A stretch of 64,000 nt of DNA. Source: Bacilli bacterium. Lineage in GTDB: Bacteria; Bacillota_I; Bacilli_A; RFN20; CAG-826. The notes below the pieces were generated by a model. The model did no database searches. It had not been told where the DNA came from and saw only the letters and a list, made by a program, of their open reading frames with translations. Positions 1 to 64,000 of the stretch are shown here, piece after piece (position 1 is the stretch's first letter; each line of letters starts with the position of its first letter). A program made the position numbers and the translations under genes. Location: NCBI GenBank assembly GCA_024408505.1, contig JAKSUZ010000002.1, positions 65,337 to 129,336 of the forward strand, given 5' to 3'.

Positions 1-264
1 AAAAAATTATTTAATGTAAACAAATTTTTTAATTTGTGCGATTTTTCGGACAAAAAATCTACAAAAATTTTTATTTCCCTGCTTTGTGGAAGGATAAAAA
101 ATGCGTGTAAGCGCGAGAAATTAGAAAAAAGTTAACTTTTGCATGGTTTGGTTAACTTTCTTTAAAACTCAAAAAAAATTATATTTATTTATAAATAAAT
201 ATTCTTAGCCTCCGTGAGGATTTTTGTCATTTTTTGTTAATTAACTAATAGGAGGAATTTTAAT

Positions 265-510
265 ATGTTAAAAAATAGAACACCATTGGATGAATTCGCT
301 AAATTATTAGAAAATCCATCACATGATTTATCAGTAGATGTGTATAATGGAAATAAGAAGATCCAGGAGAAAGGTGTGAAGAAGCGTAAATCTAAATACA
401 CATTGAATGAGATTGGTGATGCTTTGTTTGAACTAATTAATCGTTTTGACTATGTGGTTAAGACTAATAACCTAAAAGATTTATCTAAACAAAAGCGTAT
501 GAAGAAATAA
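265..510 (+). CDS. small Lys-rich hypothetical protein (81 aa)
   Basis: AGGAGG at 250-255 lies 9 nt before the ATG. No family recognised. Its 3' half is duplicated downstream. Confidence 0.5.
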   Translation: MLKNRTPLDEFAKLLENPSHDLSVDVYNGNKKIQEKGVKKRKSKYTLNEIGDALFELINRFDYVVKTNNLKDLSKQKRMKK

Positions 511-558
511 GAAGATCCAGGAGAAAGGTGTGAAGAAGCGTAAATCTAAATACACATT
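350..558 (+). repeat. pair of perfect 55-bp direct repeats (350-404 and 504-558)
   Basis: Identical string GAAATAAGAAGATCCAGGAGAAAGGTGTGAAGAAGCGTAAATCTAAATACACATT read at both positions. The second copy overlaps the stop codon of the 81-aa ORF. Confidence 0.9.
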
Positions 559-684
559 AAACGAGCTTTGTTTGAGTTTATTAAAACCACTAACGCTCGT
601 TTTGACAGAATAGAATCACGTATTGATTGTATTGACGCTCACCTTGATTATAACGGTCTTAAGCAGTTACCAGAAAATAAATAA
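504..684 (+). pseudogene. frameshifted partial duplicate of the 3' part of the 265-510 gene
   Basis: After repeat copy 2 the sequence parallels copy 1 but lacks 10 nt (ATTGGTGATG). The homologous frame reads ALFEFIKTTNARFDRIESRIDCIDAHLDYNGLKQLPENK* (stop 682-684), compared with ALFELINRFDYVV... in the intact gene. Confidence 0.4.
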
Positions 685-687
685 TAC

Positions 688-1806
688 TTAGAAATCACTA
701 TAGTTCATATCAAACACTATTTTCGTAGTGTAACTAGGATATATTTTACTTATTTCTTTTTCTACTAGTTTAGTGATGTCGTTCTTTTGTTTAACTAAGC
801 TAAAATCAATTCCGATATCTAAAGATACCCTTTTCTCTTTTTGATTAATATATACACCATGAACACTTAAAATGCCTTCTTTATCCTTTAGGGCATCTTT
901 AACCATTTTTCTAATCTTTTCGGTATTAGAGTTAACCGAATATAATCCTACAGTTAAGAAGATATCGTATTTCTTAAGAATGCTATCTTGAATCATAGTG
1001 GTTAAAATATGGAATTTATCGATTCCCAATTTATTATCCACTTCGACATGAACTGATCCAATCGCAAAATCAGGACCATAATTATGAATCACTAAGTCAT
1101 AAGCGCCTATTACATTAGGAAATTTAGATATTTCTTCTTTAATTTGCTTAGTGATATTAGCATCGGGTCTAATACCAATTAGTTTAGAAGCAGAAGTTAA
1201 GATAATCGTAATACCAGTTCTTAATACGAATATAGAGATTAAGACGCCTACAATACCATCAATTGAATAATTAGTGGTCATCGCGACAATAATAGCGATT
1301 AAAGTCGAAGTAGATATAATCGCATCTAAGATGGCATCAATACCTGAGCCCATTAAAGCATCAGATGAATATTTCTTACCTTTGATACGAGTAAAGATTC
1401 CTAACGCTAATTTAACGACAATAGCTAAAGATATAACAATAAGTTGTGGCCAACCATATTCAGGTAAGGTAGGAGTAATAATCTTCTCAATGCTTTCTTT
1501 AATAAATAAAATGCCAGTCGCTAAAATAATCGCTCCAATGATAAGAGAACTAAAATATTCAATTCTTCCAAAACCATATGGATGTTTCTTAGTGGGATTT
1601 CTTTTTGATAATTTAACTCCGATTAAAGTAACTACAGATGACACTGCATCGGTTAAATTATTAACCGCATCAAGAATAATCGCAATTGAATTAGCGATAA
1701 TTCCTACGACCGCTTTAGCCGCAACTAACAATACATTAGTGATAATTCCAATCGCACTAACTTTAACAATGTTCTTTTGACGAACAGTACTATTTATTTT
1801 CTTCAT
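688..1806 (-). CDS. cation diffusion facilitator (CDF) family metal efflux transporter
   Basis: Six predicted TM helices. HPYGFGRIEYFSSLIIG motif and a C-terminal cytoplasmic domain typical of CzcD/FieF-type CDF proteins. Confidence 0.85.
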   Translation of the reverse strand: MKKINSTVRQKNIVKVSAIGIITNVLLVAAKAVVGIIANSIAIILDAVNNLTDAVSSVVTLIGVKLSKRNPTKKHPYGFGRIEYFSSLIIGAIILATGILFIKESIEKIITPTLPEYGWPQLIVISLAIVVKLALGIFTRIKGKKYSSDALMGSGIDAILDAIISTSTLIAIIVAMTTNYSIDGIVGVLISIFVLRTGITIILTSASKLIGIRPDANITKQIKEEISKFPNVIGAYDLVIHNYGPDFAIGSVHVEVDNKLGIDKFHILTTMIQDSILKKYDIFLTVGLYSVNSNTEKIRKMVKDALKDKEGILSVHGVYINQKEKRVSLDIGIDFSLVKQKNDITKLVEKEISKIYPSYTTKIVFDMNYSDF

Positions 1807-1875
1807 AAGGACATTTTATAACATATTTATATCGTTGATATATTAATTTAATATCATTATTTTCTCGTGAGATCC

Positions 1876-1945
1876 ATATTAACAAGATGCATCCAGAACG
1901 ATATGTCCATCTACAATGCCAACAGGAAACCATGCGGGTTTTGTT
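1876..1945 (+). repeat. copy A of a roughly 70-85 nt intergenic element shared with 8324-8407
   Basis: Ordered shared blocks ATATT.ACAAGATGC..TC..GAACG...TCCAT.TAC...CC.ACAGGAA...TG.GGGTTTTGTT. Lies upstream of the methyltransferase start at 1971. Confidence 0.6.
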
Positions 1946-1958
1946 TTATAGAAAAGAA

Positions 1959-1964
1959 TATAAT
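1959..1964 (+). promoter_or_regulatory. -10 box TATAAT 6 nt upstream of ATG 1971 (possible leaderless mRNA)
   Basis: TATAAT-N6-ATG with no Shine-Dalgarno sequence between them. Confidence 0.4.
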
Positions 1965-1970
1965 ATATGC

Positions 1971-2684
1971 ATGAATGAGTTTGATAAAATCAAAGAGAAA
2001 GCCGAAGTCAACTATCAGAATTACAAAATCGATGATGGTTTAAATTGGTATGAAGTAGTCGATAAAGTTTTGAATAAAGTTATATATCGAATTCTAGATA
2101 AACATGATTATAGTGATGCAGTTATTTTAAATGCGGGTTCCGGTGGCCAAACCTATAACACTAAGGGTAAATTGATTCATCTAGATTTAGTAAAATCTAA
2201 TATTAAACAATTTGAACATTATTTAGTTGGTTCAATTGAATCCATGCCAATTAGTGATAATAGTGTCGACATTCTTATTTGCGTTGGTAGTGTGCTTAAT
2301 TACACTAACCAAGAAAAAAGTATTAAAGAGTTTAATCGAGTTCTTAAGAAGAATGGGATTCTTATTTTAGAATTTGAACGTAGCAATAGTGGAGAGTTCC
2401 TCTTTAATAAGAACCATCATAAACAATCGTTCTTACAAAAATACGAATACAATAAGCAAGAACATTTATTAATGATGTACAATGAGAAATTTATTATTAA
2501 CCAACTCAAGGATAACGGTTTTAAATTAGACTACAAAAAACGGTTTCATACATTATCTACCCTTTTATATAGGTTAGGGATGAAAGAGGAGCGCGCTGCT
2601 AAATATGCGAAAGGAGATTGGTTACTTAAGCCACTATCTTACTCTTTAGCGCATAACGTTGTTTTGGTATTAACTAAAATTTAG
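1971..2684 (+). CDS. class I SAM-dependent methyltransferase
   Basis: Motif I ILNAGSGGQ; DILICVGSVLNY and LKKNGILILEF blocks. The ORF-track start at 1887 overlaps intergenic element A and has no RBS, so I prefer the ATG at 1971 (MNEFDKIKEK). Confidence 0.75.
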   Translation: MNEFDKIKEKAEVNYQNYKIDDGLNWYEVVDKVLNKVIYRILDKHDYSDAVILNAGSGGQTYNTKGKLIHLDLVKSNIKQFEHYLVGSIESMPISDNSVDILICVGSVLNYTNQEKSIKEFNRVLKKNGILILEFERSNSGEFLFNKNHHKQSFLQKYEYNKQEHLLMMYNEKFIINQLKDNGFKLDYKKRFHTLSTLLYRLGMKEERAAKYAKGDWLLKPLSYSLAHNVVLVLTKI

Positions 2685-5566
2685 GCAATTTCTTTTACTT
2701 CTTTAGAATTAACATTTAATTGATATGTATGAGCGTTTCCTAATACTAACTTAGGAATATAATTCATGAAATATAAGTTAGATCCCATGAACGCTAAATC
2801 AGAAGCATAATATTTTAAACCTGTACCAGTATCATAACCTAATATTAGTTTTTGAGTATCTTCTCCAACGGCCTCTTTACTAACCCGATAAAATCCGGCT
2901 TTAGAAGGTTTGGAAATAGGGTAGGAATAATAATAAATATATCCATCATAATCAACCATTTCATTCGGATTAGTATCGGTCTTGGCAAGTATATATTCTG
3001 AGCCTGGAGCAGAGAAAAAGGTTAATCTAATAGAGTTATCAGTAATCCCATTATAAATGTAAAAGATATCATTGCCATCAATAGTAAATTGCTTTACGTT
3101 TTTGGTAGTATCAGAAAAAACTTCAGATTTCATGTCTTGAGATGTAGGGGTGATATCTGGATATCTAATCGATTCAATCTTCCCGTTATCTTGTCCGGTA
3201 CTGCAATTAATAAAGTAAAGCCGCTCATCGGTGTTTCTAATTACAAAGTTTTTAGCGCCATTAATATTAGAGAATTTTACATATTCACTGCCATCAAGTT
3301 TCATTCTAGCTATACCGCCTGCTGTGCCCACAAAATTATAATGGGTGCCATAAATATACTCGCCATCCGTTATCATATTTCTTAAATCGTTATTATTTAT
3401 TTTTACCGTTTCCGAACTTACATTCAAATCCGCGCAATAAATATCATTATTTGTGAGTAAGGTGACTTGATTGAAATAAATTTTGTTGTTATGAATGAAG
3501 AAGTCTTCTACCTTATCAGTTGATAATTGGTAGCTTTTCTTTGTTTTTTCATCGTAATAACATAAGGTTTTACCTGCATACATATCAAGATAATAAACTC
3601 TACTACCATTTGCTATAGTACGCCCACCGGTATTCACTGGTGTATATTCTGGTTTTACAAATCCCGCTAATAAATCAGTCTTAATTTTACTAGAAGGATC
3701 GTACCGATAAAGATGTAAATCGTTAGTATCAGTGTATACAACCGAATAATTATCTTCAATATCAAATCCATTTACATTTCCAGTTTCAACAAGGTGATCT
3801 TCTTCTTTGGAAATAACATCCACCGACCAAACTCCGTACTCAGAAGGATCAACCGCTCCAAACCAATCGGTGTAATTAAAATAAACTTTGTTATTTTTAA
3901 CTTTTAAAAATTCGCCTGCTTTATTAGTTAATTTGATAACTTCATTGCTATTAGAGGATAAGCTAATATAACCGATGTAATCATTAACAGTACCATTAAC
4001 TGAACAGTAAAGTGTCTTGCTATGAATAACAAACTCATGCATTTTTTCCTCTGATACCTTAATTGGATCAGTTGGAGTGGTTAGGTTAAATTTGTAAATT
4101 AAACTATCTTTGGCATTAATAAAATACAAATCATTATCATAAATCTCAAGGTTATCAGCTTTCCCTTCATAGATTTTAGTTACAACCGGTTCGGTTTTGG
4201 TGTCAGTTGTATCGACTTTATAAATTCCTGAAGCGCCTGATGTTAATAAATTCTTTGAGTAGTAATAAACGTTGTCACTATATTTTACGAAGTCATTTAT
4301 TTTAGAATCGGTATATTTTAATGTAGTCGTATTGTTATTAATGCTTTTAATAGAATTAATTAATGGAGTATTCGCATTAAATAAAATTTCTGAACTACTA
4401 TATCTTTTAATATTTTTAGGTGCAGAATAGTCAATTCTAGCAAAGGTGCCATCGGTTTTTAATGAATATAAGCGTTGAGAATCTAAACCATTAGCAAAAT
4501 AAATATCATCACTTCCAGTCACATAAACCGGCATATATTTTCTTTGTTCTTTAATAGTTAATGTTGCGGTTAAAGTTAAAGTAACATAATTCTTATTAGT
4601 TATAACAATTGAGTAATCATACTTGCCTACTGCTTTTGCTTCTTTTACTTCTTTTCCTTGATATTTAACGGTTTGTTTTGTATCCGTGCCAGATGGTAAA
4701 TTTCCAATTAATTTAACATCCTTTATATGATCAGCCCCATCATATATAACAATCTCACTATTATAAGTTAATCCTTGGAATTCAGCTGGAGCAATAGTTA
4801 AAGTGGCTTCAAGAATTTTCGTCTCATATCCCTCCTTAACTAAAGTAGCAGTTGCTTTATACGAACCTACATCGGTATATTCGTCTCTACCACTATAGGT
4901 AATAGTAGTGTCTTCTGGGGCGCCTTCAACATCCCCTAATTTATGCTTATTCCCGTCATAGGTTACAGTTGAAGAAGAGAAAGTAGCATCATCGAATTTA
5001 CCTCCTCTAATAGTCAAAGTTGTATCAAATCGAGCGGTTATGTAATTTTTATTTGTTAATGTCACTGAATAATAATAAAGACTAGGATCAATTGCTTTAT
5101 CTACTTTTTGGCCTAACCTATTTTTAACCTCTTGTGTTTTACTCGTGCCAGACGGTAGTTCTCCGGTTAATTTAACATCGTTAAAATGATCTTTACCATC
5201 ATAATCAAGCGATACGCTTTCATAAGTAAGACCGCTAAATTCAGCTGGATTAATGTTTAAAGTAGCCGTAAGCGTTATGGTTTTGTATTCTTCTTTAGAT
5301 AAAGTCGCACTAGCTTTGTAAGTTCCAACATCAATTTGAGGTACTCTGTCATCATAAACAATATTAGTACCCTCCGGAGCGCCTCTTACTTCGCCTAATG
5401 TATGCTCTTTACCATCATAAGTAACATTTATTGAATCAAAATAAACGTCCTTAAATTCCTTTTCCTCTGGTGTAGGAGGAGTTGGTGGTGGTACATCTCC
5501 GGCGCCACAAGAAACTAAAGGGGCAATCATTAGGCATAAAGCCACTGCAATCAAAGATTTTTTCAT
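2681..5566 (-). CDS. large surface lipoprotein with tandem MBG-like repeat domains and a C-terminal DUF5050-like beta-propeller
   Basis: Signal peptide plus lipobox MKKSLIAVALCLMIAPLVSC. A two-fold tandem repeat of about 150 aa (roughly nt 4550-5450) contains VTYDGKEH..G.V.GAPE...I.Y units. The C-terminal 600 aa carries recurring hYF.N / hYY motifs. AAGGAG lies 7 nt upstream of the ATG. Confidence 0.7.
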   Translation of the reverse strand: MKKSLIAVALCLMIAPLVSCGAGDVPPPTPPTPEEKEFKDVYFDSINVTYDGKEHTLGEVRGAPEGTNIVYDDRVPQIDVGTYKASATLSKEEYKTITLTATLNINPAEFSGLTYESVSLDYDGKDHFNDVKLTGELPSGTSKTQEVKNRLGQKVDKAIDPSLYYYSVTLTNKNYITARFDTTLTIRGGKFDDATFSSSTVTYDGNKHKLGDVEGAPEDTTITYSGRDEYTDVGSYKATATLVKEGYETKILEATLTIAPAEFQGLTYNSEIVIYDGADHIKDVKLIGNLPSGTDTKQTVKYQGKEVKEAKAVGKYDYSIVITNKNYVTLTLTATLTIKEQRKYMPVYVTGSDDIYFANGLDSQRLYSLKTDGTFARIDYSAPKNIKRYSSSEILFNANTPLINSIKSINNNTTTLKYTDSKINDFVKYSDNVYYYSKNLLTSGASGIYKVDTTDTKTEPVVTKIYEGKADNLEIYDNDLYFINAKDSLIYKFNLTTPTDPIKVSEEKMHEFVIHSKTLYCSVNGTVNDYIGYISLSSNSNEVIKLTNKAGEFLKVKNNKVYFNYTDWFGAVDPSEYGVWSVDVISKEEDHLVETGNVNGFDIEDNYSVVYTDTNDLHLYRYDPSSKIKTDLLAGFVKPEYTPVNTGGRTIANGSRVYYLDMYAGKTLCYYDEKTKKSYQLSTDKVEDFFIHNNKIYFNQVTLLTNNDIYCADLNVSSETVKINNNDLRNMITDGEYIYGTHYNFVGTAGGIARMKLDGSEYVKFSNINGAKNFVIRNTDERLYFINCSTGQDNGKIESIRYPDITPTSQDMKSEVFSDTTKNVKQFTIDGNDIFYIYNGITDNSIRLTFFSAPGSEYILAKTDTNPNEMVDYDGYIYYYSYPISKPSKAGFYRVSKEAVGEDTQKLILGYDTGTGLKYYASDLAFMGSNLYFMNYIPKLVLGNAHTYQLNVNSKEVKEIA

Positions 5567-5577
5567 AGTAATTCTCC

Positions 5578-6870
5578 TTAAATATTATTTAACATTACCT
5601 TATTGTTTATTTCAATAGAAATAAAACTTTTTAAATATTCTTTTGCACACGCTAAAACTTCTTCATTTAATTCTTCAGGAAATAAGAAACCTTCATTTGG
5701 ATGATTTTTTATATATTGATATGCACCGTATACTCCAGCGCTTACTTGGCGAATCGTAGCAAGTTCATTTAATTCCTTTGAATCCAAATAATTAGCGAAG
5801 TATCTACTCTTAAAACGTTTACCTTGAATTAGAATACCTACTTCTTCTCCACCACTAACATAATCTTTTTTAGTTAGTAGTTTGTAGTTAGGATGTTTAT
5901 TATGAAAATTATCGTTAACTGAAGTAAGAGCAAGATTAGACGGATGATATAGGAAAATTACTGTAGGACGATATTTTTTATAAGTTAAATATTCACGCAT
6001 AGAGAAGATTTCTTCGTGACAAATTACATTAGCGGTAATTCTTCCTTTAGAATAAACCGTTTCTTCTTGATATTTAATGCCAGACGCTCTTAAGGCAATG
6101 TATTGATCTTTGATATCGATATCATAATAAGCATCGTGTTTTAGACAATTTTTAACATTATCATAAGCGATTTCAGGGCTACTAATCGATTCATAGTAGA
6201 ATGCTTTAGCGTTCCAAGGTGAATAAATAGTGTCAAGGTTACGCTCAATTGAGAACTTTTGATTATCAATATCAATTTCTTCAATCAAAGTGATTTTAAG
6301 TTTTTTGGCTACTAGATTATATTTATTATCTTTAATTAATTGTTTTAACTTATTCCTAAATAGGCGAACATATAAAGAATTATCTTTATTAATAATTTCT
6401 TTAATCGCTTCTTTCATAAATAAAGATACTAATCCCGGGTTCATTCCAAATTCAATAACTGAAGTTACTCCTTTATGCCCGTATTTTTCTCTAAGTTTTT
6501 TATATTCTAAGAAATGTTGATGGATACTAATCCAAGACTTATCATTCACCCAAGACGAATCTGCGGTAAATAAATAATGAATATTGTGATTTAAACAATA
6601 TTCTAGAATTGTTAAACTCTTCACATTAGTAGTAAAGTCAAATAAATAATCGCCTTCTTTTAATTCATTTAAAACACTCAATAAATTATCTTGTTCGATT
6701 TTAATGTTTTTAAAATTAGCGCGTTTACCACCTAACTTAAGAAAATCGTTAAGTTTATTCTTATCTTCTTCGACACAATAAAAAGTATTAGGATTGAATT
6801 TGCCTTTATCTTTTAAAATGTTTAAAAACGATTGGCCCACTAGGCCTAATCCTAATACGTAATATTTCAT
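5578..6870 (-). CDS. saccharopine dehydrogenase-family NAD(P)-binding enzyme, homospermidine synthase-like
   Basis: N-terminal Rossmann motif VLGLGLVGQ. The FGMNPGLVSLFMKEA block resembles the G.NPGLVS signature I recall from homospermidine synthases. Its start overlaps the stop of the upstream 87-aa gene. Confidence 0.5.
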   Translation of the reverse strand: MKYYVLGLGLVGQSFLNILKDKGKFNPNTFYCVEEDKNKLNDFLKLGGKRANFKNIKIEQDNLLSVLNELKEGDYLFDFTTNVKSLTILEYCLNHNIHYLFTADSSWVNDKSWISIHQHFLEYKKLREKYGHKGVTSVIEFGMNPGLVSLFMKEAIKEIINKDNSLYVRLFRNKLKQLIKDNKYNLVAKKLKITLIEEIDIDNQKFSIERNLDTIYSPWNAKAFYYESISSPEIAYDNVKNCLKHDAYYDIDIKDQYIALRASGIKYQEETVYSKGRITANVICHEEIFSMREYLTYKKYRPTVIFLYHPSNLALTSVNDNFHNKHPNYKLLTKKDYVSGGEEVGILIQGKRFKSRYFANYLDSKELNELATIRQVSAGVYGAYQYIKNHPNEGFLFPEELNEEVLACAKEYLKSFISIEINNKVMLNNI

Positions 6871-7133
6871 TAGATAACTTTAGCGCACTTAAGCAATGCA
6901 CAGAATAAACCGATAATCACACCAATTGCAAGTAACACTAGGAAGAACTTAAGTAATCTCTTACTTCTTCTTTCGCTAATCGCTTCTTGACGCGCTTCTT
7001 CTTGACGCTGATATTGAGCTAAACGAGCCTCCTTTTCTTCTGGAGTCATTTCGTCTAACTCTTTTTCGCTTGGCATGGTCGGCTTACTTGGTATATAGTC
7101 GCCACCGCCAAAACTTCCACCACCTGATCCCAT
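6870..7133 (-). CDS. small tail-anchored membrane protein (87 aa)
   Basis: AAGGAG lies 8 nt upstream. Gly-rich N-terminus, charged E/R/Q helix, single C-terminal TM helix (FFLVLLAIGVIIGLFCALL). Confidence 0.55.
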   Translation of the reverse strand: MGSGGGSFGGGDYIPSKPTMPSEKELDEMTPEEKEARLAQYQRQEEARQEAISERRSKRLLKFFLVLLAIGVIIGLFCALLKCAKVI

Positions 7134-7146
7134 AATTTAATCTCCT

Positions 7147-8046
7147 TTATTTAATTCTACCTATTATATAAAAAGGGAATGATACTGAAGCACATATCAT
7201 TGATAATGCTAATGCTATCCCAAAGATAAAGACTCCAACTGCTGCACTAATAATCCCACTTGCAATCTTTAATGGGATTAAAATAACTACATCTCCATCA
7301 AATAAATGACCTACAAAATAAACCGGAACTTTTACACTAGCAGTAGCAATATCCACAAACATCTCTGTAATATATGTATCCGAAAAAATACAATAAACTA
7401 CTGCTAAAACTAAATAGGCAAATAAAAATGCTAAACCTACCCATCCACCAGGACTAACGGCCTTACCGAATATTATTCCTAACACTAAAGTTAAAATAAA
7501 TGCAACTACTGCAGCGATAATTCCACCAATTAATGACTTATGCCCTTCAACTCCAGTAATTTTGCTTTTAAATTTACTAGAAGAAATCCCGCTTTTACTT
7601 TTAGTTGGGTGAACTTGTTCAATCTTTTGATCAAGCTCTAACCCTTTTTGATAGCATTCTTCACAAATCGTGACTTCAGTACGTTCACCATTATCGCGCC
7701 TAAATACTTTATGAGTAGATTCATTCTCGCCAATCTTACGATGACAATCATGACATGTTAACGCTCCATAATTTACGGATTCGCCCTCAAAGTCATTGAT
7801 AACGATATTTGTGGTGTCATTACCTTTGTCTTCTTCTTTTTGCTCTTCTTTTTGCCCATAGATTAAATCATCAAGCTTACATTCAAAAACCTCAGCCATT
7901 TTCTCAAGCATATCTAAATTCGGTTCAACTTCATCTTTTTCGTAACGTGAAATTGCTTGGGGTGAAATGAATAGACGTTCCGCTAATTGTTTTTGGGTTA
8001 GCCCCATTTTCTCACGATAGGTTTTTATGTTGCTTCCAACTTTCAT
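7147..8046 (-). CDS. membrane-tethered XRE-family HTH regulator with a zinc ribbon and a C-terminal polytopic membrane domain
   Basis: HTH IKTYREKMGLTQKQLAERLFISPQAISRYE. Cys pairs CHDCH...CEEC. About 4 TM helices. Start moved to the ATG at 8046 (MKVGSN), which has GAGG 9 nt upstream; the ORF-track start is 8100. Confidence 0.75.
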   Translation of the reverse strand: MKVGSNIKTYREKMGLTQKQLAERLFISPQAISRYEKDEVEPNLDMLEKMAEVFECKLDDLIYGQKEEQKEEDKGNDTTNIVINDFEGESVNYGALTCHDCHRKIGENESTHKVFRRDNGERTEVTICEECYQKGLELDQKIEQVHPTKSKSGISSSKFKSKITGVEGHKSLIGGIIAAVVAFILTLVLGIIFGKAVSPGGWVGLAFLFAYLVLAVVYCIFSDTYITEMFVDIATASVKVPVYFVGHLFDGDVVILIPLKIASGIISAAVGVFIFGIALALSMICASVSFPFYIIGRIK

Positions 8047-8148
8047 TCGTTTTGACCTCATGGGTTTATTTAACCGAAATACTTTAAAAAAGTAAATCAA
8101 CTAAATAGGGAATTGCTCAACAATTTGTGGAATTCTCTTACTAATTTG

Positions 8149-8157
8149 ATTATATCA
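8149..8157 (-). promoter_or_regulatory. extended -10 (TGATATAAT) candidate promoter for the 8046-2681 operon
   Basis: Reverse complement of 8149-8157 reads TGATATAAT, about 95 nt upstream of ATG 8046. Confidence 0.35.
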
Positions 8158-8323
8158 AATATCTATAAGCCTATCGCAGAATTAAAATACTCTTTAACTA
8201 TTTTTTTTAAAAAATAATAATGAAATATGATTTTTCTTAGATATGCATTGTGTCCCTTATATCGTACAAATAAAATATTTAATTTGATGTAATTTCTAAT
8301 TATGAGATTATATTAGTAGTCTT

Positions 8324-8407
8324 GATATTCACAAGATGCGTCTGGAACGGAAGAGCGTTCCATATACCTCCTTTACATTACCCACAGGAATTCCTGTGGG
8401 TTTTGTT
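8324..8407 (+). repeat. copy B of the intergenic element shared with 1876-1945; contains two hairpins
   Basis: Same ordered blocks as copy A. Extra hairpin GGAACG-GAAGAG-CGTTCC (8345-8362). Perfect 20-bp palindrome CCCACAGGAATTCCTGTGGG (8381-8400) followed by TTTTGTT. Confidence 0.6.
8381..8404 (+). terminator. intrinsic-terminator-like hairpin (8-bp stem, AATT loop, T-run)
   Basis: CCCACAGG AATT CCTGTGGG TTTT. No annotated plus-strand gene ends here, so it would terminate a short unannotated transcript or act as an attenuator ahead of the WYL gene. Confidence 0.45.
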
Positions 8408-8487
8408 ATTGTATATGTACTAAATATTGGACATATGGATGCATTCATTTTAGAATTGTTTTATATTATTACTACGAGGTATAAGTT

Positions 8488-9495
8488 ATGACTGGAAAGA
8501 AAGCAAACATCATGTTGGTGTATAAGATTTTAAAGGAATATAGTGACGATAAGAATCCTTTAACTCAACAACAAATCATTGATTTAATTAATCAAACCTA
8601 TGGCGTAGAGTTAGAGAGAAAAAGTGTCGCTAGTAGTCTACAAATACTTCGTGATGATCTTGATTATGATATTAATAAAGGTGCGAAAGGTGGCTTTTAT
8701 TTAGGTGAGAGATTATTTGAGCCTAGTGAAGTTAATTATTTAACCGATGCAATCTTTTCATCTAAAGCCTTAAGTGGAAATTATGCGAAAGATTTATATA
8801 GTAAGGTGCTTAGTGTATTATCCGTTAATTACCGAAAGAATTATCGACCGATGTATAAATGTGATGAAGTCGATCGAACTGAAGATAAAGAATTCTTTAT
8901 GACCATTGATACGATTACTCATGCGCTTAGACATAACCGTAAAATCTCTTTTAAATATATAACTTATGACGAGAACCTTAACGTGGTTCCTAGAGTTAAG
9001 AATGGAAAAGACACAACTGTTATCTCCCCATTACATATGGTGTACTCTAGGGGCTTATGTTATTTATTAGCGATTCCTGAAGAACATAAGGAATTAAAAG
9101 ATTTAACTCCTTTTAGAATCGATTATATGCGAGACGCAAAAGAAGTAGAAAATAGTCGTAGAGATAAAGCTACGCTTATTCCTAAATATAAAAATGGTTT
9201 TGATATCGCTGATTATTTAAATAACCATATTTATATATTTGGTAGCAACGAAAAAACTAAAATTAAATTATTAGTCAAGAAGCCTGATGCAATTCGATAT
9301 TTGAAAGAATGGTTTGGTAAAAGCGTAGGCTTAAAGAAAGAAGGAAATAAGATTATCGCTACTTTAACTAGCGATGAACAAACATTCTTCTTTTGGATTA
9401 TGCAATATAGTGAACACTACACATTACTTGAACCTAAGAGTTTAGTGAAAAAAGTTCGTGAAGCAGCGCAAAATATATTAGATACTTATAAGTAG
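8488..9495 (+). CDS. WYL-domain transcriptional regulator (wHTH-WYL-WCX architecture)
   Basis: N-terminal winged HTH (NPLTQQQIIDLINQTYGVELERKSVASSLQIL). Central WYL-like block ISFKYITYDENLNVV...ISPLHMVYSRGLCYLLA. C-terminal extension. GAGG RBS upstream. Confidence 0.75.
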   Translation: MTGKKANIMLVYKILKEYSDDKNPLTQQQIIDLINQTYGVELERKSVASSLQILRDDLDYDINKGAKGGFYLGERLFEPSEVNYLTDAIFSSKALSGNYAKDLYSKVLSVLSVNYRKNYRPMYKCDEVDRTEDKEFFMTIDTITHALRHNRKISFKYITYDENLNVVPRVKNGKDTTVISPLHMVYSRGLCYLLAIPEEHKELKDLTPFRIDYMRDAKEVENSRRDKATLIPKYKNGFDIADYLNNHIYIFGSNEKTKIKLLVKKPDAIRYLKEWFGKSVGLKKEGNKIIATLTSDEQTFFFWIMQYSEHYTLLEPKSLVKKVREAAQNILDTYK

Positions 9496-9503
9496 GAATA
9501 AAT

Positions 9504-11000
9504 ATGATAACTAAAACGCTTTATGTAAACTATGCATCTTGTCCAAGACAATTTTATTACGCGATGTTTCATCCGGAAGAATTAGATACCGATAGCGATT
9601 ACGCGAAGGGGATTATTCAAAAAGGCGTAATTATTGGTAAGGTTGCGCACTTATATTTTAAAGACACCGCTAAAGTTAATGTAGGTAAGATTCCTAATCT
9701 AGAACTACAAATTGAAACTACTAAGAAATTAATGCTAGATCCTAAAACTGATGCGATCGCCGAAGCTTCATTTAAATATAATGACTTATATTGCGCAGTT
9801 GATATTTTAAAAAAAGATGGAGATGGTTGGGCGATATATGAAGTTAAAGCTAGTGTAGATGCTGAAAAAGATAAATATTATCCTGATGTGGCATTTCAAA
9901 AATATGTATTAGAGAAATGTGGAATAAAAATCAATCACTGTTATTTAATGCATCTTAATCGTGATTATGTAAGACATGGAGATATTGATGTCAATCAATT
10001 GTTAATTCCTGACTCATACATATACGACGAGAAATTTATTGAAGTAGAAAAGATGATTGATTCTAATCTAGATGATGCTAGAAGGATGATTGATAATAAG
10101 CAATTACCAGACTATGGACCACACTGCACTAAAAGTTGTCCGTTCTTTGGCTTTTGCCATAAAAGCTTACCAATTCCCAACTTAACAAGTATCAATCATT
10201 TCGAAGCGAATAAGGCGCATGAATACTTTAAGCAAGGAATTGTGACTTATAAAGACGCACTCGCAGCCGGACTCGAATTAAAGACTAAAACCGGTAATCT
10301 CCGTAAAGAGGTCCAAGTTAAAGTTGGAGTAAGCGGGGTCTCTCCCTATATTAATAAAGAAGAAGTATCTAAATTCCTACATCAACTACAATATCCACTT
10401 TATCATTTAGATTTCGAAACCTATGCAGAGCCAATTCCGCCTTTTGATGGCGCGCATACATACCAAGTAGTGCCTTTCCAATATTCTCTTCATATTGAAA
10501 AGAGTCAAGGCGGGGAACTTATTCATAAAGAATTTTTAGCGGAGAAAATGGATTCAATGCGTGAACTTGCTGAACAATTATGTAAAGACATCCCGATGGA
10601 TGTAACTAGCATTGCCTTTAACGCTGCATTTGAAAGAAATGTTATTAAACATTTAGCGGAGAAGTTCCCGGATTTAAGCGAACACCTCACTAATATTCAA
10701 AATCATATTGTAGATTTAGCGATTCCGTTTATGAAAGGTTACTACTACGACATTAAACAAGGTGGATCTAATTCCATTAAATACGTCATGCCAGCCTTAT
10801 GTCCTAAAATGGAAGATGCTTATCATAATCTCCCCTTTGTTCATAACGGAGGCGAAGCGATGACTGCTTTCCCACGTATGATGGAAGAGCCTAAAGATAA
10901 CGACTATCAAAAGAAACGTCAAGGTATGTTAGATTATTGTGGACTAGACACTAAGAGCATGGTTGAAGTCCTTAACGTCTTATGGAAGGCAATTAAATAA
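9504..11000 (+). CDS. DUF2779-type protein: N-terminal Cas4/RecB-like PD-(D/E)xK Fe-S nuclease plus C-terminal RNase H-fold (DEDD-like) exonuclease domain
   Basis: Motifs C13 (SCPRQFYY), D100 (AVDIL), E113-x-K115 (YEVKAS), QxxxY (FQKYV) and Cys cluster HCTKSCPFFGFC. C-terminal half has LYHLDFETY...YQVVPFQYSLH, the block I associate with DUF2779. Starts 8 nt after the WYL gene stop. Confidence 0.7.
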   Translation: MITKTLYVNYASCPRQFYYAMFHPEELDTDSDYAKGIIQKGVIIGKVAHLYFKDTAKVNVGKIPNLELQIETTKKLMLDPKTDAIAEASFKYNDLYCAVDILKKDGDGWAIYEVKASVDAEKDKYYPDVAFQKYVLEKCGIKINHCYLMHLNRDYVRHGDIDVNQLLIPDSYIYDEKFIEVEKMIDSNLDDARRMIDNKQLPDYGPHCTKSCPFFGFCHKSLPIPNLTSINHFEANKAHEYFKQGIVTYKDALAAGLELKTKTGNLRKEVQVKVGVSGVSPYINKEEVSKFLHQLQYPLYHLDFETYAEPIPPFDGAHTYQVVPFQYSLHIEKSQGGELIHKEFLAEKMDSMRELAEQLCKDIPMDVTSIAFNAAFERNVIKHLAEKFPDLSEHLTNIQNHIVDLAIPFMKGYYYDIKQGGSNSIKYVMPALCPKMEDAYHNLPFVHNGGEAMTAFPRMMEEPKDNDYQKKRQGMLDYCGLDTKSMVEVLNVLWKAIK

Positions 11001-11360
11001 TTAACCATTTTTAGTTTTTTTAGCTTTATTTAACAAGTTGAAAGTTTCAACCGTCAATATTGGTCGCCAATTGGTACTCTGATTTAAAACTCTGATTATT
11101 TCTATTGCACGGGTCAAATTATTCACTGAATAATAAACTATATAGTCATTAACGATTAAATAACGTGCATCAAAACTCGCAAAGAAAGATTTATTGTGTA
11201 TTCTTTTTCCTAATTCAGGGAATGTAGGCAATAATCTAATTTGCTTAACAATATTTTTAGTAACTGTTTTTGCGGAATGAGGATTTAAAAAGGATATATA
11301 AGAATAAACTTCTTTCATATCCCTCCTCGCGCTTAAAGAAATGGTGAGGGTATATTTCAT
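11001..11360 (-). CDS. type II toxin, RelE/ParE family
   Basis: 119 aa. Overlaps the upstream antitoxin gene by 4 nt. ParE-like pattern (A..D..E.Y.YI...NP..A...... LP.FPELG...... RYLIVNDYIVYY). Confidence 0.75.
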   Translation of the reverse strand: MKYTLTISLSARRDMKEVYSYISFLNPHSAKTVTKNIVKQIRLLPTFPELGKRIHNKSFFASFDARYLIVNDYIVYYSVNNLTRAIEIIRVLNQSTNWRPILTVETFNLLNKAKKTKNG

Positions 11361-11605
11361 AATCCTAGATCTTTTTCAATATCTTCAATTGTACAAGTGC
11401 GACCGTGTCTAATGTCATCGATTCCTTGCAAAAGTTTTTTCTGCAAATCCAGTGTTTCTAAAAGAATCTCCAATGACCCCGCGTCCATAAGGACAGTATC
11501 TTCTTTTCCGTTTACCGTAATGTATACAGGCTGTTTGGTTTTTTTAACGTAAGCGGACATTTCTTTATAGTTATTACGTAAATCCGCTGATGGTCTAATA
11601 TTCAT
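11357..11605 (-). CDS. type II antitoxin, Phd/YefM family
   Basis: 82 aa. N-terminus IRPSADLRNNYKEMSAYVKKTKQPVYITVNGKEDTVLMD is typical of Phd/YefM antitoxins. Sits upstream of and overlapping the toxin gene. Confidence 0.75.
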   Translation of the reverse strand: MNIRPSADLRNNYKEMSAYVKKTKQPVYITVNGKEDTVLMDAGSLEILLETLDLQKKLLQGIDDIRHGRTCTIEDIEKDLGL

Positions 11606-11650
11606 AATATTACCTCCAATAAGATATCATAATTATATCATGACATTATT

Positions 11651-11682
11651 TAAAATAAAAACTCGCTCATTGCTGGGCGAGT
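11651..11682 (-). terminator. rho-independent terminator downstream of the 11698-13122 gene
   Basis: 8-bp stem ACTCGCTC/GGGCGAGT (11661-11682) with a 6-nt loop. On the minus strand it is followed by TTTTATTTTA. Confidence 0.7.
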
Positions 11683-11697
11683 TTTCTAATAGATTAA

Positions 11698-13122
11698 TTA
11701 AGGATTACAAACAATCCAACCATTAGGGATATGGCTAGAATCGCCATATGTTCCAGAATTTTTTAGTCTCTTAAGATTGGTTTCGCCATTCCAGATAAAA
11801 TATTTAGGACCATAAAATTCGCCTGTATCATTGGCCAACCAATCGGTCGTGTTACAACTCCAATTGGCAGAACCAGCAGTACCCGAATTAAGTTCAATTA
11901 AATTTAATTTAGGGCAGTTTTTAAACATGCTTGAATCCGCGAACGAGAAAATGTGCGCTTCCTCCAAATTAGAACAACCCTCAAACATACCGTTAAAAGT
12001 TTCGTGGTAAAATGCAATAGAGGCAGAATTAGTTGTAAGAATTAAGGGCGCTTTTGTTAAATATTTACAATTCTTAAACGCATGTTCAAACGCCTTGCCT
12101 CCAGGTTCAAAACCTTGACCAGAACTTCCTGAATTATCGCTTTTAGGGACTGCTGGCGCAGTTTTTATAGGAAAACCATTAAAGAAATCAGCAAAACCTT
12201 CCACTGGAATTCTCGTATTAAAATCTAATAAGGAAAGTAAATTTCCAGAAGCATTGAGTGTTACATTATTTGTATCACAAATAAATTGAGCATGGCCGGT
12301 AGAGATATATGGCCACTCTGTTGATGTTGTTGTAACGAGATATTTGTCGCGATTCCAAAAACGAATTTGATCACCAGCATTCAATATTGGCAAAGATTTA
12401 GTTACGTCATTCCATTTTGTCCAATTCGCTGACGCTGGGTCTTGCCATTTTTCACCAGCCTTACGTATTTGATAATATAGATTGTTACACGATATTGTGG
12501 ACCCAAGCGTTAGTATTAATTTTAAATGCATCGTCGTACCATCATCATTAGCGGTGAGTGTGAAATATTTTTCGTATGCTTCAGCGCTAATTTCGATTGG
12601 ACCAGTAATCGCATCTTTTTTAATTGTTATTTCTGTTCGAGGAACGGGGTCTATATATGATTTTGGCGTAAAATTTCGATACAGTCTGCCGCTTATCGAA
12701 ACATCAAAGAACGGCGCATCGGTCGGAATTGTCCACTCTTGAGAATAGTAACCATCATTGAGATAGAAATTAATAATTAAATCGTTGGTGTGTTCCGCAA
12801 CGGTTTTGGCAATTTTTAATGTTTTTGAATGAAGTACAATATCATCGTAGGTATCACTCCATTTTGCGTATAGAGTCACGTTGCTACAAATCGGTTGATC
12901 AAAATTAAATTTGCATTTAAAACTATCGTTATCAAGATACCAGCCTTCAAAATTATGTCCTTCTTTAGTTGGATTATCAGGAACTTCCACTGGCGAATCC
13001 ATCGCAATGGTTTGTGAAGCGATTTCACTTCCACCGTTTGTGTCAAAAGTGACTTGGCAGCCATTATTACAACTAACTAATGGAGCAGTTATGAACGGAA
13101 TTATTAATAATGCTTTTTTCAT
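11698..13122 (-). CDS. lipoprotein with an N-terminal Listeria-Bacteroides (Flg_new) repeat and C-terminal BspA-type LRR-like repeats
   Basis: Lipobox ITAPLVSC. VTFDTNGGSEI...P.NPTKEGHNFEGWYLD....F.F..PI..NVTLYAKW. C-terminal FKNCKYL / FEGCSNL / FKNCPKL repeats. Paralog of the next gene. Confidence 0.7.
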   Translation of the reverse strand: MKKALLIIPFITAPLVSCNNGCQVTFDTNGGSEIASQTIAMDSPVEVPDNPTKEGHNFEGWYLDNDSFKCKFNFDQPICSNVTLYAKWSDTYDDIVLHSKTLKIAKTVAEHTNDLIINFYLNDGYYSQEWTIPTDAPFFDVSISGRLYRNFTPKSYIDPVPRTEITIKKDAITGPIEISAEAYEKYFTLTANDDGTTMHLKLILTLGSTISCNNLYYQIRKAGEKWQDPASANWTKWNDVTKSLPILNAGDQIRFWNRDKYLVTTTSTEWPYISTGHAQFICDTNNVTLNASGNLLSLLDFNTRIPVEGFADFFNGFPIKTAPAVPKSDNSGSSGQGFEPGGKAFEHAFKNCKYLTKAPLILTTNSASIAFYHETFNGMFEGCSNLEEAHIFSFADSSMFKNCPKLNLIELNSGTAGSANWSCNTTDWLANDTGEFYGPKYFIWNGETNLKRLKNSGTYGDSSHIPNGWIVCNP

Positions 13123-13135
13123 AATCTAATCTCCT

Positions 13136-14488
13136 TTACCCACCAATGCACTCCACGCCCCAGTTATCAGGAATAGGTTTATCTTCTCCATAAACACCCG
13201 CTTCCGTTAAAGCTTCGATATTATCAGTGCCGTACCAACGTAAAATAGCATAATGGCCCGCACTTAAAGTGGGTAGCCAGCTCTCGTTACCGCCAGGGGC
13301 GCCGCTAGGCCACGTAGTGGAACCTTTATTGCCAAACCCTACTGTAACACTTGTAATATTAGAACAACCTTTAAACATTTGTGCATATGCGTTTTTTGCT
13401 AATTCATTCGCTGGTAAATCGGCGCTCGTTAGTTCTGGACAATCTGCAAACATATTACCATAGCAACGATCTAAATCTTTCAAATTTGTCGCTGGTAAAA
13501 ACGGCGTTGAAGTAATATGAGGACATTCACTAAACATGCCTTGGTAACAATGATCACTTAAAGCAATGCTCGATAAAACTGGGAAAGTAGTTAATGGGAA
13601 ACCTTGAAACAAATTATAAAAACAATATGAAGTAGGGGATCCAAACCTGATCAATGAATCAATATCACCAGATACTTTAATCTTTTTATTTTCTTCGCTT
13701 ACAAAAGTAACATAATTATTTTGGTCTGTACTCAAGCTAGCCTTCATCCCTCTAACTTTAATTGGTTTTGCTTCCGATATGACAAGTGGAGTGCCTGCTT
13801 GCCACGGCTTCCATTCGCCATTTTCGTTGATGTATTCGAGTTTAGTGTCAACACTGCCGTGGCACTCATAAGATACTTTAGCGCCGGGATCGCTTGGATC
13901 TGACGAGAAAGTTAAGTATTTTTCATAGGCGTTGGTTTGGATGTTGATTGGTCCGTCGATATCGGCCTTTTTAATAGTTAAGCGCGTAGTGTAATTATCT
14001 TCAGTAGAATAAATAGTGTCAACCGTAAAATTATTATAAGATTTACCAGCGATTGTTACAGTATAGAATTCTTTGGCAATCGGAATTGAATAATCATCCT
14101 TATTTATCCCATCCTTGAATGTAAAGTTGCATACTAAATCTTCATATCTAGGCACTGAGGTTTTATCAATATCTAGATTGGTCGAAGCAAACGTAACTGG
14201 GTAGCTGCGTTCCCATTTGCCATATAGCTTTAGATTAGAACAAATGGTGGTACTAAAATCAAAACGATATTCAAAAGTCCGGTTGTCGTAATACCAGCCT
14301 TGGAAAATGTAATTATCTCTTGGCGGTAGCTCTGGTTCGAAAGCCGTGCCACCATGCTTAACGATTTGGCTTGCGACCTTTGACGTTGAGTTTGAAACAA
14401 ACTCTACGATGTAACTTTCTTTATTAATCCCACAACTAAAAATCAAAGGAGCTAGAAGTGGCATGGCTGATAAGACATTTATTCTCAT
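13136..14488 (-). CDS. lipoprotein paralog (Flg_new repeat plus BspA-type LRR-like C-terminus)
   Basis: Signal/lipobox LLAPLIFSC. VEFVSNSTS...PPRDNYIFQGWYYD...FDF...I.SNLKLYGKW. FSECPHI / FADCPEL / FKGCSNI repeats. Confidence 0.7.
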   Translation of the reverse strand: MRINVLSAMPLLAPLIFSCGINKESYIVEFVSNSTSKVASQIVKHGGTAFEPELPPRDNYIFQGWYYDNRTFEYRFDFSTTICSNLKLYGKWERSYPVTFASTNLDIDKTSVPRYEDLVCNFTFKDGINKDDYSIPIAKEFYTVTIAGKSYNNFTVDTIYSTEDNYTTRLTIKKADIDGPINIQTNAYEKYLTFSSDPSDPGAKVSYECHGSVDTKLEYINENGEWKPWQAGTPLVISEAKPIKVRGMKASLSTDQNNYVTFVSEENKKIKVSGDIDSLIRFGSPTSYCFYNLFQGFPLTTFPVLSSIALSDHCYQGMFSECPHITSTPFLPATNLKDLDRCYGNMFADCPELTSADLPANELAKNAYAQMFKGCSNITSVTVGFGNKGSTTWPSGAPGGNESWLPTLSAGHYAILRWYGTDNIEALTEAGVYGEDKPIPDNWGVECIGG

Positions 14489-14532
14489 ACATTATCCCTC
14501 CAATATTCCATAGAAATAAGCATCTAACTTAA

Positions 14533-15684
14533 TTATTTTTGTGTTTTTGCAAACAAATCTCCGTGTCTTTCGCGAAGAAGATTATAGAGTAAAACCACAA
14601 TACAAACCGCTCCAACCGCAAGTGTATTGGTGGTCGCAGCGCTTAAAATGGCTTTGTAACCATTGCCATAGAATGTTTCAACCAGTGAACGAGATAAGAC
14701 ACCACAGACGACTGACATAATAATCATAGTGTCAACCGAAATCCATAACATCACTCGTCTATTGGTGAAAGTGTTATAAATCGCAAAGAATAAAGAAACA
14801 ATCGTTAAAGAACCAGTAATAATTGCTGGAATAGCGTAACCACGAATTGCCACTAATACCTCGTACGAACCAGATATATAGGCTTTAGTAACGATATCAA
14901 AAATGTTTTGGTGATAGACAATAGCGTATGGTTCAGTAGCTGTATAATCCATGTAAGAATAATTTAAGTAACTTGATGTACCGACGAAGGCCACAACAAT
15001 TAATAAAGCGGTCGCAATTCTAAAGGTAATGTATCTTGTTAAATCAACATTATCTACTTTTTCAAGTTGCGGTGCCTCTTCCATGGCAACACCAATTATT
15101 CCGAAAATTAGACCCAAAATAATTAAAATTGAACCCCATCCCATGTTAGTGAAAACTTTTCCACCAGTGAAAGGGTTGTATTCAGAATTATAGAAGTTGA
15201 ATCTAACTAAAACGAGATATTGCAAAGCGGGAATAAAAGAAAATAAGAACATCTTGCGTGAGGATAAAGTCGCAAATTTATTGTTATGGTAGGATTGAAA
15301 TATTTTGATGGCGCACACAATCATAGTGATAGCAATGCCACCAATCGCAACCATGCAAGAAATACCTAAAACAAGGCATCTAAACATTGTAAAACCATAA
15401 CCAGCTAGGTTAGATCCGTGATAGGCTAAGAGTTCAACCCACATCTTATCGAAGAAATAAAGAAAATCGGCATCATAATGCACTTGGGTTTCTGGTAAAA
15501 TGCCTTGAATATTGCACAAAATCGGGCCAAAAACCCCAACAAAAGTCAAAGCGAAAAACAGCACCATTGCAAGCTTTGAAAATAGCTTTATGCCAAGGAC
15601 TCTAATTCCTCTAAAACGATATCCGCAATTCGCACAACGAATACTGCCATCTGGGTTATTTGTATGACATTTTGGGCATTCCAT
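14533..15684 (-). CDS. polytopic membrane protein with an N-terminal zinc ribbon
   Basis: MECPKCHTNNPDGSIRCANCGYRF followed by about 9-10 TM helices. Start set at the ATG at 15684 (ORF-track start 15741). Confidence 0.6.
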   Translation of the reverse strand: MECPKCHTNNPDGSIRCANCGYRFRGIRVLGIKLFSKLAMVLFFALTFVGVFGPILCNIQGILPETQVHYDADFLYFFDKMWVELLAYHGSNLAGYGFTMFRCLVLGISCMVAIGGIAITMIVCAIKIFQSYHNNKFATLSSRKMFLFSFIPALQYLVLVRFNFYNSEYNPFTGGKVFTNMGWGSILIILGLIFGIIGVAMEEAPQLEKVDNVDLTRYITFRIATALLIVVAFVGTSSYLNYSYMDYTATEPYAIVYHQNIFDIVTKAYISGSYEVLVAIRGYAIPAIITGSLTIVSLFFAIYNTFTNRRVMLWISVDTMIIMSVVCGVLSRSLVETFYGNGYKAILSAATTNTLAVGAVCIVVLLYNLLRERHGDLFAKTQK

Positions 15685-15811
15685 AATACACCTCGCAAAA
15701 ACTCGATTACCATTATAACAAGACAGTTTTCCTCTTGTCAATTATATTGACAATTAATCAAAAACTCAATAAACTTAAATCATAGTATTTTATAATATTG
15801 GGAGTTTTGTT

Positions 15812-17380
15812 ATGAGCGAAGAAGTAAAAACTAAACCAGTCAGAAAAGCGTTAAGCAAAAAGGCGAAGGTTGCTTTAATTGCCGTTTCAGGCGTAGTTTT
15901 ATTAGCTGGCGGCATTACAGCGGGTATATTTTCAAACCAAATACTTGACATCATTAACAGGTGGGATGACGACATAGCTATTGCTAATGTTAACGATGAA
16001 TGCAAAACCGAAATCGGCGAATTCGAAGATGACGAAGAAGGACTATTGCCATATAAATATTTAGGCTCCACTGAGACTAAACCTTCTCACCCAATAGAAG
16101 GATATGAGGATAGTGAAGTTCTCTCTGCCCATACTTTCTTAATCGGGCGTGTCGCAAGCGTTCCTTTTTATAATTCCGCTTGGATTAAATTCGATTACGA
16201 AAATATCGGCATTCGGATTACGTATTCACAAATTACCACCACCAGTATCGCTAATTCGTTAGGCTCGATGCAAGAAAGAACTCAATCAACCCATTGGAAA
16301 GAGTCTTCAAAATTTGAAGAAAAGTTTTATACTTCCGCAAAAGGTGGCATCGGACCAATTAAATTAAATGCCGAAAACACCATCAACTATCAAATGACCA
16401 CCGAGATGGAGAGTGAGTTATCCTCTAAATACGTTTCTAGTTCTGAACAAACCACCACATCAATTGAAACTTTACAAAAGTCATCCGATTATTCAATTCA
16501 ATTAAATTCAAAGAACGGATTTAAGAAAGGTAAATATTATCGTTTAACTTTGCAACAAACCGCATCAATGTATATGGTCATTTATGAAAATTCAGCAAAA
16601 GAGACAACAAACGATTCAAATGCTAAATTCTACGAACTTGTCAGTTATTTAGCGAACCCTAGTGACTATGTAATGGTAATTGAAGAAGCAGATGAACCTG
16701 ATCCCAAAACAGAAAAAACCGAAGAAGAAAAATTTGATCCTTATCTTTATGAAGATTGTGCTAACTGGATTGAACAACAACGCGAAGATGAACTGGACGG
16801 CGGAGTCTCCCGATTAAAATGGATTATCACCGAAGAAGATCCGGTACCACCAACTCGTAAAGAGATATTAGATCCTTACTTTAAAGATGTTGATAGAGTG
16901 GAAAGCGATCTTTATGTAAGAAACTATGCCCGTAGCATTTCTGATGTTGGCAAGACAAACAATTACAGTGACCGCGTAACTTTCCCAACTCTATTCAAGA
17001 GTAAAAAATCTCCTACATTTGCCGAATTATTTAATTCGCCCAATGAACCGGACGAGAGATATCAAGGTTATGGGTTTAAATTTGTTGATCTTGAAATACA
17101 ACTAAATGCATACCAAAAAGATGACGGCAATGCGCACGTCATACTAGTGGATAAAGATAGAAACAACATTAAGGAATGGAAAGAAGACCTCCCCGATGAC
17201 TGCAGCATCAAGCAATACCACTATAAATATGAAGGTCTTGACGCATTGAATAAACTTCGTACCACTATCGTTCCATCCAAAGCCGATGGCTGGATTGAAA
17301 TAATGTACGACGCATCTGGCAAAGACTTTGACTGGTGGGTTAACCAAGACTTCACATTGAAAGTTTGGATTTATAAGTAA
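15812..17380 (+). CDS. N-terminally anchored (type II) extracytoplasmic protein of unknown function (522 aa)
   Basis: TATAAT and GGGAG lie upstream. One TM helix (VALIAVSGVVLLAGGITAGIF). Ser/Thr-rich central region, acidic linker, C-terminal beta-rich domain. No family recognised. Confidence 0.6.
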   Translation: MSEEVKTKPVRKALSKKAKVALIAVSGVVLLAGGITAGIFSNQILDIINRWDDDIAIANVNDECKTEIGEFEDDEEGLLPYKYLGSTETKPSHPIEGYEDSEVLSAHTFLIGRVASVPFYNSAWIKFDYENIGIRITYSQITTTSIANSLGSMQERTQSTHWKESSKFEEKFYTSAKGGIGPIKLNAENTINYQMTTEMESELSSKYVSSSEQTTTSIETLQKSSDYSIQLNSKNGFKKGKYYRLTLQQTASMYMVIYENSAKETTNDSNAKFYELVSYLANPSDYVMVIEEADEPDPKTEKTEEEKFDPYLYEDCANWIEQQREDELDGGVSRLKWIITEEDPVPPTRKEILDPYFKDVDRVESDLYVRNYARSISDVGKTNNYSDRVTFPTLFKSKKSPTFAELFNSPNEPDERYQGYGFKFVDLEIQLNAYQKDDGNAHVILVDKDRNNIKEWKEDLPDDCSIKQYHYKYEGLDALNKLRTTIVPSKADGWIEIMYDASGKDFDWWVNQDFTLKVWIYK

Positions 17381-17388
17381 ACAAGAAT

Positions 17389-17417
17389 AAGAGGCGATGA
17401 AAATTGCCTCTTTTTTT
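17389..17417 (+). terminator. rho-independent terminator
   Basis: Stem AAGAGGC/GCCTCTT with a 10-nt loop, followed by a T7 run. Confidence 0.8.
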
Positions 17418-17456
17418 ATTTTTCCTATTTTTAAATAAAAAATATATAATATTTTT

Positions 17457-19001
17457 ATGAAGCAAAAATTATTCTTAACAATCGACATCGGTACGCAAAG
17501 TGTCCGAGTCTCTTTTATTAGTCCAAAAGGAGAAATAGTCGCCTTAAGGAAAGAAAGGTATCGTATACCTTACTTTTCTATGGAGCCTGGTTTTGCTGAA
17601 ATTGATCCAAATGTTTATATGACATATATCGGTAAAGCTTATCGTGAATTAATTAAAGAGCACAATCTAATTAATGATGTGATTGGCGTAGCAATTACTT
17701 ATTTCCGTGACTCAGTTGTAGTTGCTAAAGATGATATGGTTCCACTTCGCCCCGCAATTCTTTGGTTAGATGAAAGACGCGCGAAAGGAGAAGAAAAACT
17801 TCCTTTATTTAATAGAGCATTATTTAAACTACTCGGTGTGGGTGAACTTATTCGTTTAAATCGAATGAGGACTCCAGCGCATTGGATCAAAGAAAATGAA
17901 CCTAAGATTTGGAGTCAAGTTACCAGGTACATGAACCTCTCGACTTATATTAACTATAAATTCACTGGTGAATATAAAGATAGCGACGCTAACTCAATTG
18001 GTCATTTACCAGTTGATTATAAACATCGTCGTTGGTGTAAAAATAATCATAACCTTACTGGTATGATTTATGGCGTGGATGTTAATACCCTTTGCGAAAT
18101 GGTACCACCAGACGTCCCAATCGGTCGAATTACTAAAGAAGCTAGCAAAATAACCGGCATTAAAGAAGGCTTACCATTTTATGCCGTTGGTAGTGATAAA
18201 GGATGCGAGACCTTTGGTCTAGGCGCATTTAAGAATAATGTTGGTGCCGTATCATTTGGCACAAGCGCAACCATACAAACCACTAATAAAAGATATGTTA
18301 CTCCTAGACCATTATTCCCAGCCTATCCTAGTGTAGTGTCTGGTTATTTCAATACTGAAACTATGATTAATAAAGGTTATTGGATGTTAACTTGGTTCGT
18401 CCAGCAATTTTGTGAAAAACAAAAAGAAATTGCTGAGAGACAAGGCATCCCTACTGAACAAATGCTTAATCAATTTATCGCAAAAGTACCAATTGGCAGT
18501 AATGGTTTATTAATCCAACCTTATTGGGGACCAACTTTAACTAAACCATTAGCAAGAGGCAATATGATCGGTTTTACCGAAAGTCATTCTAAATATCACG
18601 TCTATCGTGCCATTATTGAAGGCATTGATTACGAATTAAAAGATGGATTAGAGTCAATTGAGAAAAGACAAAGGAAAAAAGTAACTTCGTTAATGATTTC
18701 GGGCGGCGGATCTCAAAGTGATGAAATATGTCAAATCGCCGCAGACATCTTTAACGTACCAGTTAGCAAGATTCAAACTTACGAAACCACTTCTTTAGGT
18801 GCAGCCATGGCAGGCTTCTTAGCCATGAAAGTATTTAAGACTCCTGAAGAAGCGATTGAAAAAATGGTTAAAATTACTAAAACCTTTAAACCAATTCCGG
18901 AGAACGTTGAATTATATAAATTCTATTACAAACAATACCGCAAATTTTATCCAGCCTTAAAGAAGCCGATTGAAGAGATTACCCTTCATGATGAAAAATA
19001 G
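17457..19001 (+). CDS. FGGY-family carbohydrate kinase (xylulokinase/ribulokinase-like)
   Basis: N-terminal LTIDIGTQSVR. FGTSA and ISGGGSQSD phosphate-binding motifs of the FGGY/actin-like ATPase fold. Confidence 0.8.
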   Translation: MKQKLFLTIDIGTQSVRVSFISPKGEIVALRKERYRIPYFSMEPGFAEIDPNVYMTYIGKAYRELIKEHNLINDVIGVAITYFRDSVVVAKDDMVPLRPAILWLDERRAKGEEKLPLFNRALFKLLGVGELIRLNRMRTPAHWIKENEPKIWSQVTRYMNLSTYINYKFTGEYKDSDANSIGHLPVDYKHRRWCKNNHNLTGMIYGVDVNTLCEMVPPDVPIGRITKEASKITGIKEGLPFYAVGSDKGCETFGLGAFKNNVGAVSFGTSATIQTTNKRYVTPRPLFPAYPSVVSGYFNTETMINKGYWMLTWFVQQFCEKQKEIAERQGIPTEQMLNQFIAKVPIGSNGLLIQPYWGPTLTKPLARGNMIGFTESHSKYHVYRAIIEGIDYELKDGLESIEKRQRKKVTSLMISGGGSQSDEICQIAADIFNVPVSKIQTYETTSLGAAMAGFLAMKVFKTPEEAIEKMVKITKTFKPIPENVELYKFYYKQYRKFYPALKKPIEEITLHDEK

Positions 19002-19021
19002 GCATTTAAAATATTACTTTA

Positions 19022-20764
19022 ATGAATTATAAATACGCGTTTTTGCCGATTGGCAGTATATCTTATAAAGGAATTATTCCTTCTTTGATGACTTTTGTTA
19101 ATAAAGAGCAATTATTAAACGAAAAGCTATGGAGTAAATTTGTAAAGGTATTTAAATATCATGAAGATAATGATGATTTAGCATGGCGATGCGAATATTG
19201 GGGCAAGATGATGCGAGGCGCATGTTTATGCTATCAATATCAAAATAACCAACAACTATATAAGGTGTTAGAGAAAACTGTAAAAGATATATTAAACACT
19301 CAAGGCAGTTTAGGGCGTATTTCTTCTTACACTGTTAAAAACGAATTTCAGGGTTGGGATATGTGGGGGAGGAAATATGTTATTACTGGTCTTTTACATT
19401 TTCTAGAAATCACTAAGGATCAAAAACTTAAAACTAAAATTATTAAAGCTTTAAAGAAACATACCGATTACATCATTAAACATATTGGTAAAAATAAAAT
19501 TAACATTACTAAAACTTCTAATATTTGGTTAGGAGTAAATTCAGCTTCAATTTTAGAGCCTATTGTTTCTTTATATAAACTTACGCATGAAAAAAGATAT
19601 TTAGAATTCGCTAAATATATTGTTTCAACCGGTGGAGTTAATAAAGGTAATTTAATTAAAGACGCTAATAACGATAAGTTATTACCATATCAATATGTAG
19701 AAAATAAAGCTTATGAAACGATGTCATTTTTTGAAGGCGTTCTTGAGTTAGCGATTGTTACCAAGAATCATAGGCTCCTTAAAACCGCTATTAATTTCTT
19801 TGATAAGGTTACTAGATCAGAAATATCTATTATTGGTAACGCTGGTAGTGAAGGCGAAAAGTTCTCACATGCCGCAATCAACCAAACTAAAAAACCTCGT
19901 GAATTTATGCAAGAGACTTGCGTAGTTACTACTTATATGCGTGTTATGGCTAAATTAAATTTATTAACCGGCGAAGAAAAATATTACGAGCGATTCTCAA
20001 CCGCGGCGCTTAATTGCTTTTTAGGTTCAATTAATACTAATCATAATCCCGCTAAAGATTACTTTAAAAAGAAAACATTAAATCATTATCTACCTTTTGA
20101 TAGTTACTCTCCGTTAGTAAATGATTACCGTGGATTATCAACGGGCGGACTTCAATATTTTAAAGATGGCTCTTTCTATGGTTGCTGTGCTTCGATTGGA
20201 TCAGCGAGCATTGGTTTAATGGCGCTTACTTATATTATTCAAAATAAGCACGAAATCATTTTTAATGATTATTATGATAACGCTGCAATTAGCACTAAAG
20301 ACTTTAAAGCAAATATTGAATCTAATTATATCCAAAACGGAAAAGTAAAAATTAAAGTTAAAAAGAATAGCAAACAATTATTATTTAGAATTCCATCTTG
20401 GAGCAAACATCCAAGCGCAATTATAGATAAGAAATTAATTAAGGTTAAACCAGGGACTTATCTATCAGTTAATAAATCAGTTCACAATATTACTTTTGAC
20501 TTCAAACCATCTATTCAAACACACCACCTTAACCATATGAGCGCGTTTAATTATGGACAATTTACTTTAGGAATCGATGAAGAAAGTAACCCCAAATTAA
20601 AATTAGAACAATTAACAGCTAATAAATTAATCTTAAATAAGATTAAGCCTACTAAATCATCGCTTTTATCTTTTACTAGCAATAATGAATTAATATTTAA
20701 AGACTACTCTTCTTTAGGCAAAAACTATAACAAACGTCTTACAGTGTGGATTAAAGATAATTAA
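19022..20764 (+). CDS. glycoside hydrolase family 127-like (DUF1680, beta-L-arabinofuranosidase-like)
   Basis: E-T-C (FMQETCVV) and the adjacent Cys pair GCCASIG match the Glu/Cys zinc site and catalytic Cys arrangement I recall for GH127. Confidence 0.6.
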   Translation: MNYKYAFLPIGSISYKGIIPSLMTFVNKEQLLNEKLWSKFVKVFKYHEDNDDLAWRCEYWGKMMRGACLCYQYQNNQQLYKVLEKTVKDILNTQGSLGRISSYTVKNEFQGWDMWGRKYVITGLLHFLEITKDQKLKTKIIKALKKHTDYIIKHIGKNKINITKTSNIWLGVNSASILEPIVSLYKLTHEKRYLEFAKYIVSTGGVNKGNLIKDANNDKLLPYQYVENKAYETMSFFEGVLELAIVTKNHRLLKTAINFFDKVTRSEISIIGNAGSEGEKFSHAAINQTKKPREFMQETCVVTTYMRVMAKLNLLTGEEKYYERFSTAALNCFLGSINTNHNPAKDYFKKKTLNHYLPFDSYSPLVNDYRGLSTGGLQYFKDGSFYGCCASIGSASIGLMALTYIIQNKHEIIFNDYYDNAAISTKDFKANIESNYIQNGKVKIKVKKNSKQLLFRIPSWSKHPSAIIDKKLIKVKPGTYLSVNKSVHNITFDFKPSIQTHHLNHMSAFNYGQFTLGIDEESNPKLKLEQLTANKLILNKIKPTKSSLLSFTSNNELIFKDYSSLGKNYNKRLTVWIKDN

Positions 20765-20765
20765 T

Positions 20766-21626
20766 TTACATTTCTACATCTTCGTAATAATATGAGTAAT
20801 CGATGCCTTTAATTATTAATTTACGATTAACAAAATCTTTAGTTAATGCTTGATTAACAAGATTAAATATCGGTTTTGCATTAGTCGGACTGACTTTCAT
20901 CGCCTTAAAGTAATTCTCCTTGCTGATTTTTGACCAATCTACACATTGTTTTAAATTCTTAATTAATATTTGATCTAGCCAAATACGTGTTGCACGACCA
21001 TTTCCTTCCATAAACGGATGGGCAATGTTCATTTCAACGTATTTATCAATTATCTTTTTAAGATTATCTTCAGGCATTTTATCAATCTTTTTTAATGTGT
21101 CTTTAAGATATAAAACGTTTGCAAAAACAAAACCATCTTTAGAAATGTTCTTTCTTCTAATCTTACCAGCAAAATCATAAAGACCGGCAAATATAAAAGC
21201 ATGGATTTGCTGTAATCCTTCAGTTGTGCCAACCTCTATGTCCTTAATTAAATTAGAAGTGACTAACTCAATCGCTTTCTTTTTACTTTCTTGATCTAAC
21301 GGATCATTACCGCCGCTTAACCATTCTTGAAGGTTTTTTCTTTGTGAATGCGGTAATATTTCTATTAATATTTTTACACCATCACTAGTCAAACAATCAG
21401 TGTCATAAGCTTTTCCATCCGCTGCTTTTAATTTCAGTTGCCTACAATTTGTAGACAACTCATGGTTTCTTGATTTTAAAGCATACCAATATTTGCGTGG
21501 ATTATCAGTAGATATTGCTGCTTTGATTAAATCAACTGCGCATAAAAACCATTCCGAAGTTGCTTGATTCCAACGAGCTCTAACCGGCTTAGAATTGTAA
21601 TATCTAATCGAAGTTTTTTCTTTCAT
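20766..21626 (-). CDS. Bro-N-like DNA-binding domain fused to a Fic (AMPylase-type) domain
   Basis: Canonical Fic motif HPFMEGNGRATR. N-terminal PVRARWNQATSEWFLCAVDLIKA... resembles Bro-N/antirepressor-type domains. The extreme C-terminus is SYYYED. Confidence 0.75.
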   Translation of the reverse strand: MKEKTSIRYYNSKPVRARWNQATSEWFLCAVDLIKAAISTDNPRKYWYALKSRNHELSTNCRQLKLKAADGKAYDTDCLTSDGVKILIEILPHSQRKNLQEWLSGGNDPLDQESKKKAIELVTSNLIKDIEVGTTEGLQQIHAFIFAGLYDFAGKIRRKNISKDGFVFANVLYLKDTLKKIDKMPEDNLKKIIDKYVEMNIAHPFMEGNGRATRIWLDQILIKNLKQCVDWSKISKENYFKAMKVSPTNAKPIFNLVNQALTKDFVNRKLIIKGIDYSYYYEDVEM

Positions 21627-21685
21627 ATAACTTATAAATATTATAGCAAAAAACTGGCACTTTTTAAAGGTCTATTGTACTAATT

Positions 21686-23416
21686 TTACTTTAATTTACG
21701 TTTATCTTTTTCGTCTAAATCTAGGCCCAATGTTCCGCCTGGATTCATTACATTATTAGGATCAAAGTGCTTCTTTAATACTTTATATATTTCGTATTCG
21801 TTTTTACCAACATAGCCTTCAAGCCATGGTCCAAACATTTTACCAATACCATGGTGATGGCTCATTGATGCGCCAGATTTTTGAATCGCATCTAATATTG
21901 ATGCATGATATTTTCTAAACTCTTCTGGATCAGACATCTTGCAGAAGAATATAAAATATAAATTCGCGCCTTGAGGATAAGCGTGGGATAAATGCGTAAT
22001 ACAAATTGCATCTTTATACGCTACACATACTTTTCTTACGCTTTGATGCACTGCTTCCATATTTGACCAATTCACTGTGCATTCAATCGTATCCGTTAAA
22101 ATACCAAAGTCTTGTAAAGAATCTCTTAAATAAGGATCATTAAATCTTCCTTTCTCCCAAGATTTACAAACCCAGCCACCTAATGGGAAGCCTTTATATT
22201 TACGCGCGATGCGACCAATCTTCTTACGAACATTTTTCGCGAAACCTTTTTCGCCTTCTGAGAATCCTAAGAAGAGTGCAGCCTCGCCAATCTTATAACC
22301 CGCAATCGCTAATGCTTTCTCAAATACAGTGTCACTTATTCCATATAATCTCATCATGAATTTAGTTTCATGTTGATCAGATAATCTAAAGACACTTGAA
22401 TAGCCACATTCACATTGCATCATTTCTCTAGTGGCTTCCATAGCGGTTTCCCAGTTTTTAAACATATAACAATATCTTTTTCTATTTTTAGGCATAAAAC
22501 GGAACACACGGAGTGTTACTTCAGTAAGAACACCAAAGGTGCCTTCACTACCCATCATGATTTGATCTAGACTTGGTCCAGTTGCTTCTCTTATATATTT
22601 AGTAGTCTTAACGACTCCTTTTGGAGTTGCGTATTCTTGAGATAACACAATATCTTCAATCTTTCCGTAGTAGGTAGAATTTTGACCTGCACCACGAGTG
22701 ACTACCCAACCACCGACACTTGAAAACTCAAAGCTTTGCGGGAAGTGACCACAGGTATACGCTCTTTTTGCGTTAAATTCAGTTACTGCATTATTTAAGT
22801 GCTTTTCTAAATCTGGTCCAGACATTCCAGTTTGAACCGTAATTGTTTGATCGATTTCATTAAAACTAATAACTTTGTTATAACGAAGTCTCATATCTAA
22901 TGAAATGCCACCTTTAACCGGTTCAACACCACGAGTGACGGATGAACCTCCGCCATAAACATAAAGCGGAATCTTGTTCTTATTACAATATTCTACAATG
23001 GCTTGAATCTGCTCTTTTTCACTTGGATAAATAACTGCATCTGGAACATTATCTAAAATCTTTTTTCTCATTCTTAGAATGTCATACATTGTTTTTCCGT
23101 ATGCAACAGACGCTCTAGAATAATCATCAGTGCGCACAAAGTCTTTACCCACTATTTTCTTAAAGAATTCAAGATGTTTCTTATCCAATTTGCATGGTTT
23201 CTTTAATTTAATTTCATCAATACCAAGATTAGAAGTATATTGCTTAAAATCTTCATCCGTCATCTTAAATGAGTCTTTAATAATTTCATATAAAGATTCT
23301 TTGATGTATTTATGGAAATGCGGATCACCCCATCTAAATACCGCACGATAAGAATTTTTTGGATATTCTTCCTTGTACCATTTTGGCTCAAAGCCTTTGT
23401 AAACATGTTTACTCAT
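21686..23416 (-). CDS. FAD-linked oxidase (PCMH-type), alkyl-DHAP synthase (ADAPS)-like
   Basis: FAD-binding region PDAVIYP...IPLYVYGGGSSVTRG. C-terminal SHHHGIGKMFGPWL block as in ADAPS/GlcD-family enzymes. Starts 1 nt after the DUF1667 gene. Confidence 0.65.
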   Translation of the reverse strand: MSKHVYKGFEPKWYKEEYPKNSYRAVFRWGDPHFHKYIKESLYEIIKDSFKMTDEDFKQYTSNLGIDEIKLKKPCKLDKKHLEFFKKIVGKDFVRTDDYSRASVAYGKTMYDILRMRKKILDNVPDAVIYPSEKEQIQAIVEYCNKNKIPLYVYGGGSSVTRGVEPVKGGISLDMRLRYNKVISFNEIDQTITVQTGMSGPDLEKHLNNAVTEFNAKRAYTCGHFPQSFEFSSVGGWVVTRGAGQNSTYYGKIEDIVLSQEYATPKGVVKTTKYIREATGPSLDQIMMGSEGTFGVLTEVTLRVFRFMPKNRKRYCYMFKNWETAMEATREMMQCECGYSSVFRLSDQHETKFMMRLYGISDTVFEKALAIAGYKIGEAALFLGFSEGEKGFAKNVRKKIGRIARKYKGFPLGGWVCKSWEKGRFNDPYLRDSLQDFGILTDTIECTVNWSNMEAVHQSVRKVCVAYKDAICITHLSHAYPQGANLYFIFFCKMSDPEEFRKYHASILDAIQKSGASMSHHHGIGKMFGPWLEGYVGKNEYEIYKVLKKHFDPNNVMNPGGTLGLDLDEKDKRKLK

Positions 23417-23417
23417 A

Positions 23418-23774
23418 TTATTTCTCCTTTACTGGGATATTCATAGTCGCAATTAAATCAGCATCAGTGCCAGCGATATTTTTAATAATGATATCGCCTA
23501 CTTTTAGATTATCATTAACAGTAACTTTATTAATTTCATTCATTACTTTCATCATTTTACTTTTACTAACTGCTTTACTAGTGCGGCATGGTAAAACTGG
23601 GAAATGTTTAAAACTAGTTTTAACCGTTGAAGTAATACTTCTTTGTGGATTAGTAATTTCTTGTTTAGCGTATTCTAATCCTCTAGGGCATTTGTTGCCA
23701 GACGCTACTAGAGTAGCTTCATCGATTTCAATCGTGCATGAGTTTGGACAAATAATGCAAGATACTGTTTTCAT
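23418..23774 (-). CDS. DUF1667 domain protein (small Cys-rich subunit of the GlpA-like trio)
   Basis: CIICPNSC...GNKCPRG pattern. 118 aa. Conserved position after the two flavoprotein genes. Confidence 0.7.
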   Translation of the reverse strand: MKTVSCIICPNSCTIEIDEATLVASGNKCPRGLEYAKQEITNPQRSITSTVKTSFKHFPVLPCRTSKAVSKSKMMKVMNEINKVTVNDNLKVGDIIIKNIAGTDADLIATMNIPVKEK

Positions 23775-23776
23775 AA

Positions 23777-25036
23777 TTATTTATCCTCCAGACTAACTGT
23801 GATTGGTGTTTTATCTAAATTAAACTTAGTTAAATCAAGATTATATTTTTGACAATCTGCGCATTTTACTTCTTTTAATGCTTTTTCAATAATCAAGGTG
23901 TTACCTTGTTTAATTCTTAAAATCTTATTTCCATAATCATCAATCGAACGGAAATTAAACATCACGCTATTTATATTGCTCTTTAAATTAATCTTATTCG
24001 GAATCACATAACGAATTAAATTACCAGCGTTTACATCAATATAATCGCATTCTTTAATTTCATTAGATGCAGCATTCCCAGCAATCTCACCTGATTTAGA
24101 ACAATAATCCACTAAATCAAATACATGAACAGAATTGCCGCACGCAAAGATATTAGGATGCGAAACACTTCTAAAATCTTGATCCACCATAATTCCATTC
24201 GTAGTAGGACTTAACTTCACATTGAGTGATTCCGCTAATTCGTTTTCCGGAATTAGACCAACAGATAGAATTAAAGCATCACAAGGAATAATTTTTTTAC
24301 TTACTTCAATGTATTTACCATTTTGATCTAAGCTCATGATTTCAATCGCTTCTAATCGATCTTCGCCAATTAAACGAGTTACGGTTGTAGATAAATATAG
24401 AGGAATATTAAAGTCATTTAAACATTGTTCGATATTTCTTCTAAGCCCCGATGGAGTCTTTCTTACTTCGTAAACGCCTAAAACTTTTCCGCCTTCTAGA
24501 GCAATACGTCTAGCCATAATTAATCCGATATCACCACTACCTAAAATCACAAAGTTCTTACCAGGTAGATATCCTAATTTATTAACATAGAATTGTGCTT
24601 TACCAGCAGTCATAACTCCACTTGGATTAGTACCTGGAATTAATATTTGCTTAGCGCTTCTTTCTCGGCATCCAGTCGCAAAGATAATTTTCTTTGCAAA
24701 TATCCTATATCCGCCTTTAGTGTTCACGCATTCAATAACATATTCATCACCAATATTAGTAATCGAGAAGACAAATGTCTTCATAAAATAAGTAATGTTA
24801 ATTTTATCTTTTAAAGCATCAATTTCTTTTTGTGCATATTCAGGCCCCGCCATTAGCTTTTGATATTTAACTAAACCAAAACCATCATGGATACATTGCT
24901 TTAAAATGCCACCTAAATAATCGTCTCGCTCAATTAAAGCGGTTCGATAGGCTAGATTATCACTTGCTTTCTTAATTGCGGCTAGACCGGCTGGTCCACC
25001 ACCAATCACGACAACATCAAAACGCAGAATTTCCAT
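23777..25036 (-). CDS. NAD(P)/FAD-dependent pyridine nucleotide-disulfide-type oxidoreductase
   Basis: Dinucleotide motifs VVVIGGGPAGLAA and VILGSGDIGLIMA. Confidence 0.8.
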   Translation of the reverse strand: MEILRFDVVVIGGGPAGLAAIKKASDNLAYRTALIERDDYLGGILKQCIHDGFGLVKYQKLMAGPEYAQKEIDALKDKINITYFMKTFVFSITNIGDEYVIECVNTKGGYRIFAKKIIFATGCRERSAKQILIPGTNPSGVMTAGKAQFYVNKLGYLPGKNFVILGSGDIGLIMARRIALEGGKVLGVYEVRKTPSGLRRNIEQCLNDFNIPLYLSTTVTRLIGEDRLEAIEIMSLDQNGKYIEVSKKIIPCDALILSVGLIPENELAESLNVKLSPTTNGIMVDQDFRSVSHPNIFACGNSVHVFDLVDYCSKSGEIAGNAASNEIKECDYIDVNAGNLIRYVIPNKINLKSNINSVMFNFRSIDDYGNKILRIKQGNTLIIEKALKEVKCADCQKYNLDLTKFNLDKTPITVSLEDK

Positions 25037-25038
25037 AA

Positions 25039-26733
25039 TTATTTACTCTTCCTATCTAATACTGGCTTATTACCTTTCTTACTCACATTAGAATAATCAA
25101 GCTTCTTTTCTTCCGCTAAGATTTTTAAAACTTGTGGGCCACAGAATCCACCTTGGCAGCGTCCCATACCTGCTCTTGTTCTTCTTTTAATTGCATCAGT
25201 TGAATTAACCGGTAATGGACGATGAATCGCATTAATGATTTCTTGTTTAGATATTTTTTCGCAGCGACAAATGATTTCGCCATAATTAGGGTTTTCTTTA
25301 ATTAGCTTATCTTTTTCTTCAAGCGTTAAAGAAGCAAAATCAATTGGCGCTTCTCGTCTTGGATTAAAGTTACTTTGTAGTCTTGTGTCATTTAATAAAG
25401 TAGCGGTTAATTTAGCAACTTCGCGACCAATTGCAGGTGAACAAGATAATCCTGGTGATTGAATACCTGCTGCGTGGATTATGTTCTTAGTCCACTTACC
25501 TTGTTGAATAATAAAGTCTTCTTCGTAAGTACACGCTCTAGTACCCGAAAAATAAGTAATGATATCTTTTGGACCAATATTCTTAAATAAACCTTTTTGA
25601 CGATTTAAGATTTCCATAATCGATTTCTTTTCAGTCGAGAAATCTTCTTTAAACGGAGTTTCATAAGCATCCGGACCTAATAAGAAATTACCATCAACCG
25701 TTACAATCGTTCCACCGCCTTTAGTCTTCGCTCTAGCATCGCTAAGATGTTTTAAACCTAAAGTATGTTTAGCGTATTTAGTAAATACTTTCTTATCTAA
25801 GATTAAGTCTGTTCCTTTTCTAGGATGAATAGAGAAGAAATGATCATCTGCCATCTTAGCAACATCTTCCGAGAAAGTTCCAGCTGCATTAATGACAAGT
25901 TTTGGATAAATAGTTCCTTTATTAGTAATAACTTCTTTAATTTGGTTATTTTCTACTTTCATTTCTTTTACAAAAGTATCTAAGTAGATTTTTGCTCCGT
26001 TAGTGATTGCGTTCTCGGCAAAAGCGATTGTTACTTCATATGGAGATACTTGAGCGGCATCGTTAAATAAAATTCCACCCTGAATTTTTGGATTATCAAT
26101 ATTCGGTTCTATTTGTTTAAATTGTTCCTGATTATAGTAATTAATGTTATTAACATGATTAGTTTTAGCTTTAAATCTAACAAAGAGATTAAAGATTAAT
26201 TTATGATCTTCAAATGTTAATACTTGACCAGTTTTAACATAACGAAACCCTAATTCTTTCGCTAAAGATGGCCACATATCTCTAGCCATATTTAAATATT
26301 TAAGTTTTAACGTGTTACTATGTAAATCAATACCAGGATGGATATTTCCATCATTGCGACTTGAGGCGTGTAAAGCAACATCGTTTTCTTTCTCGACTAA
26401 GATTGAATGGAAATTATATCTACTTAATTCACGAAGAATCGCACAACCAATAACGCCACCACCAATAACTAAAACATCACAATGTAAACCATCTAATTCT
26501 TTACTATCTACATTCTTGTTATATCTAGTCTCAGGTATTGTTAAGCCTTTAACAGCAATATCATTTACTACATGTTCATAGGCTTTAAGCTTTGCGATTT
26601 TTTCGCCAATTGCTAGCTTTTCTTCATAAGTATTTACTTCACCAGTAAGAAAAATAATATTATCTCTTTCTTTACAAGTTAAAGTGTAAGGAAACGAAGA
26701 TAAAATGGAGTTAACCTTATTTATCTTACTCAT
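25039..26733 (-). CDS. FAD-dependent glycerol-3-phosphate dehydrogenase-like oxidoreductase with a BFD-like [2Fe-2S] domain and an N-terminal BON-like extension
   Basis: DVLVIGGGVIGCAI FAD motif. C-terminal CRCEKIS...RAGMGRCQGGFC. The first roughly 65 aa (IIFLTGEVNTYEEKLAIGEKIAKLKAYEHVVNDIAV) look like a BON domain. Confidence 0.75.
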   Translation of the reverse strand: MSKINKVNSILSSFPYTLTCKERDNIIFLTGEVNTYEEKLAIGEKIAKLKAYEHVVNDIAVKGLTIPETRYNKNVDSKELDGLHCDVLVIGGGVIGCAILRELSRYNFHSILVEKENDVALHASSRNDGNIHPGIDLHSNTLKLKYLNMARDMWPSLAKELGFRYVKTGQVLTFEDHKLIFNLFVRFKAKTNHVNNINYYNQEQFKQIEPNIDNPKIQGGILFNDAAQVSPYEVTIAFAENAITNGAKIYLDTFVKEMKVENNQIKEVITNKGTIYPKLVINAAGTFSEDVAKMADDHFFSIHPRKGTDLILDKKVFTKYAKHTLGLKHLSDARAKTKGGGTIVTVDGNFLLGPDAYETPFKEDFSTEKKSIMEILNRQKGLFKNIGPKDIITYFSGTRACTYEEDFIIQQGKWTKNIIHAAGIQSPGLSCSPAIGREVAKLTATLLNDTRLQSNFNPRREAPIDFASLTLEEKDKLIKENPNYGEIICRCEKISKQEIINAIHRPLPVNSTDAIKRRTRAGMGRCQGGFCGPQVLKILAEEKKLDYSNVSKKGNKPVLDRKSK

Positions 26734-26778
26734 GTGCTTATTATAGCAATTTTATTTATATTTTATAAATAAAAATAT

Positions 26779-27689
26779 CTATTTACGTTGCTTATTTAGT
26801 TTTTTAAAGGATAATTCAAATCCTTGATCCACTAAGATGTAGGTTAAATAAGTAAACAAGGTACCGAAGGCGACATCGGTTAAGAAATGTTTACCCGTGT
26901 GGATACGGTTATATCCATAGAGAATTACATATGCACAAGAAAGTCCAAAGATACATAAACCATAGTCTTGTTAGATTTCTTAACGTTGCTAATAAACAAA
27001 GGATACATGCATGCAATCGTAGCAATAGTCATATTAATACTTGGCCAACTTCTAAGGCCATCAGTACTACCAGCTGTATACGGAGCCCATTCCCACCAAT
27101 TTTTGAAAGTAATACCAGCTTCTTTAGCTTCTTCAGTAATTAGATAACTATAACGTGGTCTAGATGATAGTTGTTTAAACCATGAGTTAAAGCAATCACT
27201 AGCAATTCCCGCTATTAAAATAGTTGCACCAACTGCAATCAAACGTTCGGGATGAGAATCATCGATTATAAAGTAACACACTACTGGTACCCATGCATAA
27301 ATAAGAGTCCAAATTAAGATATTAACAAACCATACACCGGTAAAATCGCCAAGCGCACTACGAAGTTTTGATCCGTTATAATTATCGGAATAATAAACCG
27401 CTAAGAATACGGAAATTATTAATAATGTCCAAGCTAGGAAGGTATAATTACCTCCTTTCTTTTTAAAGGCTTTGAATAAACACATACCTGCAGCAGGATA
27501 TAAACAATAAGAAATGATTGAACCATAAGTAGCGAAGTGATCGCCTATAGTAGTTTTATTATATAAGGCAACATTAATATCAAAGTCAATAAAAGATCCT
27601 ACTAATATAGAAATTAATAAAATGCCTAAAATACTTAGAGCACAAATTATCGGCATACCTAATACATTACGTTTTAAAAATTTATTCAT
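26779..27689 (-). pseudogene. PAP2-family phosphatase gene interrupted by a frameshift
   Basis: The 254-aa ORF (26925-27689) ends before PAP2 motif 3. Motif 3 (YNRIHTGKHFLTDVAFG) continues in another frame down to the stop at 26779-26781. The frame switch must lie within 26928-26970. Motif 2 reads WPSINM instead of PSGH. Confidence 0.65.
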
Positions 27690-27730
27690 AAATCATTCCT
27701 CTCAAATATATAATTATATGCTTTTTTAAT

Positions 27731-27756
27731 AAAAAAATGGTCGGAACAGTGGGTTT
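27731..27756 (-). repeat. displaced copy 1 of the tRNA-Pro 3' end (att-like)
   Basis: 27738-27753 TGGTCGGAACAGTGGG is identical to 34548-34563 (tRNA 3' end) and shares the same A7 run. Confidence 0.9.
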
Positions 27757-27849
27757 ACATAAGGTTCTAACCATTTTTGATATTATTTTACATTTCCTTA
27801 CTTTATATATAATAAGGATTACAATTTCATATCCACAAGATACAGAAAA

Positions 27850-28956
27850 TTAAATACAGAAAGCAGGGGCGATAGAGTGTGGGGCCGTTGAACCATCTAA
27901 ATTCATGATGCCGGTTTCATAAATGCGGTATACATATCTATTATTTTTTGTATAAGGCGAGCGAAGCCAATAATTGTAACCATTATCGCCATCGACTATT
28001 TTTTTAATTCGATAAGTTTTGTCTTCGTCCGTATCTCCACTATGTCCTTTATAATATTCATAAATGCCTGCTTCACCAGGAGTAACATAATCATAATAGG
28101 TACCGCTGTGATTATGAATTTCATCATATGCTAATAGGAAAAGTTTAGGATAAGTAAACCCATCAAAAGATGTAGCCTTAAAATTATCCCTTCCTTCAAT
28201 TTCTTCTTCATTAACACCTACTAATTTATTAACTGGTTTAATTATTCCTTCTTTTCTTAAATCATCAGGCAGTTGACTAAAAACACCTATACCATCTTCT
28301 GCGTTTAAAAAGCCGTTAATGTCGGATTGGCGATAATCACAGTTATTGGTTTCATCCCAAACATAAGGAAAAGGACCAGTTTTATCTCCCTTTGTAAGAA
28401 GTTCTACAAATTCAAAGGTAATACCAGCCTTACCAGAACCATCTGCTAAATCATCGTGATTGAAATCGATAATTCTTACGGTATGAGCAAAACTTTGACC
28501 TTTTAGTGTTACTGCCTTGGTATCACCAACTTTAAAGAATTCGTCTGCTCTACCAGTCGCAGATATTTCAGCAATCTCATCCCAAGATGAAGTTTCTAAA
28601 TCTTTGTGATAGGTCGAACCGGCTGCGGTAACAGTTAAGTTTCCAACAACAGGAATAAAGATATTACCCCCTGAATACTTGTATTCAACAGTTTCATCCG
28701 TTCCTGTCTTTTTAATAGAAATATTAGATTTCAAAGGAACTTTAAATGGTTTGTTACCTTCAAAATGAAATTCTTTATATAAGGATTGAGCAGGGTCAAC
28801 AGCAGGAACTGTAACGCTGGTAACTTCTTTATCACTTTCATCAAAGGCTTTACAATCCGTACAATTGAAAGTAATTGTGTAAGTAGGTTCAGGTTTAGAA
28901 CCACCACAACTTAAAAGCATCAAAGGTGCTAATAATAAAATTAGTTTTTTCTTCAT
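27850..28956 (-). CDS. lipoprotein A1 with a C-terminal DUF6273-like domain
   Basis: MKKKLILLLAPLMLLSC lipobox. C-terminus ...YNYWLRSPY...APAFCI. Start set at the MKKK ATG (28956) because the upstream ATG lies inside a TGTATAAT box. Confidence 0.75.
   Translation of the reverse strand: MKKKLILLLAPLMLLSCGGSKPEPTYTITFNCTDCKAFDESDKEVTSVTVPAVDPAQSLYKEFHFEGNKPFKVPLKSNISIKKTGTDETVEYKYSGGNIFIPVVGNLTVTAAGSTYHKDLETSSWDEIAEISATGRADEFFKVGDTKAVTLKGQSFAHTVRIIDFNHDDLADGSGKAGITFEFVELLTKGDKTGPFPYVWDETNNCDYRQSDINGFLNAEDGIGVFSQLPDDLRKEGIIKPVNKLVGVNEEEIEGRDNFKATSFDGFTYPKLFLLAYDEIHNHSGTYYDYVTPGEAGIYEYYKGHSGDTDEDKTYRIKKIVDGDNGYNYWLRSPYTKNNRYVYRIYETGIMNLDGSTAPHSIAPAFCI
28418..28599 (-). repeat. 182-bp tract 100 percent identical to 31504-31685
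   Basis: Read base by base. The flanks of the two paralogs are clearly diverged. Confidence 0.9.
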
Positions 28957-28962
28957 ACCACT

Positions 28963-28970
28963 ATTATACA
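28963..28970 (-). promoter_or_regulatory. TGTATAAT box 6 nt upstream of ATG 28956
   Basis: TGTATAAT-N6-ATG with no SD. Confidence 0.45.
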
Positions 28971-29002
28971 TAGTTTTATTTTATAAATAAAAATGTAGAA
29001 AA

Positions 29003-29611
29003 TTAAATCGTTGGAGAAGGTGGTTCGATTTTATCGTAGGTATATGTAACATTTTCCTTAACAACTTTTCCTAAAATAGGACTAATTTTAATACACTTAG
29101 AAAGTTTTTTATTTAAAAATTGATACAGTGAAACAGCAACATCAATATCCGTATAAGAGTAAGTTGTATATTCTTTTCTTTCTTCACTATAGTAAAAATC
29201 ACTGTATTCTTTTTCTCTAACCTTTTTAAATGCTTCATCTACATATTCGGAAATTGTTTTAAAATCACCTTCTTTATATGTATCAGGCGTAAATGGTTCT
29301 TCTTTGCTGTGTCGCTCATATTTAGAATAATTATCGCCATCTTTCAAAACGAGAATTTCAGTATACATATCGCTCCATTCATTTGAATGATGATAACTTG
29401 TAGGTGTGAATTCATATATAGCCAAACCTTCTTCATACCCTTCCCCTTCCTGAGTAATACTAAATTGTAAATACTCAACATCTTTCATAGCGAAAGCATC
29501 TTTCATTTCTTGTTCGGTTACGGTGTATTCATCCTTTTGTGGATTATTATTTCCACAACTCGCAAGTAGCGAAATCGCCATTAAAGGCATAACAAATAAA
29601 ATCTTCTTCAT
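29003..29611 (-). CDS. lipoprotein B1 (partner family, ends ...YDKIEPPSPTI)
   Basis: MKKILFVMPLMAISLLASC lipobox. Paralog of 32090-32983. Confidence 0.7.
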   Translation of the reverse strand: MKKILFVMPLMAISLLASCGNNNPQKDEYTVTEQEMKDAFAMKDVEYLQFSITQEGEGYEEGLAIYEFTPTSYHHSNEWSDMYTEILVLKDGDNYSKYERHSKEEPFTPDTYKEGDFKTISEYVDEAFKKVREKEYSDFYYSEERKEYTTYSYTDIDVAVSLYQFLNKKLSKCIKISPILGKVVKENVTYTYDKIEPPSPTI

Positions 29612-29617
29612 ATTTTT

Positions 29618-29625
29618 ATTATACA
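29618..29625 (-). promoter_or_regulatory. TGTATAAT box 6 nt upstream of ATG 29611
   Basis: TGTATAAT-N6-ATG with no SD. Confidence 0.45.
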
Positions 29626-29643
29626 TTGTTTTATTTTATAAAT

Positions 29644-29667
29644 AAAAATGGTCGGAACAGTGGGTTA
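29644..29667 (-). repeat. displaced copy 2 of the tRNA-Pro 3' end (att-like)
   Basis: 29649-29664 TGGTCGGAACAGTGGG, preceded by A5. Confidence 0.9.
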
Positions 29668-29739
29668 TATGGGGGAATATAAATTTTCATTGATAATTTT
29701 CAAATTCGTTTAATTATATCTGAATTTCTTTAATTTTAT

Positions 29740-30411
29740 TTAAAAATCATTAATAGAAAATAGTGACGTTAGGTTATTATCGGATATAGCTTTATTGATT
29801 TTCTTTTTCCAGGATTTAGGTAGATTACTAAATAATCTTTTAAGTTCATTTAAATAAGTAGGATATTTATTAATAAACTGCATTAATTCGGTTATGGATG
29901 AAATGTCTTTCTCAGCTTTATCTTTCCTTTGACTATTGATTAATAATTTTTGTAAAACATATATAGCGGGATGAATTACTTTAACCTTTACTCCTTTATA
30001 ATTGACTTCTAAATAGTTGTTATTAAAGATATCTACATATGGTAACGATTCAGCGTATATTTTGGTTTTTCCTAATTCAATCGTGCTTAAGCGATTACGA
30101 TTTAATTTTGTTAAAAACTCTACAGTAAAGCCGTCTGGAGAAATAAATTTGGATTTATTACTACCCATATCGTAAGTTATATCGTAATTAATATTCTTAA
30201 ATGAGTTAATTACACTATTCTTTTCACAAACGCTTTTAGGATTAGGAACATAAAAATCAACATCCACGGTCATAATGGTTGGTCGATAATTCTTAAAAAG
30301 CTCTCGATAAATAACCATCGCCCAAGATCCAATAAGAATTAGATCATTCAAAACTTCTTCTTTACCTAAAGTATTTAATAATTCTATCAATTTCTCTTCA
30401 TTCTCAATCAT
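29740..30411 (-). CDS. minimal nucleotidyltransferase-fold protein (AbiEii/GSU2403-like), putative toxin or effector
   Basis: LILIGSWAMVIY...TVDVDFYV fits the G[SG]...DxD Pol-beta-type NTase signature. 223 aa. Overlaps the upstream small gene by 8 nt. Confidence 0.5.
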   Translation of the reverse strand: MIENEEKLIELLNTLGKEEVLNDLILIGSWAMVIYRELFKNYRPTIMTVDVDFYVPNPKSVCEKNSVINSFKNINYDITYDMGSNKSKFISPDGFTVEFLTKLNRNRLSTIELGKTKIYAESLPYVDIFNNNYLEVNYKGVKVKVIHPAIYVLQKLLINSQRKDKAEKDISSITELMQFINKYPTYLNELKRLFSNLPKSWKKKINKAISDNNLTSLFSINDF

Positions 30412-30715
30412 AAATTCGATATACTCTCTCCAATTTCTTTAATTCGATTTTAGCGATTCTTAAATTATTCTTTATTCTTTTATATTCTTTGGCTTGATTA
30501 ATCGCTTCTCTTGCTTTAGGCGAATTAGCCTTACCTATATATTTAGAAATAACTTTCCCGTTTTCTTTATATTTACGGTACACAAACGATTGATTGTTAA
30601 TCTTAGCAATATAAATGCTACCACGTGGTAAAGACACTAGCGATCTTTCATATACGCTAACATTTTCTTTAAGTCTATTGACTTCTTCTTTTAAAACATT
30701 CGAAATAACACTCAT
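30404..30715 (-). CDS. small coiled-coil partner protein (103 aa), putative antitoxin or regulator
   Basis: MSVISNVLKEEVNRLKEN...LPRGSIYIAKINNQSFVYRKYKENGKVISKYIGK... flanked by Lys/Glu-rich helices. Start at 30715, 6 nt after a TGTATAAT box. Confidence 0.45.
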   Translation of the reverse strand: MSVISNVLKEEVNRLKENVSVYERSLVSLPRGSIYIAKINNQSFVYRKYKENGKVISKYIGKANSPKAREAINQAKEYKRIKNNLRIAKIELKKLERVYRIYD

Positions 30716-30721
30716 ATCGTT

Positions 30722-30729
30722 ATTATACA
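30722..30729 (-). promoter_or_regulatory. TGTATAAT box 6 nt upstream of ATG 30715
   Basis: TGTATAAT-N6-ATG with no SD. Confidence 0.45.
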
Positions 30730-30770
30730 ACTTTTAATTGAAAATACAATAAGGTTGTATAAATATTTTT

Positions 30771-30797
30771 AAAAAAATGGTCGGAACAGTGGGTTTA
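30771..30797 (-). repeat. displaced copy 3 of the tRNA-Pro 3' end (att-like; retains part of the T-arm)
   Basis: 30778-30793 TGGTCGGAACAGTGGG preceded by A7. Flanking GGGTTTAACCCAAG resembles the T-arm GGGATTCGAACCCAC. Confidence 0.9.
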
Positions 30798-30902
30798 ACC
30801 CAAGTTCATTATTTTTTTTAGTATTTTTTAGTATTCTTTACCTTTATATATAAGGATTATTAGAAATTGATGTCTAAAAATTGTAGAAAATCGTGTAGAA
30901 AA

Positions 30903-32042
30903 TTAAATACAGAAAGCAGGGGCAACAGGACGCGTATTATAGAAAACTGCGTAGTTGTCGAAATAGCCCTCTTTGTAGACATACCACGCGTAGGTATCAT
31001 TTTCTGTGTAAGGCGAGCGCAACCAATAAATTTCTCCTGTATTGCCGTCAACTTTCTTTTTAACTCGATAAGCCTTATCTTCAGCAGCATCCCCTCCATG
31101 TCCTTCATAATATTTATAAATACCACCACCAGTGGCTGGGTTACCTGCTTCGCCAGGAGTTACATATGGTTTTGTGCCTTCAAGATTATGTAACTCGTTA
31201 TATGCTAACGGGAAAAGTTTAGGACATTTATCTTCTTCAAATGGAGTAGCAATATAATTTTGCCCTTCATCAGTAGATACACCCACTAATTTATTAACTG
31301 GTTTTATTATTCCTTCCTTACTTAAATCATCAGGAAGCATATTGATAACACTCACAGTACCTTCAGTTTCATCGTTTAAAAAGGTATTAAGAACAGATTG
31401 GCGATAATCAAAATTATCACCACTAACAATATATTCACCATCCCAGATAGTAGTATATACATTAGTTTTATCATCTTTAGTAATTACATTCGCAAACTCA
31501 AATGTAATACCAGCCTTACCAGAACCATCTGCTAAATCATCGTGATTGAAATCGATAATTCTTACGGTATGAGCAAAACTTTGACCTTTTAGTGTTACTG
31601 CCTTGGTATCACCAACTTTAAAGAATTCGTCTGCTCTACCAGTCGCAGATATTTCAGCAATCTCATCCCAAGATGAAGTTTCTAAGTCCTTTGAATAAGA
31701 TGAGCCAATAGCAGTAACAGTTAAATTTCCAACAATAGGAACGGATATCGTTCCGTTCACATATTTATGCTTAACAATTTCTTCTGTTCCGGTTTTCTTA
31801 ATAGCAATATCCGATTTCAAAGGAACTTTAAATGGTTTATTACCTTCAAAATGAAATTCTTTATACAAGGACAGAGTAGGGTCAACAGCAGGAACTGTAA
31901 CGCTGGTAACTTCATTATCACTTTCATCATAGGCTCTACAATCCGTACAATTAAAAGTGATTGTATAAGTGGGTTCAGGTTTAGAACCACCACAACTTAA
32001 AAGCATCATAGGTGCTAATAATAAAATTAGTTTTTTCTTCAT
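30903..32042 (-). CDS. lipoprotein A2 with a C-terminal DUF6273-like domain
   Basis: MKKKLILLLAPMMLLSC. Paralog of A1. C-terminus ...IYWLRSPY...VAPAFCI. Confidence 0.75.
   Translation of the reverse strand: MKKKLILLLAPMMLLSCGGSKPEPTYTITFNCTDCRAYDESDNEVTSVTVPAVDPTLSLYKEFHFEGNKPFKVPLKSDIAIKKTGTEEIVKHKYVNGTISVPIVGNLTVTAIGSSYSKDLETSSWDEIAEISATGRADEFFKVGDTKAVTLKGQSFAHTVRIIDFNHDDLADGSGKAGITFEFANVITKDDKTNVYTTIWDGEYIVSGDNFDYRQSVLNTFLNDETEGTVSVINMLPDDLSKEGIIKPVNKLVGVSTDEGQNYIATPFEEDKCPKLFPLAYNELHNLEGTKPYVTPGEAGNPATGGGIYKYYEGHGGDAAEDKAYRVKKKVDGNTGEIYWLRSPYTENDTYAWYVYKEGYFDNYAVFYNTRPVAPAFCI
31504..31685 (-). repeat. 182-bp tract 100 percent identical to 28418-28599
   Basis: Read base by base. Confidence 0.9.
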
Positions 32043-32048
32043 ACCACT

Positions 32049-32056
32049 ATTATACA
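32049..32056 (-). promoter_or_regulatory. TGTATAAT box 6 nt upstream of ATG 32042
   Basis: TGTATAAT-N6-ATG with no SD. Confidence 0.45.
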
Positions 32057-32089
32057 TAGTTTTATTTTACAAATAAAAATTGTAGAAAA

Positions 32090-32983
32090 TTAAATCGTTG
32101 GAGATGGTGGTTCGATTTTATCGTAAGAGAAGGAAAATTCATGTCTCGTAAGGTTGCCTGAGGTATAATCTGAAACAGCACATTTGTTAATTTGCTTATT
32201 ATAAAACTGACTTAATATGACTGTCATAAGACTATCTTGGGTTAAATAAGCCATATATTCCTTTTTTGCCACATTATAATAATAATCTTCATATTTTATA
32301 TTTTTAAATTTCAAAAAATAATCTTCGGCGAATTCACTAATTGTTAGAAATTTACCTGTATACTCAGTGGGTGTAAACGGATTTCCTTCATTTGAACGCT
32401 CATATTGATGATAATTTTCGCCATCTTTAATAATGAGTGTTTCATAATAAGATGGGCTTTTGTATATCACATGATTGCTGGTTGGCGTAAAATTCATTGC
32501 TACCTTATATGTTTCAACACCAGATTTAAAATTAACATTTGTGGTTTGTAAATATTCAACATCTTTCATAGCATAAGCATCTTTCATTTCTTGTTCATCT
32601 ACTTTGAAATCATCTTCAGGTCTCTTCACACTACGCGCGTTTATCGTAACATCCGCGGTCATTTTAATTGTGATAGAACCATCAGTTTCGCTATATCTCC
32701 AAGTACCAGAGAATTCGCCACCATCTATTAACGTAACATCAACTATATCTTGTTTAGGAACATCATATTCTATGTTTTTACCAGCAATAAAGTAATAAAT
32801 AATCTGCCCTGATACAAATTCTTTATCTTCAGTTACTTGCTTCTTATTCTCATCAAGCAAGATACAATCCATGCCATTAAAGTGAAGTTTATGTTTAACT
32901 GTTGTTGGCTCAGGAGTTTTTCCACCACAACTCGCAAGTAGCGAAATGGCCATTAAAGGCATAACAAATACAATCTTTTTCAT
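32090..32983 (-). CDS. lipoprotein B2 (B1 paralog with an extra N-terminal Ig-like module)
   Basis: MKKIVFVMPLMAISLLASC. Same ...YDKIEPPSPTI ending. About 110 aa inserted after the lipobox resemble the N-terminal module of A1/A2. Confidence 0.7.
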   Translation of the reverse strand: MKKIVFVMPLMAISLLASCGGKTPEPTTVKHKLHFNGMDCILLDENKKQVTEDKEFVSGQIIYYFIAGKNIEYDVPKQDIVDVTLIDGGEFSGTWRYSETDGSITIKMTADVTINARSVKRPEDDFKVDEQEMKDAYAMKDVEYLQTTNVNFKSGVETYKVAMNFTPTSNHVIYKSPSYYETLIIKDGENYHQYERSNEGNPFTPTEYTGKFLTISEFAEDYFLKFKNIKYEDYYYNVAKKEYMAYLTQDSLMTVILSQFYNKQINKCAVSDYTSGNLTRHEFSFSYDKIEPPSPTI

Positions 32984-32989
32984 ATTTTT

Positions 32990-32997
32990 ATTATACA
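32990..32997 (-). promoter_or_regulatory. TGTATAAT box 6 nt upstream of ATG 32983
   Basis: TGTATAAT-N6-ATG with no SD. Confidence 0.45.
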
Positions 32998-33122
32998 TTG
33001 TTTTTGCTGGCACAGATTTTAATAAAAATTTTTGTGCCAACACAATATATTTATTAATAAATTAATAAAATTAAATGTACTTTCCCCAATTCTTTTGTCT
33101 TGGGTTTATGAATTAACACCTA

Positions 33123-33953
33123 TTATATCATTCCATAGTTATTTATTCTATATTCAGATGGACTCATTTTTAATCTATTAACTATACGCTCGTTATTGTA
33201 ATAGTTAATGTAGTTGATTATTGCATGAACTAACATTTCTTTATTTTTGTATAGATGCTCTTTTCCATAAAACATTTCTTCTTTCATTCTTCCAAAGAAA
33301 TTTTCGGTTGGAGAATTATCTAAGCAGTTTCCTTTTCTTGACATCGATTGAATTATTCTTAATTCTTTCAATTTATCTCGATATCTATCTATTTGATACT
33401 GCCACCCCTGATCAGAATGAAGGATTGAATTTTGGTAATTCAAAGGATGTCTTTCTTTTAACATCTTGAACATTCTGATTATTTGTCTAAAGTCAGGATT
33501 TTCGGAAATATCATACGCTACAATTTCACGAGTATGGAAATCAATTATCGGTGATAAGTAAATTCGACCAAAAGGCATAATAAATACTGTTATATCGGTT
33601 CCTAATTTTTCAAATGGATAAGATGTTTTAAAGTTGCGATCTAATAAATTAGGGGCAACTTTGCCAACTGTTCCTAGATAAGACACATAACGTCTTTTCT
33701 TTGGTCGCGCTTTTAAATTTAATTTATTCATTAAGCGTTCGACTCTCTTGTGATTTATTTTATGATATCCTAATTTATCTAATTCTTTATTAAGCGCAAT
33801 CGTAATGCGAGGAATACCATATTTTGAATAATTCTTTTTAAAAATTCTTATTATCATTTTCTCATATAAAGCATCTTTATTATCTTTATCGTTAAAATGT
33901 TTATCTTCATAGTAGTAAATTTGTTTAGAAATACCTGATAGAGAAAGAAGCAA
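33123..33953 (-). CDS. IS3-family transposase OrfB (DDE/rve integrase core)
   Basis: The HSDQGWQY and GNCLDNSPTENFFGRMK blocks are typical of rve-domain transposases. The frame stays open upstream into the orfA overlap. Confidence 0.85.
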   Translation of the reverse strand: MLLSLSGISKQIYYYEDKHFNDKDNKDALYEKMIIRIFKKNYSKYGIPRITIALNKELDKLGYHKINHKRVERLMNKLNLKARPKKRRYVSYLGTVGKVAPNLLDRNFKTSYPFEKLGTDITVFIMPFGRIYLSPIIDFHTREIVAYDISENPDFRQIIRMFKMLKERHPLNYQNSILHSDQGWQYQIDRYRDKLKELRIIQSMSRKGNCLDNSPTENFFGRMKEEMFYGKEHLYKNKEMLVHAIINYINYYNNERIVNRLKMSPSEYRINNYGMI

Positions 33954-33991
33954 TTTAAATTGATATTTACCCCGGAGTTCTCGAACAATCT

Positions 33992-34486
33992 TTACTTTTT
34001 CTTTGATTGTTTGCTTCTTGCGAGAATCTGGGGAAATGATTTTTTTAAGTATTCATTCTCCGCTTTTGTTCTTTCTAGATCTTCTAATAATTTTTTATAT
34101 TCTTTCTCGAGAACTTTATCATCATGATGTTTATACGCTTCTCGCGAATAAGTATCTTTAATCGCCGCTTCGCCTTTTCGCTTATATATTAAAACCCAAT
34201 CCGAAACAATCTTTGGATTAGTTAACATCATGTCTAAAGCCACTTCACGATAAGACTTTTTTCCGGATATAATAGCTTCAATACACGCTAACTTGTCTTT
34301 TCGTGTATAAGTCATTCTATCAACTGATTGTTTAAAAGCCTTGTCACCATATCTTTGATATAAGTTGCAGCAATACTTAAGCGTAGTTCTATCCACGCCA
34401 TAGGTTTTTGATACTTCTTCAAATGATAGGCCTTCATTAAGATGCAATTTAACGCATCGCAGCTTTTCCTCTAATGTTGTTTTCAT
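33992..34486 (-). CDS. IS3-family transposase OrfA (HTH)
   Basis: AGGAGGG RBS before MKTTLEEKL. HTH and leucine-zipper-like C-terminus. GAAAAAG slippery-like run at 33995-34001, immediately before the stop, with orfB in the -1 frame. Confidence 0.8.
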   Translation of the reverse strand: MKTTLEEKLRCVKLHLNEGLSFEEVSKTYGVDRTTLKYCCNLYQRYGDKAFKQSVDRMTYTRKDKLACIEAIISGKKSYREVALDMMLTNPKIVSDWVLIYKRKGEAAIKDTYSREAYKHHDDKVLEKEYKKLLEDLERTKAENEYLKKSFPQILARSKQSKKK

Positions 34487-34547
34487 AAAAAATTCCCTCC
34501 TAATCATAACCCATGAGGGCAAAATTATGGGGGAAATTTCAAAAAAA

Positions 34548-34624
34548 TGGTCGGAACAGTGGGATTCGAACCCACGACCTCTTGGTCCCGAACCAAGCGC
34601 ACTACCAAGCTGTGCTATGTCCCG
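34548..34624 (-). tRNA. tRNA-Pro (anticodon CGG), CCA encoded
   Basis: Manual cloverleaf: acceptor CGGGACA/UGUUCCG, D-stem GCAC/GUGC, anticodon stem CUUGG/CCAAG with loop UUCGGGA, T-arm GUGGG-UUCGAAU-CCCAC, discriminator A, CCA. Total 77 nt. Confidence 0.9.
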
Positions 34625-34646
34625 ACACTATAATTATTATCGTTAG

Positions 34647-37600
34647 TTAATAAGAAAAATCAAACAAAGATACTTGATCAGACTCTTTCATATCTTTAAA
34701 TGTATTCATGCTTTGAAGCTTTTTAAAGTGTTTCTCACTAATAGGAGCGCGATCTTTAAAGTCTTCTACACTTGTAAATGCTTTGGCTTCTCTAGCCTTA
34801 ATAATTCCTTCCGCAACGTTATCGCCTAAACCATCAAGAACAATAAACGGAGGAATTAGTGCATTATGTTCTTCATCAATGACGAAGTCTTTGGCGAGTG
34901 ATTTATTAATATCAATGTTTGCGAACTTAAATCCACGTTCACACATCTCAAGCGCCATTTCTAGAGTCGATAGTATATCAACTTCTTTATTAGATAACTT
35001 CTCTTTGCTTTCTTTCTTTTCATTTAAATATTTAATTCGATTCTTAATCGCTTCCATTCCCATTACCATCGTATCAATATCGTATTGATCGCTTCTAGTT
35101 GAGAAATAAACTGCATAGAACGCGAGTGGATAATAAACTTTAAAGTATCCAACACGGACCGCTTGAGTAACATACGCTGTAGCGTGTGCTCTTGGGAATA
35201 GATATTTAATCTTATTGCACGATTCAATATAGAATTCAGGAACTTCATGCATCTTCATTTCTTCCATATATTCTTTTTTAAGCCCACGACCTTTACGAAC
35301 ATCTTCCATGACTTTAAATGAAATATCATTCGGAACACCTTTGCTCATTAAATAAGTCATGATATCGTCACGACATCCAATAATATCCATTAATGAATGA
35401 GCGGTTCCATTTAATAATAATGATTCAGCATTATTTACCCACACATCAGTACCATGCGTAATACCAGAGACCACTAATAAATCATTAAAGGTTTTTGGTT
35501 TAGCAGTTTGTAACACGCTTTGAACAAAGTTCGTACCAAATTCAGGTAATCCTAATGTACCAGTTTTGGCTTCTAAGAAATTTTCTTTAAGTCCTAACGC
35601 AACCGGAGATGAGAATAAAGATAAAACACGTCTATCCCCTAACGGAATCTTTCTAAAATCAATTTTAGTAATCTCACCCATCATCTTTAATGCAAGTGGA
35701 TCTTTATGTCCTAATAAGTCGAGTTTAAGAACGGTATCGTGAATCGTTGAGAATTCAAAGTGAGTTGTTTCCCAGTTTGCGGTTTTATCATCAGCTGGGT
35801 GTTGAATCGGCGTAAAGTCATGCACATCAAATTCCTTTGGAATTAAGATAATGCCACCTGGATGTTGACCGGTAGTCTTTTTAACACCGACGCATTTACT
35901 CGCTAAATAGAATTGATATGCAAGTGGAACTTCATTTAATTGTTTATGTTCACTACGCATAATGTAATCTTTAACACAACCTAGTGCCATCTTATCTTTA
36001 TATGTACCAATTGTTCCGGCTCTAAAGACATGGTCGCGACCAAATCTTTCTCTTAAGTAATCGTGCGCTCGACCTTGATATACATCAGCGAAGTTTAAAT
36101 CAATATCAGGAATCTTAGTACTCTTCTCATCAAAGCCTAGGAAGGTTTCAAATGGAATGTTCTGCCCGTTCGCTTCCATCTTTTGATGACAATCAGGACA
36201 ATCTCTATCTGGTAAATCAACGCCTGAAGGATGTTCTTTAGAATCCGCCCATTCTAATCTTTTACATTTTGGGCAATAGTAATGAGGCGGCAGAGGATTA
36301 ACTTCCGTTATTCCTAATAAATACGCGACTAAAGAAGAACCAACTGAACCACGACTACCAACAAAGTAACCATCATCATTAGCTTTCTTAACAATCTCTT
36401 CGGCTAATAAGTAGTTAACAGCGTAACTAGCCTTATCACCAATAATTCTTGAGAACTCTTTTGTTAGACGCGAAGATATTTCAATTGGTAGAGGATCACC
36501 ATATAATTCTTTGGCTCTTTTCTCAGCGCGATCTCTTAAATTATCATCCGCGTTTTCAATCTTAGGTGTATATAGTCTATCTTTAACGGGATATAACTCT
36601 TCACACATATCTGCAATCTTATTTGTGTTAGTGATAACAATCTCTTTTGCTTTATCTTCGCCTAAGAATTTAAATTCATCTAACATCTCTTGAGTGGTTC
36701 TAAAATATTGATCACCACTAGGATGATAGATGTGTTTATCAACACTACCTCTTGGGTTTGTGCATAATGGGTGCGCACGATGGTTAATACCATCCGTAGC
36801 GATATAAACTTCACGGAAAATTTTATCTTCTTTATTTAAATAGTGGACATCTCCAGTTGCGCATACTGGAATATGTAATTCATCAGCTTCCGCAATGATA
36901 TCTTTTAATGTACGGATGATTTCTTCATCGCTTTTAAGTTCTGGCATTGGAGTAGCGACTCTTTTACCAGTAACGATATCCATCTTCGAATATCTACATT
37001 TATGTAGAAGCGGACGATAACAATCTAATGGTTGAATTTCAATGTAATCATAAAATTTCATCGCTTTGCTTAATACTTTTTTAGTTCTAGTATGCGCTAG
37101 TTCAAACACTTCACCATTAAGACACGCTGAACCGATAATTAAATTCTCTCTTACTTTTTCAATTTCATCTCTTGGCACTTTAGGAACTTCTGCTAAATAA
37201 GTAAGATGTGACATGGTGATTAATCTAAATAGATCTTTTAATCCTTGTGCGTTCTTTGCGAATACTACTACATGACTAGGACGCATATGCTTAAACATAT
37301 CAATCGATGTTTCTAATTTATTTAAATCACTATGAAGCATCTTTGGTTTATCTTTTAAGAAGTTACCTAAAATAGTTGTCCACACGTCTCCTAGCACTTT
37401 CGCATCGAAGTCCGCACGGTGAGCTTTATCATCATCATAAACATCAAGTTCAAGACGTTTAGATAGGCTCGCTAGGGTATGTGATTTAGCATCCGAAAAT
37501 AAATATCTAGATAAAGATAAGGTATCTATAACTGGATTACGAATCACATCTAATCCCATTCTTTCTAATTCACCATTTAGGAATGAAATATCGAACACTG

Positions 37601-39140
37601 TATTATGCGTAACAATAATTGCATCACCAATAAATTCTTTAATCTTTGGCCATACTTCTTTAAATGTTGGCTTATCCTTTAGCATCTCGTCAGTGATATG
37701 GGTTAATGATTTAGTGCCTTCACTTAACTTAACACCTGGATTAATTAAAATATCGATATTATCAATTGGTAAGTCATCTTTAATTTTAACTGCGCCGAAT
37801 TCGATAACACGGTCATAACGAGCGGATAATCCGGTTGTTTCTAAGTCAAGACATACATAAGTTGCGTTACTTAATGGAACATCGGCTTCATTAAAAATAT
37901 AGTGAAGTTTTCGATCTACCATATATAACTCAGCGCCATAAAGCATTTTAATTCCTTCTTTTTTCGCGGCTTTTTGCGCATAGGGGAATGCTTGGACTAC
38001 ACCATGATCAGTTAGAGCTACTGCTTTATGACCAAAGTGTTTTGCTAAAGCAATATAGTCTTCTATGGTATTAACGCCATCAAGTTGTGACATATTAGTG
38101 TGTAGATGTAATTCAACACGTTTTTCTTCCGCTTTATCCGTACGCTTAAATTCGGTAGGAAGAATATCAAGTTCGTGCACCAAAATCGATAATTCGTTTG
38201 TGCGAGGATCAAGTTCAGCAGTGCCGCGGATTCTTGCATGGGTAAAAATACGTTTATCACGTTTAGCATAATTGCTTTCTAATATAGCTAGGCGTTCAAA
38301 TGGGCAGCCGCCTTTACTCTCAGGAGTTTTTTCATAAGCTCTAAAGCTAATCGCACTAATATAGTTGCCGATACCACCAACAATAAATTTTCTACCAAAT
38401 TTATTAGTGCGCATTATTGCTTCATAAACTTCACCATCAATATCAACATTAGTTTGACCTTCTTTTGGAATATCAAAGAAGTTTTTATATTCTTTATAAT
38501 TGCCGCGCTTATAAGATGAAGAATTTTTTCTTCTCTCTTTTTTCATTTGACGGAGATTTTCTTCCATCTCCGCTAAATAGATTTTTTCTGCTCTTTCAAC
38601 TTTCTTTTGGTGTTCTTCTTCTTTATCGATTTCATCAAGTTCAGCGTTCTTACTAGAAATAATAGTTTCTAAGCTTTGAGTCGCTGGCATAATTAAATCT
38701 TCAAGTGGTAAAGTTTTAACTCTTAAACCTAAAGACAAGAACTTTAATAAATCAATAAACTCATTAATGATATATTCGTTCTTTTTTCTCTCTTCAGTAT
38801 TAATAAAGGTAAAGGTTAAAACATTTTCATCTAATTTCATTTTGCCTTTAAACGGAAAATGGAAATGATCAAGATGCCAATCATTAAAAAGTGATTCTAA
38901 TTCTTCAAATGTTGAGTGACGCTTGTAAGAGAAATTTAGTTTATAAGGATACTTAATTTCTTTTAAGGCATTAATAAATTCAGTTAGTTGTTGGTAAGAG
39001 AAAGGCGTATCCTTCGCAATCATCATGACCCACATGTTTTTTGCGAAACTATCTTTATATAAAGCATCGAACTCCATATCAAAACGATTTGGATCTAATT
39101 TAATGGATTGAAGGAAGCGCGTCATCTTTTCACTTTTCAT
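34647..39140 (-). CDS. polC: DNA polymerase III alpha subunit, PolC type
   Basis: 1497 aa. PHP motif HLHTNMSQLDG. Inserted DEDD exonuclease (CLDLETTGL ... HNTVFD ... HRADFDA). Pol III alpha core. Conserved rseP-polC synteny. Confidence 0.97.
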   Translation of the reverse strand: MKSEKMTRFLQSIKLDPNRFDMEFDALYKDSFAKNMWVMMIAKDTPFSYQQLTEFINALKEIKYPYKLNFSYKRHSTFEELESLFNDWHLDHFHFPFKGKMKLDENVLTFTFINTEERKKNEYIINEFIDLLKFLSLGLRVKTLPLEDLIMPATQSLETIISSKNAELDEIDKEEEHQKKVERAEKIYLAEMEENLRQMKKERRKNSSSYKRGNYKEYKNFFDIPKEGQTNVDIDGEVYEAIMRTNKFGRKFIVGGIGNYISAISFRAYEKTPESKGGCPFERLAILESNYAKRDKRIFTHARIRGTAELDPRTNELSILVHELDILPTEFKRTDKAEEKRVELHLHTNMSQLDGVNTIEDYIALAKHFGHKAVALTDHGVVQAFPYAQKAAKKEGIKMLYGAELYMVDRKLHYIFNEADVPLSNATYVCLDLETTGLSARYDRVIEFGAVKIKDDLPIDNIDILINPGVKLSEGTKSLTHITDEMLKDKPTFKEVWPKIKEFIGDAIIVTHNTVFDISFLNGELERMGLDVIRNPVIDTLSLSRYLFSDAKSHTLASLSKRLELDVYDDDKAHRADFDAKVLGDVWTTILGNFLKDKPKMLHSDLNKLETSIDMFKHMRPSHVVVFAKNAQGLKDLFRLITMSHLTYLAEVPKVPRDEIEKVRENLIIGSACLNGEVFELAHTRTKKVLSKAMKFYDYIEIQPLDCYRPLLHKCRYSKMDIVTGKRVATPMPELKSDEEIIRTLKDIIAEADELHIPVCATGDVHYLNKEDKIFREVYIATDGINHRAHPLCTNPRGSVDKHIYHPSGDQYFRTTQEMLDEFKFLGEDKAKEIVITNTNKIADMCEELYPVKDRLYTPKIENADDNLRDRAEKRAKELYGDPLPIEISSRLTKEFSRIIGDKASYAVNYLLAEEIVKKANDDGYFVGSRGSVGSSLVAYLLGITEVNPLPPHYYCPKCKRLEWADSKEHPSGVDLPDRDCPDCHQKMEANGQNIPFETFLGFDEKSTKIPDIDLNFADVYQGRAHDYLRERFGRDHVFRAGTIGTYKDKMALGCVKDYIMRSEHKQLNEVPLAYQFYLASKCVGVKKTTGQHPGGIILIPKEFDVHDFTPIQHPADDKTANWETTHFEFSTIHDTVLKLDLLGHKDPLALKMMGEITKIDFRKIPLGDRRVLSLFSSPVALGLKENFLEAKTGTLGLPEFGTNFVQSVLQTAKPKTFNDLLVVSGITHGTDVWVNNAESLLLNGTAHSLMDIIGCRDDIMTYLMSKGVPNDISFKVMEDVRKGRGLKKEYMEEMKMHEVPEFYIESCNKIKYLFPRAHATAYVTQAVRVGYFKVYYPLAFYAVYFSTRSDQYDIDTMVMGMEAIKNRIKYLNEKKESKEKLSNKEVDILSTLEMALEMCERGFKFANIDINKSLAKDFVIDEEHNALIPPFIVLDGLGDNVAEGIIKAREAKAFTSVEDFKDRAPISEKHFKKLQSMNTFKDMKESDQVSLFDFSY

Positions 39141-39143
39141 ACT

Positions 39144-40559
39144 TTAGAAGAGCCCTATAATATCCTTTATTATAATAAAGATCATGAGCAAGAAAAGTAA
39201 CCCGAGTCCGATGACCGAAATTATTCCCTTCACCTTCGTGGGGATTTGTTTTTTAGTAATTGCTTCATAGCCAATAACTACGAGTGACCAACCATCTAAT
39301 CCAGGGAAAGGTAATAGATTAAGAATCGCTAAGTTACACGAAATCATTCCCCATAAATATAAGTATCGTTCAAAGCCAAAGTTAGCTAGGATGTTAGTAG
39401 ACATTTGGGCGATTCCAATAGGGCCGCTTACTTCTCCTTGCCCAGTGAATAACATTCCTAAGCCTCTAAAGACCGCAGTGTTCGCTCCGCACCATTCATC
39501 CCACGATGATTTAAATGTTTGCTGGAAATCATATTGAGTAAAATGACGTTTAAGATGAATACCTAAATCCGCAAAACCATTGCTCCCATTATTTTTTAAA
39601 ATAATCCGGCCAGTAGTGGATATATCATCGTGATAAATCGTCAAATCTACTTCAATATTTGGGGTGGTCTTATCAACGTTATATTGTTTAGTTAAATCCG
39701 GAACAAATTTATAATCGCGTTTATCATAATAATTAAACACTTCAGTTCGATAGCAAGCATTTTTATCATCTTTACTCATTGCTTCTACTTCTTTTTGAAC
39801 CTCTTCTTTTTCTTTACTTAAATCGTTTGCGAGAATGAAACTTACTAATCGATTATCTGAGTAACTATTAATTGTTTCATCAATAACAGTGTTTATTTCC
39901 TTTTGACCATAAGCAACTAGTGAATCAGAAACAAGTGGATCAATTTTAGTTGTTGTAACATTATTACTCATACATAAAACATAATGAGTATTGTCAATAA
40001 CGACATCGTCATCAATTAAAAATACACCAGCAAATGGATCCATCATCGCTTTTACTTGATCGCCATCAACTAAACCAATAATTTTTAACGAGTCGCTAAA
40101 ACTACACACCATCGATGTTTCATAAACGCCTTTATCATTCAAGTGCGATGGAAAATCGAATGAAATATGAGGGAAGCAACCATTATGAATAACAATCAAA
40201 ATAAAACCTAAAATGAAGTTTAGGAATACGCCTGCAGAAATAATAATGGCTCTCTTATAACGCGCGATGCCTTCTATACTTCTACTCGGAGGTACATATT
40301 CATCGGTGTCTAACTCAGCACCTTCTCCATACATCGAAACAAATCCACCTAAAGGAATAGCGCGGAGTGTCCATATCGTTTCGTGTTTCTTAGTTCTTTT
40401 GCTAGAAATGAGCTTAGGACCAAATCCGATTGAATAGTTAAAACAATAGACGTGGAACATCTTAGCCGCGCTTAAATGTCCTAATTCATGAATCCCAATT
40501 AATACGCCTAAAGCGACGATAAAGAGGATAATACCAACTAATATTTGCCACCAGGCCAT
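39144..40559 (-). CDS. rseP: RIP site-2 metalloprotease RseP
   Basis: HELGHL zinc motif in TM1 and NLLPFPGLDG near the C-terminus. Confidence 0.9.
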   Translation of the reverse strand: MAWWQILVGIILFIVALGVLIGIHELGHLSAAKMFHVYCFNYSIGFGPKLISSKRTKKHETIWTLRAIPLGGFVSMYGEGAELDTDEYVPPSRSIEGIARYKRAIIISAGVFLNFILGFILIVIHNGCFPHISFDFPSHLNDKGVYETSMVCSFSDSLKIIGLVDGDQVKAMMDPFAGVFLIDDDVVIDNTHYVLCMSNNVTTTKIDPLVSDSLVAYGQKEINTVIDETINSYSDNRLVSFILANDLSKEKEEVQKEVEAMSKDDKNACYRTEVFNYYDKRDYKFVPDLTKQYNVDKTTPNIEVDLTIYHDDISTTGRIILKNNGSNGFADLGIHLKRHFTQYDFQQTFKSSWDEWCGANTAVFRGLGMLFTGQGEVSGPIGIAQMSTNILANFGFERYLYLWGMISCNLAILNLLPFPGLDGWSLVVIGYEAITKKQIPTKVKGIISVIGLGLLFLLMIFIIIKDIIGLF

Positions 40560-41692
40560 TATCGATATTCCTCCATAATGCTATTTCTCACTTTTTGATC
40601 AACACGCGCTAACAAATCATAAGTAACCGGCGACTGATTTTTAAATTTCCTTAACGATCTACTTACAATCTTTTCAATATCTAAGAAAGAGATTTTGCCT
40701 TTTAAGAATAAAGAGACCGCAACTTCATCTGATGCATTAAGCACACAAGGCATAACTCCTTTTTCTTTAATCGCGCATAATGCGTATGTGACCATTGGAT
40801 ATCTTTTCTCATTAAATTCATGGAAATGGAAATTACCAAATTTCTCTAATGACTTAACGTGTTTAACATTAACTGTATCTTTCTTATCTTTTAAAGAATA
40901 GATAATCGGATTAATCATGCTTGGTTTACTTACTTCGCCTAAATAAGTGTTGTCTTTAAGCTTAAGAATCGAATGCACATAACTTTCATCGTGCATTAAA
41001 ACCTTAATCTTGTTAAGTGGATAATTAAATAAATAATAAGCTTCAATTACTTCAAAGCCTTTATTTAGCATCGTGGCTGAATCAATCGTAACTCGTTTAC
41101 CCATCTTCCAAGTTGGATGTTTAAGCGCTTGTTTTGAAGTGACACTTTTTAATTCATTACGCTTTAAGTTACGGAACGCTCCACCACTAGCGGTAATTAA
41201 TATTTCTTTTACATTTTCTCTTTTCGTAGCTTTAAAGCATTTATAAATGGCGGAGTGTTCACTATCGACTGGATAGATTTTGCTTTTAGAATGTTTTAAG
41301 GCTTTTTTAATTAACTCTCCACCGACCACTAAACTTTCTTTATTCGCTAAGGCGATATCAATATTATTTTTAATGCACTCTAAAGTTGGAGCGAGTCCAA
41401 CAAATCCTACTAAAGCATTTAAAACAATATCAGCTTTAACATAGTTAATTAATTGTAATAATCCTTTATTTCCAACAAAGAATTTAATTTTTGGGAATTG
41501 ATCAGAGATTTTATCATCGTAATGTTTAACACATATTGCTTTAACATTTGGATTAGCTTTAACAATCTCTTTAATTTTATTAGTATGTTCACCAACGGAA
41601 AAACCTACGAGCGTAATCTTCTCTTTTTTGAGAGTCAATAAAGTTTGCTCGCCAATGTTTCCACTAGCGCCTAATAAAATTAATTTTTTCAT
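40559..41692 (-). CDS. dxr: 1-deoxy-D-xylulose 5-phosphate reductoisomerase
   Basis: LILLGASGNIGEQTL NADPH motif; LANKESLV; DSEHSAI; synteny. The ATG at 41692 overlaps the cdsA stop (ATGA). Confidence 0.93.
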   Translation of the reverse strand: MKKLILLGASGNIGEQTLLTLKKEKITLVGFSVGEHTNKIKEIVKANPNVKAICVKHYDDKISDQFPKIKFFVGNKGLLQLINYVKADIVLNALVGFVGLAPTLECIKNNIDIALANKESLVVGGELIKKALKHSKSKIYPVDSEHSAIYKCFKATKRENVKEILITASGGAFRNLKRNELKSVTSKQALKHPTWKMGKRVTIDSATMLNKGFEVIEAYYLFNYPLNKIKVLMHDESYVHSILKLKDNTYLGEVSKPSMINPIIYSLKDKKDTVNVKHVKSLEKFGNFHFHEFNEKRYPMVTYALCAIKEKGVMPCVLNASDEVAVSLFLKGKISFLDIEKIVSRSLRKFKNQSPVTYDLLARVDQKVRNSIMEEYR

Positions 41693-42690
41693 TGAAAGAA
41701 CGACCAACCGTTTGTAATAAAGATAACTAATACGACTAACGCTAAAGCACCAAATAAAGTTGAATCGATTCTATCTAGTACTCCACCATGTGGACCTAAC
41801 ACCTTAGAATAATCCTTTTTACCAAATTGACGTTTAATCGCACTAAACGCTAAATCGCCTAAAACACCAACAAGAGGTAAAATCGCACTCACTAAAATAA
41901 TCCAATACCATTTATCAATTGTGAAAATTTCAGGTAACATTGGCATTTTGAAGTAAGCCACAAGAATACCAAAGGTAACAGATAATAAGAAAGAAAGAGT
42001 TACACCGCCGGCAAAACCTTCCCAAGTTTTCTTAGGCGAAATATTTGGAGCCATTTTGTGTTTACCAAATAACATGCCGGTTAAATACGCTCCAATATCG
42101 TTAAAGAAAATCGCAATTAATAAATAAACCATTAAGAACATAGATTGAGCGTACTTAAACTCTGGACGATTAACATCAAAACCATCAATAACAGCGAATC
42201 GTTCAAAAGGTAAATATCGTACACAAAGAGCGGCCTGGAAGCCTAACGCTAATAAAAGGGTCATTGCAATTAAATAACAAGCATCAACTAATCTAAATTC
42301 TTTGTTTTTGATAATAACGACAAATAGATATAGACCAATCATAACCGCTAAGGCAATTGGAGATAAGTTAATTTCAGTGAAGCTAGTGTTGATATCAAAT
42401 TTATCCCATCCATTAATGAAATTAGTTTTAAGCATAATCCAGAAAACTAATGCATACATAATGACAAAAGTAACCGCCCATACAAACCAAGACAGTTTTC
42501 TACTTGGCGCCGTTGCAATTTCATAAGTAGCAGCACCGATTATTAATACGATTAACATTAAATAGAACCAACCGCCTAATACTAAGCAAGGTATAAAGAC
42601 CGCTAACATGATAAACGCAAAAAGAACACGTTTCTTTAAAGTTGCTTTTGCTTCTTCGCTTACTTCGTTGGTTTTAATTAACTTATGCAT
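41689..42690 (-). CDS. cdsA: phosphatidate cytidylyltransferase
   Basis: Polytopic protein. C-terminal signature SAIKRQFGKKDYSKVLGPHGGVLDRIDS. Confidence 0.92.
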   Translation of the reverse strand: MHKLIKTNEVSEEAKATLKKRVLFAFIMLAVFIPCLVLGGWFYLMLIVLIIGAATYEIATAPSRKLSWFVWAVTFVIMYALVFWIMLKTNFINGWDKFDINTSFTEINLSPIALAVMIGLYLFVVIIKNKEFRLVDACYLIAMTLLLALGFQAALCVRYLPFERFAVIDGFDVNRPEFKYAQSMFLMVYLLIAIFFNDIGAYLTGMLFGKHKMAPNISPKKTWEGFAGGVTLSFLLSVTFGILVAYFKMPMLPEIFTIDKWYWIILVSAILPLVGVLGDLAFSAIKRQFGKKDYSKVLGPHGGVLDRIDSTLFGALALVVLVIFITNGWSFFQ

Positions 42691-43396
42691 TCTTTAAACC
42701 TCCATAGCGCCGATTACGTTGATTGAATTCTTTTACACATAAATGTAAATCATTGATTTTAAAATCCGGGAATGGTTTCTTGTAGAAAATCATTTCACTA
42801 TATGCAAGTTGATAAAGCATGAAGTTAGAAATCCGAACTTCTCCACTAGTGCGAACAAGTAAATCGATTGGACCTAAATCTTTTGCGTATAATTCATTTT
42901 CAATCATTTCTTTATTTACACTCTTAACTTTTTTCTTAATTAGTCTATTCATAGCGTAAACAATTTCATCTTGTCCACCATAGTTAAGACAAATGTTAAG
43001 ACGATTCTTCTTTTCTTTTTTACTTACAAGTAGTGCATGATCAATCGCTTTAACGCATGACTTTGGTAATTTATGATAATCACCTGAGATATATAGACGA
43101 GTGTGATCTTTTATTAATCTTTTTTCGTTTTGTTTTAAGAATTTTTCTAAATAGTTAAAAAGCATGCTAATTTCACTCTTTGGTCTTTTCCAGTTTTCGG
43201 TTGAGAAGGCAAAAAGAGAAACATTGCTAATTCCTAACTTCTCGCATTCTTCAATTAATGGCATTAAGTTTTTAATGGCAATTTGATGACCATAAGTACG
43301 TGGTTTATTACGTGCTTTTGCCCATCTACCATTACCATCCATAATGAAAGCGATGTGGTTTAAAGAATGACTTTTACCTTTTACACTATTATTCAT
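42683..43396 (-). CDS. uppS: isoprenyl transferase (undecaprenyl diphosphate synthase)
   Basis: HIAFIMDGNGRWA and RTSGE.R.SNF motifs. Confidence 0.95.
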   Translation of the reverse strand: MNNSVKGKSHSLNHIAFIMDGNGRWAKARNKPRTYGHQIAIKNLMPLIEECEKLGISNVSLFAFSTENWKRPKSEISMLFNYLEKFLKQNEKRLIKDHTRLYISGDYHKLPKSCVKAIDHALLVSKKEKKNRLNICLNYGGQDEIVYAMNRLIKKKVKSVNKEMIENELYAKDLGPIDLLVRTSGEVRISNFMLYQLAYSEMIFYKKPFPDFKINDLHLCVKEFNQRNRRYGGLKNA

Positions 43397-43471
43397 AGTG
43401 TAAATATTCTACATTAAAAAATAACGAAAAAGAAACTTTTTTGTCTATAATAATTACTAAGGAGATACTTT

Positions 43472-43723
43472 ATGGGAAAACTAGAAAGAAAAATCGAGAG
43501 AAAAATTGTTAAACACAAGGTCAAAAAGAGCGCGAAAAAAGTTAAAAAAGCCGCAGATGCTTACTTAACACCTGAAAGTCGCGAACTCATTGCGCAACAA
43601 ATCAAAGTTATCAAAAAGAGAATTAAAAATGTCGATAAAGAAAAAGTAAAGAAAGTAGTTGAGGCTGCTTTAGAACAAGCACTTGTTGAGCTTCTTAAGG
43701 AAGATAGTAAAAATAAAAAATAA
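43472..43723 (+). CDS. small Lys-rich hypothetical protein (83 aa)
   Basis: Strong AAGGAG RBS 8 nt upstream. Highly basic helical sequence. No family recognised. Confidence 0.55.
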   Translation: MGKLERKIERKIVKHKVKKSAKKVKKAADAYLTPESRELIAQQIKVIKKRIKNVDKEKVKKVVEAALEQALVELLKEDSKNKK

Positions 43724-45916
43724 TTAAATGCAAAATGCCGGAGCAACAGTAATCCCTGCCACAACTGCGGCATATGTAAATTTACTTTCGCTGTAGTCCC
43801 AAAACCAAGCACACTTGAGATCTTCAGTCGCTGGCGAACGAAGCCAATATTCCCATTCATAATCGTAATTTACTGGCTTCTTTTTGAAAATTGCTTTATC
43901 TTTCTTATAATATTCATATATATTTCCTTCACCATTCGCAACGCCTTTAGTGTGAGCAATCATCTCATCATGTGATAATAAGAATAATTTTTCTGAAAAT
44001 GGGTTTTCAGTAGAATAACTATCTCCTATGCCAACTCTTTTATTAACATATTTAATGTTTTCTTCTAAACCATCAGGGAGTAAATTAATTATGCTGTCAG
44101 CAGTATCTTTTGAATTAAGATAGGTGTTAACAAATGATTTTACATAGTTATGATTATTGGAAGTGAATGGTGCGCGCACATTTATATCCCAAGGCACTGT
44201 CGTAGGCTCTGTTTTAAATTCTTTTTCATCTATATGAGTAATCAGATTAGCAAAGTCAAAAGTGCAATGCGCCTTTCCGGTTCCGTCAGTTAAATCATCG
44301 TGATTAATACCAATTAATCTTACTTTGTGCTTTAAACTGTTTACTTCTACCTCTACTTCCTTTCCAATATCGTCTTCAGTAGCTTGAATTATCGAATCTC
44401 CATTTGAACAGTAATTCCACCAATCCTCATATTCATACCATCTTTTATTCGCATCTTCCAACTCAACGGCTACTAAAATATTTTGCGCTCTGATAGTATG
44501 CTTACTAGGAATCGTTAAAATCGCCGACTTTTTGTCAGAAGCAACAATATACTCACAATCTTCAACAATCGATTCGCCACTTGCTTCTAAAGAAGCACTT
44601 GATAATTGATTAGGAAGAAGTTTGCCCTCAGTAATAACTTTAATAGTGCCAACAAAAACATCTCCCTGTTCAAATGTATTAGGCTCAATTTCAGTATCAT
44701 TAGGCGGAGAAACATAAACATGATAAGTTGTCTGCGGATCTACTAAAGTGAGATCAAAAATAATATCGTCAGTAATAGCTTCAGCAGGAATCTCTAATGT
44801 TGCTTCTCTGCCACTCAGTTTTTTATAAGTACAAACATCTTTTAACGAGGTACTGCTATGCGCCAATTTGATTATATCTAATTCCTCAGGTAAAACCTTT
44901 GTCACACCTTTTTTAATTGTTATCGTTCCTTCGTAAGGAACACCAGTAACGAAAATAGTAGGATTAATGATAATGCTATCATTAACAGAAATTAATTCAT
45001 ATGTGGGTGGCGCAGGGGGAACATATGGCAATTCAGGTGTTATCGGTTCATATTTATAGGTTGTAACATCACTAATACCTGCCGCACCATCAGTATTTTG
45101 TTTAGCGCTAATAATCTTTTTATTTTCAAATTTTAAGGCATCATCAATTGGATGAGAAAAACTCTTAGGAGTAAACGAAGTGACATAACTACTATCATTT
45201 TTATCATAAGCAAAAGAATCATATGATAAATTAAACATTTTTAATTGCTTTGATATATTAACTTCTTCCGATTGACTAGTAATAAATTCCGAAGCATCAA
45301 CATTTCGCGTTAAAACATAAGGTTTCTCAGTATTATTGCGAGAATATTTATCATAAGTACCATCGATATTTTTAGTGACAAAAGATTCCTCATACATAGG
45401 TTGCAAAGTTCTAGTAACCGTTTTAACTTCATGATAAATAGTCGGAGAAATTTCCATATTAATCGAAGTTTTACCCATATAAGTATCTGTCAATGTATTA
45501 ACCTGAAGATACTTAATATCCGTAAACGATAATGCGCTGTCAAATTCTTCATGTGATACAACGCCTGGATCTTCAGTAGGCACATCACCGCCTTTTGAAT
45601 GTAACGCTGTATAAAAAAATAGTGAAGCAAATACGAGTAACATAATAGAAAGTATACTAATGGTACCAATGAAAGGGTGCTTTGGCCTTTTTGTTGTAGT
45701 TTCAACAATTTTCCTGCTTTCTAACTCTTTCATGAATTGCTTTTTTGCTTCACTAATATAGTCCGCATTTTTATGATTTTTTATAAAAATAAAATATTCA
45801 TGTTCTTTCCCATCATAACTAAAACTTACTTGTATTTTATTAAATCCTTTTTTATCCGATTTAACGATTTTAAACCGAGCGTTCTTAATATTATATTGCT
45901 TATTCGCGATATTCAT
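43724..45916 (-). CDS. membrane-anchored surface protein combining a B-like module, two Ig-like repeats and a C-terminal DUF6273-like (A-like) domain
   Basis: Cytoplasmic N-terminus, one TM helix (FIGTISILSIMLLVFASLFFY). Segment similar to lipoproteins B1/B2, two tandem repeats of about 90 aa, then RLIGINHDDLTDGTGKAHCTFDF ... YWLRSP ... VAPAFCI as in A1/A2. Confidence 0.7.
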   Translation of the reverse strand: MNIANKQYNIKNARFKIVKSDKKGFNKIQVSFSYDGKEHEYFIFIKNHKNADYISEAKKQFMKELESRKIVETTTKRPKHPFIGTISILSIMLLVFASLFFYTALHSKGGDVPTEDPGVVSHEEFDSALSFTDIKYLQVNTLTDTYMGKTSINMEISPTIYHEVKTVTRTLQPMYEESFVTKNIDGTYDKYSRNNTEKPYVLTRNVDASEFITSQSEEVNISKQLKMFNLSYDSFAYDKNDSSYVTSFTPKSFSHPIDDALKFENKKIISAKQNTDGAAGISDVTTYKYEPITPELPYVPPAPPTYELISVNDSIIINPTIFVTGVPYEGTITIKKGVTKVLPEELDIIKLAHSSTSLKDVCTYKKLSGREATLEIPAEAITDDIIFDLTLVDPQTTYHVYVSPPNDTEIEPNTFEQGDVFVGTIKVITEGKLLPNQLSSASLEASGESIVEDCEYIVASDKKSAILTIPSKHTIRAQNILVAVELEDANKRWYEYEDWWNYCSNGDSIIQATEDDIGKEVEVEVNSLKHKVRLIGINHDDLTDGTGKAHCTFDFANLITHIDEKEFKTEPTTVPWDINVRAPFTSNNHNYVKSFVNTYLNSKDTADSIINLLPDGLEENIKYVNKRVGIGDSYSTENPFSEKLFLLSHDEMIAHTKGVANGEGNIYEYYKKDKAIFKKKPVNYDYEWEYWLRSPATEDLKCAWFWDYSESKFTYAAVVAGITVAPAFCI

Positions 45917-45924
45917 ATAGATTC

Positions 45925-45932
45925 ATTATACA
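45925..45932 (-). promoter_or_regulatory. TGTATAAT box 8 nt upstream of ATG 45916
   Basis: TGTATAAT-N8-ATG with no SD. Confidence 0.4.
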
Positions 45933-45991
45933 CTGTAGTGTATAAGAAATAAATATAAGAAGCAGACTGCTAGTGTCAATAATTGACTGAC

Positions 45992-47773
45992 TTACTTCTT
46001 GGGGAAACGCGTACGATTTGCGTTATAACTTGTGTGAAGTAAATGATGAGATTTCTCACCACATGGTTCACCAAGGAAATCCTTATAGATTGCTTTGATG
46101 TCTGGGTTGTTATGGCTTTGACGAACGGTCTGCCTTTCATCTTCGCTATAAAGCACCGCTGCTCTCTTCTTACGATAAGTATCACGGATGTTATCCTTTT
46201 CGTTTGGTAAGAAACAAGGCTTCACGTATGGTTGGCCACCACCATTAATACATCCACCTGGGCAACCCATAATTTCAATAAACGCATATGGTGATTTACC
46301 CGCACGGATATCATCAAGCAATGGTTTTGCGTTCGCCATACCAGAGGTAATTGCGACTTTAACTTTTTGACCCGCAAGATCAAATTCGGCTTCTTTTACA
46401 TTCTTTTGACCACGGACTTCTTTAAAGTCTAAGAAACCAGCTTCTTGACCAGTTAAGATAAACTTAGCGGTTCTAAGCGCAGCTTCCATAACTCCACCCG
46501 TAGTACCAAAAATCACGCCTGCTCCACTATATTTACCAAGAAGATCGTTATCGAATTCTTCTTCTGGTAACTTTTGCCAATTAATACCAGCACGTTTAAT
46601 CATTCTGGCTAATTCGCGAACCGTTAAGACCGCGTCAACATCAGGTAAATTATTAACGGCTGCATTTTCTTTTCTGGTCTTTTCGTATTTCTTAGCGGTA
46701 CAAGGCATAATGGAAACCACAAAGATGTCTTCTGGTTTTAAGTTATGTTTCTCTGCATAATAAGACTTAATAATTGCACCTTCCATTTCATGTGGTGATT
46801 TACAAGTTGAAACATTTGGAATTAGATCTGGATAGAAATATTCCATATAGTTAATCCAACCTGGTGAACAAGAAGTGATTTGTGGTAACACTCCTTTATT
46901 CTTAATTCTATTAAGTAATTCAGTACCTTCTTCCATAATGGTTAAATCCGCAGCGAAGTTAGTATCAAATACACGATGGAATCCTAAACGATGAAGCGCT
47001 GCGACCATTTTACCTGTACCGGTAGTGCCAATCTTTTCACCAAACTCTTCGGCGATGGTAGCACGTACAGCTGGAGCGGTTTGAACAATAACTTTCTTAC
47101 CCGCCTTAAAGGCTTCATCAACTTTTTCAATTTCACTCTTTTCAAGTAATGCACCCGTTGGACACACTAAGATACATTGTCCACATTGCATACATGGTGA
47201 TTCACTAAAGGAACGATTATCGGCAGGACCGACAATAGTCTTAAATCCACGTTTTTGGAAACCAAGAACGCCGATTCCTTGAAGCGCTTTACAAGTCTCA
47301 ACGCAACGTCCACAAAGAACGCACTTACTCGTATCACGCATAATACCAGGAGCGATTTCATCCACAGTAGTTTCGGTTTGTTCGCCTTGATACATATCAT
47401 CACGCGCACCAGTCATTTGAGCGGCTAAGAGTAATTCGCAATTACCATTCTTAATGCATTGTTGACAATTCTTGTTGTGGTTACTTAAAAGTAATTCAAC
47501 CGAAGTACGACGCGCTGCTAATGCTTTTTGGGAGTTGATATGAATATCAATTCCTTCGTTAATTGGATAAACGCAGCTTGCGATTAATCCACGAGCACCC
47601 GTTACTTCAACTAAGCACACACGGCAACTACCACGGCTACATAAACCATTTTCAAAAGTACAAAGATGAGGGATATCATAACCGCATTTTCTCGCGGCTT
47701 CCATGATGGTTAATCCTTCTTCAACTTGATAAGGATGACCTTCAATCTTAATGTTTAATAATTTCTTTTCCAT
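45992..47773 (-). CDS. hydA: [FeFe] hydrogenase catalytic subunit (HydA of a HydABC-type complex)
   Basis: N-terminal 2Fe-2S ferredoxin fold and several 4Fe-4S Cys clusters. H-cluster motifs TSCSPGW (L1 variant), MPCTAKKYE (L2), EIMGCPGGCINGGGQP (L3). Confidence 0.92.
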   Translation of the reverse strand: MEKKLLNIKIEGHPYQVEEGLTIMEAARKCGYDIPHLCTFENGLCSRGSCRVCLVEVTGARGLIASCVYPINEGIDIHINSQKALAARRTSVELLLSNHNKNCQQCIKNGNCELLLAAQMTGARDDMYQGEQTETTVDEIAPGIMRDTSKCVLCGRCVETCKALQGIGVLGFQKRGFKTIVGPADNRSFSESPCMQCGQCILVCPTGALLEKSEIEKVDEAFKAGKKVIVQTAPAVRATIAEEFGEKIGTTGTGKMVAALHRLGFHRVFDTNFAADLTIMEEGTELLNRIKNKGVLPQITSCSPGWINYMEYFYPDLIPNVSTCKSPHEMEGAIIKSYYAEKHNLKPEDIFVVSIMPCTAKKYEKTRKENAAVNNLPDVDAVLTVRELARMIKRAGINWQKLPEEEFDNDLLGKYSGAGVIFGTTGGVMEAALRTAKFILTGQEAGFLDFKEVRGQKNVKEAEFDLAGQKVKVAITSGMANAKPLLDDIRAGKSPYAFIEIMGCPGGCINGGGQPYVKPCFLPNEKDNIRDTYRKKRAAVLYSEDERQTVRQSHNNPDIKAIYKDFLGEPCGEKSHHLLHTSYNANRTRFPKK

Positions 47774-47783
47774 AACTATCTCC

Positions 47784-49655
47784 TTATCTCTTGCTTATTG
47801 CACCAAACTTACATGTAGACATACATGCACCGCACTTGATACATTTCTTTGGATCAATCTTAAAGGCTTCTTTACCCACTACGCCAGTAATAGCGCCAAC
47901 TGGGCAGCCTCTTGCGCACATTGAGCATTTCTTACACTTATTAGGATCAATTACGTATTCCATTAAATCCTTACATTCATGCGCTGGGCATTTATGATCA
48001 CGAACATGGGCTTCGTATTCATCTCTAAAGTTCTTCATAGTTGAAAGAACTGGGTTCGCTGCGGTTTGACCTAAACCACAGAGCGCACCGTTTTTAGTTG
48101 CGAAGCTAAGTTCTTGTAAGTAATCAAGATCTTGCATCGTGCCTTGGCCTTTCGTAATCTTAGTTAAGATTTCTAAAATTCGTTTAGTGCCAACACGGCA
48201 TGGAGTACATTTACCGCAACTTTCATCTGCGATGAATTCCATATAGAATTTCGCGATATTCACCATACAGTTATCTTCATCCATTACGATCGCACCACCA
48301 GAACCCATCATTGAGCCTTGAGCGATTAAGTTATCGTAATCAATTGGAGTATCTAAGTTCTTAACGGTTAAACAACCACCAGAAGGACCGCCAGTTTGGA
48401 TGGCTTTAAATTTCTTTCCGTTTGGAACGCCACCACCGATATCATAGACTAATTCTTTTAAGGTTAAGCCCATTGGGACTTCAACTAGACCAACGTTATT
48501 GACCTTGCCGCCAAGAGCAAACACTTTAGTACCCTTACTCTTTTCAGTACCAACTTTCGCATATTCAGCTGCACCTACTCTTAATATATAAGGAACGTTT
48601 GCTAGAGTTTCAACGTTATTAATAATAGTTGGTTTTTGCCATAAGCCTTTTATAGCTGGGAATGGTGGTCTTGGACGTGGCATGCCGCGCTTACCTTCAA
48701 TTGAATTAAGAAGAGCGGTTTCTTCACCACAGACGAACGCACCAGCACCAAGTCTAATGTGAGCTTGGAAGCTAAAGTCGGTGCCTAAGATGTGACGACC
48801 TAATAAACCAATTTTATTGAGCGTTTCAATTGCTTTCTTTAAACGCATAACTGCGATTGGATATTCCGCACGAACATAGAAGTAACCTTCTTTCGCACCA
48901 ATCGCGTAGCCAGCGATAATCATACCTTCAATAACATTGAATGGGTTCGCTTCAAGCATACTTCTATCCATGAATGCGCCTGGGTCACCTTCATCACCAT
49001 TACACACAACATATTTCATCTTGTTATCTTGATCATGGGCGAATTGCCATTTTCTACCAGTTGGGAAACCCGCACCACCACGGCCTCTTAAACCCGACTT
49101 TAAGATTTCATCAATAACTTCTTGAGGTTTCATGGTTAAGGCTTTCGCTAAACCTTTAAACGAGTCATAACCTAATGCTTCTTCAACGTTTTCTGGATCA
49201 ATCATGCTACTTCCATGTAATGCAACACGTTTTTGTTTTGCGTAGAATGGAATATCTTCTTGTTTTGGATATTTAGTTTGAGTATTTGGATCAACATAGA
49301 CTAAATCTTCACAAACTTGATGATTAACGATATCGTTTTCGATAATCTTATCCACATCACTTAATTTAACCATTCGATATAAAGTATTTTCTGGGAAAAT
49401 CTTCACGAATGGACCTTGAGAGCAGAAACCAAAGCAACCAACGAAGTTCACGGTTACTTTATTTTCTAATCCTTTTTCTTTTAATTTATTAACAATTGCA
49501 TCATGGATATCTTGAGATTTATTAGATAAACAACCAGTACCACCACAAATAACAATGGCGCGTTTACCATCTTTACCTTCGAATTTAGCTTTTAAACAGC
49601 CTTCGCATTCACCAATCTTTTTGGCAAGATCTTGTGCATTTCTTATTTTTGCCAT
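47784..49655 (-). CDS. hydB: NuoF-like NADH-binding flavoprotein subunit of the hydrogenase (HydB)
   Basis: GRGGAGFPTGRKW FMN/NADH motif, SLBB and 4Fe-4S (ESCGKCTPCR) regions, two C-terminal ferredoxin-type clusters. Confidence 0.92.
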   Translation of the reverse strand: MAKIRNAQDLAKKIGECEGCLKAKFEGKDGKRAIVICGGTGCLSNKSQDIHDAIVNKLKEKGLENKVTVNFVGCFGFCSQGPFVKIFPENTLYRMVKLSDVDKIIENDIVNHQVCEDLVYVDPNTQTKYPKQEDIPFYAKQKRVALHGSSMIDPENVEEALGYDSFKGLAKALTMKPQEVIDEILKSGLRGRGGAGFPTGRKWQFAHDQDNKMKYVVCNGDEGDPGAFMDRSMLEANPFNVIEGMIIAGYAIGAKEGYFYVRAEYPIAVMRLKKAIETLNKIGLLGRHILGTDFSFQAHIRLGAGAFVCGEETALLNSIEGKRGMPRPRPPFPAIKGLWQKPTIINNVETLANVPYILRVGAAEYAKVGTEKSKGTKVFALGGKVNNVGLVEVPMGLTLKELVYDIGGGVPNGKKFKAIQTGGPSGGCLTVKNLDTPIDYDNLIAQGSMMGSGGAIVMDEDNCMVNIAKFYMEFIADESCGKCTPCRVGTKRILEILTKITKGQGTMQDLDYLQELSFATKNGALCGLGQTAANPVLSTMKNFRDEYEAHVRDHKCPAHECKDLMEYVIDPNKCKKCSMCARGCPVGAITGVVGKEAFKIDPKKCIKCGACMSTCKFGAISKR

Positions 49656-49657
49656 AA

Positions 49658-50146
49658 TTACGCCTCCACTTTTCCTTCTTGATAATCTTTGATAATGCCT
49701 GGAATATCACTAACTTTTAATTTAGGGAAAACCCGGTCATTAATTTTCATTGTTGGTGCTAAAGCACACGCCCCGATACAGCGAAGTGCATCAACAGTAA
49801 ATAAACCATCTTCAGTACTATCGCCAGCTTTCTTTAATTTAAGGACTTCAAGCACTTTATCGATAATTGCTTGTGAGCCTTTAACATAACAAGCAGTGCC
49901 TAAACACACACCAATTACATATTTTCCTTTTGGTTTAAGAGAGAAGAATGAATAAAAGGTTACCACACCGTAAATTTCCGCAACGGGTAAACCAATTTGT
50001 TCAGAAACAATCTCTTGAACTTCTAGTGGAATGTAACCAAACTCTTTTTGGATGTCACTAAGGATCATCATTAAAGGAGTTGGCTCATTTTTGTAAAGAT
50101 TACATATTTCGATAATACGTTCTTTAGCAATATTTTGTATAGCCAT
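49658..50146 (-). CDS. hydC: NuoE-like [2Fe-2S] subunit of the hydrogenase (HydC)
   Basis: Thioredoxin-like 2Fe-2S pattern CLGTACYVKG ... CIGACALAP. Confidence 0.9.
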   Translation of the reverse strand: MAIQNIAKERIIEICNLYKNEPTPLMMILSDIQKEFGYIPLEVQEIVSEQIGLPVAEIYGVVTFYSFFSLKPKGKYVIGVCLGTACYVKGSQAIIDKVLEVLKLKKAGDSTEDGLFTVDALRCIGACALAPTMKINDRVFPKLKVSDIPGIIKDYQEGKVEA

Positions 50147-50230
50147 AATAAATCTCCATTTTTATCCAGCGTTATTATTATAATAATAAAAACGCTTTAT
50201 CTCAATAACAATATTACGTTTTTTGACGTT

Positions 50231-52513
50231 TTATCTACGGTTGGGCTTTTTTAGATATAAAGTATGCGGTATTTTAGCGTAGTCAATCGTCTCGGTCATA
50301 ACCTTCTTATAACCATTTCTCGTATAAATATTGCCATAATCATACACATCATCGATATAAACCTTTAGACGATGATTTTTGGTGAAATCATTTAAAATTT
50401 TGAATAAACGATCGTTTAATTCAGGATCTTTAGAAATCGCGATGTCGTGAACATACCAATAACGATCGTTCGGCTTATAGATTAAATGATGACGTGAATA
50501 ATCATCAAATGTATTGCTTCTTGAGATTTCGCCAGCCTTACCACTAAAAATATATAAACACTTATTGCCAAAGTTAGCGAAGGTATCACTATCAATTCGT
50601 TTAAAACTATTTGGGAAAACCATAATCGCTTCCGAGTTACCACGTTTATTACTATAAATGACACCATGTTTAAGCGCATAAATTAAACGATATTTAAAAT
50701 AGTGATAATAAGTACCAATATTCATCGGACGCTTCTTTAAGAAACGAGATGTCATTCGTTTATATCTAATTCTTACCCAAGTATCAAAGCGAATAAATGG
50801 ATAGAAGAATTTATCTTTGGCTTTCTTTGGCTTAACCGAATATTTCTTTAATCTTTCTTGTAACATTAAAATTTCTTCAACACGCGCACCGATACGAAGT
50901 TGCTGTAAGAATTCATAATCTTCTTTGTAATTTTTTAAGGCTGATAAAATCAACACATCAATATCACGTTTTTGTAAAACATAATATTTCTTTAATAAGA
51001 GTTCCATCTTGAAATCTTTCATTAATTTCTTTGTTTCTCTCTTCTCTTTTATTTGTGACATGAAAGCAAACGGACGCTTAATCTTATGCTTATTAATATA
51101 GATAAAGCGATAAATTAAATAAGCGATAAATGAACCGCCTGCTAAAGCAGCCCCAATCGGATAACCGATATAAGTTGGAGCGTTAATACATTCAGGCGCC
51201 ACAATAATATAGGTCATTGATACGGCTACCATGAATGCAGCCGGTATTGCAGTAATAAAATCACTACCTTTATAAATGTTCTTCTTTAATAAGTAGAAGG
51301 TTGCAATCCAAAGTGCCACCATTGCTAAAGTTTGATTAGCGGCTGCAAAATAACGCCACAATACATTAAAGTCGAGGAACGCTAATCCTACACCAGCGCC
51401 TACTACTGGAATGGTTAAAATTAAACGATTCCAAATTTTCTTTTGATCTAAGTGGGTTGCTTCCGCAACAATTAAACGTGCACCACGGAAAGCTGTATCA
51501 CCACTAGTGATTGGACAAACAACAACACCAATAATTGCTAGTGCGCCACCAAACGGACCAAGTACCGTTTGTGATATTTCATTAACTACTCCTCCTGCAG
51601 AGCCGAATTTATCAATAGCCGCTTGGAGTAATTGTGCTGAACCATAGAAAGCAACACCTGCGGCTGCCCAAATAAGAGCAATAACGGCTTCACCAACCAT
51701 GGCACCGTAGAATATTTGTCTTCCTTGCTTCTCATTAACCATACATTTAGCGGCCATCGGTGATTGCGTTGCATGGAATCCACTAATCGCACCACAAGCA
51801 ACTGTCACGAACATACACGGCCACATTGGTAAACCGTGTGGATGCTCCCAAGTTAATTGGGTCCAGAATTCAGGAATATTAGATAAGTATCCTTGACCCG
51901 CTAAACCACCAAGGACACTAAATGCCATAATAAATAAAAGGATGCCAAAGATTGGATATAACTTACCGATAATCTTATCAATCGGTAAAATAGTTGCTAA
52001 GAAATAATAGGCAATAATCATGCCAATCCAGAACCATTGACTTAATACCTCAGGAGTTAAATCCGCTAAAATCCCTGCAGGCGTTACTAAGAACACGGTT
52101 CCACATAAGATAAGTAATAAAACCGAGAACCCACGCATGATCCATTTCATGACTTTACCAATATAGATACCAGATAATTCAGCAATTGATGCTCCACCAT
52201 TACGGTTAGAAATCATACCGACCATAAAGTCATGAACTGCACCACCTAAAATCGTTCCAAATATAATCCAAAGGAAAACCACTGGGCCAAATACTGCACC
52301 CATAATTGGACCAAAGATTGGACCGGTACCAGCGATATTAAGTAATTGGACTAAAAACAATCTTGGTTTCGCCATTGGAACGCAGTCAACACCATCGTTA
52401 ATAGCAATTGCAGGAGTCTTTCTACTATCAGGCGCAAACACTCGACTAGTGACACGCGAAAAAATCATGTAACCACCAATGAGAACGATAAATGATATTA
52501 ATAGTGAATACAT
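50231..52513 (-). CDS. cstA: CstA/BtsT-family transporter fused to a soluble C-terminal domain of about 280 aa (possibly GNAT-like)
   Basis: The N-terminal roughly 480 aa are polytopic with CstA-like blocks (FGHQFAAIAG-type region reads LLNIAGTGPIFGPIMGA). There is no in-frame stop before the hydrophilic C-terminal part (residues about 480-760). Confidence 0.75.
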   Translation of the reverse strand: MYSLLISFIVLIGGYMIFSRVTSRVFAPDSRKTPAIAINDGVDCVPMAKPRLFLVQLLNIAGTGPIFGPIMGAVFGPVVFLWIIFGTILGGAVHDFMVGMISNRNGGASIAELSGIYIGKVMKWIMRGFSVLLLILCGTVFLVTPAGILADLTPEVLSQWFWIGMIIAYYFLATILPIDKIIGKLYPIFGILLFIMAFSVLGGLAGQGYLSNIPEFWTQLTWEHPHGLPMWPCMFVTVACGAISGFHATQSPMAAKCMVNEKQGRQIFYGAMVGEAVIALIWAAAGVAFYGSAQLLQAAIDKFGSAGGVVNEISQTVLGPFGGALAIIGVVVCPITSGDTAFRGARLIVAEATHLDQKKIWNRLILTIPVVGAGVGLAFLDFNVLWRYFAAANQTLAMVALWIATFYLLKKNIYKGSDFITAIPAAFMVAVSMTYIIVAPECINAPTYIGYPIGAALAGGSFIAYLIYRFIYINKHKIKRPFAFMSQIKEKRETKKLMKDFKMELLLKKYYVLQKRDIDVLILSALKNYKEDYEFLQQLRIGARVEEILMLQERLKKYSVKPKKAKDKFFYPFIRFDTWVRIRYKRMTSRFLKKRPMNIGTYYHYFKYRLIYALKHGVIYSNKRGNSEAIMVFPNSFKRIDSDTFANFGNKCLYIFSGKAGEISRSNTFDDYSRHHLIYKPNDRYWYVHDIAISKDPELNDRLFKILNDFTKNHRLKVYIDDVYDYGNIYTRNGYKKVMTETIDYAKIPHTLYLKKPNRR

Positions 52514-52534
52514 ATCCTAAGGATATTATATAAC

Positions 52535-53629
52535 TTATTTACTACTCTTAACGGTTTGTTCGCAATATATGCATTTATATTCACCCTTCTTGCTAGTTGG
52601 GATGAATTTATGTTCGTGTTCTTGTTCGACGCTAGAAATACATCTAACGTTTTTGCATTTTAAATCATAACGAACTTTCTTTTTATCATATAAAGGTTCT
52701 TTCTTCGGGTTCTTCTTAGCGAGCTCTAATAATTTAAGAATTAACGCCATTCTAATATATTTACCATTTAGTGTTTGGCGGAAATACGCAGCACGGTAAT
52801 CATCATCAACCTTCACGCTGATTTCGTTCACACGTGGTAAAGGATGAAGGATTCTTAAGCCTTTCTTTGCTTTTTTTAATTTATTAACTGTTAAGACATA
52901 TGAATTCTTTAAACGCTCATATTGTTTTTGATCAAAGAATCTTTCTCTTTGAATGCGAGTCATATAAAGAATATCTAAATCTTTAATGTTATCTTCTAGG
53001 TTAGTAACCTCTTTATATTTCATATGATTCTTTTTAATAATGTCATTGATGACATAATCTGGCATTCTTAATTCTTTAGGAGAGATTAAAACCAGCTTAA
53101 TATTTTTATAACGCGACATCGCCATCGTTAAAGAATGAACGGTACGACCATATTTAAGATCACCACACATTCCAATCGTTAAATTATTAAAACCACCTTT
53201 CTCACGATAGATGGTTAACAAGTCCGCTAGAGTTTGGGTTGGATGACAATGCATTCCATCGCCGGCATTAATTAAAGGAATATTCGCAGCGATTGCACCT
53301 GCTAACGCAGCCCCATCTTTTGGATGACGCATCGCAATAATATCCGCAAAGTTAGAAACAACTTTACAAGTATCCGCTACGCTTTCGCCTTTTGCGGTGG
53401 AAGATGAACTAGCTTCACTAAAACCTAAAACATTACCACCAAGTTCCATCATCGCTGCAGTAAAAGATAATCTAGTTCTGGTAGATGGCTCAAAGAAAAG
53501 GGTTGCGAGTTTTTTACCTTCGCATGCATGTGCATACCATTTAGGATGTTTAATAATGTCGCATGCCGTTTTACAAAGATCATCAATTTCTTTAGCGGTT
53601 AAATCTTTGATATCAATGACACTTCTCAT
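52535..53629 (-). CDS. pyrB: aspartate carbamoyltransferase catalytic chain with a C-terminal PyrI-type zinc-domain-like tail
   Basis: STRTRLSF, HPTQ and HPLPR motifs. The last roughly 55 aa read CKNVRCISSVEQEHEHKF....GEYKCIYCE, which matches the PyrI Zn-domain pattern. Confidence 0.9.
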   Translation of the reverse strand: MRSVIDIKDLTAKEIDDLCKTACDIIKHPKWYAHACEGKKLATLFFEPSTRTRLSFTAAMMELGGNVLGFSEASSSSTAKGESVADTCKVVSNFADIIAMRHPKDGAALAGAIAANIPLINAGDGMHCHPTQTLADLLTIYREKGGFNNLTIGMCGDLKYGRTVHSLTMAMSRYKNIKLVLISPKELRMPDYVINDIIKKNHMKYKEVTNLEDNIKDLDILYMTRIQRERFFDQKQYERLKNSYVLTVNKLKKAKKGLRILHPLPRVNEISVKVDDDYRAAYFRQTLNGKYIRMALILKLLELAKKNPKKEPLYDKKKVRYDLKCKNVRCISSVEQEHEHKFIPTSKKGEYKCIYCEQTVKSSK

Positions 53630-53631
53630 AA

Positions 53632-54270
53632 CTACCTCTTAATCCAACTTTCATCGCTTGGGTTATTGCGGAACGCTAATAATTTCTTTTTATCACTAGC
53701 TTTAATATATTTATTTTTCACTGCAACTTCAATAATCGTATCAAAGTTAGTGAGTGAAATATTTTTAACTTTTTCTTTCTTAAGTGCATCAACGCTTTTC
53801 TTCATACCATAGGTAAAGATTGAAACCATACCTAATACTTTAATTTTATGTTCACGAAGAACTTTAACAATTTCTAATGATGAGCCTCCAGTAGAAATTA
53901 AATCTTCTACGACTACTACTTTACTACCTTCAGGAATATTACCTTCGATTTGATTTTGACGACCATGATCTTTAGCGCCAGCTCTAACATAACCCATTGG
54001 TAAATCCATAATGTGTGCGGTAATCGCTGCATGTGGAATACCGGCAGTTGCAGTACCCACTAATATTTTTGCATCAGGGAAATTCTTTTTAATTACCTTT
54101 GCCAAATTATGTTCAATATCATCTCTCACCTTTGGTGAAGTTAAGGTTAAGCGGTTATCACAATAAATTGGACTTTTAATTCCGCTTGCCCATGTGAATG
54201 GTTTATTAGGCCGCAGAAACACCGCTTTAATCTTTAATAAGTCCTTCGCAATTAATTCTTCTACTTTCAT
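53632..54270 (-). CDS. pyrE: orotate phosphoribosyltransferase
   Basis: PRPP-binding motif VVVVEDLISTGGSS. Operon context. Confidence 0.93.
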   Translation of the reverse strand: MKVEELIAKDLLKIKAVFLRPNKPFTWASGIKSPIYCDNRLTLTSPKVRDDIEHNLAKVIKKNFPDAKILVGTATAGIPHAAITAHIMDLPMGYVRAGAKDHGRQNQIEGNIPEGSKVVVVEDLISTGGSSLEIVKVLREHKIKVLGMVSIFTYGMKKSVDALKKEKVKNISLTNFDTIIEVAVKNKYIKASDKKKLLAFRNNPSDESWIKR

Positions 54271-54953
54271 CCGATAAACTCCTTACAACATCTAATATAT
54301 GCTTTTACTGGATCAGGCGCTTCCGTTATCGGACGCCCAACCACAATATAATCTGAACCAATCTTTTTTGCTTCACTTGGTGTCATAACTCTTTTTTGAT
54401 CACCTTTTGCATTTTCTTTAAATCTCACTCCAGGAGTGACTGTTATAAAATTCTTGCCGCATACTTGATGAACTTTCTTGGCCTCTAATGGAGAACACAC
54501 TACTCCATCAAGCCCGCTAAGTTTTGCGTTCTTAGCATAATGCATAACTACTTTATCAATCTTTTCTTTGATTAATAAATCTTTACTCATTGCTTCTTGA
54601 TCAGTTGAAGTTAATTGAGTAACCGCAATTAAAATTGTTTTATTTCCTAAACCTTCTTTAGCGGCTTTCATCATCGCTTTAGTTCCGCTCGCATGACAAT
54701 TAACCATATCTACATTAAATTTACTTAATACGGCCATACTCTTTCTGACGGTATTAGGAATATCATGAAGTTTTAAATCTAAGAAAATTTTATGTCCACG
54801 TTTTTTAATTTCTTTTACAATGCTTGGACCTTCACTATAAAAAAGTTCCATCCCGATTTTAACGAATGGTTTGTGTTTTTTAAATTTAGATAAGAACTTT
54901 AAGGTTTCTTCTTTACTCGCAAAATCACAAGCGATGATTACATCTTTTCCCAT
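54267..54953 (-). CDS. pyrF: orotidine 5'-phosphate decarboxylase
   Basis: IIACDF, KIGMELFY and FLDLKLHDIPNTV motifs. Confidence 0.93.
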   Translation of the reverse strand: MGKDVIIACDFASKEETLKFLSKFKKHKPFVKIGMELFYSEGPSIVKEIKKRGHKIFLDLKLHDIPNTVRKSMAVLSKFNVDMVNCHASGTKAMMKAAKEGLGNKTILIAVTQLTSTDQEAMSKDLLIKEKIDKVVMHYAKNAKLSGLDGVVCSPLEAKKVHQVCGKNFITVTPGVRFKENAKGDQKRVMTPSEAKKIGSDYIVVGRPITEAPDPVKAYIRCCKEFIG

Positions 54954-55864
54954 TATTTACATCCTCCTATGATTTCCTTTAGTGATTCTATTTTATATTG
55001 CTTCATGACTTTAGGTAAATCATTAATAATCTTTGGACATATATATGGATCCACTAAATTAGCCGAACCAATTTCTACTGCGGTTGCGCCTGCTAACATC
55101 ATTTCAATTACATCTTCTGCGCTTGAAATTCCACCAATACCTATTACTGGAATTTTAACGGCATGCGCTACTTGATAAACCATTCTTAAAGCGATTGGGA
55201 AAATGGCGTCTCCGCTATAACCACCAAAAGTATTTTTAATAATTGGCGTACGTTTCTTTAAATCGATTCTCATAGATAAAAATGTATTCACTAATGAAAT
55301 CGCATCTGCGCCAGCCTTTTCTACTGCTTTAGCGATACTTACAATATCAGTCACATTTGGCGAGAGCTTAACGATAATCGGTTTCTTACTTACTTTCTTA
55401 ACGGCTTTAGTGACTTTCGCGGCCACATCTTTATCAGTGCCAAAAGCCATACCGCCACCATGAACGTTTGGACAAGAAATATTAATTTCAAACCATCCAA
55501 TCTGTGGACAGTTATTTAATTTCTTTACCACGTATACATAATCATCAATTGAGAATCCACTTACATTTGCGATTACTTTATTTTTATATATCTTTTTTAA
55601 ACGCGGATATTCCTCTTTAATAAATTCATTCACGCCTGGGTTTTCTAAACCGACTGCATTAATCACACCATTCTTTCCTTCAGCAATTCTAGGAGTAGGA
55701 TTACCATATCTAGCTTCTTTAGTAAGGGCTTTAAGACAGAAACTACCTAAACAATTTAAATCATAAAGCATAGCGAATTCTTGACCAAAGCCAAACGTTC
55801 CACTCGCGGGGATAATTGGATTAGATAATGTGATACCACATAATTTAACTTTTGTATTTACCAT
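54953..55864 (-). CDS. pyrD: dihydroorotate dehydrogenase, class 1B catalytic subunit
   Basis: NISCPNV active-site region, GGISSAEDV. Followed upstream by pyrK. Confidence 0.93.
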   Translation of the reverse strand: MVNTKVKLCGITLSNPIIPASGTFGFGQEFAMLYDLNCLGSFCLKALTKEARYGNPTPRIAEGKNGVINAVGLENPGVNEFIKEEYPRLKKIYKNKVIANVSGFSIDDYVYVVKKLNNCPQIGWFEINISCPNVHGGGMAFGTDKDVAAKVTKAVKKVSKKPIIVKLSPNVTDIVSIAKAVEKAGADAISLVNTFLSMRIDLKKRTPIIKNTFGGYSGDAIFPIALRMVYQVAHAVKIPVIGIGGISSAEDVIEMMLAGATAVEIGSANLVDPYICPKIINDLPKVMKQYKIESLKEIIGGCK

Positions 55865-56592
55865 ATAATATCTTCTCCTTTAAACACTGGACCATCTTTA
55901 CAAACTCTTCTAATACCAGCTTTGGTTTTAATACTACATCCACGACATACACCAAAACCACAACCCATTCTTTCTTCTAAAGAATATTGACCAGGCGCTT
56001 TAGCGTCTTTATAAATTGCTTTTAGCATTGGAATTGGACCACATGCATAAACATAATCATATTTAAGTCCTTTCATAGCGTCAGTGACGAGTCCTTTAAC
56101 ACCCACACTACCATCAAGAGTGGCAATTACTACTTTAACGCCTAACTTTTTAAATTCATTATCGTAGAATATCTCTTTCTCAGAGTTAAAGCCTAATACT
56201 GTAATTACATGTTTTTTCTTTTTTAATAATTCTTTCGCTAAATAATACATCGGAGGAATGCCAGCGCCTCCTCCAACAAGTAATGCAGTGTTTTTAACTG
56301 GACTTATATTGTAACCATTACCCATATCCACTAAGGTATTAATTTCGCCCTTCTTCATTTTTGATAGTTGTAAGGTACCTTTTCCTACTACCTTATATAT
56401 AAGGACTACTTCTTTATTATTAATATCACATATAGAAATTGGGCGGCGAAGATAGAAGCCTGGAATTAATAGATTAACAAAACTACCTGGGCGATACGGA
56501 TACTTATTAGTAAGATCACCAGTTAAAACTAAGCGATAAGTATTTTTCGCTATTAATTTGTTTTCTTTAATCTTTAACACAACATTCTTCAT
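55858..56592 (-). CDS. pyrK: dihydroorotate dehydrogenase electron-transfer subunit
   Basis: FAD/NAD-binding fold and the C-terminal 2Fe-2S motif MGCGFGVCRGC...C. Confidence 0.9.
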   Translation of the reverse strand: MKNVVLKIKENKLIAKNTYRLVLTGDLTNKYPYRPGSFVNLLIPGFYLRRPISICDINNKEVVLIYKVVGKGTLQLSKMKKGEINTLVDMGNGYNISPVKNTALLVGGGAGIPPMYYLAKELLKKKKHVITVLGFNSEKEIFYDNEFKKLGVKVVIATLDGSVGVKGLVTDAMKGLKYDYVYACGPIPMLKAIYKDAKAPGQYSLEERMGCGFGVCRGCSIKTKAGIRRVCKDGPVFKGEDIIW

Positions 56593-56594
56593 AA

Positions 56595-59500
56595 CTAAGC
56601 ATCAATGGTAGAAATCTTTAATGTGGTCTCATCTAAAACATCGAGTAATACTCTTACGGTATCAAGCGAGGTGAACATCGTAACGTTGTTCTCCATCGCG
56701 ATTTGACGAATCTTATAACCATCACGCATCTCACCAAAGTCACCAACATCTTGAGTGTTAATAATATAGGCAATATGACCTTGACGAATTGCATCTGGAA
56801 TTTCGTTAGAGCCGTTTGAGATCTTTAACATAACATGGGTTTTAATTTGTCTCTTCTTTAAATATTCCGCAGTACCTTTAGTCGCGCATATATTAAATCC
56901 AAGTTCATAGAAATGTTTAATTAATGGGAATGCTTCTTCTTTATCTTTATCCGCGATTGTAACAAAAATCGTGCCGAAGTTTTTAACCTTCATACCACTA
57001 GCTTGTAACGCTTTAAATAATGCACGGTGAAGATTATCGTCATAGCCAATCGCTTCGCCTGTAGATTTCATTTCTGGAGATAAGTATGCATCTAATCCTC
57101 TTAATTTATTAAAGGAGAAGACCGGGACTTTAACATACCATCTCTTCTTTTCGGGTGGATAGATATTAAAGATTCCTAATTCTTTTAAACTCTTACCTAA
57201 GATTACATCGGTGGCGATATCCGCTAATGAATAACCAGTTGATTTAGATAAGAACGGAACGGTTCTAGATGAACGTGGATTAACTTCAATAATATAAACC
57301 TTATCATTCGGATCAACGATGAATTGAATATTAAATAATCCGACAATTCCAATTCCTAATCCTAGTTTCTTGCTATATTCAAGAATGGTGCCTTTGACTT
57401 TGTCACTAATTGAGAATGCTGGATAAACACTAATCGAATCACCCGAGTGAATACCGGTTTTTTCAACTAATTCCATAATGCCTGGAACAAATACATCGTG
57501 ACCATCACAAATTGCATCAACTTCAACTTCTTTACCATTAATATATTTATCCACCAATACTGGTTTATCTTCATCAATTTCAACCGCGTCTTTTAAGTAG
57601 CGACGAAGTTGAGCTTCATTACCAACTATTTGCATTGCGCGTCCACCAAGGACGAAGCTCGGACGAACTAAAACTGGATAACCTAACTTCTCAGCAGTCT
57701 TAACCCCTTCTTCAATATTAGTGACTGCTCTTCCTGGAGGTTGAGGAATTCTTAAATTCTCAAGTAGTCTTTCAAAACTATCACGGTTCTCTGCGCGATC
57801 AATTGCTTCGCAATCGGTGCCAATTAATTTTACACCACGAAGCATTAAACCATCGGCTAAATTAATCGCGGTTTGTCCGCCAAGAGTGGCAATTACACCA
57901 ATTGGTTTTTCTAAATCAATAATCGCCATTACATCTTCGGGGGTTAATGGTTCAAAATATAATTTATCTGCAGTTGTGTAATCAGTAGAAACGGTTTCTG
58001 GGTTGTTATTAATAATGATCGCTTCATATCCAGCGCGTTTAATCGTTTGTACAGCATGCACAGTTGAGTAATCGAATTCTACACCTTGACCAATACGAAT
58101 TGGACCAGCGCCTAACACGATTACTTTCTTTTTATTAGTGATACGTGATTCATTCTTTGCTTTACTATCATTTAGATTTTTATAAGTTGAATATAGATAG
58201 GCAATATATTTACCAGTATGTAATGTATCAACCATTTTGAATATTGGAACAATTCCATGTTTCTTTCTTAGACGATAAATTTCTAATTCATTCTTGTTCC
58301 ATAAACTAGAAATACATTTATCCGAGAAGCCTAAGGTTTTGGCTTTACGAAGTAACGCTAAATCGTTATGCTTCTTTTTTAATTGTTCTTCTACATCAAT
58401 AATATTCTTTAATGCTTTTAAGAATAATGGAGTAATCATAGTAATCTTTTGAATAGTGGTGATGCTCTCGCCCATTCTTAAAAGTTCGGCAATCGCAAAG
58501 AAGTTATCATCTTTAAATTGATGAATATAATCAAGTAATTGTTTTTTAGTGTAACCTCTAAACTTCTTTAGATATAAATGGTTCGCGCCAATCTCAAGTG
58601 AACGAATAGCTTTTAGATAACATTCTTCTAAGTTATCACCAATCGCCATAACTTCACCCGTTGCTTTCATTTGAGTGCTAAGAATATTATTAGCTCTAGT
58701 AAATTTATCAAACGGGAAACGTGGGAATTTAGCGATTACATAATCAAGCGTGGGTTCAGTAGAAGCAAATCCACCCGCTACTGGAATTTCTTTTAATCTC
58801 ATCCCAACTGCAATCTTTGCGGTAACTCTAGCGATTGGATAACCACTTGCTTTAGATGCTAATGCGGATGAACGAGAAACACGTGGATTAACTTCGATTA
58901 AATAATATTTATTAGTTTTTGGATGAAGAGCGAATTGAACGTTACAACCGCCTTCAATTTTTAATTCCTTAATAATTTTAATCGCGGATGTATTTAACAT
59001 CTTATATTGTTGTTTAGTTAAAGACATAATTGGAGCGACAACAATACTATCTCCAGTATGAACTCCAACTGGATCAATATTTTCCATACCACAAATGGTA
59101 ATCGCGTTATTATCGTGATCACGCATAACTTCGAATTCAATTTCTTTATAGCCTTTAACGCTCTTTTCAATTAAGACTTGATGGACGGGAGAAAGTGCAA
59201 AAGCATTAATCGCAATTTCTTTTAATTCTTCTTCGGTGTTCGCGAAGCCACCACCCGTACCACCTAGAGTAAAGGCCGGACGAAGAACAACTGGGTAACC
59301 AATTTTCTTAGCCGCTTCAATCGCTTCTTCAATTTTATAAGTAATAATTGATGGAATAACCGGTTCTTTAATTTTTTGGCACATCTCTTTAAAGAGTTCG
59401 CGGTCTTCCGCTTTTTCTATACTCTCGGCTGGAGTACCTAATAATTCAACGCCACATTCATCTAATATTCCTTTTCTCGCTAATTGCATTGCAAGGTTAA

Positions 59501-59783
59501 GACCAGTTTGACCTCCAATACCAGGAAGTATGGCATCTGGTCTCTCATAACGAATAATCTTAGCAACATATTCAAGAGTAAGAGGCTCCATATAAACTTT
59601 ATCCGCAATACTAGTGTCAGTCATAATCGTTGCAGGGTTTGAATTCACTAATACAACTTGGTAACCTTCTTCTTTAAGCGCTAAACACGCCTGGGTGCCC
59701 GCGTAGTCAAATTCCGCTGCTTGACCAATGACAATCGGACCAGATCCGATGATTAATATCTTTTTTAAGTCTTTTCTTTTCAT
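56595..59783 (-). CDS. carB: carbamoyl-phosphate synthase large subunit
   Basis: Duplicated ATP-grasp halves, each with GSGPI.IGQ..EFDY, and a C-terminal MGS-like domain. Start set at MKRKDLKKILIIGSGP (59783), 4 nt after the pyrC stop. Confidence 0.95.
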   Translation of the reverse strand: MKRKDLKKILIIGSGPIVIGQAAEFDYAGTQACLALKEEGYQVVLVNSNPATIMTDTSIADKVYMEPLTLEYVAKIIRYERPDAILPGIGGQTGLNLAMQLARKGILDECGVELLGTPAESIEKAEDRELFKEMCQKIKEPVIPSIITYKIEEAIEAAKKIGYPVVLRPAFTLGGTGGGFANTEEELKEIAINAFALSPVHQVLIEKSVKGYKEIEFEVMRDHDNNAITICGMENIDPVGVHTGDSIVVAPIMSLTKQQYKMLNTSAIKIIKELKIEGGCNVQFALHPKTNKYYLIEVNPRVSRSSALASKASGYPIARVTAKIAVGMRLKEIPVAGGFASTEPTLDYVIAKFPRFPFDKFTRANNILSTQMKATGEVMAIGDNLEECYLKAIRSLEIGANHLYLKKFRGYTKKQLLDYIHQFKDDNFFAIAELLRMGESITTIQKITMITPLFLKALKNIIDVEEQLKKKHNDLALLRKAKTLGFSDKCISSLWNKNELEIYRLRKKHGIVPIFKMVDTLHTGKYIAYLYSTYKNLNDSKAKNESRITNKKKVIVLGAGPIRIGQGVEFDYSTVHAVQTIKRAGYEAIIINNNPETVSTDYTTADKLYFEPLTPEDVMAIIDLEKPIGVIATLGGQTAINLADGLMLRGVKLIGTDCEAIDRAENRDSFERLLENLRIPQPPGRAVTNIEEGVKTAEKLGYPVLVRPSFVLGGRAMQIVGNEAQLRRYLKDAVEIDEDKPVLVDKYINGKEVEVDAICDGHDVFVPGIMELVEKTGIHSGDSISVYPAFSISDKVKGTILEYSKKLGLGIGIVGLFNIQFIVDPNDKVYIIEVNPRSSRTVPFLSKSTGYSLADIATDVILGKSLKELGIFNIYPPEKKRWYVKVPVFSFNKLRGLDAYLSPEMKSTGEAIGYDDNLHRALFKALQASGMKVKNFGTIFVTIADKDKEEAFPLIKHFYELGFNICATKGTAEYLKKRQIKTHVMLKISNGSNEIPDAIRQGHIAYIINTQDVGDFGEMRDGYKIRQIAMENNVTMFTSLDTVRVLLDVLDETTLKISTIDA

Positions 59784-59787
59784 ACGT

Positions 59788-60984
59788 TTACCTCTTATAC
59801 ACAACTTTTTCATCATGGATGGTTAAATAATTCACCCCAAACACGTGATAGCCCTGAAACGGCGTATTTTTTCCTTTAGAGAGAAATTTCGCATTATCAA
59901 TCACTGCTTCTTTGTTTAAATCCCAGACACTAAAGTCGCCCACAGGTTGATAGCCAAATCTCTTGGCGGGATTAGTGACTAATAATTCAAGTAACTTATC
60001 TAAAGTAATAATTTTCTTTTTAACTAAATAGGTATAAAGAAGCGGGAAAGCGATTTCAATTCCAGAAGCGCCAAATAAACTATTCTTTAAACCTTGGTTC
60101 TTTTCATCTTCACTATGTGGAGCGTGATCAGTGGCAATCATATCAATGGTTCCATCTTTAATTCCTTGGATTAACGCTTCTTGATCTTTTTTACTTCTTA
60201 TTGGTGGATTGATTTTAAAATATCCATTCTCTTTAAGCATTGAATCATTAAGTAATAAATAATGTGGAGCAGTTTCGCACGTTACATCAAGTCCTTGTTT
60301 CTTAGCTTTACGAATTAAATCTACGCTTTCTTTAGTAGAGACATGACAAACATGGAATTTACATCCAGTTTCTTTCACTAACTTTAAGTCGCGCTTAACT
60401 TCTTCGTATTCGCTAGCGCTACTAATTCCGATATGATGATGTTTTTTGCAATATTCACCATCATGGATATATCCGCCTTTAGATAATTTACTTACTTCGC
60501 AATGAGCGACAATCACTTTATCTAATGCTTTGGCTCTAAGCATCGCTTCTTTCATAATCTTTTCGCTTTGTACGCCTTTACCATCATCCGAGAAGGCGAA
60601 TACTTTATTAGCCATTTCTTCTAATGGAGAAATCTCTTTTCCGTCCTCAGATAAAGTAATTGCCCCATAAGGGACAACACTGATGATATTACTTTTATTA
60701 ATGAGATTAATTTGAATCTCAAGGTGCTCAGGTGTATCACTCACGGGTTTAAGATTTGGCATCGTTGCTACTAAAGTATAACCTCCTTTTGCGGCGGCTT
60801 TACTTCCAGTGAGAATCGTTTCCTTATAAGAAAAACCCGGTTCACGGAAGTGCACATGCACATCAATGAAGCCCGGGAGAAACGTATACTGTTTTTGATT
60901 ATATTGAGGATGATCTTTTAGAAATTTTAAAACATTATCTTTGATTATATTAGGTTGTTTGATTAATGCTTTAATTCCTTCCAT
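59788..60984 (-). CDS. pyrC: dihydroorotase
   Basis: PGFIDVHVHFREPG metal-binding motif and ATDHAPH. Confidence 0.9.
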   Translation of the reverse strand: MEGIKALIKQPNIIKDNVLKFLKDHPQYNQKQYTFLPGFIDVHVHFREPGFSYKETILTGSKAAAKGGYTLVATMPNLKPVSDTPEHLEIQINLINKSNIISVVPYGAITLSEDGKEISPLEEMANKVFAFSDDGKGVQSEKIMKEAMLRAKALDKVIVAHCEVSKLSKGGYIHDGEYCKKHHHIGISSASEYEEVKRDLKLVKETGCKFHVCHVSTKESVDLIRKAKKQGLDVTCETAPHYLLLNDSMLKENGYFKINPPIRSKKDQEALIQGIKDGTIDMIATDHAPHSEDEKNQGLKNSLFGASGIEIAFPLLYTYLVKKKIITLDKLLELLVTNPAKRFGYQPVGDFSVWDLNKEAVIDNAKFLSKGKNTPFQGYHVFGVNYLTIHDEKVVYKR

Positions 60985-62266
60985 GCGTTTTTTGTATCTT
61001 TTCTATTGTAGCGATTTTAATCGCTAGTGCAAGTATTTTTGTTGCATCTTTAATTTCATTAACACTTGGGAAACTTGGCGCAATTCGTAAATGAGAATCT
61101 TTTGGATCTTTGTGATATGGATACGCGGCTCCGGCTGGAGTTAAGCTAACGCCCATTTCTTTACAAAGAGCGTGGACTCTAGTTGCGCAACCAGGAAGGG
61201 TATTAAGTGAAACGAAATATCCACCATATGGACGAGTGTATTTAGCGATGTTAAGTTCGCCAATTTCTTTATCAAGAACATTTAATACCATTTCAAATTT
61301 TGGTCTCATAATTTCAGCATGTTTTTTCATATGCGCTTTGATACCAGCAATATTTTTGAAATAGCGAACGTGACGGATTTGGTTTACTTTATCAAAACCC
61401 ACCGTTTCCATATTGAAGTTCGCGACTAAGTCTTTCTTGTTCTTTTCGCTACAAGCGACACAAGCAACACCCGCACCAGCAAAGCTGATCTTACTAGTAC
61501 TTGCGAAAACATAAACGATATCTTCATTATTTACTTTCTTAGCTTCTTCTAAGATATTTAAAACATGATCTTGTTTATTTGGATATAAGTGATGAACCAC
61601 ATAAGCGTTATCCCAATAAATACGGAAATCTTTCGCAGCGGGTTTAAGACTAGCTAAACGCTTAACAGCTTTAGGACCATAACTTGTTCCGCTAGGATTA
61701 GCGTATTGAGGGACACACCAAATACCTTTAATCATTGGATCTTTCTTCACTAGTTTTTCAACTAAATCCATATCTGGACCATCTTTCTTTAAATCAATGT
61801 TAATCATTTCAATGCCAAGATATTCCAAAATCGCAAAGTGACGATCATAACCTGGAACTACGCATAACCATTTAATCTTGCCTTGCTTCATAAACGGCTT
61901 ATTACCACAGACGCCTTTCATCATGCCGTGTGCAATCACATCGTACATAATTCTAAGTGAAGAGTTACCAGCGACAATTACTTGTTCTGGAGTTGCACCA
62001 CACATATCGCCTAAAAGTTTTTTACATTCATAAATTCCGGTCATATCACCATAGTTACGGCAATCGATTTTGTCTTTATTAAAATAATCTTCTTTTTTAA
62101 TTAAGACTTTGTTCATCCCTAAACATAAATCTAATTGAGCCGGAGCTGGTTTACCTCTAGTCATGTTTAAATTTAAATGCTTCTTTTTATAGGCATCGCG
62201 AGCTTTATAAAGTTTCGCTAACTCCTTTTTAAGTTCAGCATTTGATAATTGATTATAAGTTTTCAT
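60971..62266 (-). CDS. class I/II PLP-dependent aminotransferase (aspartate aminotransferase-like)
   Basis: NMTRGKPAPAQLDL N-terminal block and the STSKISFAGAG Lys-PLP region. Overlaps pyrC by 14 nt. Confidence 0.7.
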   Translation of the reverse strand: MKTYNQLSNAELKKELAKLYKARDAYKKKHLNLNMTRGKPAPAQLDLCLGMNKVLIKKEDYFNKDKIDCRNYGDMTGIYECKKLLGDMCGATPEQVIVAGNSSLRIMYDVIAHGMMKGVCGNKPFMKQGKIKWLCVVPGYDRHFAILEYLGIEMINIDLKKDGPDMDLVEKLVKKDPMIKGIWCVPQYANPSGTSYGPKAVKRLASLKPAAKDFRIYWDNAYVVHHLYPNKQDHVLNILEEAKKVNNEDIVYVFASTSKISFAGAGVACVACSEKNKKDLVANFNMETVGFDKVNQIRHVRYFKNIAGIKAHMKKHAEIMRPKFEMVLNVLDKEIGELNIAKYTRPYGGYFVSLNTLPGCATRVHALCKEMGVSLTPAGAAYPYHKDPKDSHLRIAPSFPSVNEIKDATKILALAIKIATIEKIQKTHGRN

Positions 62267-62287
62267 AATTATATGATCTCCTTATTA

Positions 62288-63892
62288 TTATTCTACACCA
62301 ACTATAAATGAATAAACGGGTTGTTTGCCACTTACCACATTTATTTGTATATCTTTATAGTTAGCGCTTAAATCTTTTTGCACTTGGGCAATTTCGCTTT
62401 CAAGAATGTCTTCACCGCAAATGATGTTAACGAGTGTAGAGTCTTTTTTAATCATTTCCGCTAATAAGTTATTTAAAGCTTCAAATTTATCTTTAACGCA
62501 AGTAACAATTAACTTATCACGTAGACCCATATAATAATCTTTAGTAACATGGACGCCTTCAATATCAGTATCCTTAACCGCAAAGGTGACTTGACCACTT
62601 CTAACATTCTTTAACGCTGCTTTCATATTGTTAAAGTTAGCATTCACGTTTGAAGTTGGTGAAAATACCATTGCACTCACTAATCCTTGTGGAATCGTTT
62701 TACTAGGAACTACACGAGCATCGCAATCTTCATCAATCATTTCGCATGCTTGGTTAGCGGCCATAACGATATTGGAATTGTTTGGAAGAATAAATACGTT
62801 ACGCGCATTCGCTTTCTTAATCGCATCCACGAAATCTTGAATACTTGGGTTCATCGTTTGTCCACCAGGAACAATAACATCTACTCCGACTTGTTTAAAT
62901 AAATCATCTAGACCTGCGCCAAAGCTAACCGCGATAATCGCATTTTTCTTACGTGGTGAATTAACGTCCACCTTTTCTTCTTCATCGTGTTTAATTGGTA
63001 AAATTGAAATATTTTCGAATTCACCAAATTGTTGTAAGTAAGCTAAGATGGTACCTGGATGAAGGGTTTGTAAAGTAATCTTCATCTTATCGTCTTGCTC
63101 TAATGAGTAGTTTAAATTGTGACCATGATGTAAAGCGAAATCACGGAAATGTTTTTCAATAAAATGTTTCTTACTTCCATCTTTAACTAAGAAGAAATCA
63201 AGACTCATGTTATAACCTTTTTCGAGCTTGCCTTCTTTTTCTTCAACAATTTGTTTGCCTTCAGTTGACTTCTCAACGAAATCACCAAGCAAGGCTTTTT
63301 GCATACCTTCAAGGATTGTAACTAAGCCCGCTGCACCTGAGTCAACAACACCAACTTCTTTTAAAACTGGTAATAATTCAGGTGTTCTTTTTAAGCTTGC
63401 TCTAGCCTCAGTTAATAAGATTTCAAAGCATTCTTCAATACTCGTATCTTCATCACCTGTATGATAAAGAACATCACTTGCTTCTCTAATAACGGTAAGG
63501 ATTGTTCCTTCAACTGGACGCATGACTGCGCGATAACTTGCTTCTTTGCCTTCAAGGAAAGCGAGCGCTAAATCATAGCCTGTAATTTCTTCTTTGCCTT
63601 CAAGTGCTTTAGCAAAGCCACGGAAGATTTGACTTGTAATAACGCCTGAGTTTCCTCTAGCGCCCATAAGTAAACCACGAGAGAAGGCTTTTGCAATGCT
63701 ATATACATCATCTTCGTTTTTATTGGATATTTCTTTTGCACCACTACTCATCGTTAAGTTCATGTTCATACCAGTATCACCATCAGGCACTGGGAAAACG
63801 TTTAATGAGTCAATTTCTGGGTAATGGTTAAAAAGGTTATTAGACGCGCTAATAAACATACTCTTTAATAATTGACCGGATATTTTTTTCAT
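62288..63892 (-). CDS. DAK2 (DhaL-like) domain protein, YloV family
   Basis: VPDGDTGMNM DhaL motif and a C-terminal YloV-type domain. Sits downstream of an Asp23-family gene as in Bacillota. Confidence 0.85.
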   Translation of the reverse strand: MKKISGQLLKSMFISASNNLFNHYPEIDSLNVFPVPDGDTGMNMNLTMSSGAKEISNKNEDDVYSIAKAFSRGLLMGARGNSGVITSQIFRGFAKALEGKEEITGYDLALAFLEGKEASYRAVMRPVEGTILTVIREASDVLYHTGDEDTSIEECFEILLTEARASLKRTPELLPVLKEVGVVDSGAAGLVTILEGMQKALLGDFVEKSTEGKQIVEEKEGKLEKGYNMSLDFFLVKDGSKKHFIEKHFRDFALHHGHNLNYSLEQDDKMKITLQTLHPGTILAYLQQFGEFENISILPIKHDEEEKVDVNSPRKKNAIIAVSFGAGLDDLFKQVGVDVIVPGGQTMNPSIQDFVDAIKKANARNVFILPNNSNIVMAANQACEMIDEDCDARVVPSKTIPQGLVSAMVFSPTSNVNANFNNMKAALKNVRSGQVTFAVKDTDIEGVHVTKDYYMGLRDKLIVTCVKDKFEALNNLLAEMIKKDSTLVNIICGEDILESEIAQVQKDLSANYKDIQINVVSGKQPVYSFIVGVE

Positions 63893-63899
63893 AAATTAA

Positions 63900-64000
63900 T
63901 TAAATTTCAAGAACTCCCTGGACATAGACATTTACTTTTTTAAATTCAATGCCAAAGGTTTTCTCAAGCACATAACTTACTTTCTTTTGAACTTCGCGAA
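63900..64000 (-). CDS. Asp23/Gls24-family protein, 3' end only (runs off the window)
   Basis: Translation ...REVQKKVSYVLEKTFGIEFKKVNVYVQGVLEI* with the stop at 63900-63902. Confidence 0.7.
   Translation of the reverse strand, partial: REVQKKVSYVLEKTFGIEFKKVNVYVQGVLEI

Follow-up and report, generated by a model that had tools for sequence, protein, structure and literature searches.

The window, a 64,000-nt stretch of contig JAKSUZ010000002.1 from a Bacilli bacterium, contains a pair of plus-strand genes encoding a WYL-domain transcription factor (gene 1) and a DUF2779 (PF11074) dual nuclease (gene 2). We propose that they constitute an operon of a ssDNA-responsive regulator and an end-dependent nuclease, which is most likely induced to restrict mobile or foreign DNA (rough probability 0.5). 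As judged from sequence, the pair, which recurs across bacteria and often lies among anti-phage genes, is a credible candidate for an inducible defence or DNA-end-processing module. The initial annotation had labelled it a candidate defence or DNA-damage module with a regulated stand-alone nuclease, and this hedged label is supported by genomic linkage, context and residue conservation. The features of the locus are as follows.

8251..8268: distal palindrome TGTCCCTTATATCGTACA (TGTnC-N8-GnACA), candidate second WYL-binding site, retained at the aligned position in the relative L081
8319..8411, + strand: structured non-coding element, with hairpins at 8319-8337 and 8343-8362 and a terminator-like hairpin with a T-run at 8375-8406
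8416..8433: proximal palindrome TGTACTAAATATTGGACA (TGTAC-N8-GGACA), candidate operator of the WYL protein, whose right half is the predicted -35
8428..8456, + strand: predicted sigma-70-type promoter, TGGACA, 17 nt, TAGAAT (10/12 matches, a consensus match only)
8476..8480, + strand: Shine-Dalgarno GAGGT, 7 nt 5' of the WYL-gene ATG, read from the sequence
8488..9495, + strand: gene 1, DriD/PafBC-like transcription factor of wHTH, three-helix linker, WYL and WCX (335 aa; from domain scores, fold and profile)
9504..11000, + strand: gene 2, DUF2779 (PF11074) dual nuclease (498 aa), with a Cas4-like PD-(D/E)xK domain and 4-Cys Fe-S site (residues 1 to ~225) and a DEDDy exonuclease, probably of RNase H fold (residues ~295-498)
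11001-11360: ParE (profile match)
11357-11605: Phd (profile match)

The gene pair and its DriD/PafBC-like regulator

Both open reading frames are present and lie 8 nt apart, as first annotated, and an SD-like AGGA overlaps the 3' end of the WYL gene. The pair is conserved with a gap of 8-9 nt in three relatives, among them L081 (88% identity) and L193 (78%). Synteny places the locus between cation-efflux and glycerol-kinase genes, collinear in L081 and with strain-specific insertions on both sides; the notion of a cassette in totally different flanks was dropped, since the synteny with L081 indicates one shared locus. In the window, the pair is surrounded by genes for surface proteins and metabolism, not by a defence island. 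The ParE and Phd genes initially noted beside it are indeed there, but they sit inside a 6.4-kb insertion (11002-17417) missing from L081. Their adjacency is therefore not conserved and gives no evidence for a module, of which they were ruled out as parts. Four partners found elsewhere, an AAA+lid_6 ATPase, an FtsH-like protease, a metallophosphoesterase and PDDEXK_4, had no tblastn match in the window.

The product of gene 1 matches the WYL domain (PF13280) with 32.1 bits against a Pfam cut-off of 21.8, the PADLOC WYL HMM at 2e-26, and the C-terminal dimerisation domain WCX (PF25583) with 31.7 bits against a cut-off of 23.9 over residues 256-331. No Pfam HTH matched the N-terminus; in the AF2 model (pLDDT 90), a wHTH of three helices and a β-hairpin (residues 4-72) is followed by linker helices (79-91, 97-108 and 113-116), the WYL domain and WCX, which agrees with the winged HTH, WYL domain and C-terminal extension described at the outset. 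A single-protein sequence search of solved structures gave no match for either gene product, and identification against them was informative only through profiles and fold comparison. Foldseek returned full-length matches to DriD, PafBC, BrxR and CapW, the best being DriD with a TM of 0.54 (E = 8.6e-14), compared to PafBC at E = 4e-11 and BrxR/CapW at E ~1e-7 with a TM of 0.31-0.37. Profile comparison likewise ranked DriD first (3e-4), with PafBC at 1.3e-3 and BrxR (7QFZ) at E = 2. Gene 1 is nearer to DriD/PafBC than to BrxR/CapW in both fold and sequence; of the BrxR/CapW- and PafBC-type architecture suggested earlier, the DriD/PafBC-like part stands, whereas no significant sequence similarity to BrxR was found.

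The WYL domain of DriD, PafBC and CapW binds ssDNA (PMC9186387, PMC11804915, PMC11662680). Residues Y192, F209 and R210 of gene 1 align with Tyr192, Trp206 and Arg207 of DriD, and the equivalent of Arg204 is Thr; the DriD ssDNA contacts Tyr192 and Arg207 thus have conserved counterparts. The RWHVR motif is not found in the WYL strand of gene 1, where the region reads GLCYLLA.

DriD of Caulobacter crescentus and PafBC of Actinobacteria are ssDNA-activated WYL activators of SOS-independent DNA-damage responses. Similar to them, gene 1 belongs to the class of ~325-335 aa with the order wHTH, helical bundle, WYL and WCX; however, it is only about 14-17% identical to them, it shares an operon with a single nuclease instead of commanding a dispersed regulon, and its subfamily carries mostly defence-type cargo. 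BrxR and CapW are wHTH-WYL-WCX repressors beside BREX, CBASS and other defence systems, and they resemble gene 1 in their genomic arrangement: exchangeable defence cargo follows the regulator gene, whose own promoter has an inverted-repeat operator close by (PMC9122601, PMC9122589, PMC9122588). Gene 1 exceeds these repressors by ~45 aa, its linker is closer to that of DriD, and its subfamily comes from Bacillota, whereas 97% of BrxR homologues are proteobacterial. The picture of a regulator with swappable cargo, drawn from proteobacterial BrxR/CapW, would thereby extend to WYL regulators of a DriD/PafBC-like branch from Bacillota of gut and rumen.

As the closest regulators in structure and sequence, DriD and PafBC, are both DNA-damage activators, the pair might instead be a repair module, whose activator would sense damage-derived ssDNA and induce a nuclease for the cell's own broken or cross-linked ends, a helicase-less counterpart of AddAB/RecJ or the MrfB exonuclease. 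The DriD regulon contains nucleases such as bapE and recJ (PMC13004042), and the best DEDD match by HHpred is the mitomycin-repair exonuclease MrfB (PMC13621843). Against this, CapW is a WYL factor that senses ssDNA (PMC11662680) and controls defence. We consider a repair module possible but less probable than restriction, also in the light of the genomic neighbourhoods below.

The DUF2779 dual nuclease

Gene 2 matches PF11074 with 134.8 bits (gathering score 23.3) over residues 300-424, and PADLOC Cas4 HMMs at values down to 3.7e-11. In the AF2 model (pLDDT 93.6), the N-terminal half resembles the Cas4 structures 7MI4, 4IC1 and 4R5Q with a Foldseek probability of 1.0. The C-terminal half gives weak matches to RNase H-like/DEDD folds, namely 3'hExo 4L8R (1.5e-2, probability 0.84), the Prp8 RNase H domain and the Pol nu exonuclease, and its order of secondary structures fits an RNase H-like fold. 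The Cas4/RecB-like half of the proposed fusion is borne out by these matches, and an RNase H fold is probable for the exonuclease-like half, where the fold match is weak.

Across 196 homologues (31-100% identity), D100, E113, K115, Q132 and the four cysteines C13/C208/C212/C218 are invariant or nearly so, and 195-196 of the homologues keep D303, E305, D404, Y478 and D482 unchanged. Since D404, Y478 and D482 (Yx3D) accompany D303/E305, the exonuclease half is assigned to the DEDDy type; it has been classed as clade F.17 (PMC3985635). Both active sites are therefore essentially invariant, and C13, D100, ExK, C-x3-C-x5-C and the exonuclease acids are present as first read; the exception is the supposed QxxxY, which is Q132-K-Y134.

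This dual architecture of Cas4 and DEDD nucleases in DUF2779 was already published in 2014 and 2026 (PMC3985635, PMC13621843), and gene 2 shares the Cas4-like and DEDD(y) halves and their catalytic residues with MMSYN1_0389 of JCVI-syn3.0 and with the UU173 family. The Mollicute proteins are ~650 aa, lack two of the four cysteines, all of which the window protein keeps, and are quasi-essential; a WYL partner is not described for them. Gene 2 also has the PD-(D/E)xK core, D..ExK and Q motifs and 4-Cys Fe-S site of solo Cas4-family nucleases (SSO0001, Pcal_0546 and ACE1) and of AddB/AdnAB domains, and ACE1 is an end-requiring ssDNA nuclease serving defence (PMC12094033). Unlike the solo enzymes, it is fused to a second nuclease of presumably opposite polarity, and no Cas, pAgo or helicase partner lies in the window.

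The quasi-essentiality in JCVI-syn3.0, which would also suit a repair function, and the recovery of an M. bovis member from a cell-culture survival screen (PMC13621843, PMC7373297) suggest that at least the Mollicute branch has a housekeeping function. Extended to the window, nucleic-acid turnover or nucleotide salvage would mean that the dual exonuclease serves to recycle fragments of DNA or RNA, while the WYL gene merely regulates itself. Recurrent phosphatase partners are in line with this, as 6 loci have a metallophosphoesterase near DUF2779 and a fusion with His_Phos_1 occurs, besides unannotated extensions the only fusion found; none of the fusion proteins searched joined DUF2779 to WYL. 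The surroundings of certain loci are also purely metabolic. However, gene 2 is not a member of the Mollicute UU173 subfamily (model NF045869, 53.2 bits against a cut-off of 225), and a tight, conserved operon with a ssDNA-type sensor and defence-type neighbours is unexpected for salvage, which makes such a role unlikely for this pair.

Both Cas4 and DEDDh nucleases separately trim prespacers or siDNA/guides (PMC13621843, PMC12094033), and the PADLOC WYL and Cas4 HMMs that match the pair are CRISPR-derived, as a spacer- or guide-processing accessory of CRISPR adaptation or Argonaute would suggest. Yet gene 2 misses the CRISPR Cas4 cut-offs (PF01930, 20.6 against 22.7; TIGR00372, 22.5 against 65), and in PADLOC-DB v2.0 its N-terminal half is matched by generic Cas4 HMMs only and its C-terminal half by none, with no system-specific match. 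Moreover, cas1, cas2 and pAgo are missing from the 25 most frequent Pfam/PADLOC families of 131 immediate neighbours, no other cas gene appears among these families, and Tandem Repeats Finder detected no repeat array within the window. The CRISPR link is thus unsupported, and guide processing is highly improbable.

WYL linkage and defence context of DUF2779

At 50% identity (E <= 1e-10), PF11074 falls into about 4,400 clusters. In the manner of an accessory gene, identity scarcely varies, staying at 33-42% whether the members come from Bacillota, Bacteroidota, Campylobacterota, Spirochaetota or a methanogen. This patchy, HGT-like distribution and the presence of two paralogues in one MAG argue against a repair module. 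A phage origin was rejected, as the family is almost absent from phages: 50,697 genomes gave 7 partial matches, and 2.9 million viral contigs contained 18 loci.

In a census of the 80 best-scoring species-level DUF2779 loci, made with a crude ORF caller, WYL genes were the commonest neighbour, lying within 6 kb in 20 loci and directly adjoining in 7, in either gene order. WYL was likewise the top family among the 131 immediate neighbours in both Pfam and PADLOC scans. If WYL genes are assumed to make up ~0.1-0.2% of genes genome-wide, ~0.3 of the 131 neighbours would be expected instead of 7. About three quarters of the DUF2779 loci have no nearby WYL gene, and many of their neighbours are housekeeping genes. 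In the reverse census, run with a positive control, none of the 80 closest metagenomic WYL relatives had DUF2779 beside it, so the link is one-sided. Both observations would suit a non-functional adjacency, in which the WYL protein regulates something else and DUF2779 is an unrelated neighbour; this is very unlikely, given the excess of WYL neighbours, the recurrence of the linkage in unrelated lineages with differing gene orders, and the short gap kept in three relatives. We found no mention of a linkage between DUF2779 and WYL or defence genes in the literature searched.

The neighbours of DUF2779 are often of defence type, as had been anticipated, and include dGTPase (4), PDC-S26 (4), restriction enzymes, GmrSD/HEC-06, Mokosh and McrB-like genes. 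Individual loci are flanked by Abi_2 and a methyltransferase or by a NERD/MrcB_N/Fic island, and plasmid operons contain large ATPases and a dGTPase together with DUF2779. The restriction, Abi, dGTPase, PDC and HEC genes that so often adjoin DUF2779 weigh against repair, in whose favour stand the repair genes Tag and Ogt adjoining one locus and a WYL homologue of 51% identity that is encoded divergently from a helicase-nuclease of AddAB type. The cargo of the WYL subfamily points the same way as the DUF2779 neighbours, being mainly known or candidate anti-phage genes: downstream of the 80 WYL genes we found PDC-S26 in 10 loci, an MBL nuclease in 6, HEC-06/GmrSD in 5, HEC-05 in 4 (1e-225) and UzuA in 2 (4e-47).

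Operator-like palindromes and a predicted induction circuit

Only three copies of the palindrome TGTnC-N8-GnACA occur in the window, two of them in the 390-bp intergenic region. Of 95 WYL-family genes, 28 carry the class in the 200 nt preceding them, where ~1.8 would be expected (0.019 per 280 nt); this is a ~15-fold enrichment, and the frequency of the class peaks in the -500..0 bin. In these upstream regions, it lies 10 or 17-18 nt ahead of -10-like hexamers. The proximal copy is conserved in L081 and L168, the latter having one copy in the 116-bp gap that separates a divergent WYL gene from its DUF2779 gene. TGTnC-N8-GnACA is likely a family-wide palindrome and a candidate operator overlapping the predicted -35 of the operon; its placement, on the -35 or 10 nt upstream of the -10, would be compatible with either activation or repression. 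A pseudo-palindromic site on the -35 is also found at DriD promoters (PMC13004042), although the DriD half-sites differ (ATACGAC-N7-GTCGTAT). The predicted consensus could help to locate further cargo genes.

For the preferred reading, inducible restriction, we propose that gene 1 acts as a dimeric wHTH-WYL-WCX factor on TGTAC-N8-GGACA, which overlaps the -35 of its own promoter. By analogy with DriD, PafBC and CapW, binding of ssDNA to the WYL domain would change the activity of the regulator, the ssDNA arising from DNA damage, phage replication or the entry of plasmid or conjugative DNA. The response would raise the level of the helicase-less gene 2 product, in which the Cas4-type Fe-S nuclease may act from 5' ends or on ssDNA and the DEDDy half as a 3'-5' exonuclease, so that DNA with free or single-stranded ends is degraded. 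Removal of ssDNA would in turn switch off the inducer. Such an end-dependent nuclease is more likely aimed at mobile DNA than at repair, and DUF2779 may be one of several cargoes that can replace each other in a defence slot under WYL control. Because DUF2779 recurrently pairs with ssDNA-type WYL sensors and defence genes, PF11074, including the quasi-essential JCVI-syn3.0 gene, gains a testable lead as an inducible nuclease on ssDNA or DNA ends, for which the two-gene cassette is a compact test object.

A bolder scheme, which we hold to be doubtful as a whole, would make DUF2779 proteins widespread, unrecognised single-protein, helicase-free destroyers of DNA ends. In Bacillota, they would be coupled to DriD-like ssDNA sensors in a self-limiting circuit, in which ssDNA from an invading or replicating element induces the nuclease, and the nuclease removes both the invader ends and the inducing ssDNA. 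In minimal Mollicutes, the same enzyme would supply the missing RecBCD/AddAB-type end processing, which would render the family quasi-essential. The conserved hairpins that separate the two candidate operators would act in the circuit as a small RNA or attenuator.

This element is a single copy and not a repeat, with an MFE of -34.4 kcal/mol (z = -5.1); the terminator-like structure first reported at 8324-8407 is borne out as its three hairpins, the last being a plus-strand terminator. A known RNA family was rejected, as Rfam gave no match at E <= 5. A 51-aa plus-strand frame (8336-8491) that overlaps the WYL start was rejected as coding, since it has no SD and contains the terminator, with 11 aa changes for ~14 nt changes against L081; a 16-aa minus-strand frame behind a perfect SD (8371-8357) is poorly conserved as well. 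Candidate roles for the element are a small RNA, a leader or an insulator. It is ~95% identical in L081, where the sole change in the terminator falls in the loop.

The WYL/DUF2779 gene pair and its products

The WYL regulator gene (gene 1) and the DUF2779 nuclease gene (gene 2) lie on the plus strand, separated by 8 nt, as described in the initial annotation:

8488-9495, +, gene 1 ORF, WYL regulator, 335 aa
9504-11000, +, gene 2 ORF, DUF2779 (PF11074) nuclease, 498 aa

Gene 1 has the Shine-Dalgarno sequence GAGGT 7 nt before its ATG, and the ATG of gene 2 is preceded by an AGGA that overlaps the end of gene 1. The pair is kept in the collinear relative L081, with an 8-nt gap and a DUF2779 protein 88% identical to that of the window, and in the homologous locus L193, with a 9-nt gap, 78% identity and a better Shine-Dalgarno sequence. 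Since the pair is conserved in both relatives, co-transcription and probable translational coupling are well supported at the sequence level.

The gene 1 product scores 32.1 bits for WYL and 31.7 bits for WCX, compared to Pfam cut-offs of 21.8 and 23.9, respectively. Its AlphaFold2 model, built from 34 homologues (pLDDT 90.2), comprises a winged HTH (residues 4-72), a helical linker (residues 79-116), a WYL barrel (residues about 150-220) and a WCX domain (residues 240-334). Structural similarity search against the PDB using Foldseek revealed that the model most resembles DriD (8TP8), with an E-value of 8.6e-14 and a TM-score of 0.54, followed by PafBC (9FND; E = 4e-11), and then BrxR (7T8K, 7QFZ) and CapW (7TB6, 9C5G), with E-values of about 1e-7 and TM-scores of 0.31-0.37. 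The sequence profile of the subfamily matches DriD (3e-4) and PafBC (1.3e-3) but not BrxR (E = 2), and the RWHVR motif, a defining mark of BrxR/CapW (PMC11662680), is missing. Based on this ranking, the profile matches and the missing motif, the gene 1 product is a member of the broad wHTH-WYL-WCX family, nearest to the DriD/PafBC branch, and does not belong to the BrxR family. In all characterized members of the DriD, PafBC, BrxR and CapW branches the WYL domain binds ssDNA (PMC9186387, PMC11804915, PMC11662680). Tyr192 and Arg207 of DriD align with the conserved Y192 and R210 of the gene 1 product, which by family analogy would also sense ssDNA.

The gene 2 product is a PF11074/DUF2779 protein (134.8 bits). 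Its N-terminal half matches the PADLOC Cas4 HMMs (3.7e-11), while scoring below the curated Cas4 cut-offs of PF01930 and TIGR00372. In the AlphaFold2 model (pLDDT 93.6, pTM 0.88) this half matches the Cas4 structures 7MI4, 4IC1 and 4R5Q with a probability of 1.0, and the C-terminal half gives weak RNase H-like/DEDD matches, namely 3'hExo, the Prp8 RNase H domain and the Pol nu exonuclease. Among 196 homologues of 31-100% identity, three sets of residues are invariant or nearly so: the PD-(D/E)xK centre (D100, E113, K115 and Q132), the Fe-S ligands (C13, C208, C212 and C218) and the DEDDy centre (D303, E305, D404, Y478 and D482). The motif initially read as QxxxY is in fact Q132-K-Y134. DEDDy domains act as 3'-5' exonucleases. 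The two-nuclease architecture had been published before: Majorek et al. (2014) placed DUF2779 within the 3'-5' exonuclease clade and remarked on its DUF83/Cas4 association (PMC3985635), and a 2026 paper described MMSYN1_0389 of JCVI-syn3.0 as a Cas4-like and DEDDy fusion of unknown function (PMC13621843). The gene 2 product falls outside this Mollicute subfamily (NF045869, 53 vs 225 bits).

Upstream region and surroundings of the pair

Three elements lie upstream of gene 1:

8251-8268, distal palindrome, TGTnC-N8-GnACA
8319-8411, +, three-hairpin element
8416-8433, proximal palindrome, TGTnC-N8-GnACA

The proximal palindrome supplies the -35 of a predicted promoter (TGGACA, 17 nt, TAGAAT). Both palindromes are retained in L081, and the homologous locus L168 has a single one in its divergent intergenic region of 116 bp. 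Across the family, 28 of 95 WYL genes have the palindrome within 200 nt upstream (expected 0.019 per 280 nt); its frequency peaks directly upstream of the WYL genes, and it lies 10 nt or 17-18 nt ahead of -10-like hexamers. The palindrome is the likely operator, at which binding is predicted, and its position would be compatible with either repression in the style of BrxR/CapW or DriD-style activation, where the site takes the place of the -35 (PMC13004042).

The terminator-like element noticed initially proved real and consists of three hairpins (8319-8406, z = -5.1), the last followed by a T-run, located exactly between the two palindromes. It is single-copy, has no Rfam family match and is about 95% identical in L081, where the sole change in the terminator falls in the loop. 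No plus-strand gene lies upstream for this terminator to serve; candidate roles for the element are those of small RNA, leader/attenuator or insulator. ORFs overlapping it do not look coding and were rejected.

Synteny comparison showed that the window is collinear with L081 over four blocks that alternate with insertions:

565-1863, collinear, cation-efflux gene
1864-8280, insertion, methyltransferase, DUF5050 lipoprotein (DUF5050/MBG), saccharopine-dehydrogenase-like gene and HTH_3 membrane protein
8281-11001, collinear, WYL/DUF2779 block
11002-17417, insertion, ParE/Phd, two List_Bact_rpt lipoproteins and others
17418-19022, collinear, glycerol kinase
19023-21676, insertion, GH127 hydrolase gene and Fic gene
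21677-26776, collinear, further block

The conserved pair is surrounded by a strain-variable region. The adjacent ParE/Phd pair, initially taken as context, belongs to an insertion relative to L081 and its adjacency is thus incidental; nor does the locus represent a classical defence island.

The palindrome occurs a third time at 35-52 (TGTGCGATTTTTCGGACA), in surroundings (19-120) that are 89% identical to L081. An unannotated 81-aa ORF (265-510) with a good Shine-Dalgarno sequence follows about 210 nt further downstream. This copy could be a further site recognized by the WYL factor, or could have arisen by chance.

Genomic partners of DUF2779 and of the regulator family

We clustered all ORFs neighbouring 80 species-representative DUF2779 loci, which cover Bacillota, Bacteroidota, Campylobacterota, Spirochaetota, other phyla and one methanogen. 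The WYL regulator is the most recurrent neighbour family, present within 6 kb in 20 of the 80 loci: 16 came from a phmmer search that used the window protein as query, and four further ones, in Campylobacterota, have a second WYL/WCX cluster. The WYL gene directly adjoins DUF2779 in seven loci, on either its upstream or its downstream side. Blind Pfam and PADLOC scans of the 131 immediate neighbours both placed WYL at the top, with seven members. WYL genes make up about 0.1-0.2% of bacterial genes, a background from which about 0.3 would be expected. That the linkage recurs in varying gene order speaks for a functional connection; adjacency by chance is a minor alternative.

The same 131 neighbours include a defence-type dGTPase (four; E = 7.7e-66), PDDEXK_4 of the defence-type family PDC-S26 (four), McrB-like AAA_5 (three), type II restriction enzymes (two to three), GmrSD/HEC-06 (two), and one each of PDC-S11, MkoA, MkoC, DRT-associated DUF1848 and LlaJI. 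One locus has Abi_2 immediately upstream together with a methyltransferase, and another lies in an island of NERD, MrcB_N, MazG, MazE and Fic. Plasmid operons combine DUF2779 with large ATPases and dGTPase, or with NERD, AAA, metallophosphoesterase and WYL. Some other loci are clearly housekeeping in context. In Clostridia, one-direction arrays run, for example, FtsH-like AAA+M41, metallophosphoesterase, DUF2779, PDDEXK_4, WYL, or WYL, AAA+lid_6, DUF2779, PDDEXK_4.

One-direction arrays assembled from WYL, an AAA+AAA_lid_6 ATPase, a soluble FtsH-like AAA+M41 protease with weak IetA similarity, metallophosphoesterase, PDDEXK_4 (PDC-S26) and DUF2779 recur in loci L030, L076, L058, L077, L048, L012 and L023, and in L173 on a Selenomonas plasmid; these may represent a multi-gene system under WYL control. 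On the Aliarcobacter plasmid pM830MA (L171, 1-12991), DUF2779 stands in a same-strand run that also encodes an AAA/SbcC-like ATPase of very large size, a hypothetical protein of 779 aa, a further AAA protein and a dGTPase, and its start is overlapped by the end of a gene for a 954-aa ATP-binding protein.

The reverse census covered the 80 metagenomic loci whose WYL proteins are closest to that of the window (30-43% identity) and included a positive control; none of these loci had DUF2779 within 6 kb of the WYL gene. A same-strand gene follows within 150 nt in 65 of the 80 loci, and in 27 of these 65 it is a recognizable nuclease or defence gene: PDDEXK_4/PDC-S26 (10), an MBL-fold nuclease (6), GmrSD/HEC-06 (5), HEC-05 (4; E = 1e-225) or UzuA (2; E = 4e-47). 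In 19 loci a soluble FtsH-like AAA+M41 protein is encoded. Closer WYL homologues lie divergent from another DUF2779 allele (76% identity), from AddAB-like genes (51%, L169) or from the FtsH-like gene (49%). From this cargo and the varied partners, we conclude that the regulator family acts like one sensor with interchangeable cargo, of which DUF2779 is one, much as BrxR behaves in Proteobacteria (PMC9122601). The L169 arrangement is a hint that double-strand-break processing may be under the control of some members.

In L169 (63-5668 and 6001-7029) the AddAB-like helicase-nuclease pair (UvrD+PDDEXK_1 and PDDEXK_1/Cas4) and the WYL homologue are transcribed divergently. At L168/L192 (GCA_024408435.1) the 76% homologue P0123, a second WYL gene, and a DUF2779 allele of 43% identity are divergently transcribed, next to the same cation-efflux gene; this MAG also carries the DUF2779 paralogue L002, and the exact P0123 sequence recurs in GCA_024500545.1, which encodes a DUF2779 protein identical to that of the window. 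In rumen and gut metagenomic loci (L088-L167), unannotated proteins of about 140-190 aa (clusters 4, 14 and 16), one cluster being faintly DUF3427-like, are often encoded immediately upstream of WYL on the same strand.

Proposed role and distribution

Altogether, the neighbour statistics and the cargo of the regulator family favour a role in defence against mobile DNA, at roughly even odds (about 0.5). A role in DNA repair is less likely but still plausible, given the resemblance of the regulator to DriD/PafBC, the homologue linked to AddAB and the quasi-essentiality of the Mollicute DUF2779 relative. Salvage, or an accessory role to CRISPR or pAgo, are minor alternatives to the defence reading.

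In the best-supported model, the WYL factor would bind the palindrome overlapping the promoter, ssDNA would alter its activity, the operon would be induced, and the dual nuclease would attack DNA with free or single-stranded ends, its degradation of ssDNA also removing the inducer. Solo enzymes of the Cas4 family thread the ends of ssDNA (PMC12094033). Systems of a WYL sensor with an adjacent effector are already known; in the literature searched, we found neither the WYL-DUF2779 effector pairing nor a DriD-like WYL branch in Bacillota whose defence cargo is interchangeable.

The DUF2779 family is of moderately large size, comprising 4,400 clusters (50% identity, E ≤ 1e-10), and almost uniform in length (about 490-510 aa). 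It is almost missing from phages (seven partial matches in 50,697 genomes) and viral contigs (18 loci in 2.9 million), and rare on plasmids (32 of 72,556). The near-flat identity across phyla (33-42%), together with two paralogues within one MAG, fits an accessory, horizontally moving gene. Rare N-terminal fusions join DUF2779 to a His_Phos_1 histidine phosphatase (P0216) or a segment with a Sigma70_r3 match (P0210), and a phosphatase also recurs among the neighbours.

Follow-up and report, generated by a model that had tools for sequence, protein, structure and literature searches.

The 64-kb window analyzed here (the whole stretch of DNA, 64,000 nucleotides) contains an array of small gene cassettes behind a tRNA-Pro gene, with displaced copies of the tRNA 3′ end at the cassette boundaries. 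We will argue that these copies are probably att scars of the serial site-specific integration of integrase-less mini-cassettes, which resemble cis-mobilizable elements (CIMEs) and would be mobilised in trans. This reading is based on the specificity of the repeat, the intact tRNA, the repeat-bounded indels among relatives, the recurrence of these cassette families at further anchors, and the integrase of an element, L130, found at one of those anchors. An initial annotation had already interpreted the locus as serial accretion of islets at a tRNA attB site, and the polymorphic arrays with breakpoints in the repeats, the cassettes at other anchors and the L130 integrase all speak in favor of that interpretation.

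Results and Discussion

The repeat is a 16-mer, TGGTCGGAACAGTGGG, which is found on the plus strand at 27738, 29649, 30778 and 34548. The four copies are exact and all direct, compared to 0.02 matches expected by shuffling, and no further copy was found in the 64-kb window with up to two mismatches permitted. The copy at 34548-34563 constitutes the final 16 nucleotides of a tRNA-Pro(CGG) gene (34548..34624, minus strand), i.e. the T-stem 3′ strand, the acceptor 3′ strand and ACCA, and the gene is intact according to ARAGORN and Rfam (RF00005, 67.8 bits). A run of five to seven T (T5-T7) comes directly after each copy when the gene strand is read. The previously made claims that the tRNA-Pro 3′ end recurs at three more sites in the same orientation, and that an A-run adjoins it, are thus confirmed. 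The displaced copies, all on the minus strand, are called c1 (27731..27753, the exact 16-mer at 27738-27753 plus T7), c2 (29644..29664, 29649-29664 plus T5) and c3 (30771..30793, 30778-30793 plus T7), and the distances between successive copies are 1911, 1129 and 3770 bp. Together with the T-run, the tRNA-Pro end makes up the block that is repeated, which is also the presumed attB. The same tRNA-Pro gene adjoins polC in the related genome L102.

Identical junctions are seen in L001 and L002, two Logan contigs of the same sample, which rules out a chimera of the MAG assembly. A search of 185,579 species genomes gave ca 100 matches to the 16-mer, which are attributable to chance apart from the window's own lineage. 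When the 16-mer is followed by a non-tRNA base, the matches are only chance coding ones in unrelated genomes and the true relative L102. The possibility of a generic dispersed repeat, which the initial annotation had raised, could therefore be rejected.

The array consists of three cassettes, all on the minus strand. Cassette 1 (27754..29643) holds the lipoprotein gene B1 (29003-29611) and the DUF6273 lipoprotein gene A1 (27850-28956). In cassette 2 (29665..30770), a small DUF6788-like gene (30404-30715) is combined with an NTP_transf_8 nucleotidyltransferase (NTase; 29740-30411), while cassette 3 (30794..33075, ca 2.3 kb without the insertion sequence discussed below) holds the lipoprotein gene B2 (32090-32983) and the DUF6273 lipoprotein gene A2 (30903-32042). 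The assignments are from Pfam, and the domain-family search gave no match for B1 and B2. At its distal side the array is flanked by a gene for a PAP2-family membrane protein (26780..27689, minus strand), assigned through the PAP2 domain of its L102 ortholog; in the window, this gene has an apparent frameshift near 26940.

The motif TGTATAAT-N6-ATG occurs five times in the 64 kb, compared to 0.24 expected, and all five occurrences are at cassette genes. With the ATG placed 6 nt past TATAAT, the corrected starts are 28956 for A1, 29611 for B1, 30715 for the small gene, 32042 for A2 and 32983 for B2. The promoter of cassette 2 contains in addition the inverted, operator-like repeats TATACAAC/GTTGTATA. 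The domain searches agree with the contents proposed earlier for the units (lipoprotein pairs, a two-gene NTase module and an IS3 element), and the motif at all five genes bears out the proposal that each unit has its own promoter. The cassettes are almost wholly coding and hold no remnants of integrase or transfer genes, so that they show no sign of simple decay from larger islands, a further point against the accretion reading.

B1A1 and B2A2 are paralogous, with promoters, signal peptides and parts of the 3′ UTRs in common. These features could be explained by amplification in situ, in which unequal crossing-over or segmental duplication would multiply the tRNA 3′ end together with the promoter and the lipoprotein pair, with no horizontal insertion. 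The proteins are, however, only 69% (A1 vs A2) and 45% (B1 vs B2) identical and hence not recent duplicates, the unrelated NTase and Fic cassettes have the same boundaries, and related cassettes are located at the tmRNA and GGGtGRT anchors of other genomes (see below). We consider this explanation very improbable. A1 and A2 also share an exact gene-conversion tract of 182 bp, which indicates that homologous recombination is active at the locus, and the A2 3′ UTR is homologous to that of the lipoprotein gene which precedes the NTase cassette in the relative L111.

Next to the tRNA lies an IS3-family insertion sequence (33076..34541, minus strand; NCBIfam transpos_IS3, 3e-74; rve and HTH domains), with orfA at about 33992-34486 and orfB at 33123-33953, both on the minus strand. 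It shows the features of the family, namely orfA/orfB, a DDE (rve) domain, inverted repeats of the TG...CA type (ca 40 nt, starting with TG) and a 3-bp target duplication, AAA, at 33073-33075 and 34542-34544. Since it has its own inverted repeats and its target duplication lies within the T-run, the IS3 is a later, secondary insertion just past the tRNA and no component of a cassette. The unit originally described as IS3 plus B2-A2 is thus correct in its contents, but the IS3 does not belong to it.

We now consider the variation of the array among relatives. In the window, the order is tRNA, IS3, B2A2, copy, NTase, copy, B1A1, copy, PAP2. In L102 and L117 it is tRNA, NTase, copy, PAP2, with the NTase as the sole cassette, and in L111 it is lipoprotein, copy, NTase (a pseudogene), copy, Fic, copy, acetyltransferase. 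Cassette 2 is accordingly present in all three relatives, while cassette 1 is missing in all three, with the repeats as the edges of the indel. Each difference from the window begins and ends within the 16-mer plus T-run, so that the presence/absence polymorphism is bounded by the tRNA fragment in every comparison. Judged from these breakpoints, the repeats are real recombination boundaries. The alignment suggested with the initial annotation thus reveals arrays that differ in both number and content of cassettes. Between the window and L102, the identity is 93.3% for cassette 2, 89.1% for polC and 80.3% for PAP2. The PAP2 flank is itself variable, as PAP2 is missing in L111 and has a GNAT acetyltransferase behind it in L102. 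Its left junction reads T6-7 and then ATTAAAAA(A)GCATATAAT in both the window and L102, with a different partner upstream.

It should be pointed out that some of these observations weigh against accretion at the tRNA. The gain or loss of B1A1 (window) and of Fic (L111) took place at internal copies downstream of the NTase and not at the tRNA itself, which implies either that displaced copies are recombination-competent or that a larger ancestor has undergone differential deletion. Homologous recombination could equally give deletions bounded by repeats of 21-23 bp.

It has also been suggested that the tRNA-end fragment and its U-run have taken on the role of a terminator or insulator between the cassettes, maintained by selection, a scenario that is compatible with an integrative origin. 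The three displaced copies in the window are exact (3/3), and for c1 and c3 an upstream complement exists, so that an A-run/stem/T-run hairpin can form (−11.8 and −12.3 kcal mol−1, respectively); the partner of c1 is AAAAATGGTtaGAAC. These hairpins are A/T-extended, however, and not the G+C-rich stem-loops with a U-run of intrinsic terminators. The copy behind the NTase cassette, c2, lacks a hairpin partner in every genome compared (−0.5 to −6 kcal mol−1), ACCA lies between any acceptor-type stem and the T-run, and a generic consensus scan of the gene strand called no terminator at any of the three copies. Furthermore, orthologous copies gain mismatches: the c2 orthologs differ from the 16-mer at 0 (L102), 1 (L117) and 3 (L111) positions, and the L111 copies at 1-3. 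A general terminator role is thus not borne out and is quite unlikely, even taking into account that in the GGGtGRT arrays described next the anchor fragment does place a terminator hairpin right behind the preceding cassette.

Members of these cassette families also occur at other anchors in related gut Bacilli, where their edges are copies of the 3′ end of the anchor in question. In L129, an A-type lipoprotein (65% identical to A1) lies between the tmRNA 3′ end and a displaced, diverged copy of it, in which only a short core, CTCCACCA, is identical to the tmRNA. In L112 and L118, copies of the GGGtGRT gene 3′ end, 111-124 nt long, stand between NTase and RelB/ParE cassettes and bring the terminator hairpin of that gene directly past the stop codon of the preceding cassette; the long copies are 88-94% identical, and copies within one array 73-94%. 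Finally, the GGGtGRT anchor also hosts L130, a 12.2-kb element that codes for a tyrosine integrase, a repressor and a D5-type primase and has a 62-nt copy of the gene end on either side. The GGGtGRT anchor is accordingly assigned, from sequence, as attB for a tyrosine integrase. The displaced copies in general appear to be element-borne rather than target duplications, as they extend upstream as diverged anchor homology (GGGTTAAA upstream of c3, similar to GGGTTCGAAT of the tRNA T-arm; a diverged T-arm in L129) and as identity within one GGGtGRT array is only 73-94%.

These arrays also bear on two further mechanisms. Casposons target tRNA-Pro 3′ ends and create duplications of 14-15 bp, and a casposon-like transposition, with staggered cuts around the tRNA 3′ end, could in principle create the 16-nt repeat as a target duplication. 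The sharp left edge of the identity block, at the first nucleotide of the T-stem 3′ strand, and the same cassette families at different anchors would fit such a process. The duplications of 111-124 nt and the diverged copies in L112, L118 and L129 are, on the other hand, incompatible with staggered cuts, inverted repeats at the cassette ends score at or under the shuffle means, and the scanned genes include no Cas1 or cassette transposase, only the unrelated IS3. Of the options considered, we give this one the least credence.

The other mechanism is RecA-dependent homologous recombination only, in which circles or linear fragments would integrate Campbell-style through the anchor 3′ segment and be lost between direct repeats, with no dedicated recombinase. 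The GGGtGRT repeats are long and similar enough for RecA (111-124 nt, 88-94%), the window is without an integrase, every indel is repeat-bounded, and the 182-bp conversion tract points in the same direction. The tRNA-Pro block is only 21-23 bp, however, which is marginal for RecA-dependent integration, and the first gain of an anchor fragment by a cassette is left unexplained. Moreover, the short identical core in L129 is of the attP/attB style and atypical of homologous exchange, and the GGGtGRT anchor is used by a tyrosine-integrase element. We therefore regard homologous recombination as an unlikely sole cause.

The search for a recombinase covered the 9 array genes and 30 further genes of the window (Pfam/NCBIfam). 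No integrase was found, in line with the initial annotation, and the only recombinase-type match was the IS3 DDE transposase. No integrase-bearing element with the tRNA-Pro block was found in IMG/VR, phage and plasmid collections, nor an empty site, with the tRNA directly adjoining PAP2, among the arrays compared. These three results weigh against site-specific accretion.

The favored accretion mechanism can be outlined as follows. A cassette would arrive as a small circle carrying the last 16 nt of the tRNA and the T-run, with one or two genes and their own leaderless-type promoter as cargo. The tRNA 3′ end, or a copy displaced earlier, would serve as the recombination partner of the circle, whereby the tRNA is restored and the old 3′ end is shifted downstream. 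Lacking a recombinase, the cassettes would behave as miniature CIMEs or as leftover cargo of shuttle elements, and an enzyme encoded elsewhere, presumably a tyrosine integrase, would insert, excise or reshuffle them in trans. Plain deletion between the direct repeats would also be permitted, and the IS3 would have landed in the T-run afterwards. The sites may still be active, although orthologous copies drift at an approximately neutral rate (0, 0, 1 and 3 mismatches).

As a tentative extension, which we hold to be possible but doubtful, gut Bacilli of this lineage might have an integron-like cassette economy, in which recombinases unlinked to the arrays (L130-like shuttles or a host enzyme) move recombinase-less units at the 3′ ends of several anchors. 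The units would then be promoter-bearing, often of the leaderless type, and 0.7-2.3 kb in size, with surface lipoproteins, NTase, ParE and Fic as cargo, and tRNA-Pro, ssrA and GGGtGRT would be anchors that trade discrete cassettes. Displaced anchor ends would be live sites, and any copy in an array could take in or free a cassette.

Comparison with Known Systems

Integron arrays and the pdif modules of Acinetobacter consist of one- or two-gene cassettes without recombinase between repeated recombination sites. The present array is a functional analog, enriched in toxin-antitoxin-like and defence-like cargo. It differs in that the cassettes are promoter-bearing and the repeated site is the 3′ end of the anchor gene; there is no intI, attI or Pc, no tyrosine recombinase in the window, and no Xer/dif-like site. 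The boundaries have no attC-type palindromes either, with −0.5 to −6 kcal mol−1 at the NTase boundary and heterogeneous values at the others. L130 resembles PICI-like satellites, as its attB is the duplicated 3′ end of a conserved gene. It shares the GGGtGRT anchor with the NTase/ParE mini-cassette arrays, but it is 12 kb in size and has an integrase, a repressor and a primase, all three of which the window cassettes lack.

According to the Islander principle, a regenerated tDNA and a displaced 3′ fragment mark the ends of an island, and arrays of three or more account for 4/3919 islands in that survey (PMC4383910). The window likewise has an intact tDNA and cognate direct 3′ fragments at unit ends on the same replicon (four copies), with the identity block in the T-stem/acceptor. 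The Islander requires an integrase gene for each island of an array, whereas no tyrosine integrase is present among the array genes and the 30 further window genes, and the units are far below typical island size. The tycheposon islands of Prochlorococcus adjoin tRNA genes and hold scattered partial tRNAs from successive integrations (bioRxiv 10.1101/2020.12.28.424599). Newer arrivals displace older ones inward in these islands, as proposed for the present array, and cargo survives without a functional element. Tycheposons, however, have a tyrosine recombinase and a replication module, neither of which is seen here, and belong to another phylum; the cargo here consists of lipoproteins, NTase and Fic modules.

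A close counterpart is offered by the CIMEs and the tandem accretion at the 3′ ends of tRNA and protein genes in streptococcal ICE/IME systems (PMC5704250, and Pavlovic 2004 and Bellanger 2011 as cited there). CIMEs keep attL and attR without integration or transfer genes, and the integrase comes from another element (PMC5704250). Described CIMEs are decayed islands, mostly of many kb, while the present cassettes measure 1.1-2.3 kb, comprise one or two intact genes each and show no trace of an ICE/IME backbone. As for an origin by decay, no intact tRNA-Pro element was found, and the intact integrase element is at GGGtGRT. A cognate ICE/IME for this tRNA-Pro site is not known, and the host is an uncultured lineage of gut Bacilli. 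[quoted passage not shown]

Results

An intact tRNA-Pro(CGG) gene is located at 34548-34624 on the minus strand (ARAGORN; Rfam, 67.8 bits). The plus-strand 16-mer TGGTCGGAACAGTGGG starts at 27738, 29649, 30778 and 34548, i.e. four copies against 0.02 in shuffles, and a fifth copy was not found in the window with up to two mismatches permitted. The last of these, 34548-34563, forms the 3′ end of the tRNA gene. On the gene strand, the block CCCACTGTTCCGACCA is composed of CCCAC (3′ strand of the T-stem), TGTTCCG (3′ strand of the acceptor stem) and ACCA, and a run of five to seven T follows it directly in all four copies. The tRNA-Pro 3′-end repeat of the initial annotation, with three displaced copies in the same orientation, is thereby confirmed as four direct and exact copies beside an intact tRNA.

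The displaced copies match the tRNA only from CCCAC onward and do not have the T-loop in common, which places the crossover in the segment of acceptor stem, CCA and T-run; a T-loop crossover was rejected on these grounds. At the copy at 30778-30793 (c3), diverged homology to the tRNA goes on upstream of the identical block (GGGTTAAA vs GGGTTCGAAT). Two further readings were considered and discarded: retro-insertion of a mature tRNA, because the copies contain the T-run found downstream of CCA in the gene, and a primer-binding site read on the plus strand, since genes and copies are all co-oriented with the tRNA.

In 185,579 species, each represented by one genome, a search for the 16-mer with any following base except the A of the tRNA matched 103 stretches. 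All except one are single chance matches, mostly within coding sequence of unrelated high-GC genomes. The exception, L102, is a Bacilli metagenome-assembled genome from horse faeces, and it is a true relative, its polC being 89% identical to that of the window at the DNA level. The block is thus not a generic dispersed repeat, and this possible refutation of the initial reading does not apply. A metagenome scan for AAAAA plus the 16-mer gave only an unrelated tRNA-Pro adjoining a tRNA-Leu (L110). In IMG/VR, the exact 16-mer gave only chance matches and one phage tRNA, and the degenerate block followed by TTTT gave no match; phage sequences matched the tRNA 3′ half by blastn only at generic tRNA T-arms.

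On the minus strand, the order is polC (34647-39140), tRNA-Pro, an IS3 element (33076-34541), the lipoprotein genes B2 and A2, c3, a small gene and a nucleotidyltransferase (NTase) gene, the copy at 29649-29664 (c2), the lipoprotein genes B1 and A1, the copy at 27738-27753 (c1), and a PAP2-family gene. Every gene in the tract has the orientation of tRNA-Pro. The repeat-to-repeat units, without the insertion sequence, measure about 2.3, 1.13 and 1.91 kb, and each is nearly all coding sequence. The A2-c3-NTase-c2-B1 and A1-c1-PAP2 junctions are seen again in two Logan contigs from the same sample (L002 and L001), so the array is not an assembly chimera.

The IS3 element has inverted repeats of ~40 nt that begin with TG. 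Its 3-bp duplication, AAA on the plus strand, falls within the T-run, 3-6 nt past the CCA of the tRNA. It is a later insertion, outside any cassette. The division into three repeat-bounded units proposed earlier can be kept, but not the assignment of IS3 to the B2-A2 unit. At the cassette ends themselves, no terminal inverted repeats above chance were detected, and cassettes defined by such repeats were rejected. Their absence, together with copies that are long or diverged, also makes it scarcely credible that a transposition event itself created the duplications.

The PAP2-family gene (26780-27689) ends at 254 aa in the window, with an apparent frameshift near 26940 after which the frame resumes, out of frame, to about 26780. 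The L102 ortholog has ~307 aa with a PAP2 domain, and the window copy is either a pseudogene or affected by a sequencing error.

A1 and A2 are DUF6273 lipoproteins with 69% identity, and B1 and B2 are lipoproteins that are 45% identical in the C-terminal domain. The two A genes share an exact stretch of 182 bp (28418-28599 and 31504-31685), while the rest is ~79% identical, which indicates recent gene conversion between them. In-situ duplication would explain the paired lipoprotein genes as copies made at the locus; it is very improbable, given that the paralogs are diverged and that unrelated cassettes have identical boundaries. A third, larger DUF6273 protein (730 aa, 43724-45916) lies outside the array, its C-terminal domain being 35-40% identical to A1/A2. 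The A-family search also matched several further DUF6273 or InlB-repeat proteins of Bacilli metagenome-assembled genomes, and at least two of them, the paralogs P0108 and P0110, are on other contigs of the window's own genome (GCA_024500545.1).

In the NTase module, a small DUF6788-like gene precedes an NTP_transf_8 gene, with a promoter that has operator-like inverted repeats. In the 64-kb window, where 0.24 would be expected, there are five instances of TGTATAAT-N6-ATG, and every one is the start of a cassette gene: A1 (28954-28970), B1 (29609-29625), the small NTase-module gene (30713-30729), A2 (32040-32056) and B2 (32981-32997). That each unit carries its own promoter, as first suggested, thus extends to every cassette gene, and the exact motif has no other site in the window. 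With only 6 nt from TATAAT to ATG, the cassette mRNAs are predicted to be leaderless, without a Shine-Dalgarno sequence. The same design is found at a glpD-like gene (TGCTATAAT-N6-ATG at 26740) and at an acetyltransferase gene in L102 and in another array locus, L111. In sequence this AT-rich, generic scanning for sigma-70 promoters and terminators gave no useful information.

None of the NTase module, A1 and B1 was matched by PADLOC, which placed just the Fic/RhuM gene of L111, in the candidate defence family PDC-S23 (4e-122). Relatives of the NTase protein were not found in IMG/VR, INPHARED phages or PLSDB plasmids.

The array differs among relatives. In L102 the order is polC, tRNA-Pro, NTase cassette, displaced copy, PAP2 and acetyltransferase, and this layout recurs in L117, which comes from another sample and has one mismatch in the copy. 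L111, from a third sample, starts with a Flg_new lipoprotein gene, a copy (CCG end), the NTase cassette with a nonsense mutation and a copy with three mismatches, and goes on with the Fic/RhuM gene, a copy with two mismatches, the acetyltransferase and the glpD-like gene; PAP2 is absent. The premature stop in the L111 NTase gene (1715-2385) leaves 152 aa followed by a 47-aa ORF, so this cassette is decaying there.

The NTase cassette is thus common to all four loci, and its neighbours differ. Between the window and L102, identity is 93.3% for the NTase cassette, 89.1% for polC and 80.3% for PAP2. The right end of the NTase cassette, ...CCATATAA|CCCAC, is constant, and so is the left junction of PAP2, T6-7 followed by ATTAAAAA(A)GCATATAAT, with either NTase (L102) or A1 (window) as upstream partner. 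The switch points fall inside the 16-mer and its T-run. The alignment with relatives suggested at the outset hence reveals different cassette content, with breakpoints inside the block; an empty site was not found among the four relatives recovered. The 3′ UTR of A2 is homologous to that of the L111 lipoprotein gene upstream of NTase, which means that this slot has an occupant in two lineages but none in L102 and L117. Insertion or loss is seen at internal copies too, and not just next to the tRNA (B1-A1 in the window, Fic in L111).

Mismatches in the orthologous copies that follow NTase number 0, 0, 1 and 3, consistent with roughly neutral drift and no sign of selection on the motif. This bears on the alternative that the block serves as a terminator or insulator. 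Such a role is possible at c1 (−11.8 kcal/mol) and c3 (−12.3 kcal/mol), but it fails at the NTase copy (−0.5 to −6 kcal/mol) and does not agree with the drift, and we consider it quite improbable.

Members of the same cassette families are found at other anchors. At L129, the anchor is a tmRNA gene (Rfam): between its 3′ end and a displaced, diverged copy of that end (GGGTCGAGGGGTCAGTTGTCCCCCTCGACTCCACCA vs GGACAGGGGTTCAACTCCCCTCGGCTCCACCA at the tmRNA end) is an A-type lipoprotein gene with 65% identity to A1, which makes a one-gene cassette of ~1.35 kb without integrase. In two other gut Bacilli contigs, NTase-module homologs (53-59% identity) are arrayed with RelB(DUF6290)/ParE modules as mini-cassettes (L112, 25-2047; L118, 231-2244). 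Between neighbouring mini-cassettes lies a copy, 111-124 nt long, of a GGGtGRT gene's 3′ end (PF14057) with the terminator hairpin. The separator copies within one such array are just 73-94% identical. The hairpin has a conserved stem and a variable loop, and the last copy in L112 is fused to a different C-terminal extension (ORF 1947-2225). The cassette families are accordingly shared by three anchor genes in related uncultured gut Bacilli.

The GGGtGRT gene end is also occupied by a 12.2-kb PICI-like element, L130 (IMGVR_UViG_3300021255_001997, 1-12201), encoding a tyrosine integrase (PF00589), an HTH repressor, a D5-type (D5/DUF5906) primase-helicase and a sigma-70-like protein. It is flanked by 62-nt direct copies of the gene end as att repeats (74-135 and 12089-12150), which shows this anchor to be a real integrase target.

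Homologous (Campbell-type) recombination alone is compatible with the long GGGtGRT repeats and with all the deletions. The 21-23-bp tRNA block and the short core of identity in L129, however, sit poorly with it, and it is an unlikely explanation overall.

Other NTase homologs (L113, L119-L127) have ordinary contexts, with neither a tRNA in the vicinity nor anchor repeats on the flanks, so the module is not always part of an array. Many homologs are on contigs of ~1.0-1.4 kb, near the cassette length; assemblies could break at repeated or variable cassette flanks.

Among the nine array genes and 30 further window genes, no tyrosine or serine recombinase came up; the set takes in neither polC nor, among others, five genes at 54-60 kb in a stretch of pyrimidine biosynthesis. 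Within this set, the earlier remark that the window holds no integrase is borne out. A second accessory-looking stretch (7147-15741) contains genes for an HTH regulator, a WYL/WCX protein, a DUF2779 protein, two Flg_new (Listeria-Bacteroides repeat) proteins and a ParE toxin (11001-11360), and a separate Fic gene is at 20766-21626; anchor-type repeats were detected at neither. Near the window start there is a 68-nt direct duplication (350-417 and 504-571; 94% identical, 154-bp spacing).

Discussion

Repeated tRNA 3′ ends are textbook integration scars. In the tDNA integration signature, the element carries the 3′ part of the gene. The target is restored upon integration, with the displaced fragment left to mark where the element ends on its far side (PMC4383910). 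Integrase-less members of tandem integration arrays are known as CIMEs (PMC5704250), and partial tRNAs within Prochlorococcus islands have been taken as older integrations (bioRxiv 10.1101/2020.12.28.424599).

The displaced copies are probably scars of repeated site-specific integration at tRNA-Pro, by integrase-less cassettes moved in trans; the serial accretion of small islets proposed initially fits the signature. Each element would bring a copy of the tRNA 3′ part, regenerating an intact tRNA and displacing the old end, and repeated rounds would give a tandem array. The diverged homology upstream of the block (c3, and the diverged T-arm in L129) and the mutual divergence of copies in one GGGtGRT array argue that the copies are element-borne (attP-derived) and not made by insertion. 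As each cassette is clean and codes for no recombinase, the cassettes are probably moved in trans, the likely route being that they accrete with, and part from, integrase-bearing shuttle elements such as L130.

Active sites, a recombinase and circular intermediates are what we infer from this scheme. The predicted B1-A1 circle junction is ...CCTTATGTAAA-CCCACTGTTCCGACCA-TTTTTATTTATAAAATAAAAC, the corresponding deletion junction ...CCCCCATATAA-CCCACTGTTCCGACCA-TTTTTTTATTAAAAAAGC, and the NTase circle junction ...CCCCCATATAA-CCCACTGTTCCGACCA-TTTTTTTAAAAATATTTATAC. A more speculative proposal, which we regard as rather doubtful, is that the cassettes form an integron-like economy, driven in trans and with a live recombination site at each copy. 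If the sites are active, they would provide a poorly known gut lineage with a simple route to swap surface lipoproteins and defence/toxin modules, and would constitute a compact recombination system that is directly testable. If they are no more than scars, what remains is a tRNA-linked hotspot of the ordinary kind, albeit a tidy one.

To our knowledge, integrons have not been reported in Firmicutes-type bacteria, and we know of no described category there for arrays of very small, intact, integrase-less cassettes. The locus is not an integron, as IntI, attI and attC are all missing, and it is neither a casposon nor a transposon with terminal inverted repeats. ICE/IME remnants are lacking in the window cassettes, and the array lacks the one integrase per island that Islander requires for membership. 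It does work like a tandem tDNA island array or a CIME accretion. What is unusual is that the cassettes are very small and clean and have their own leaderless-type promoters, and that the same cassette families occur at three different anchors in one uncultured lineage.
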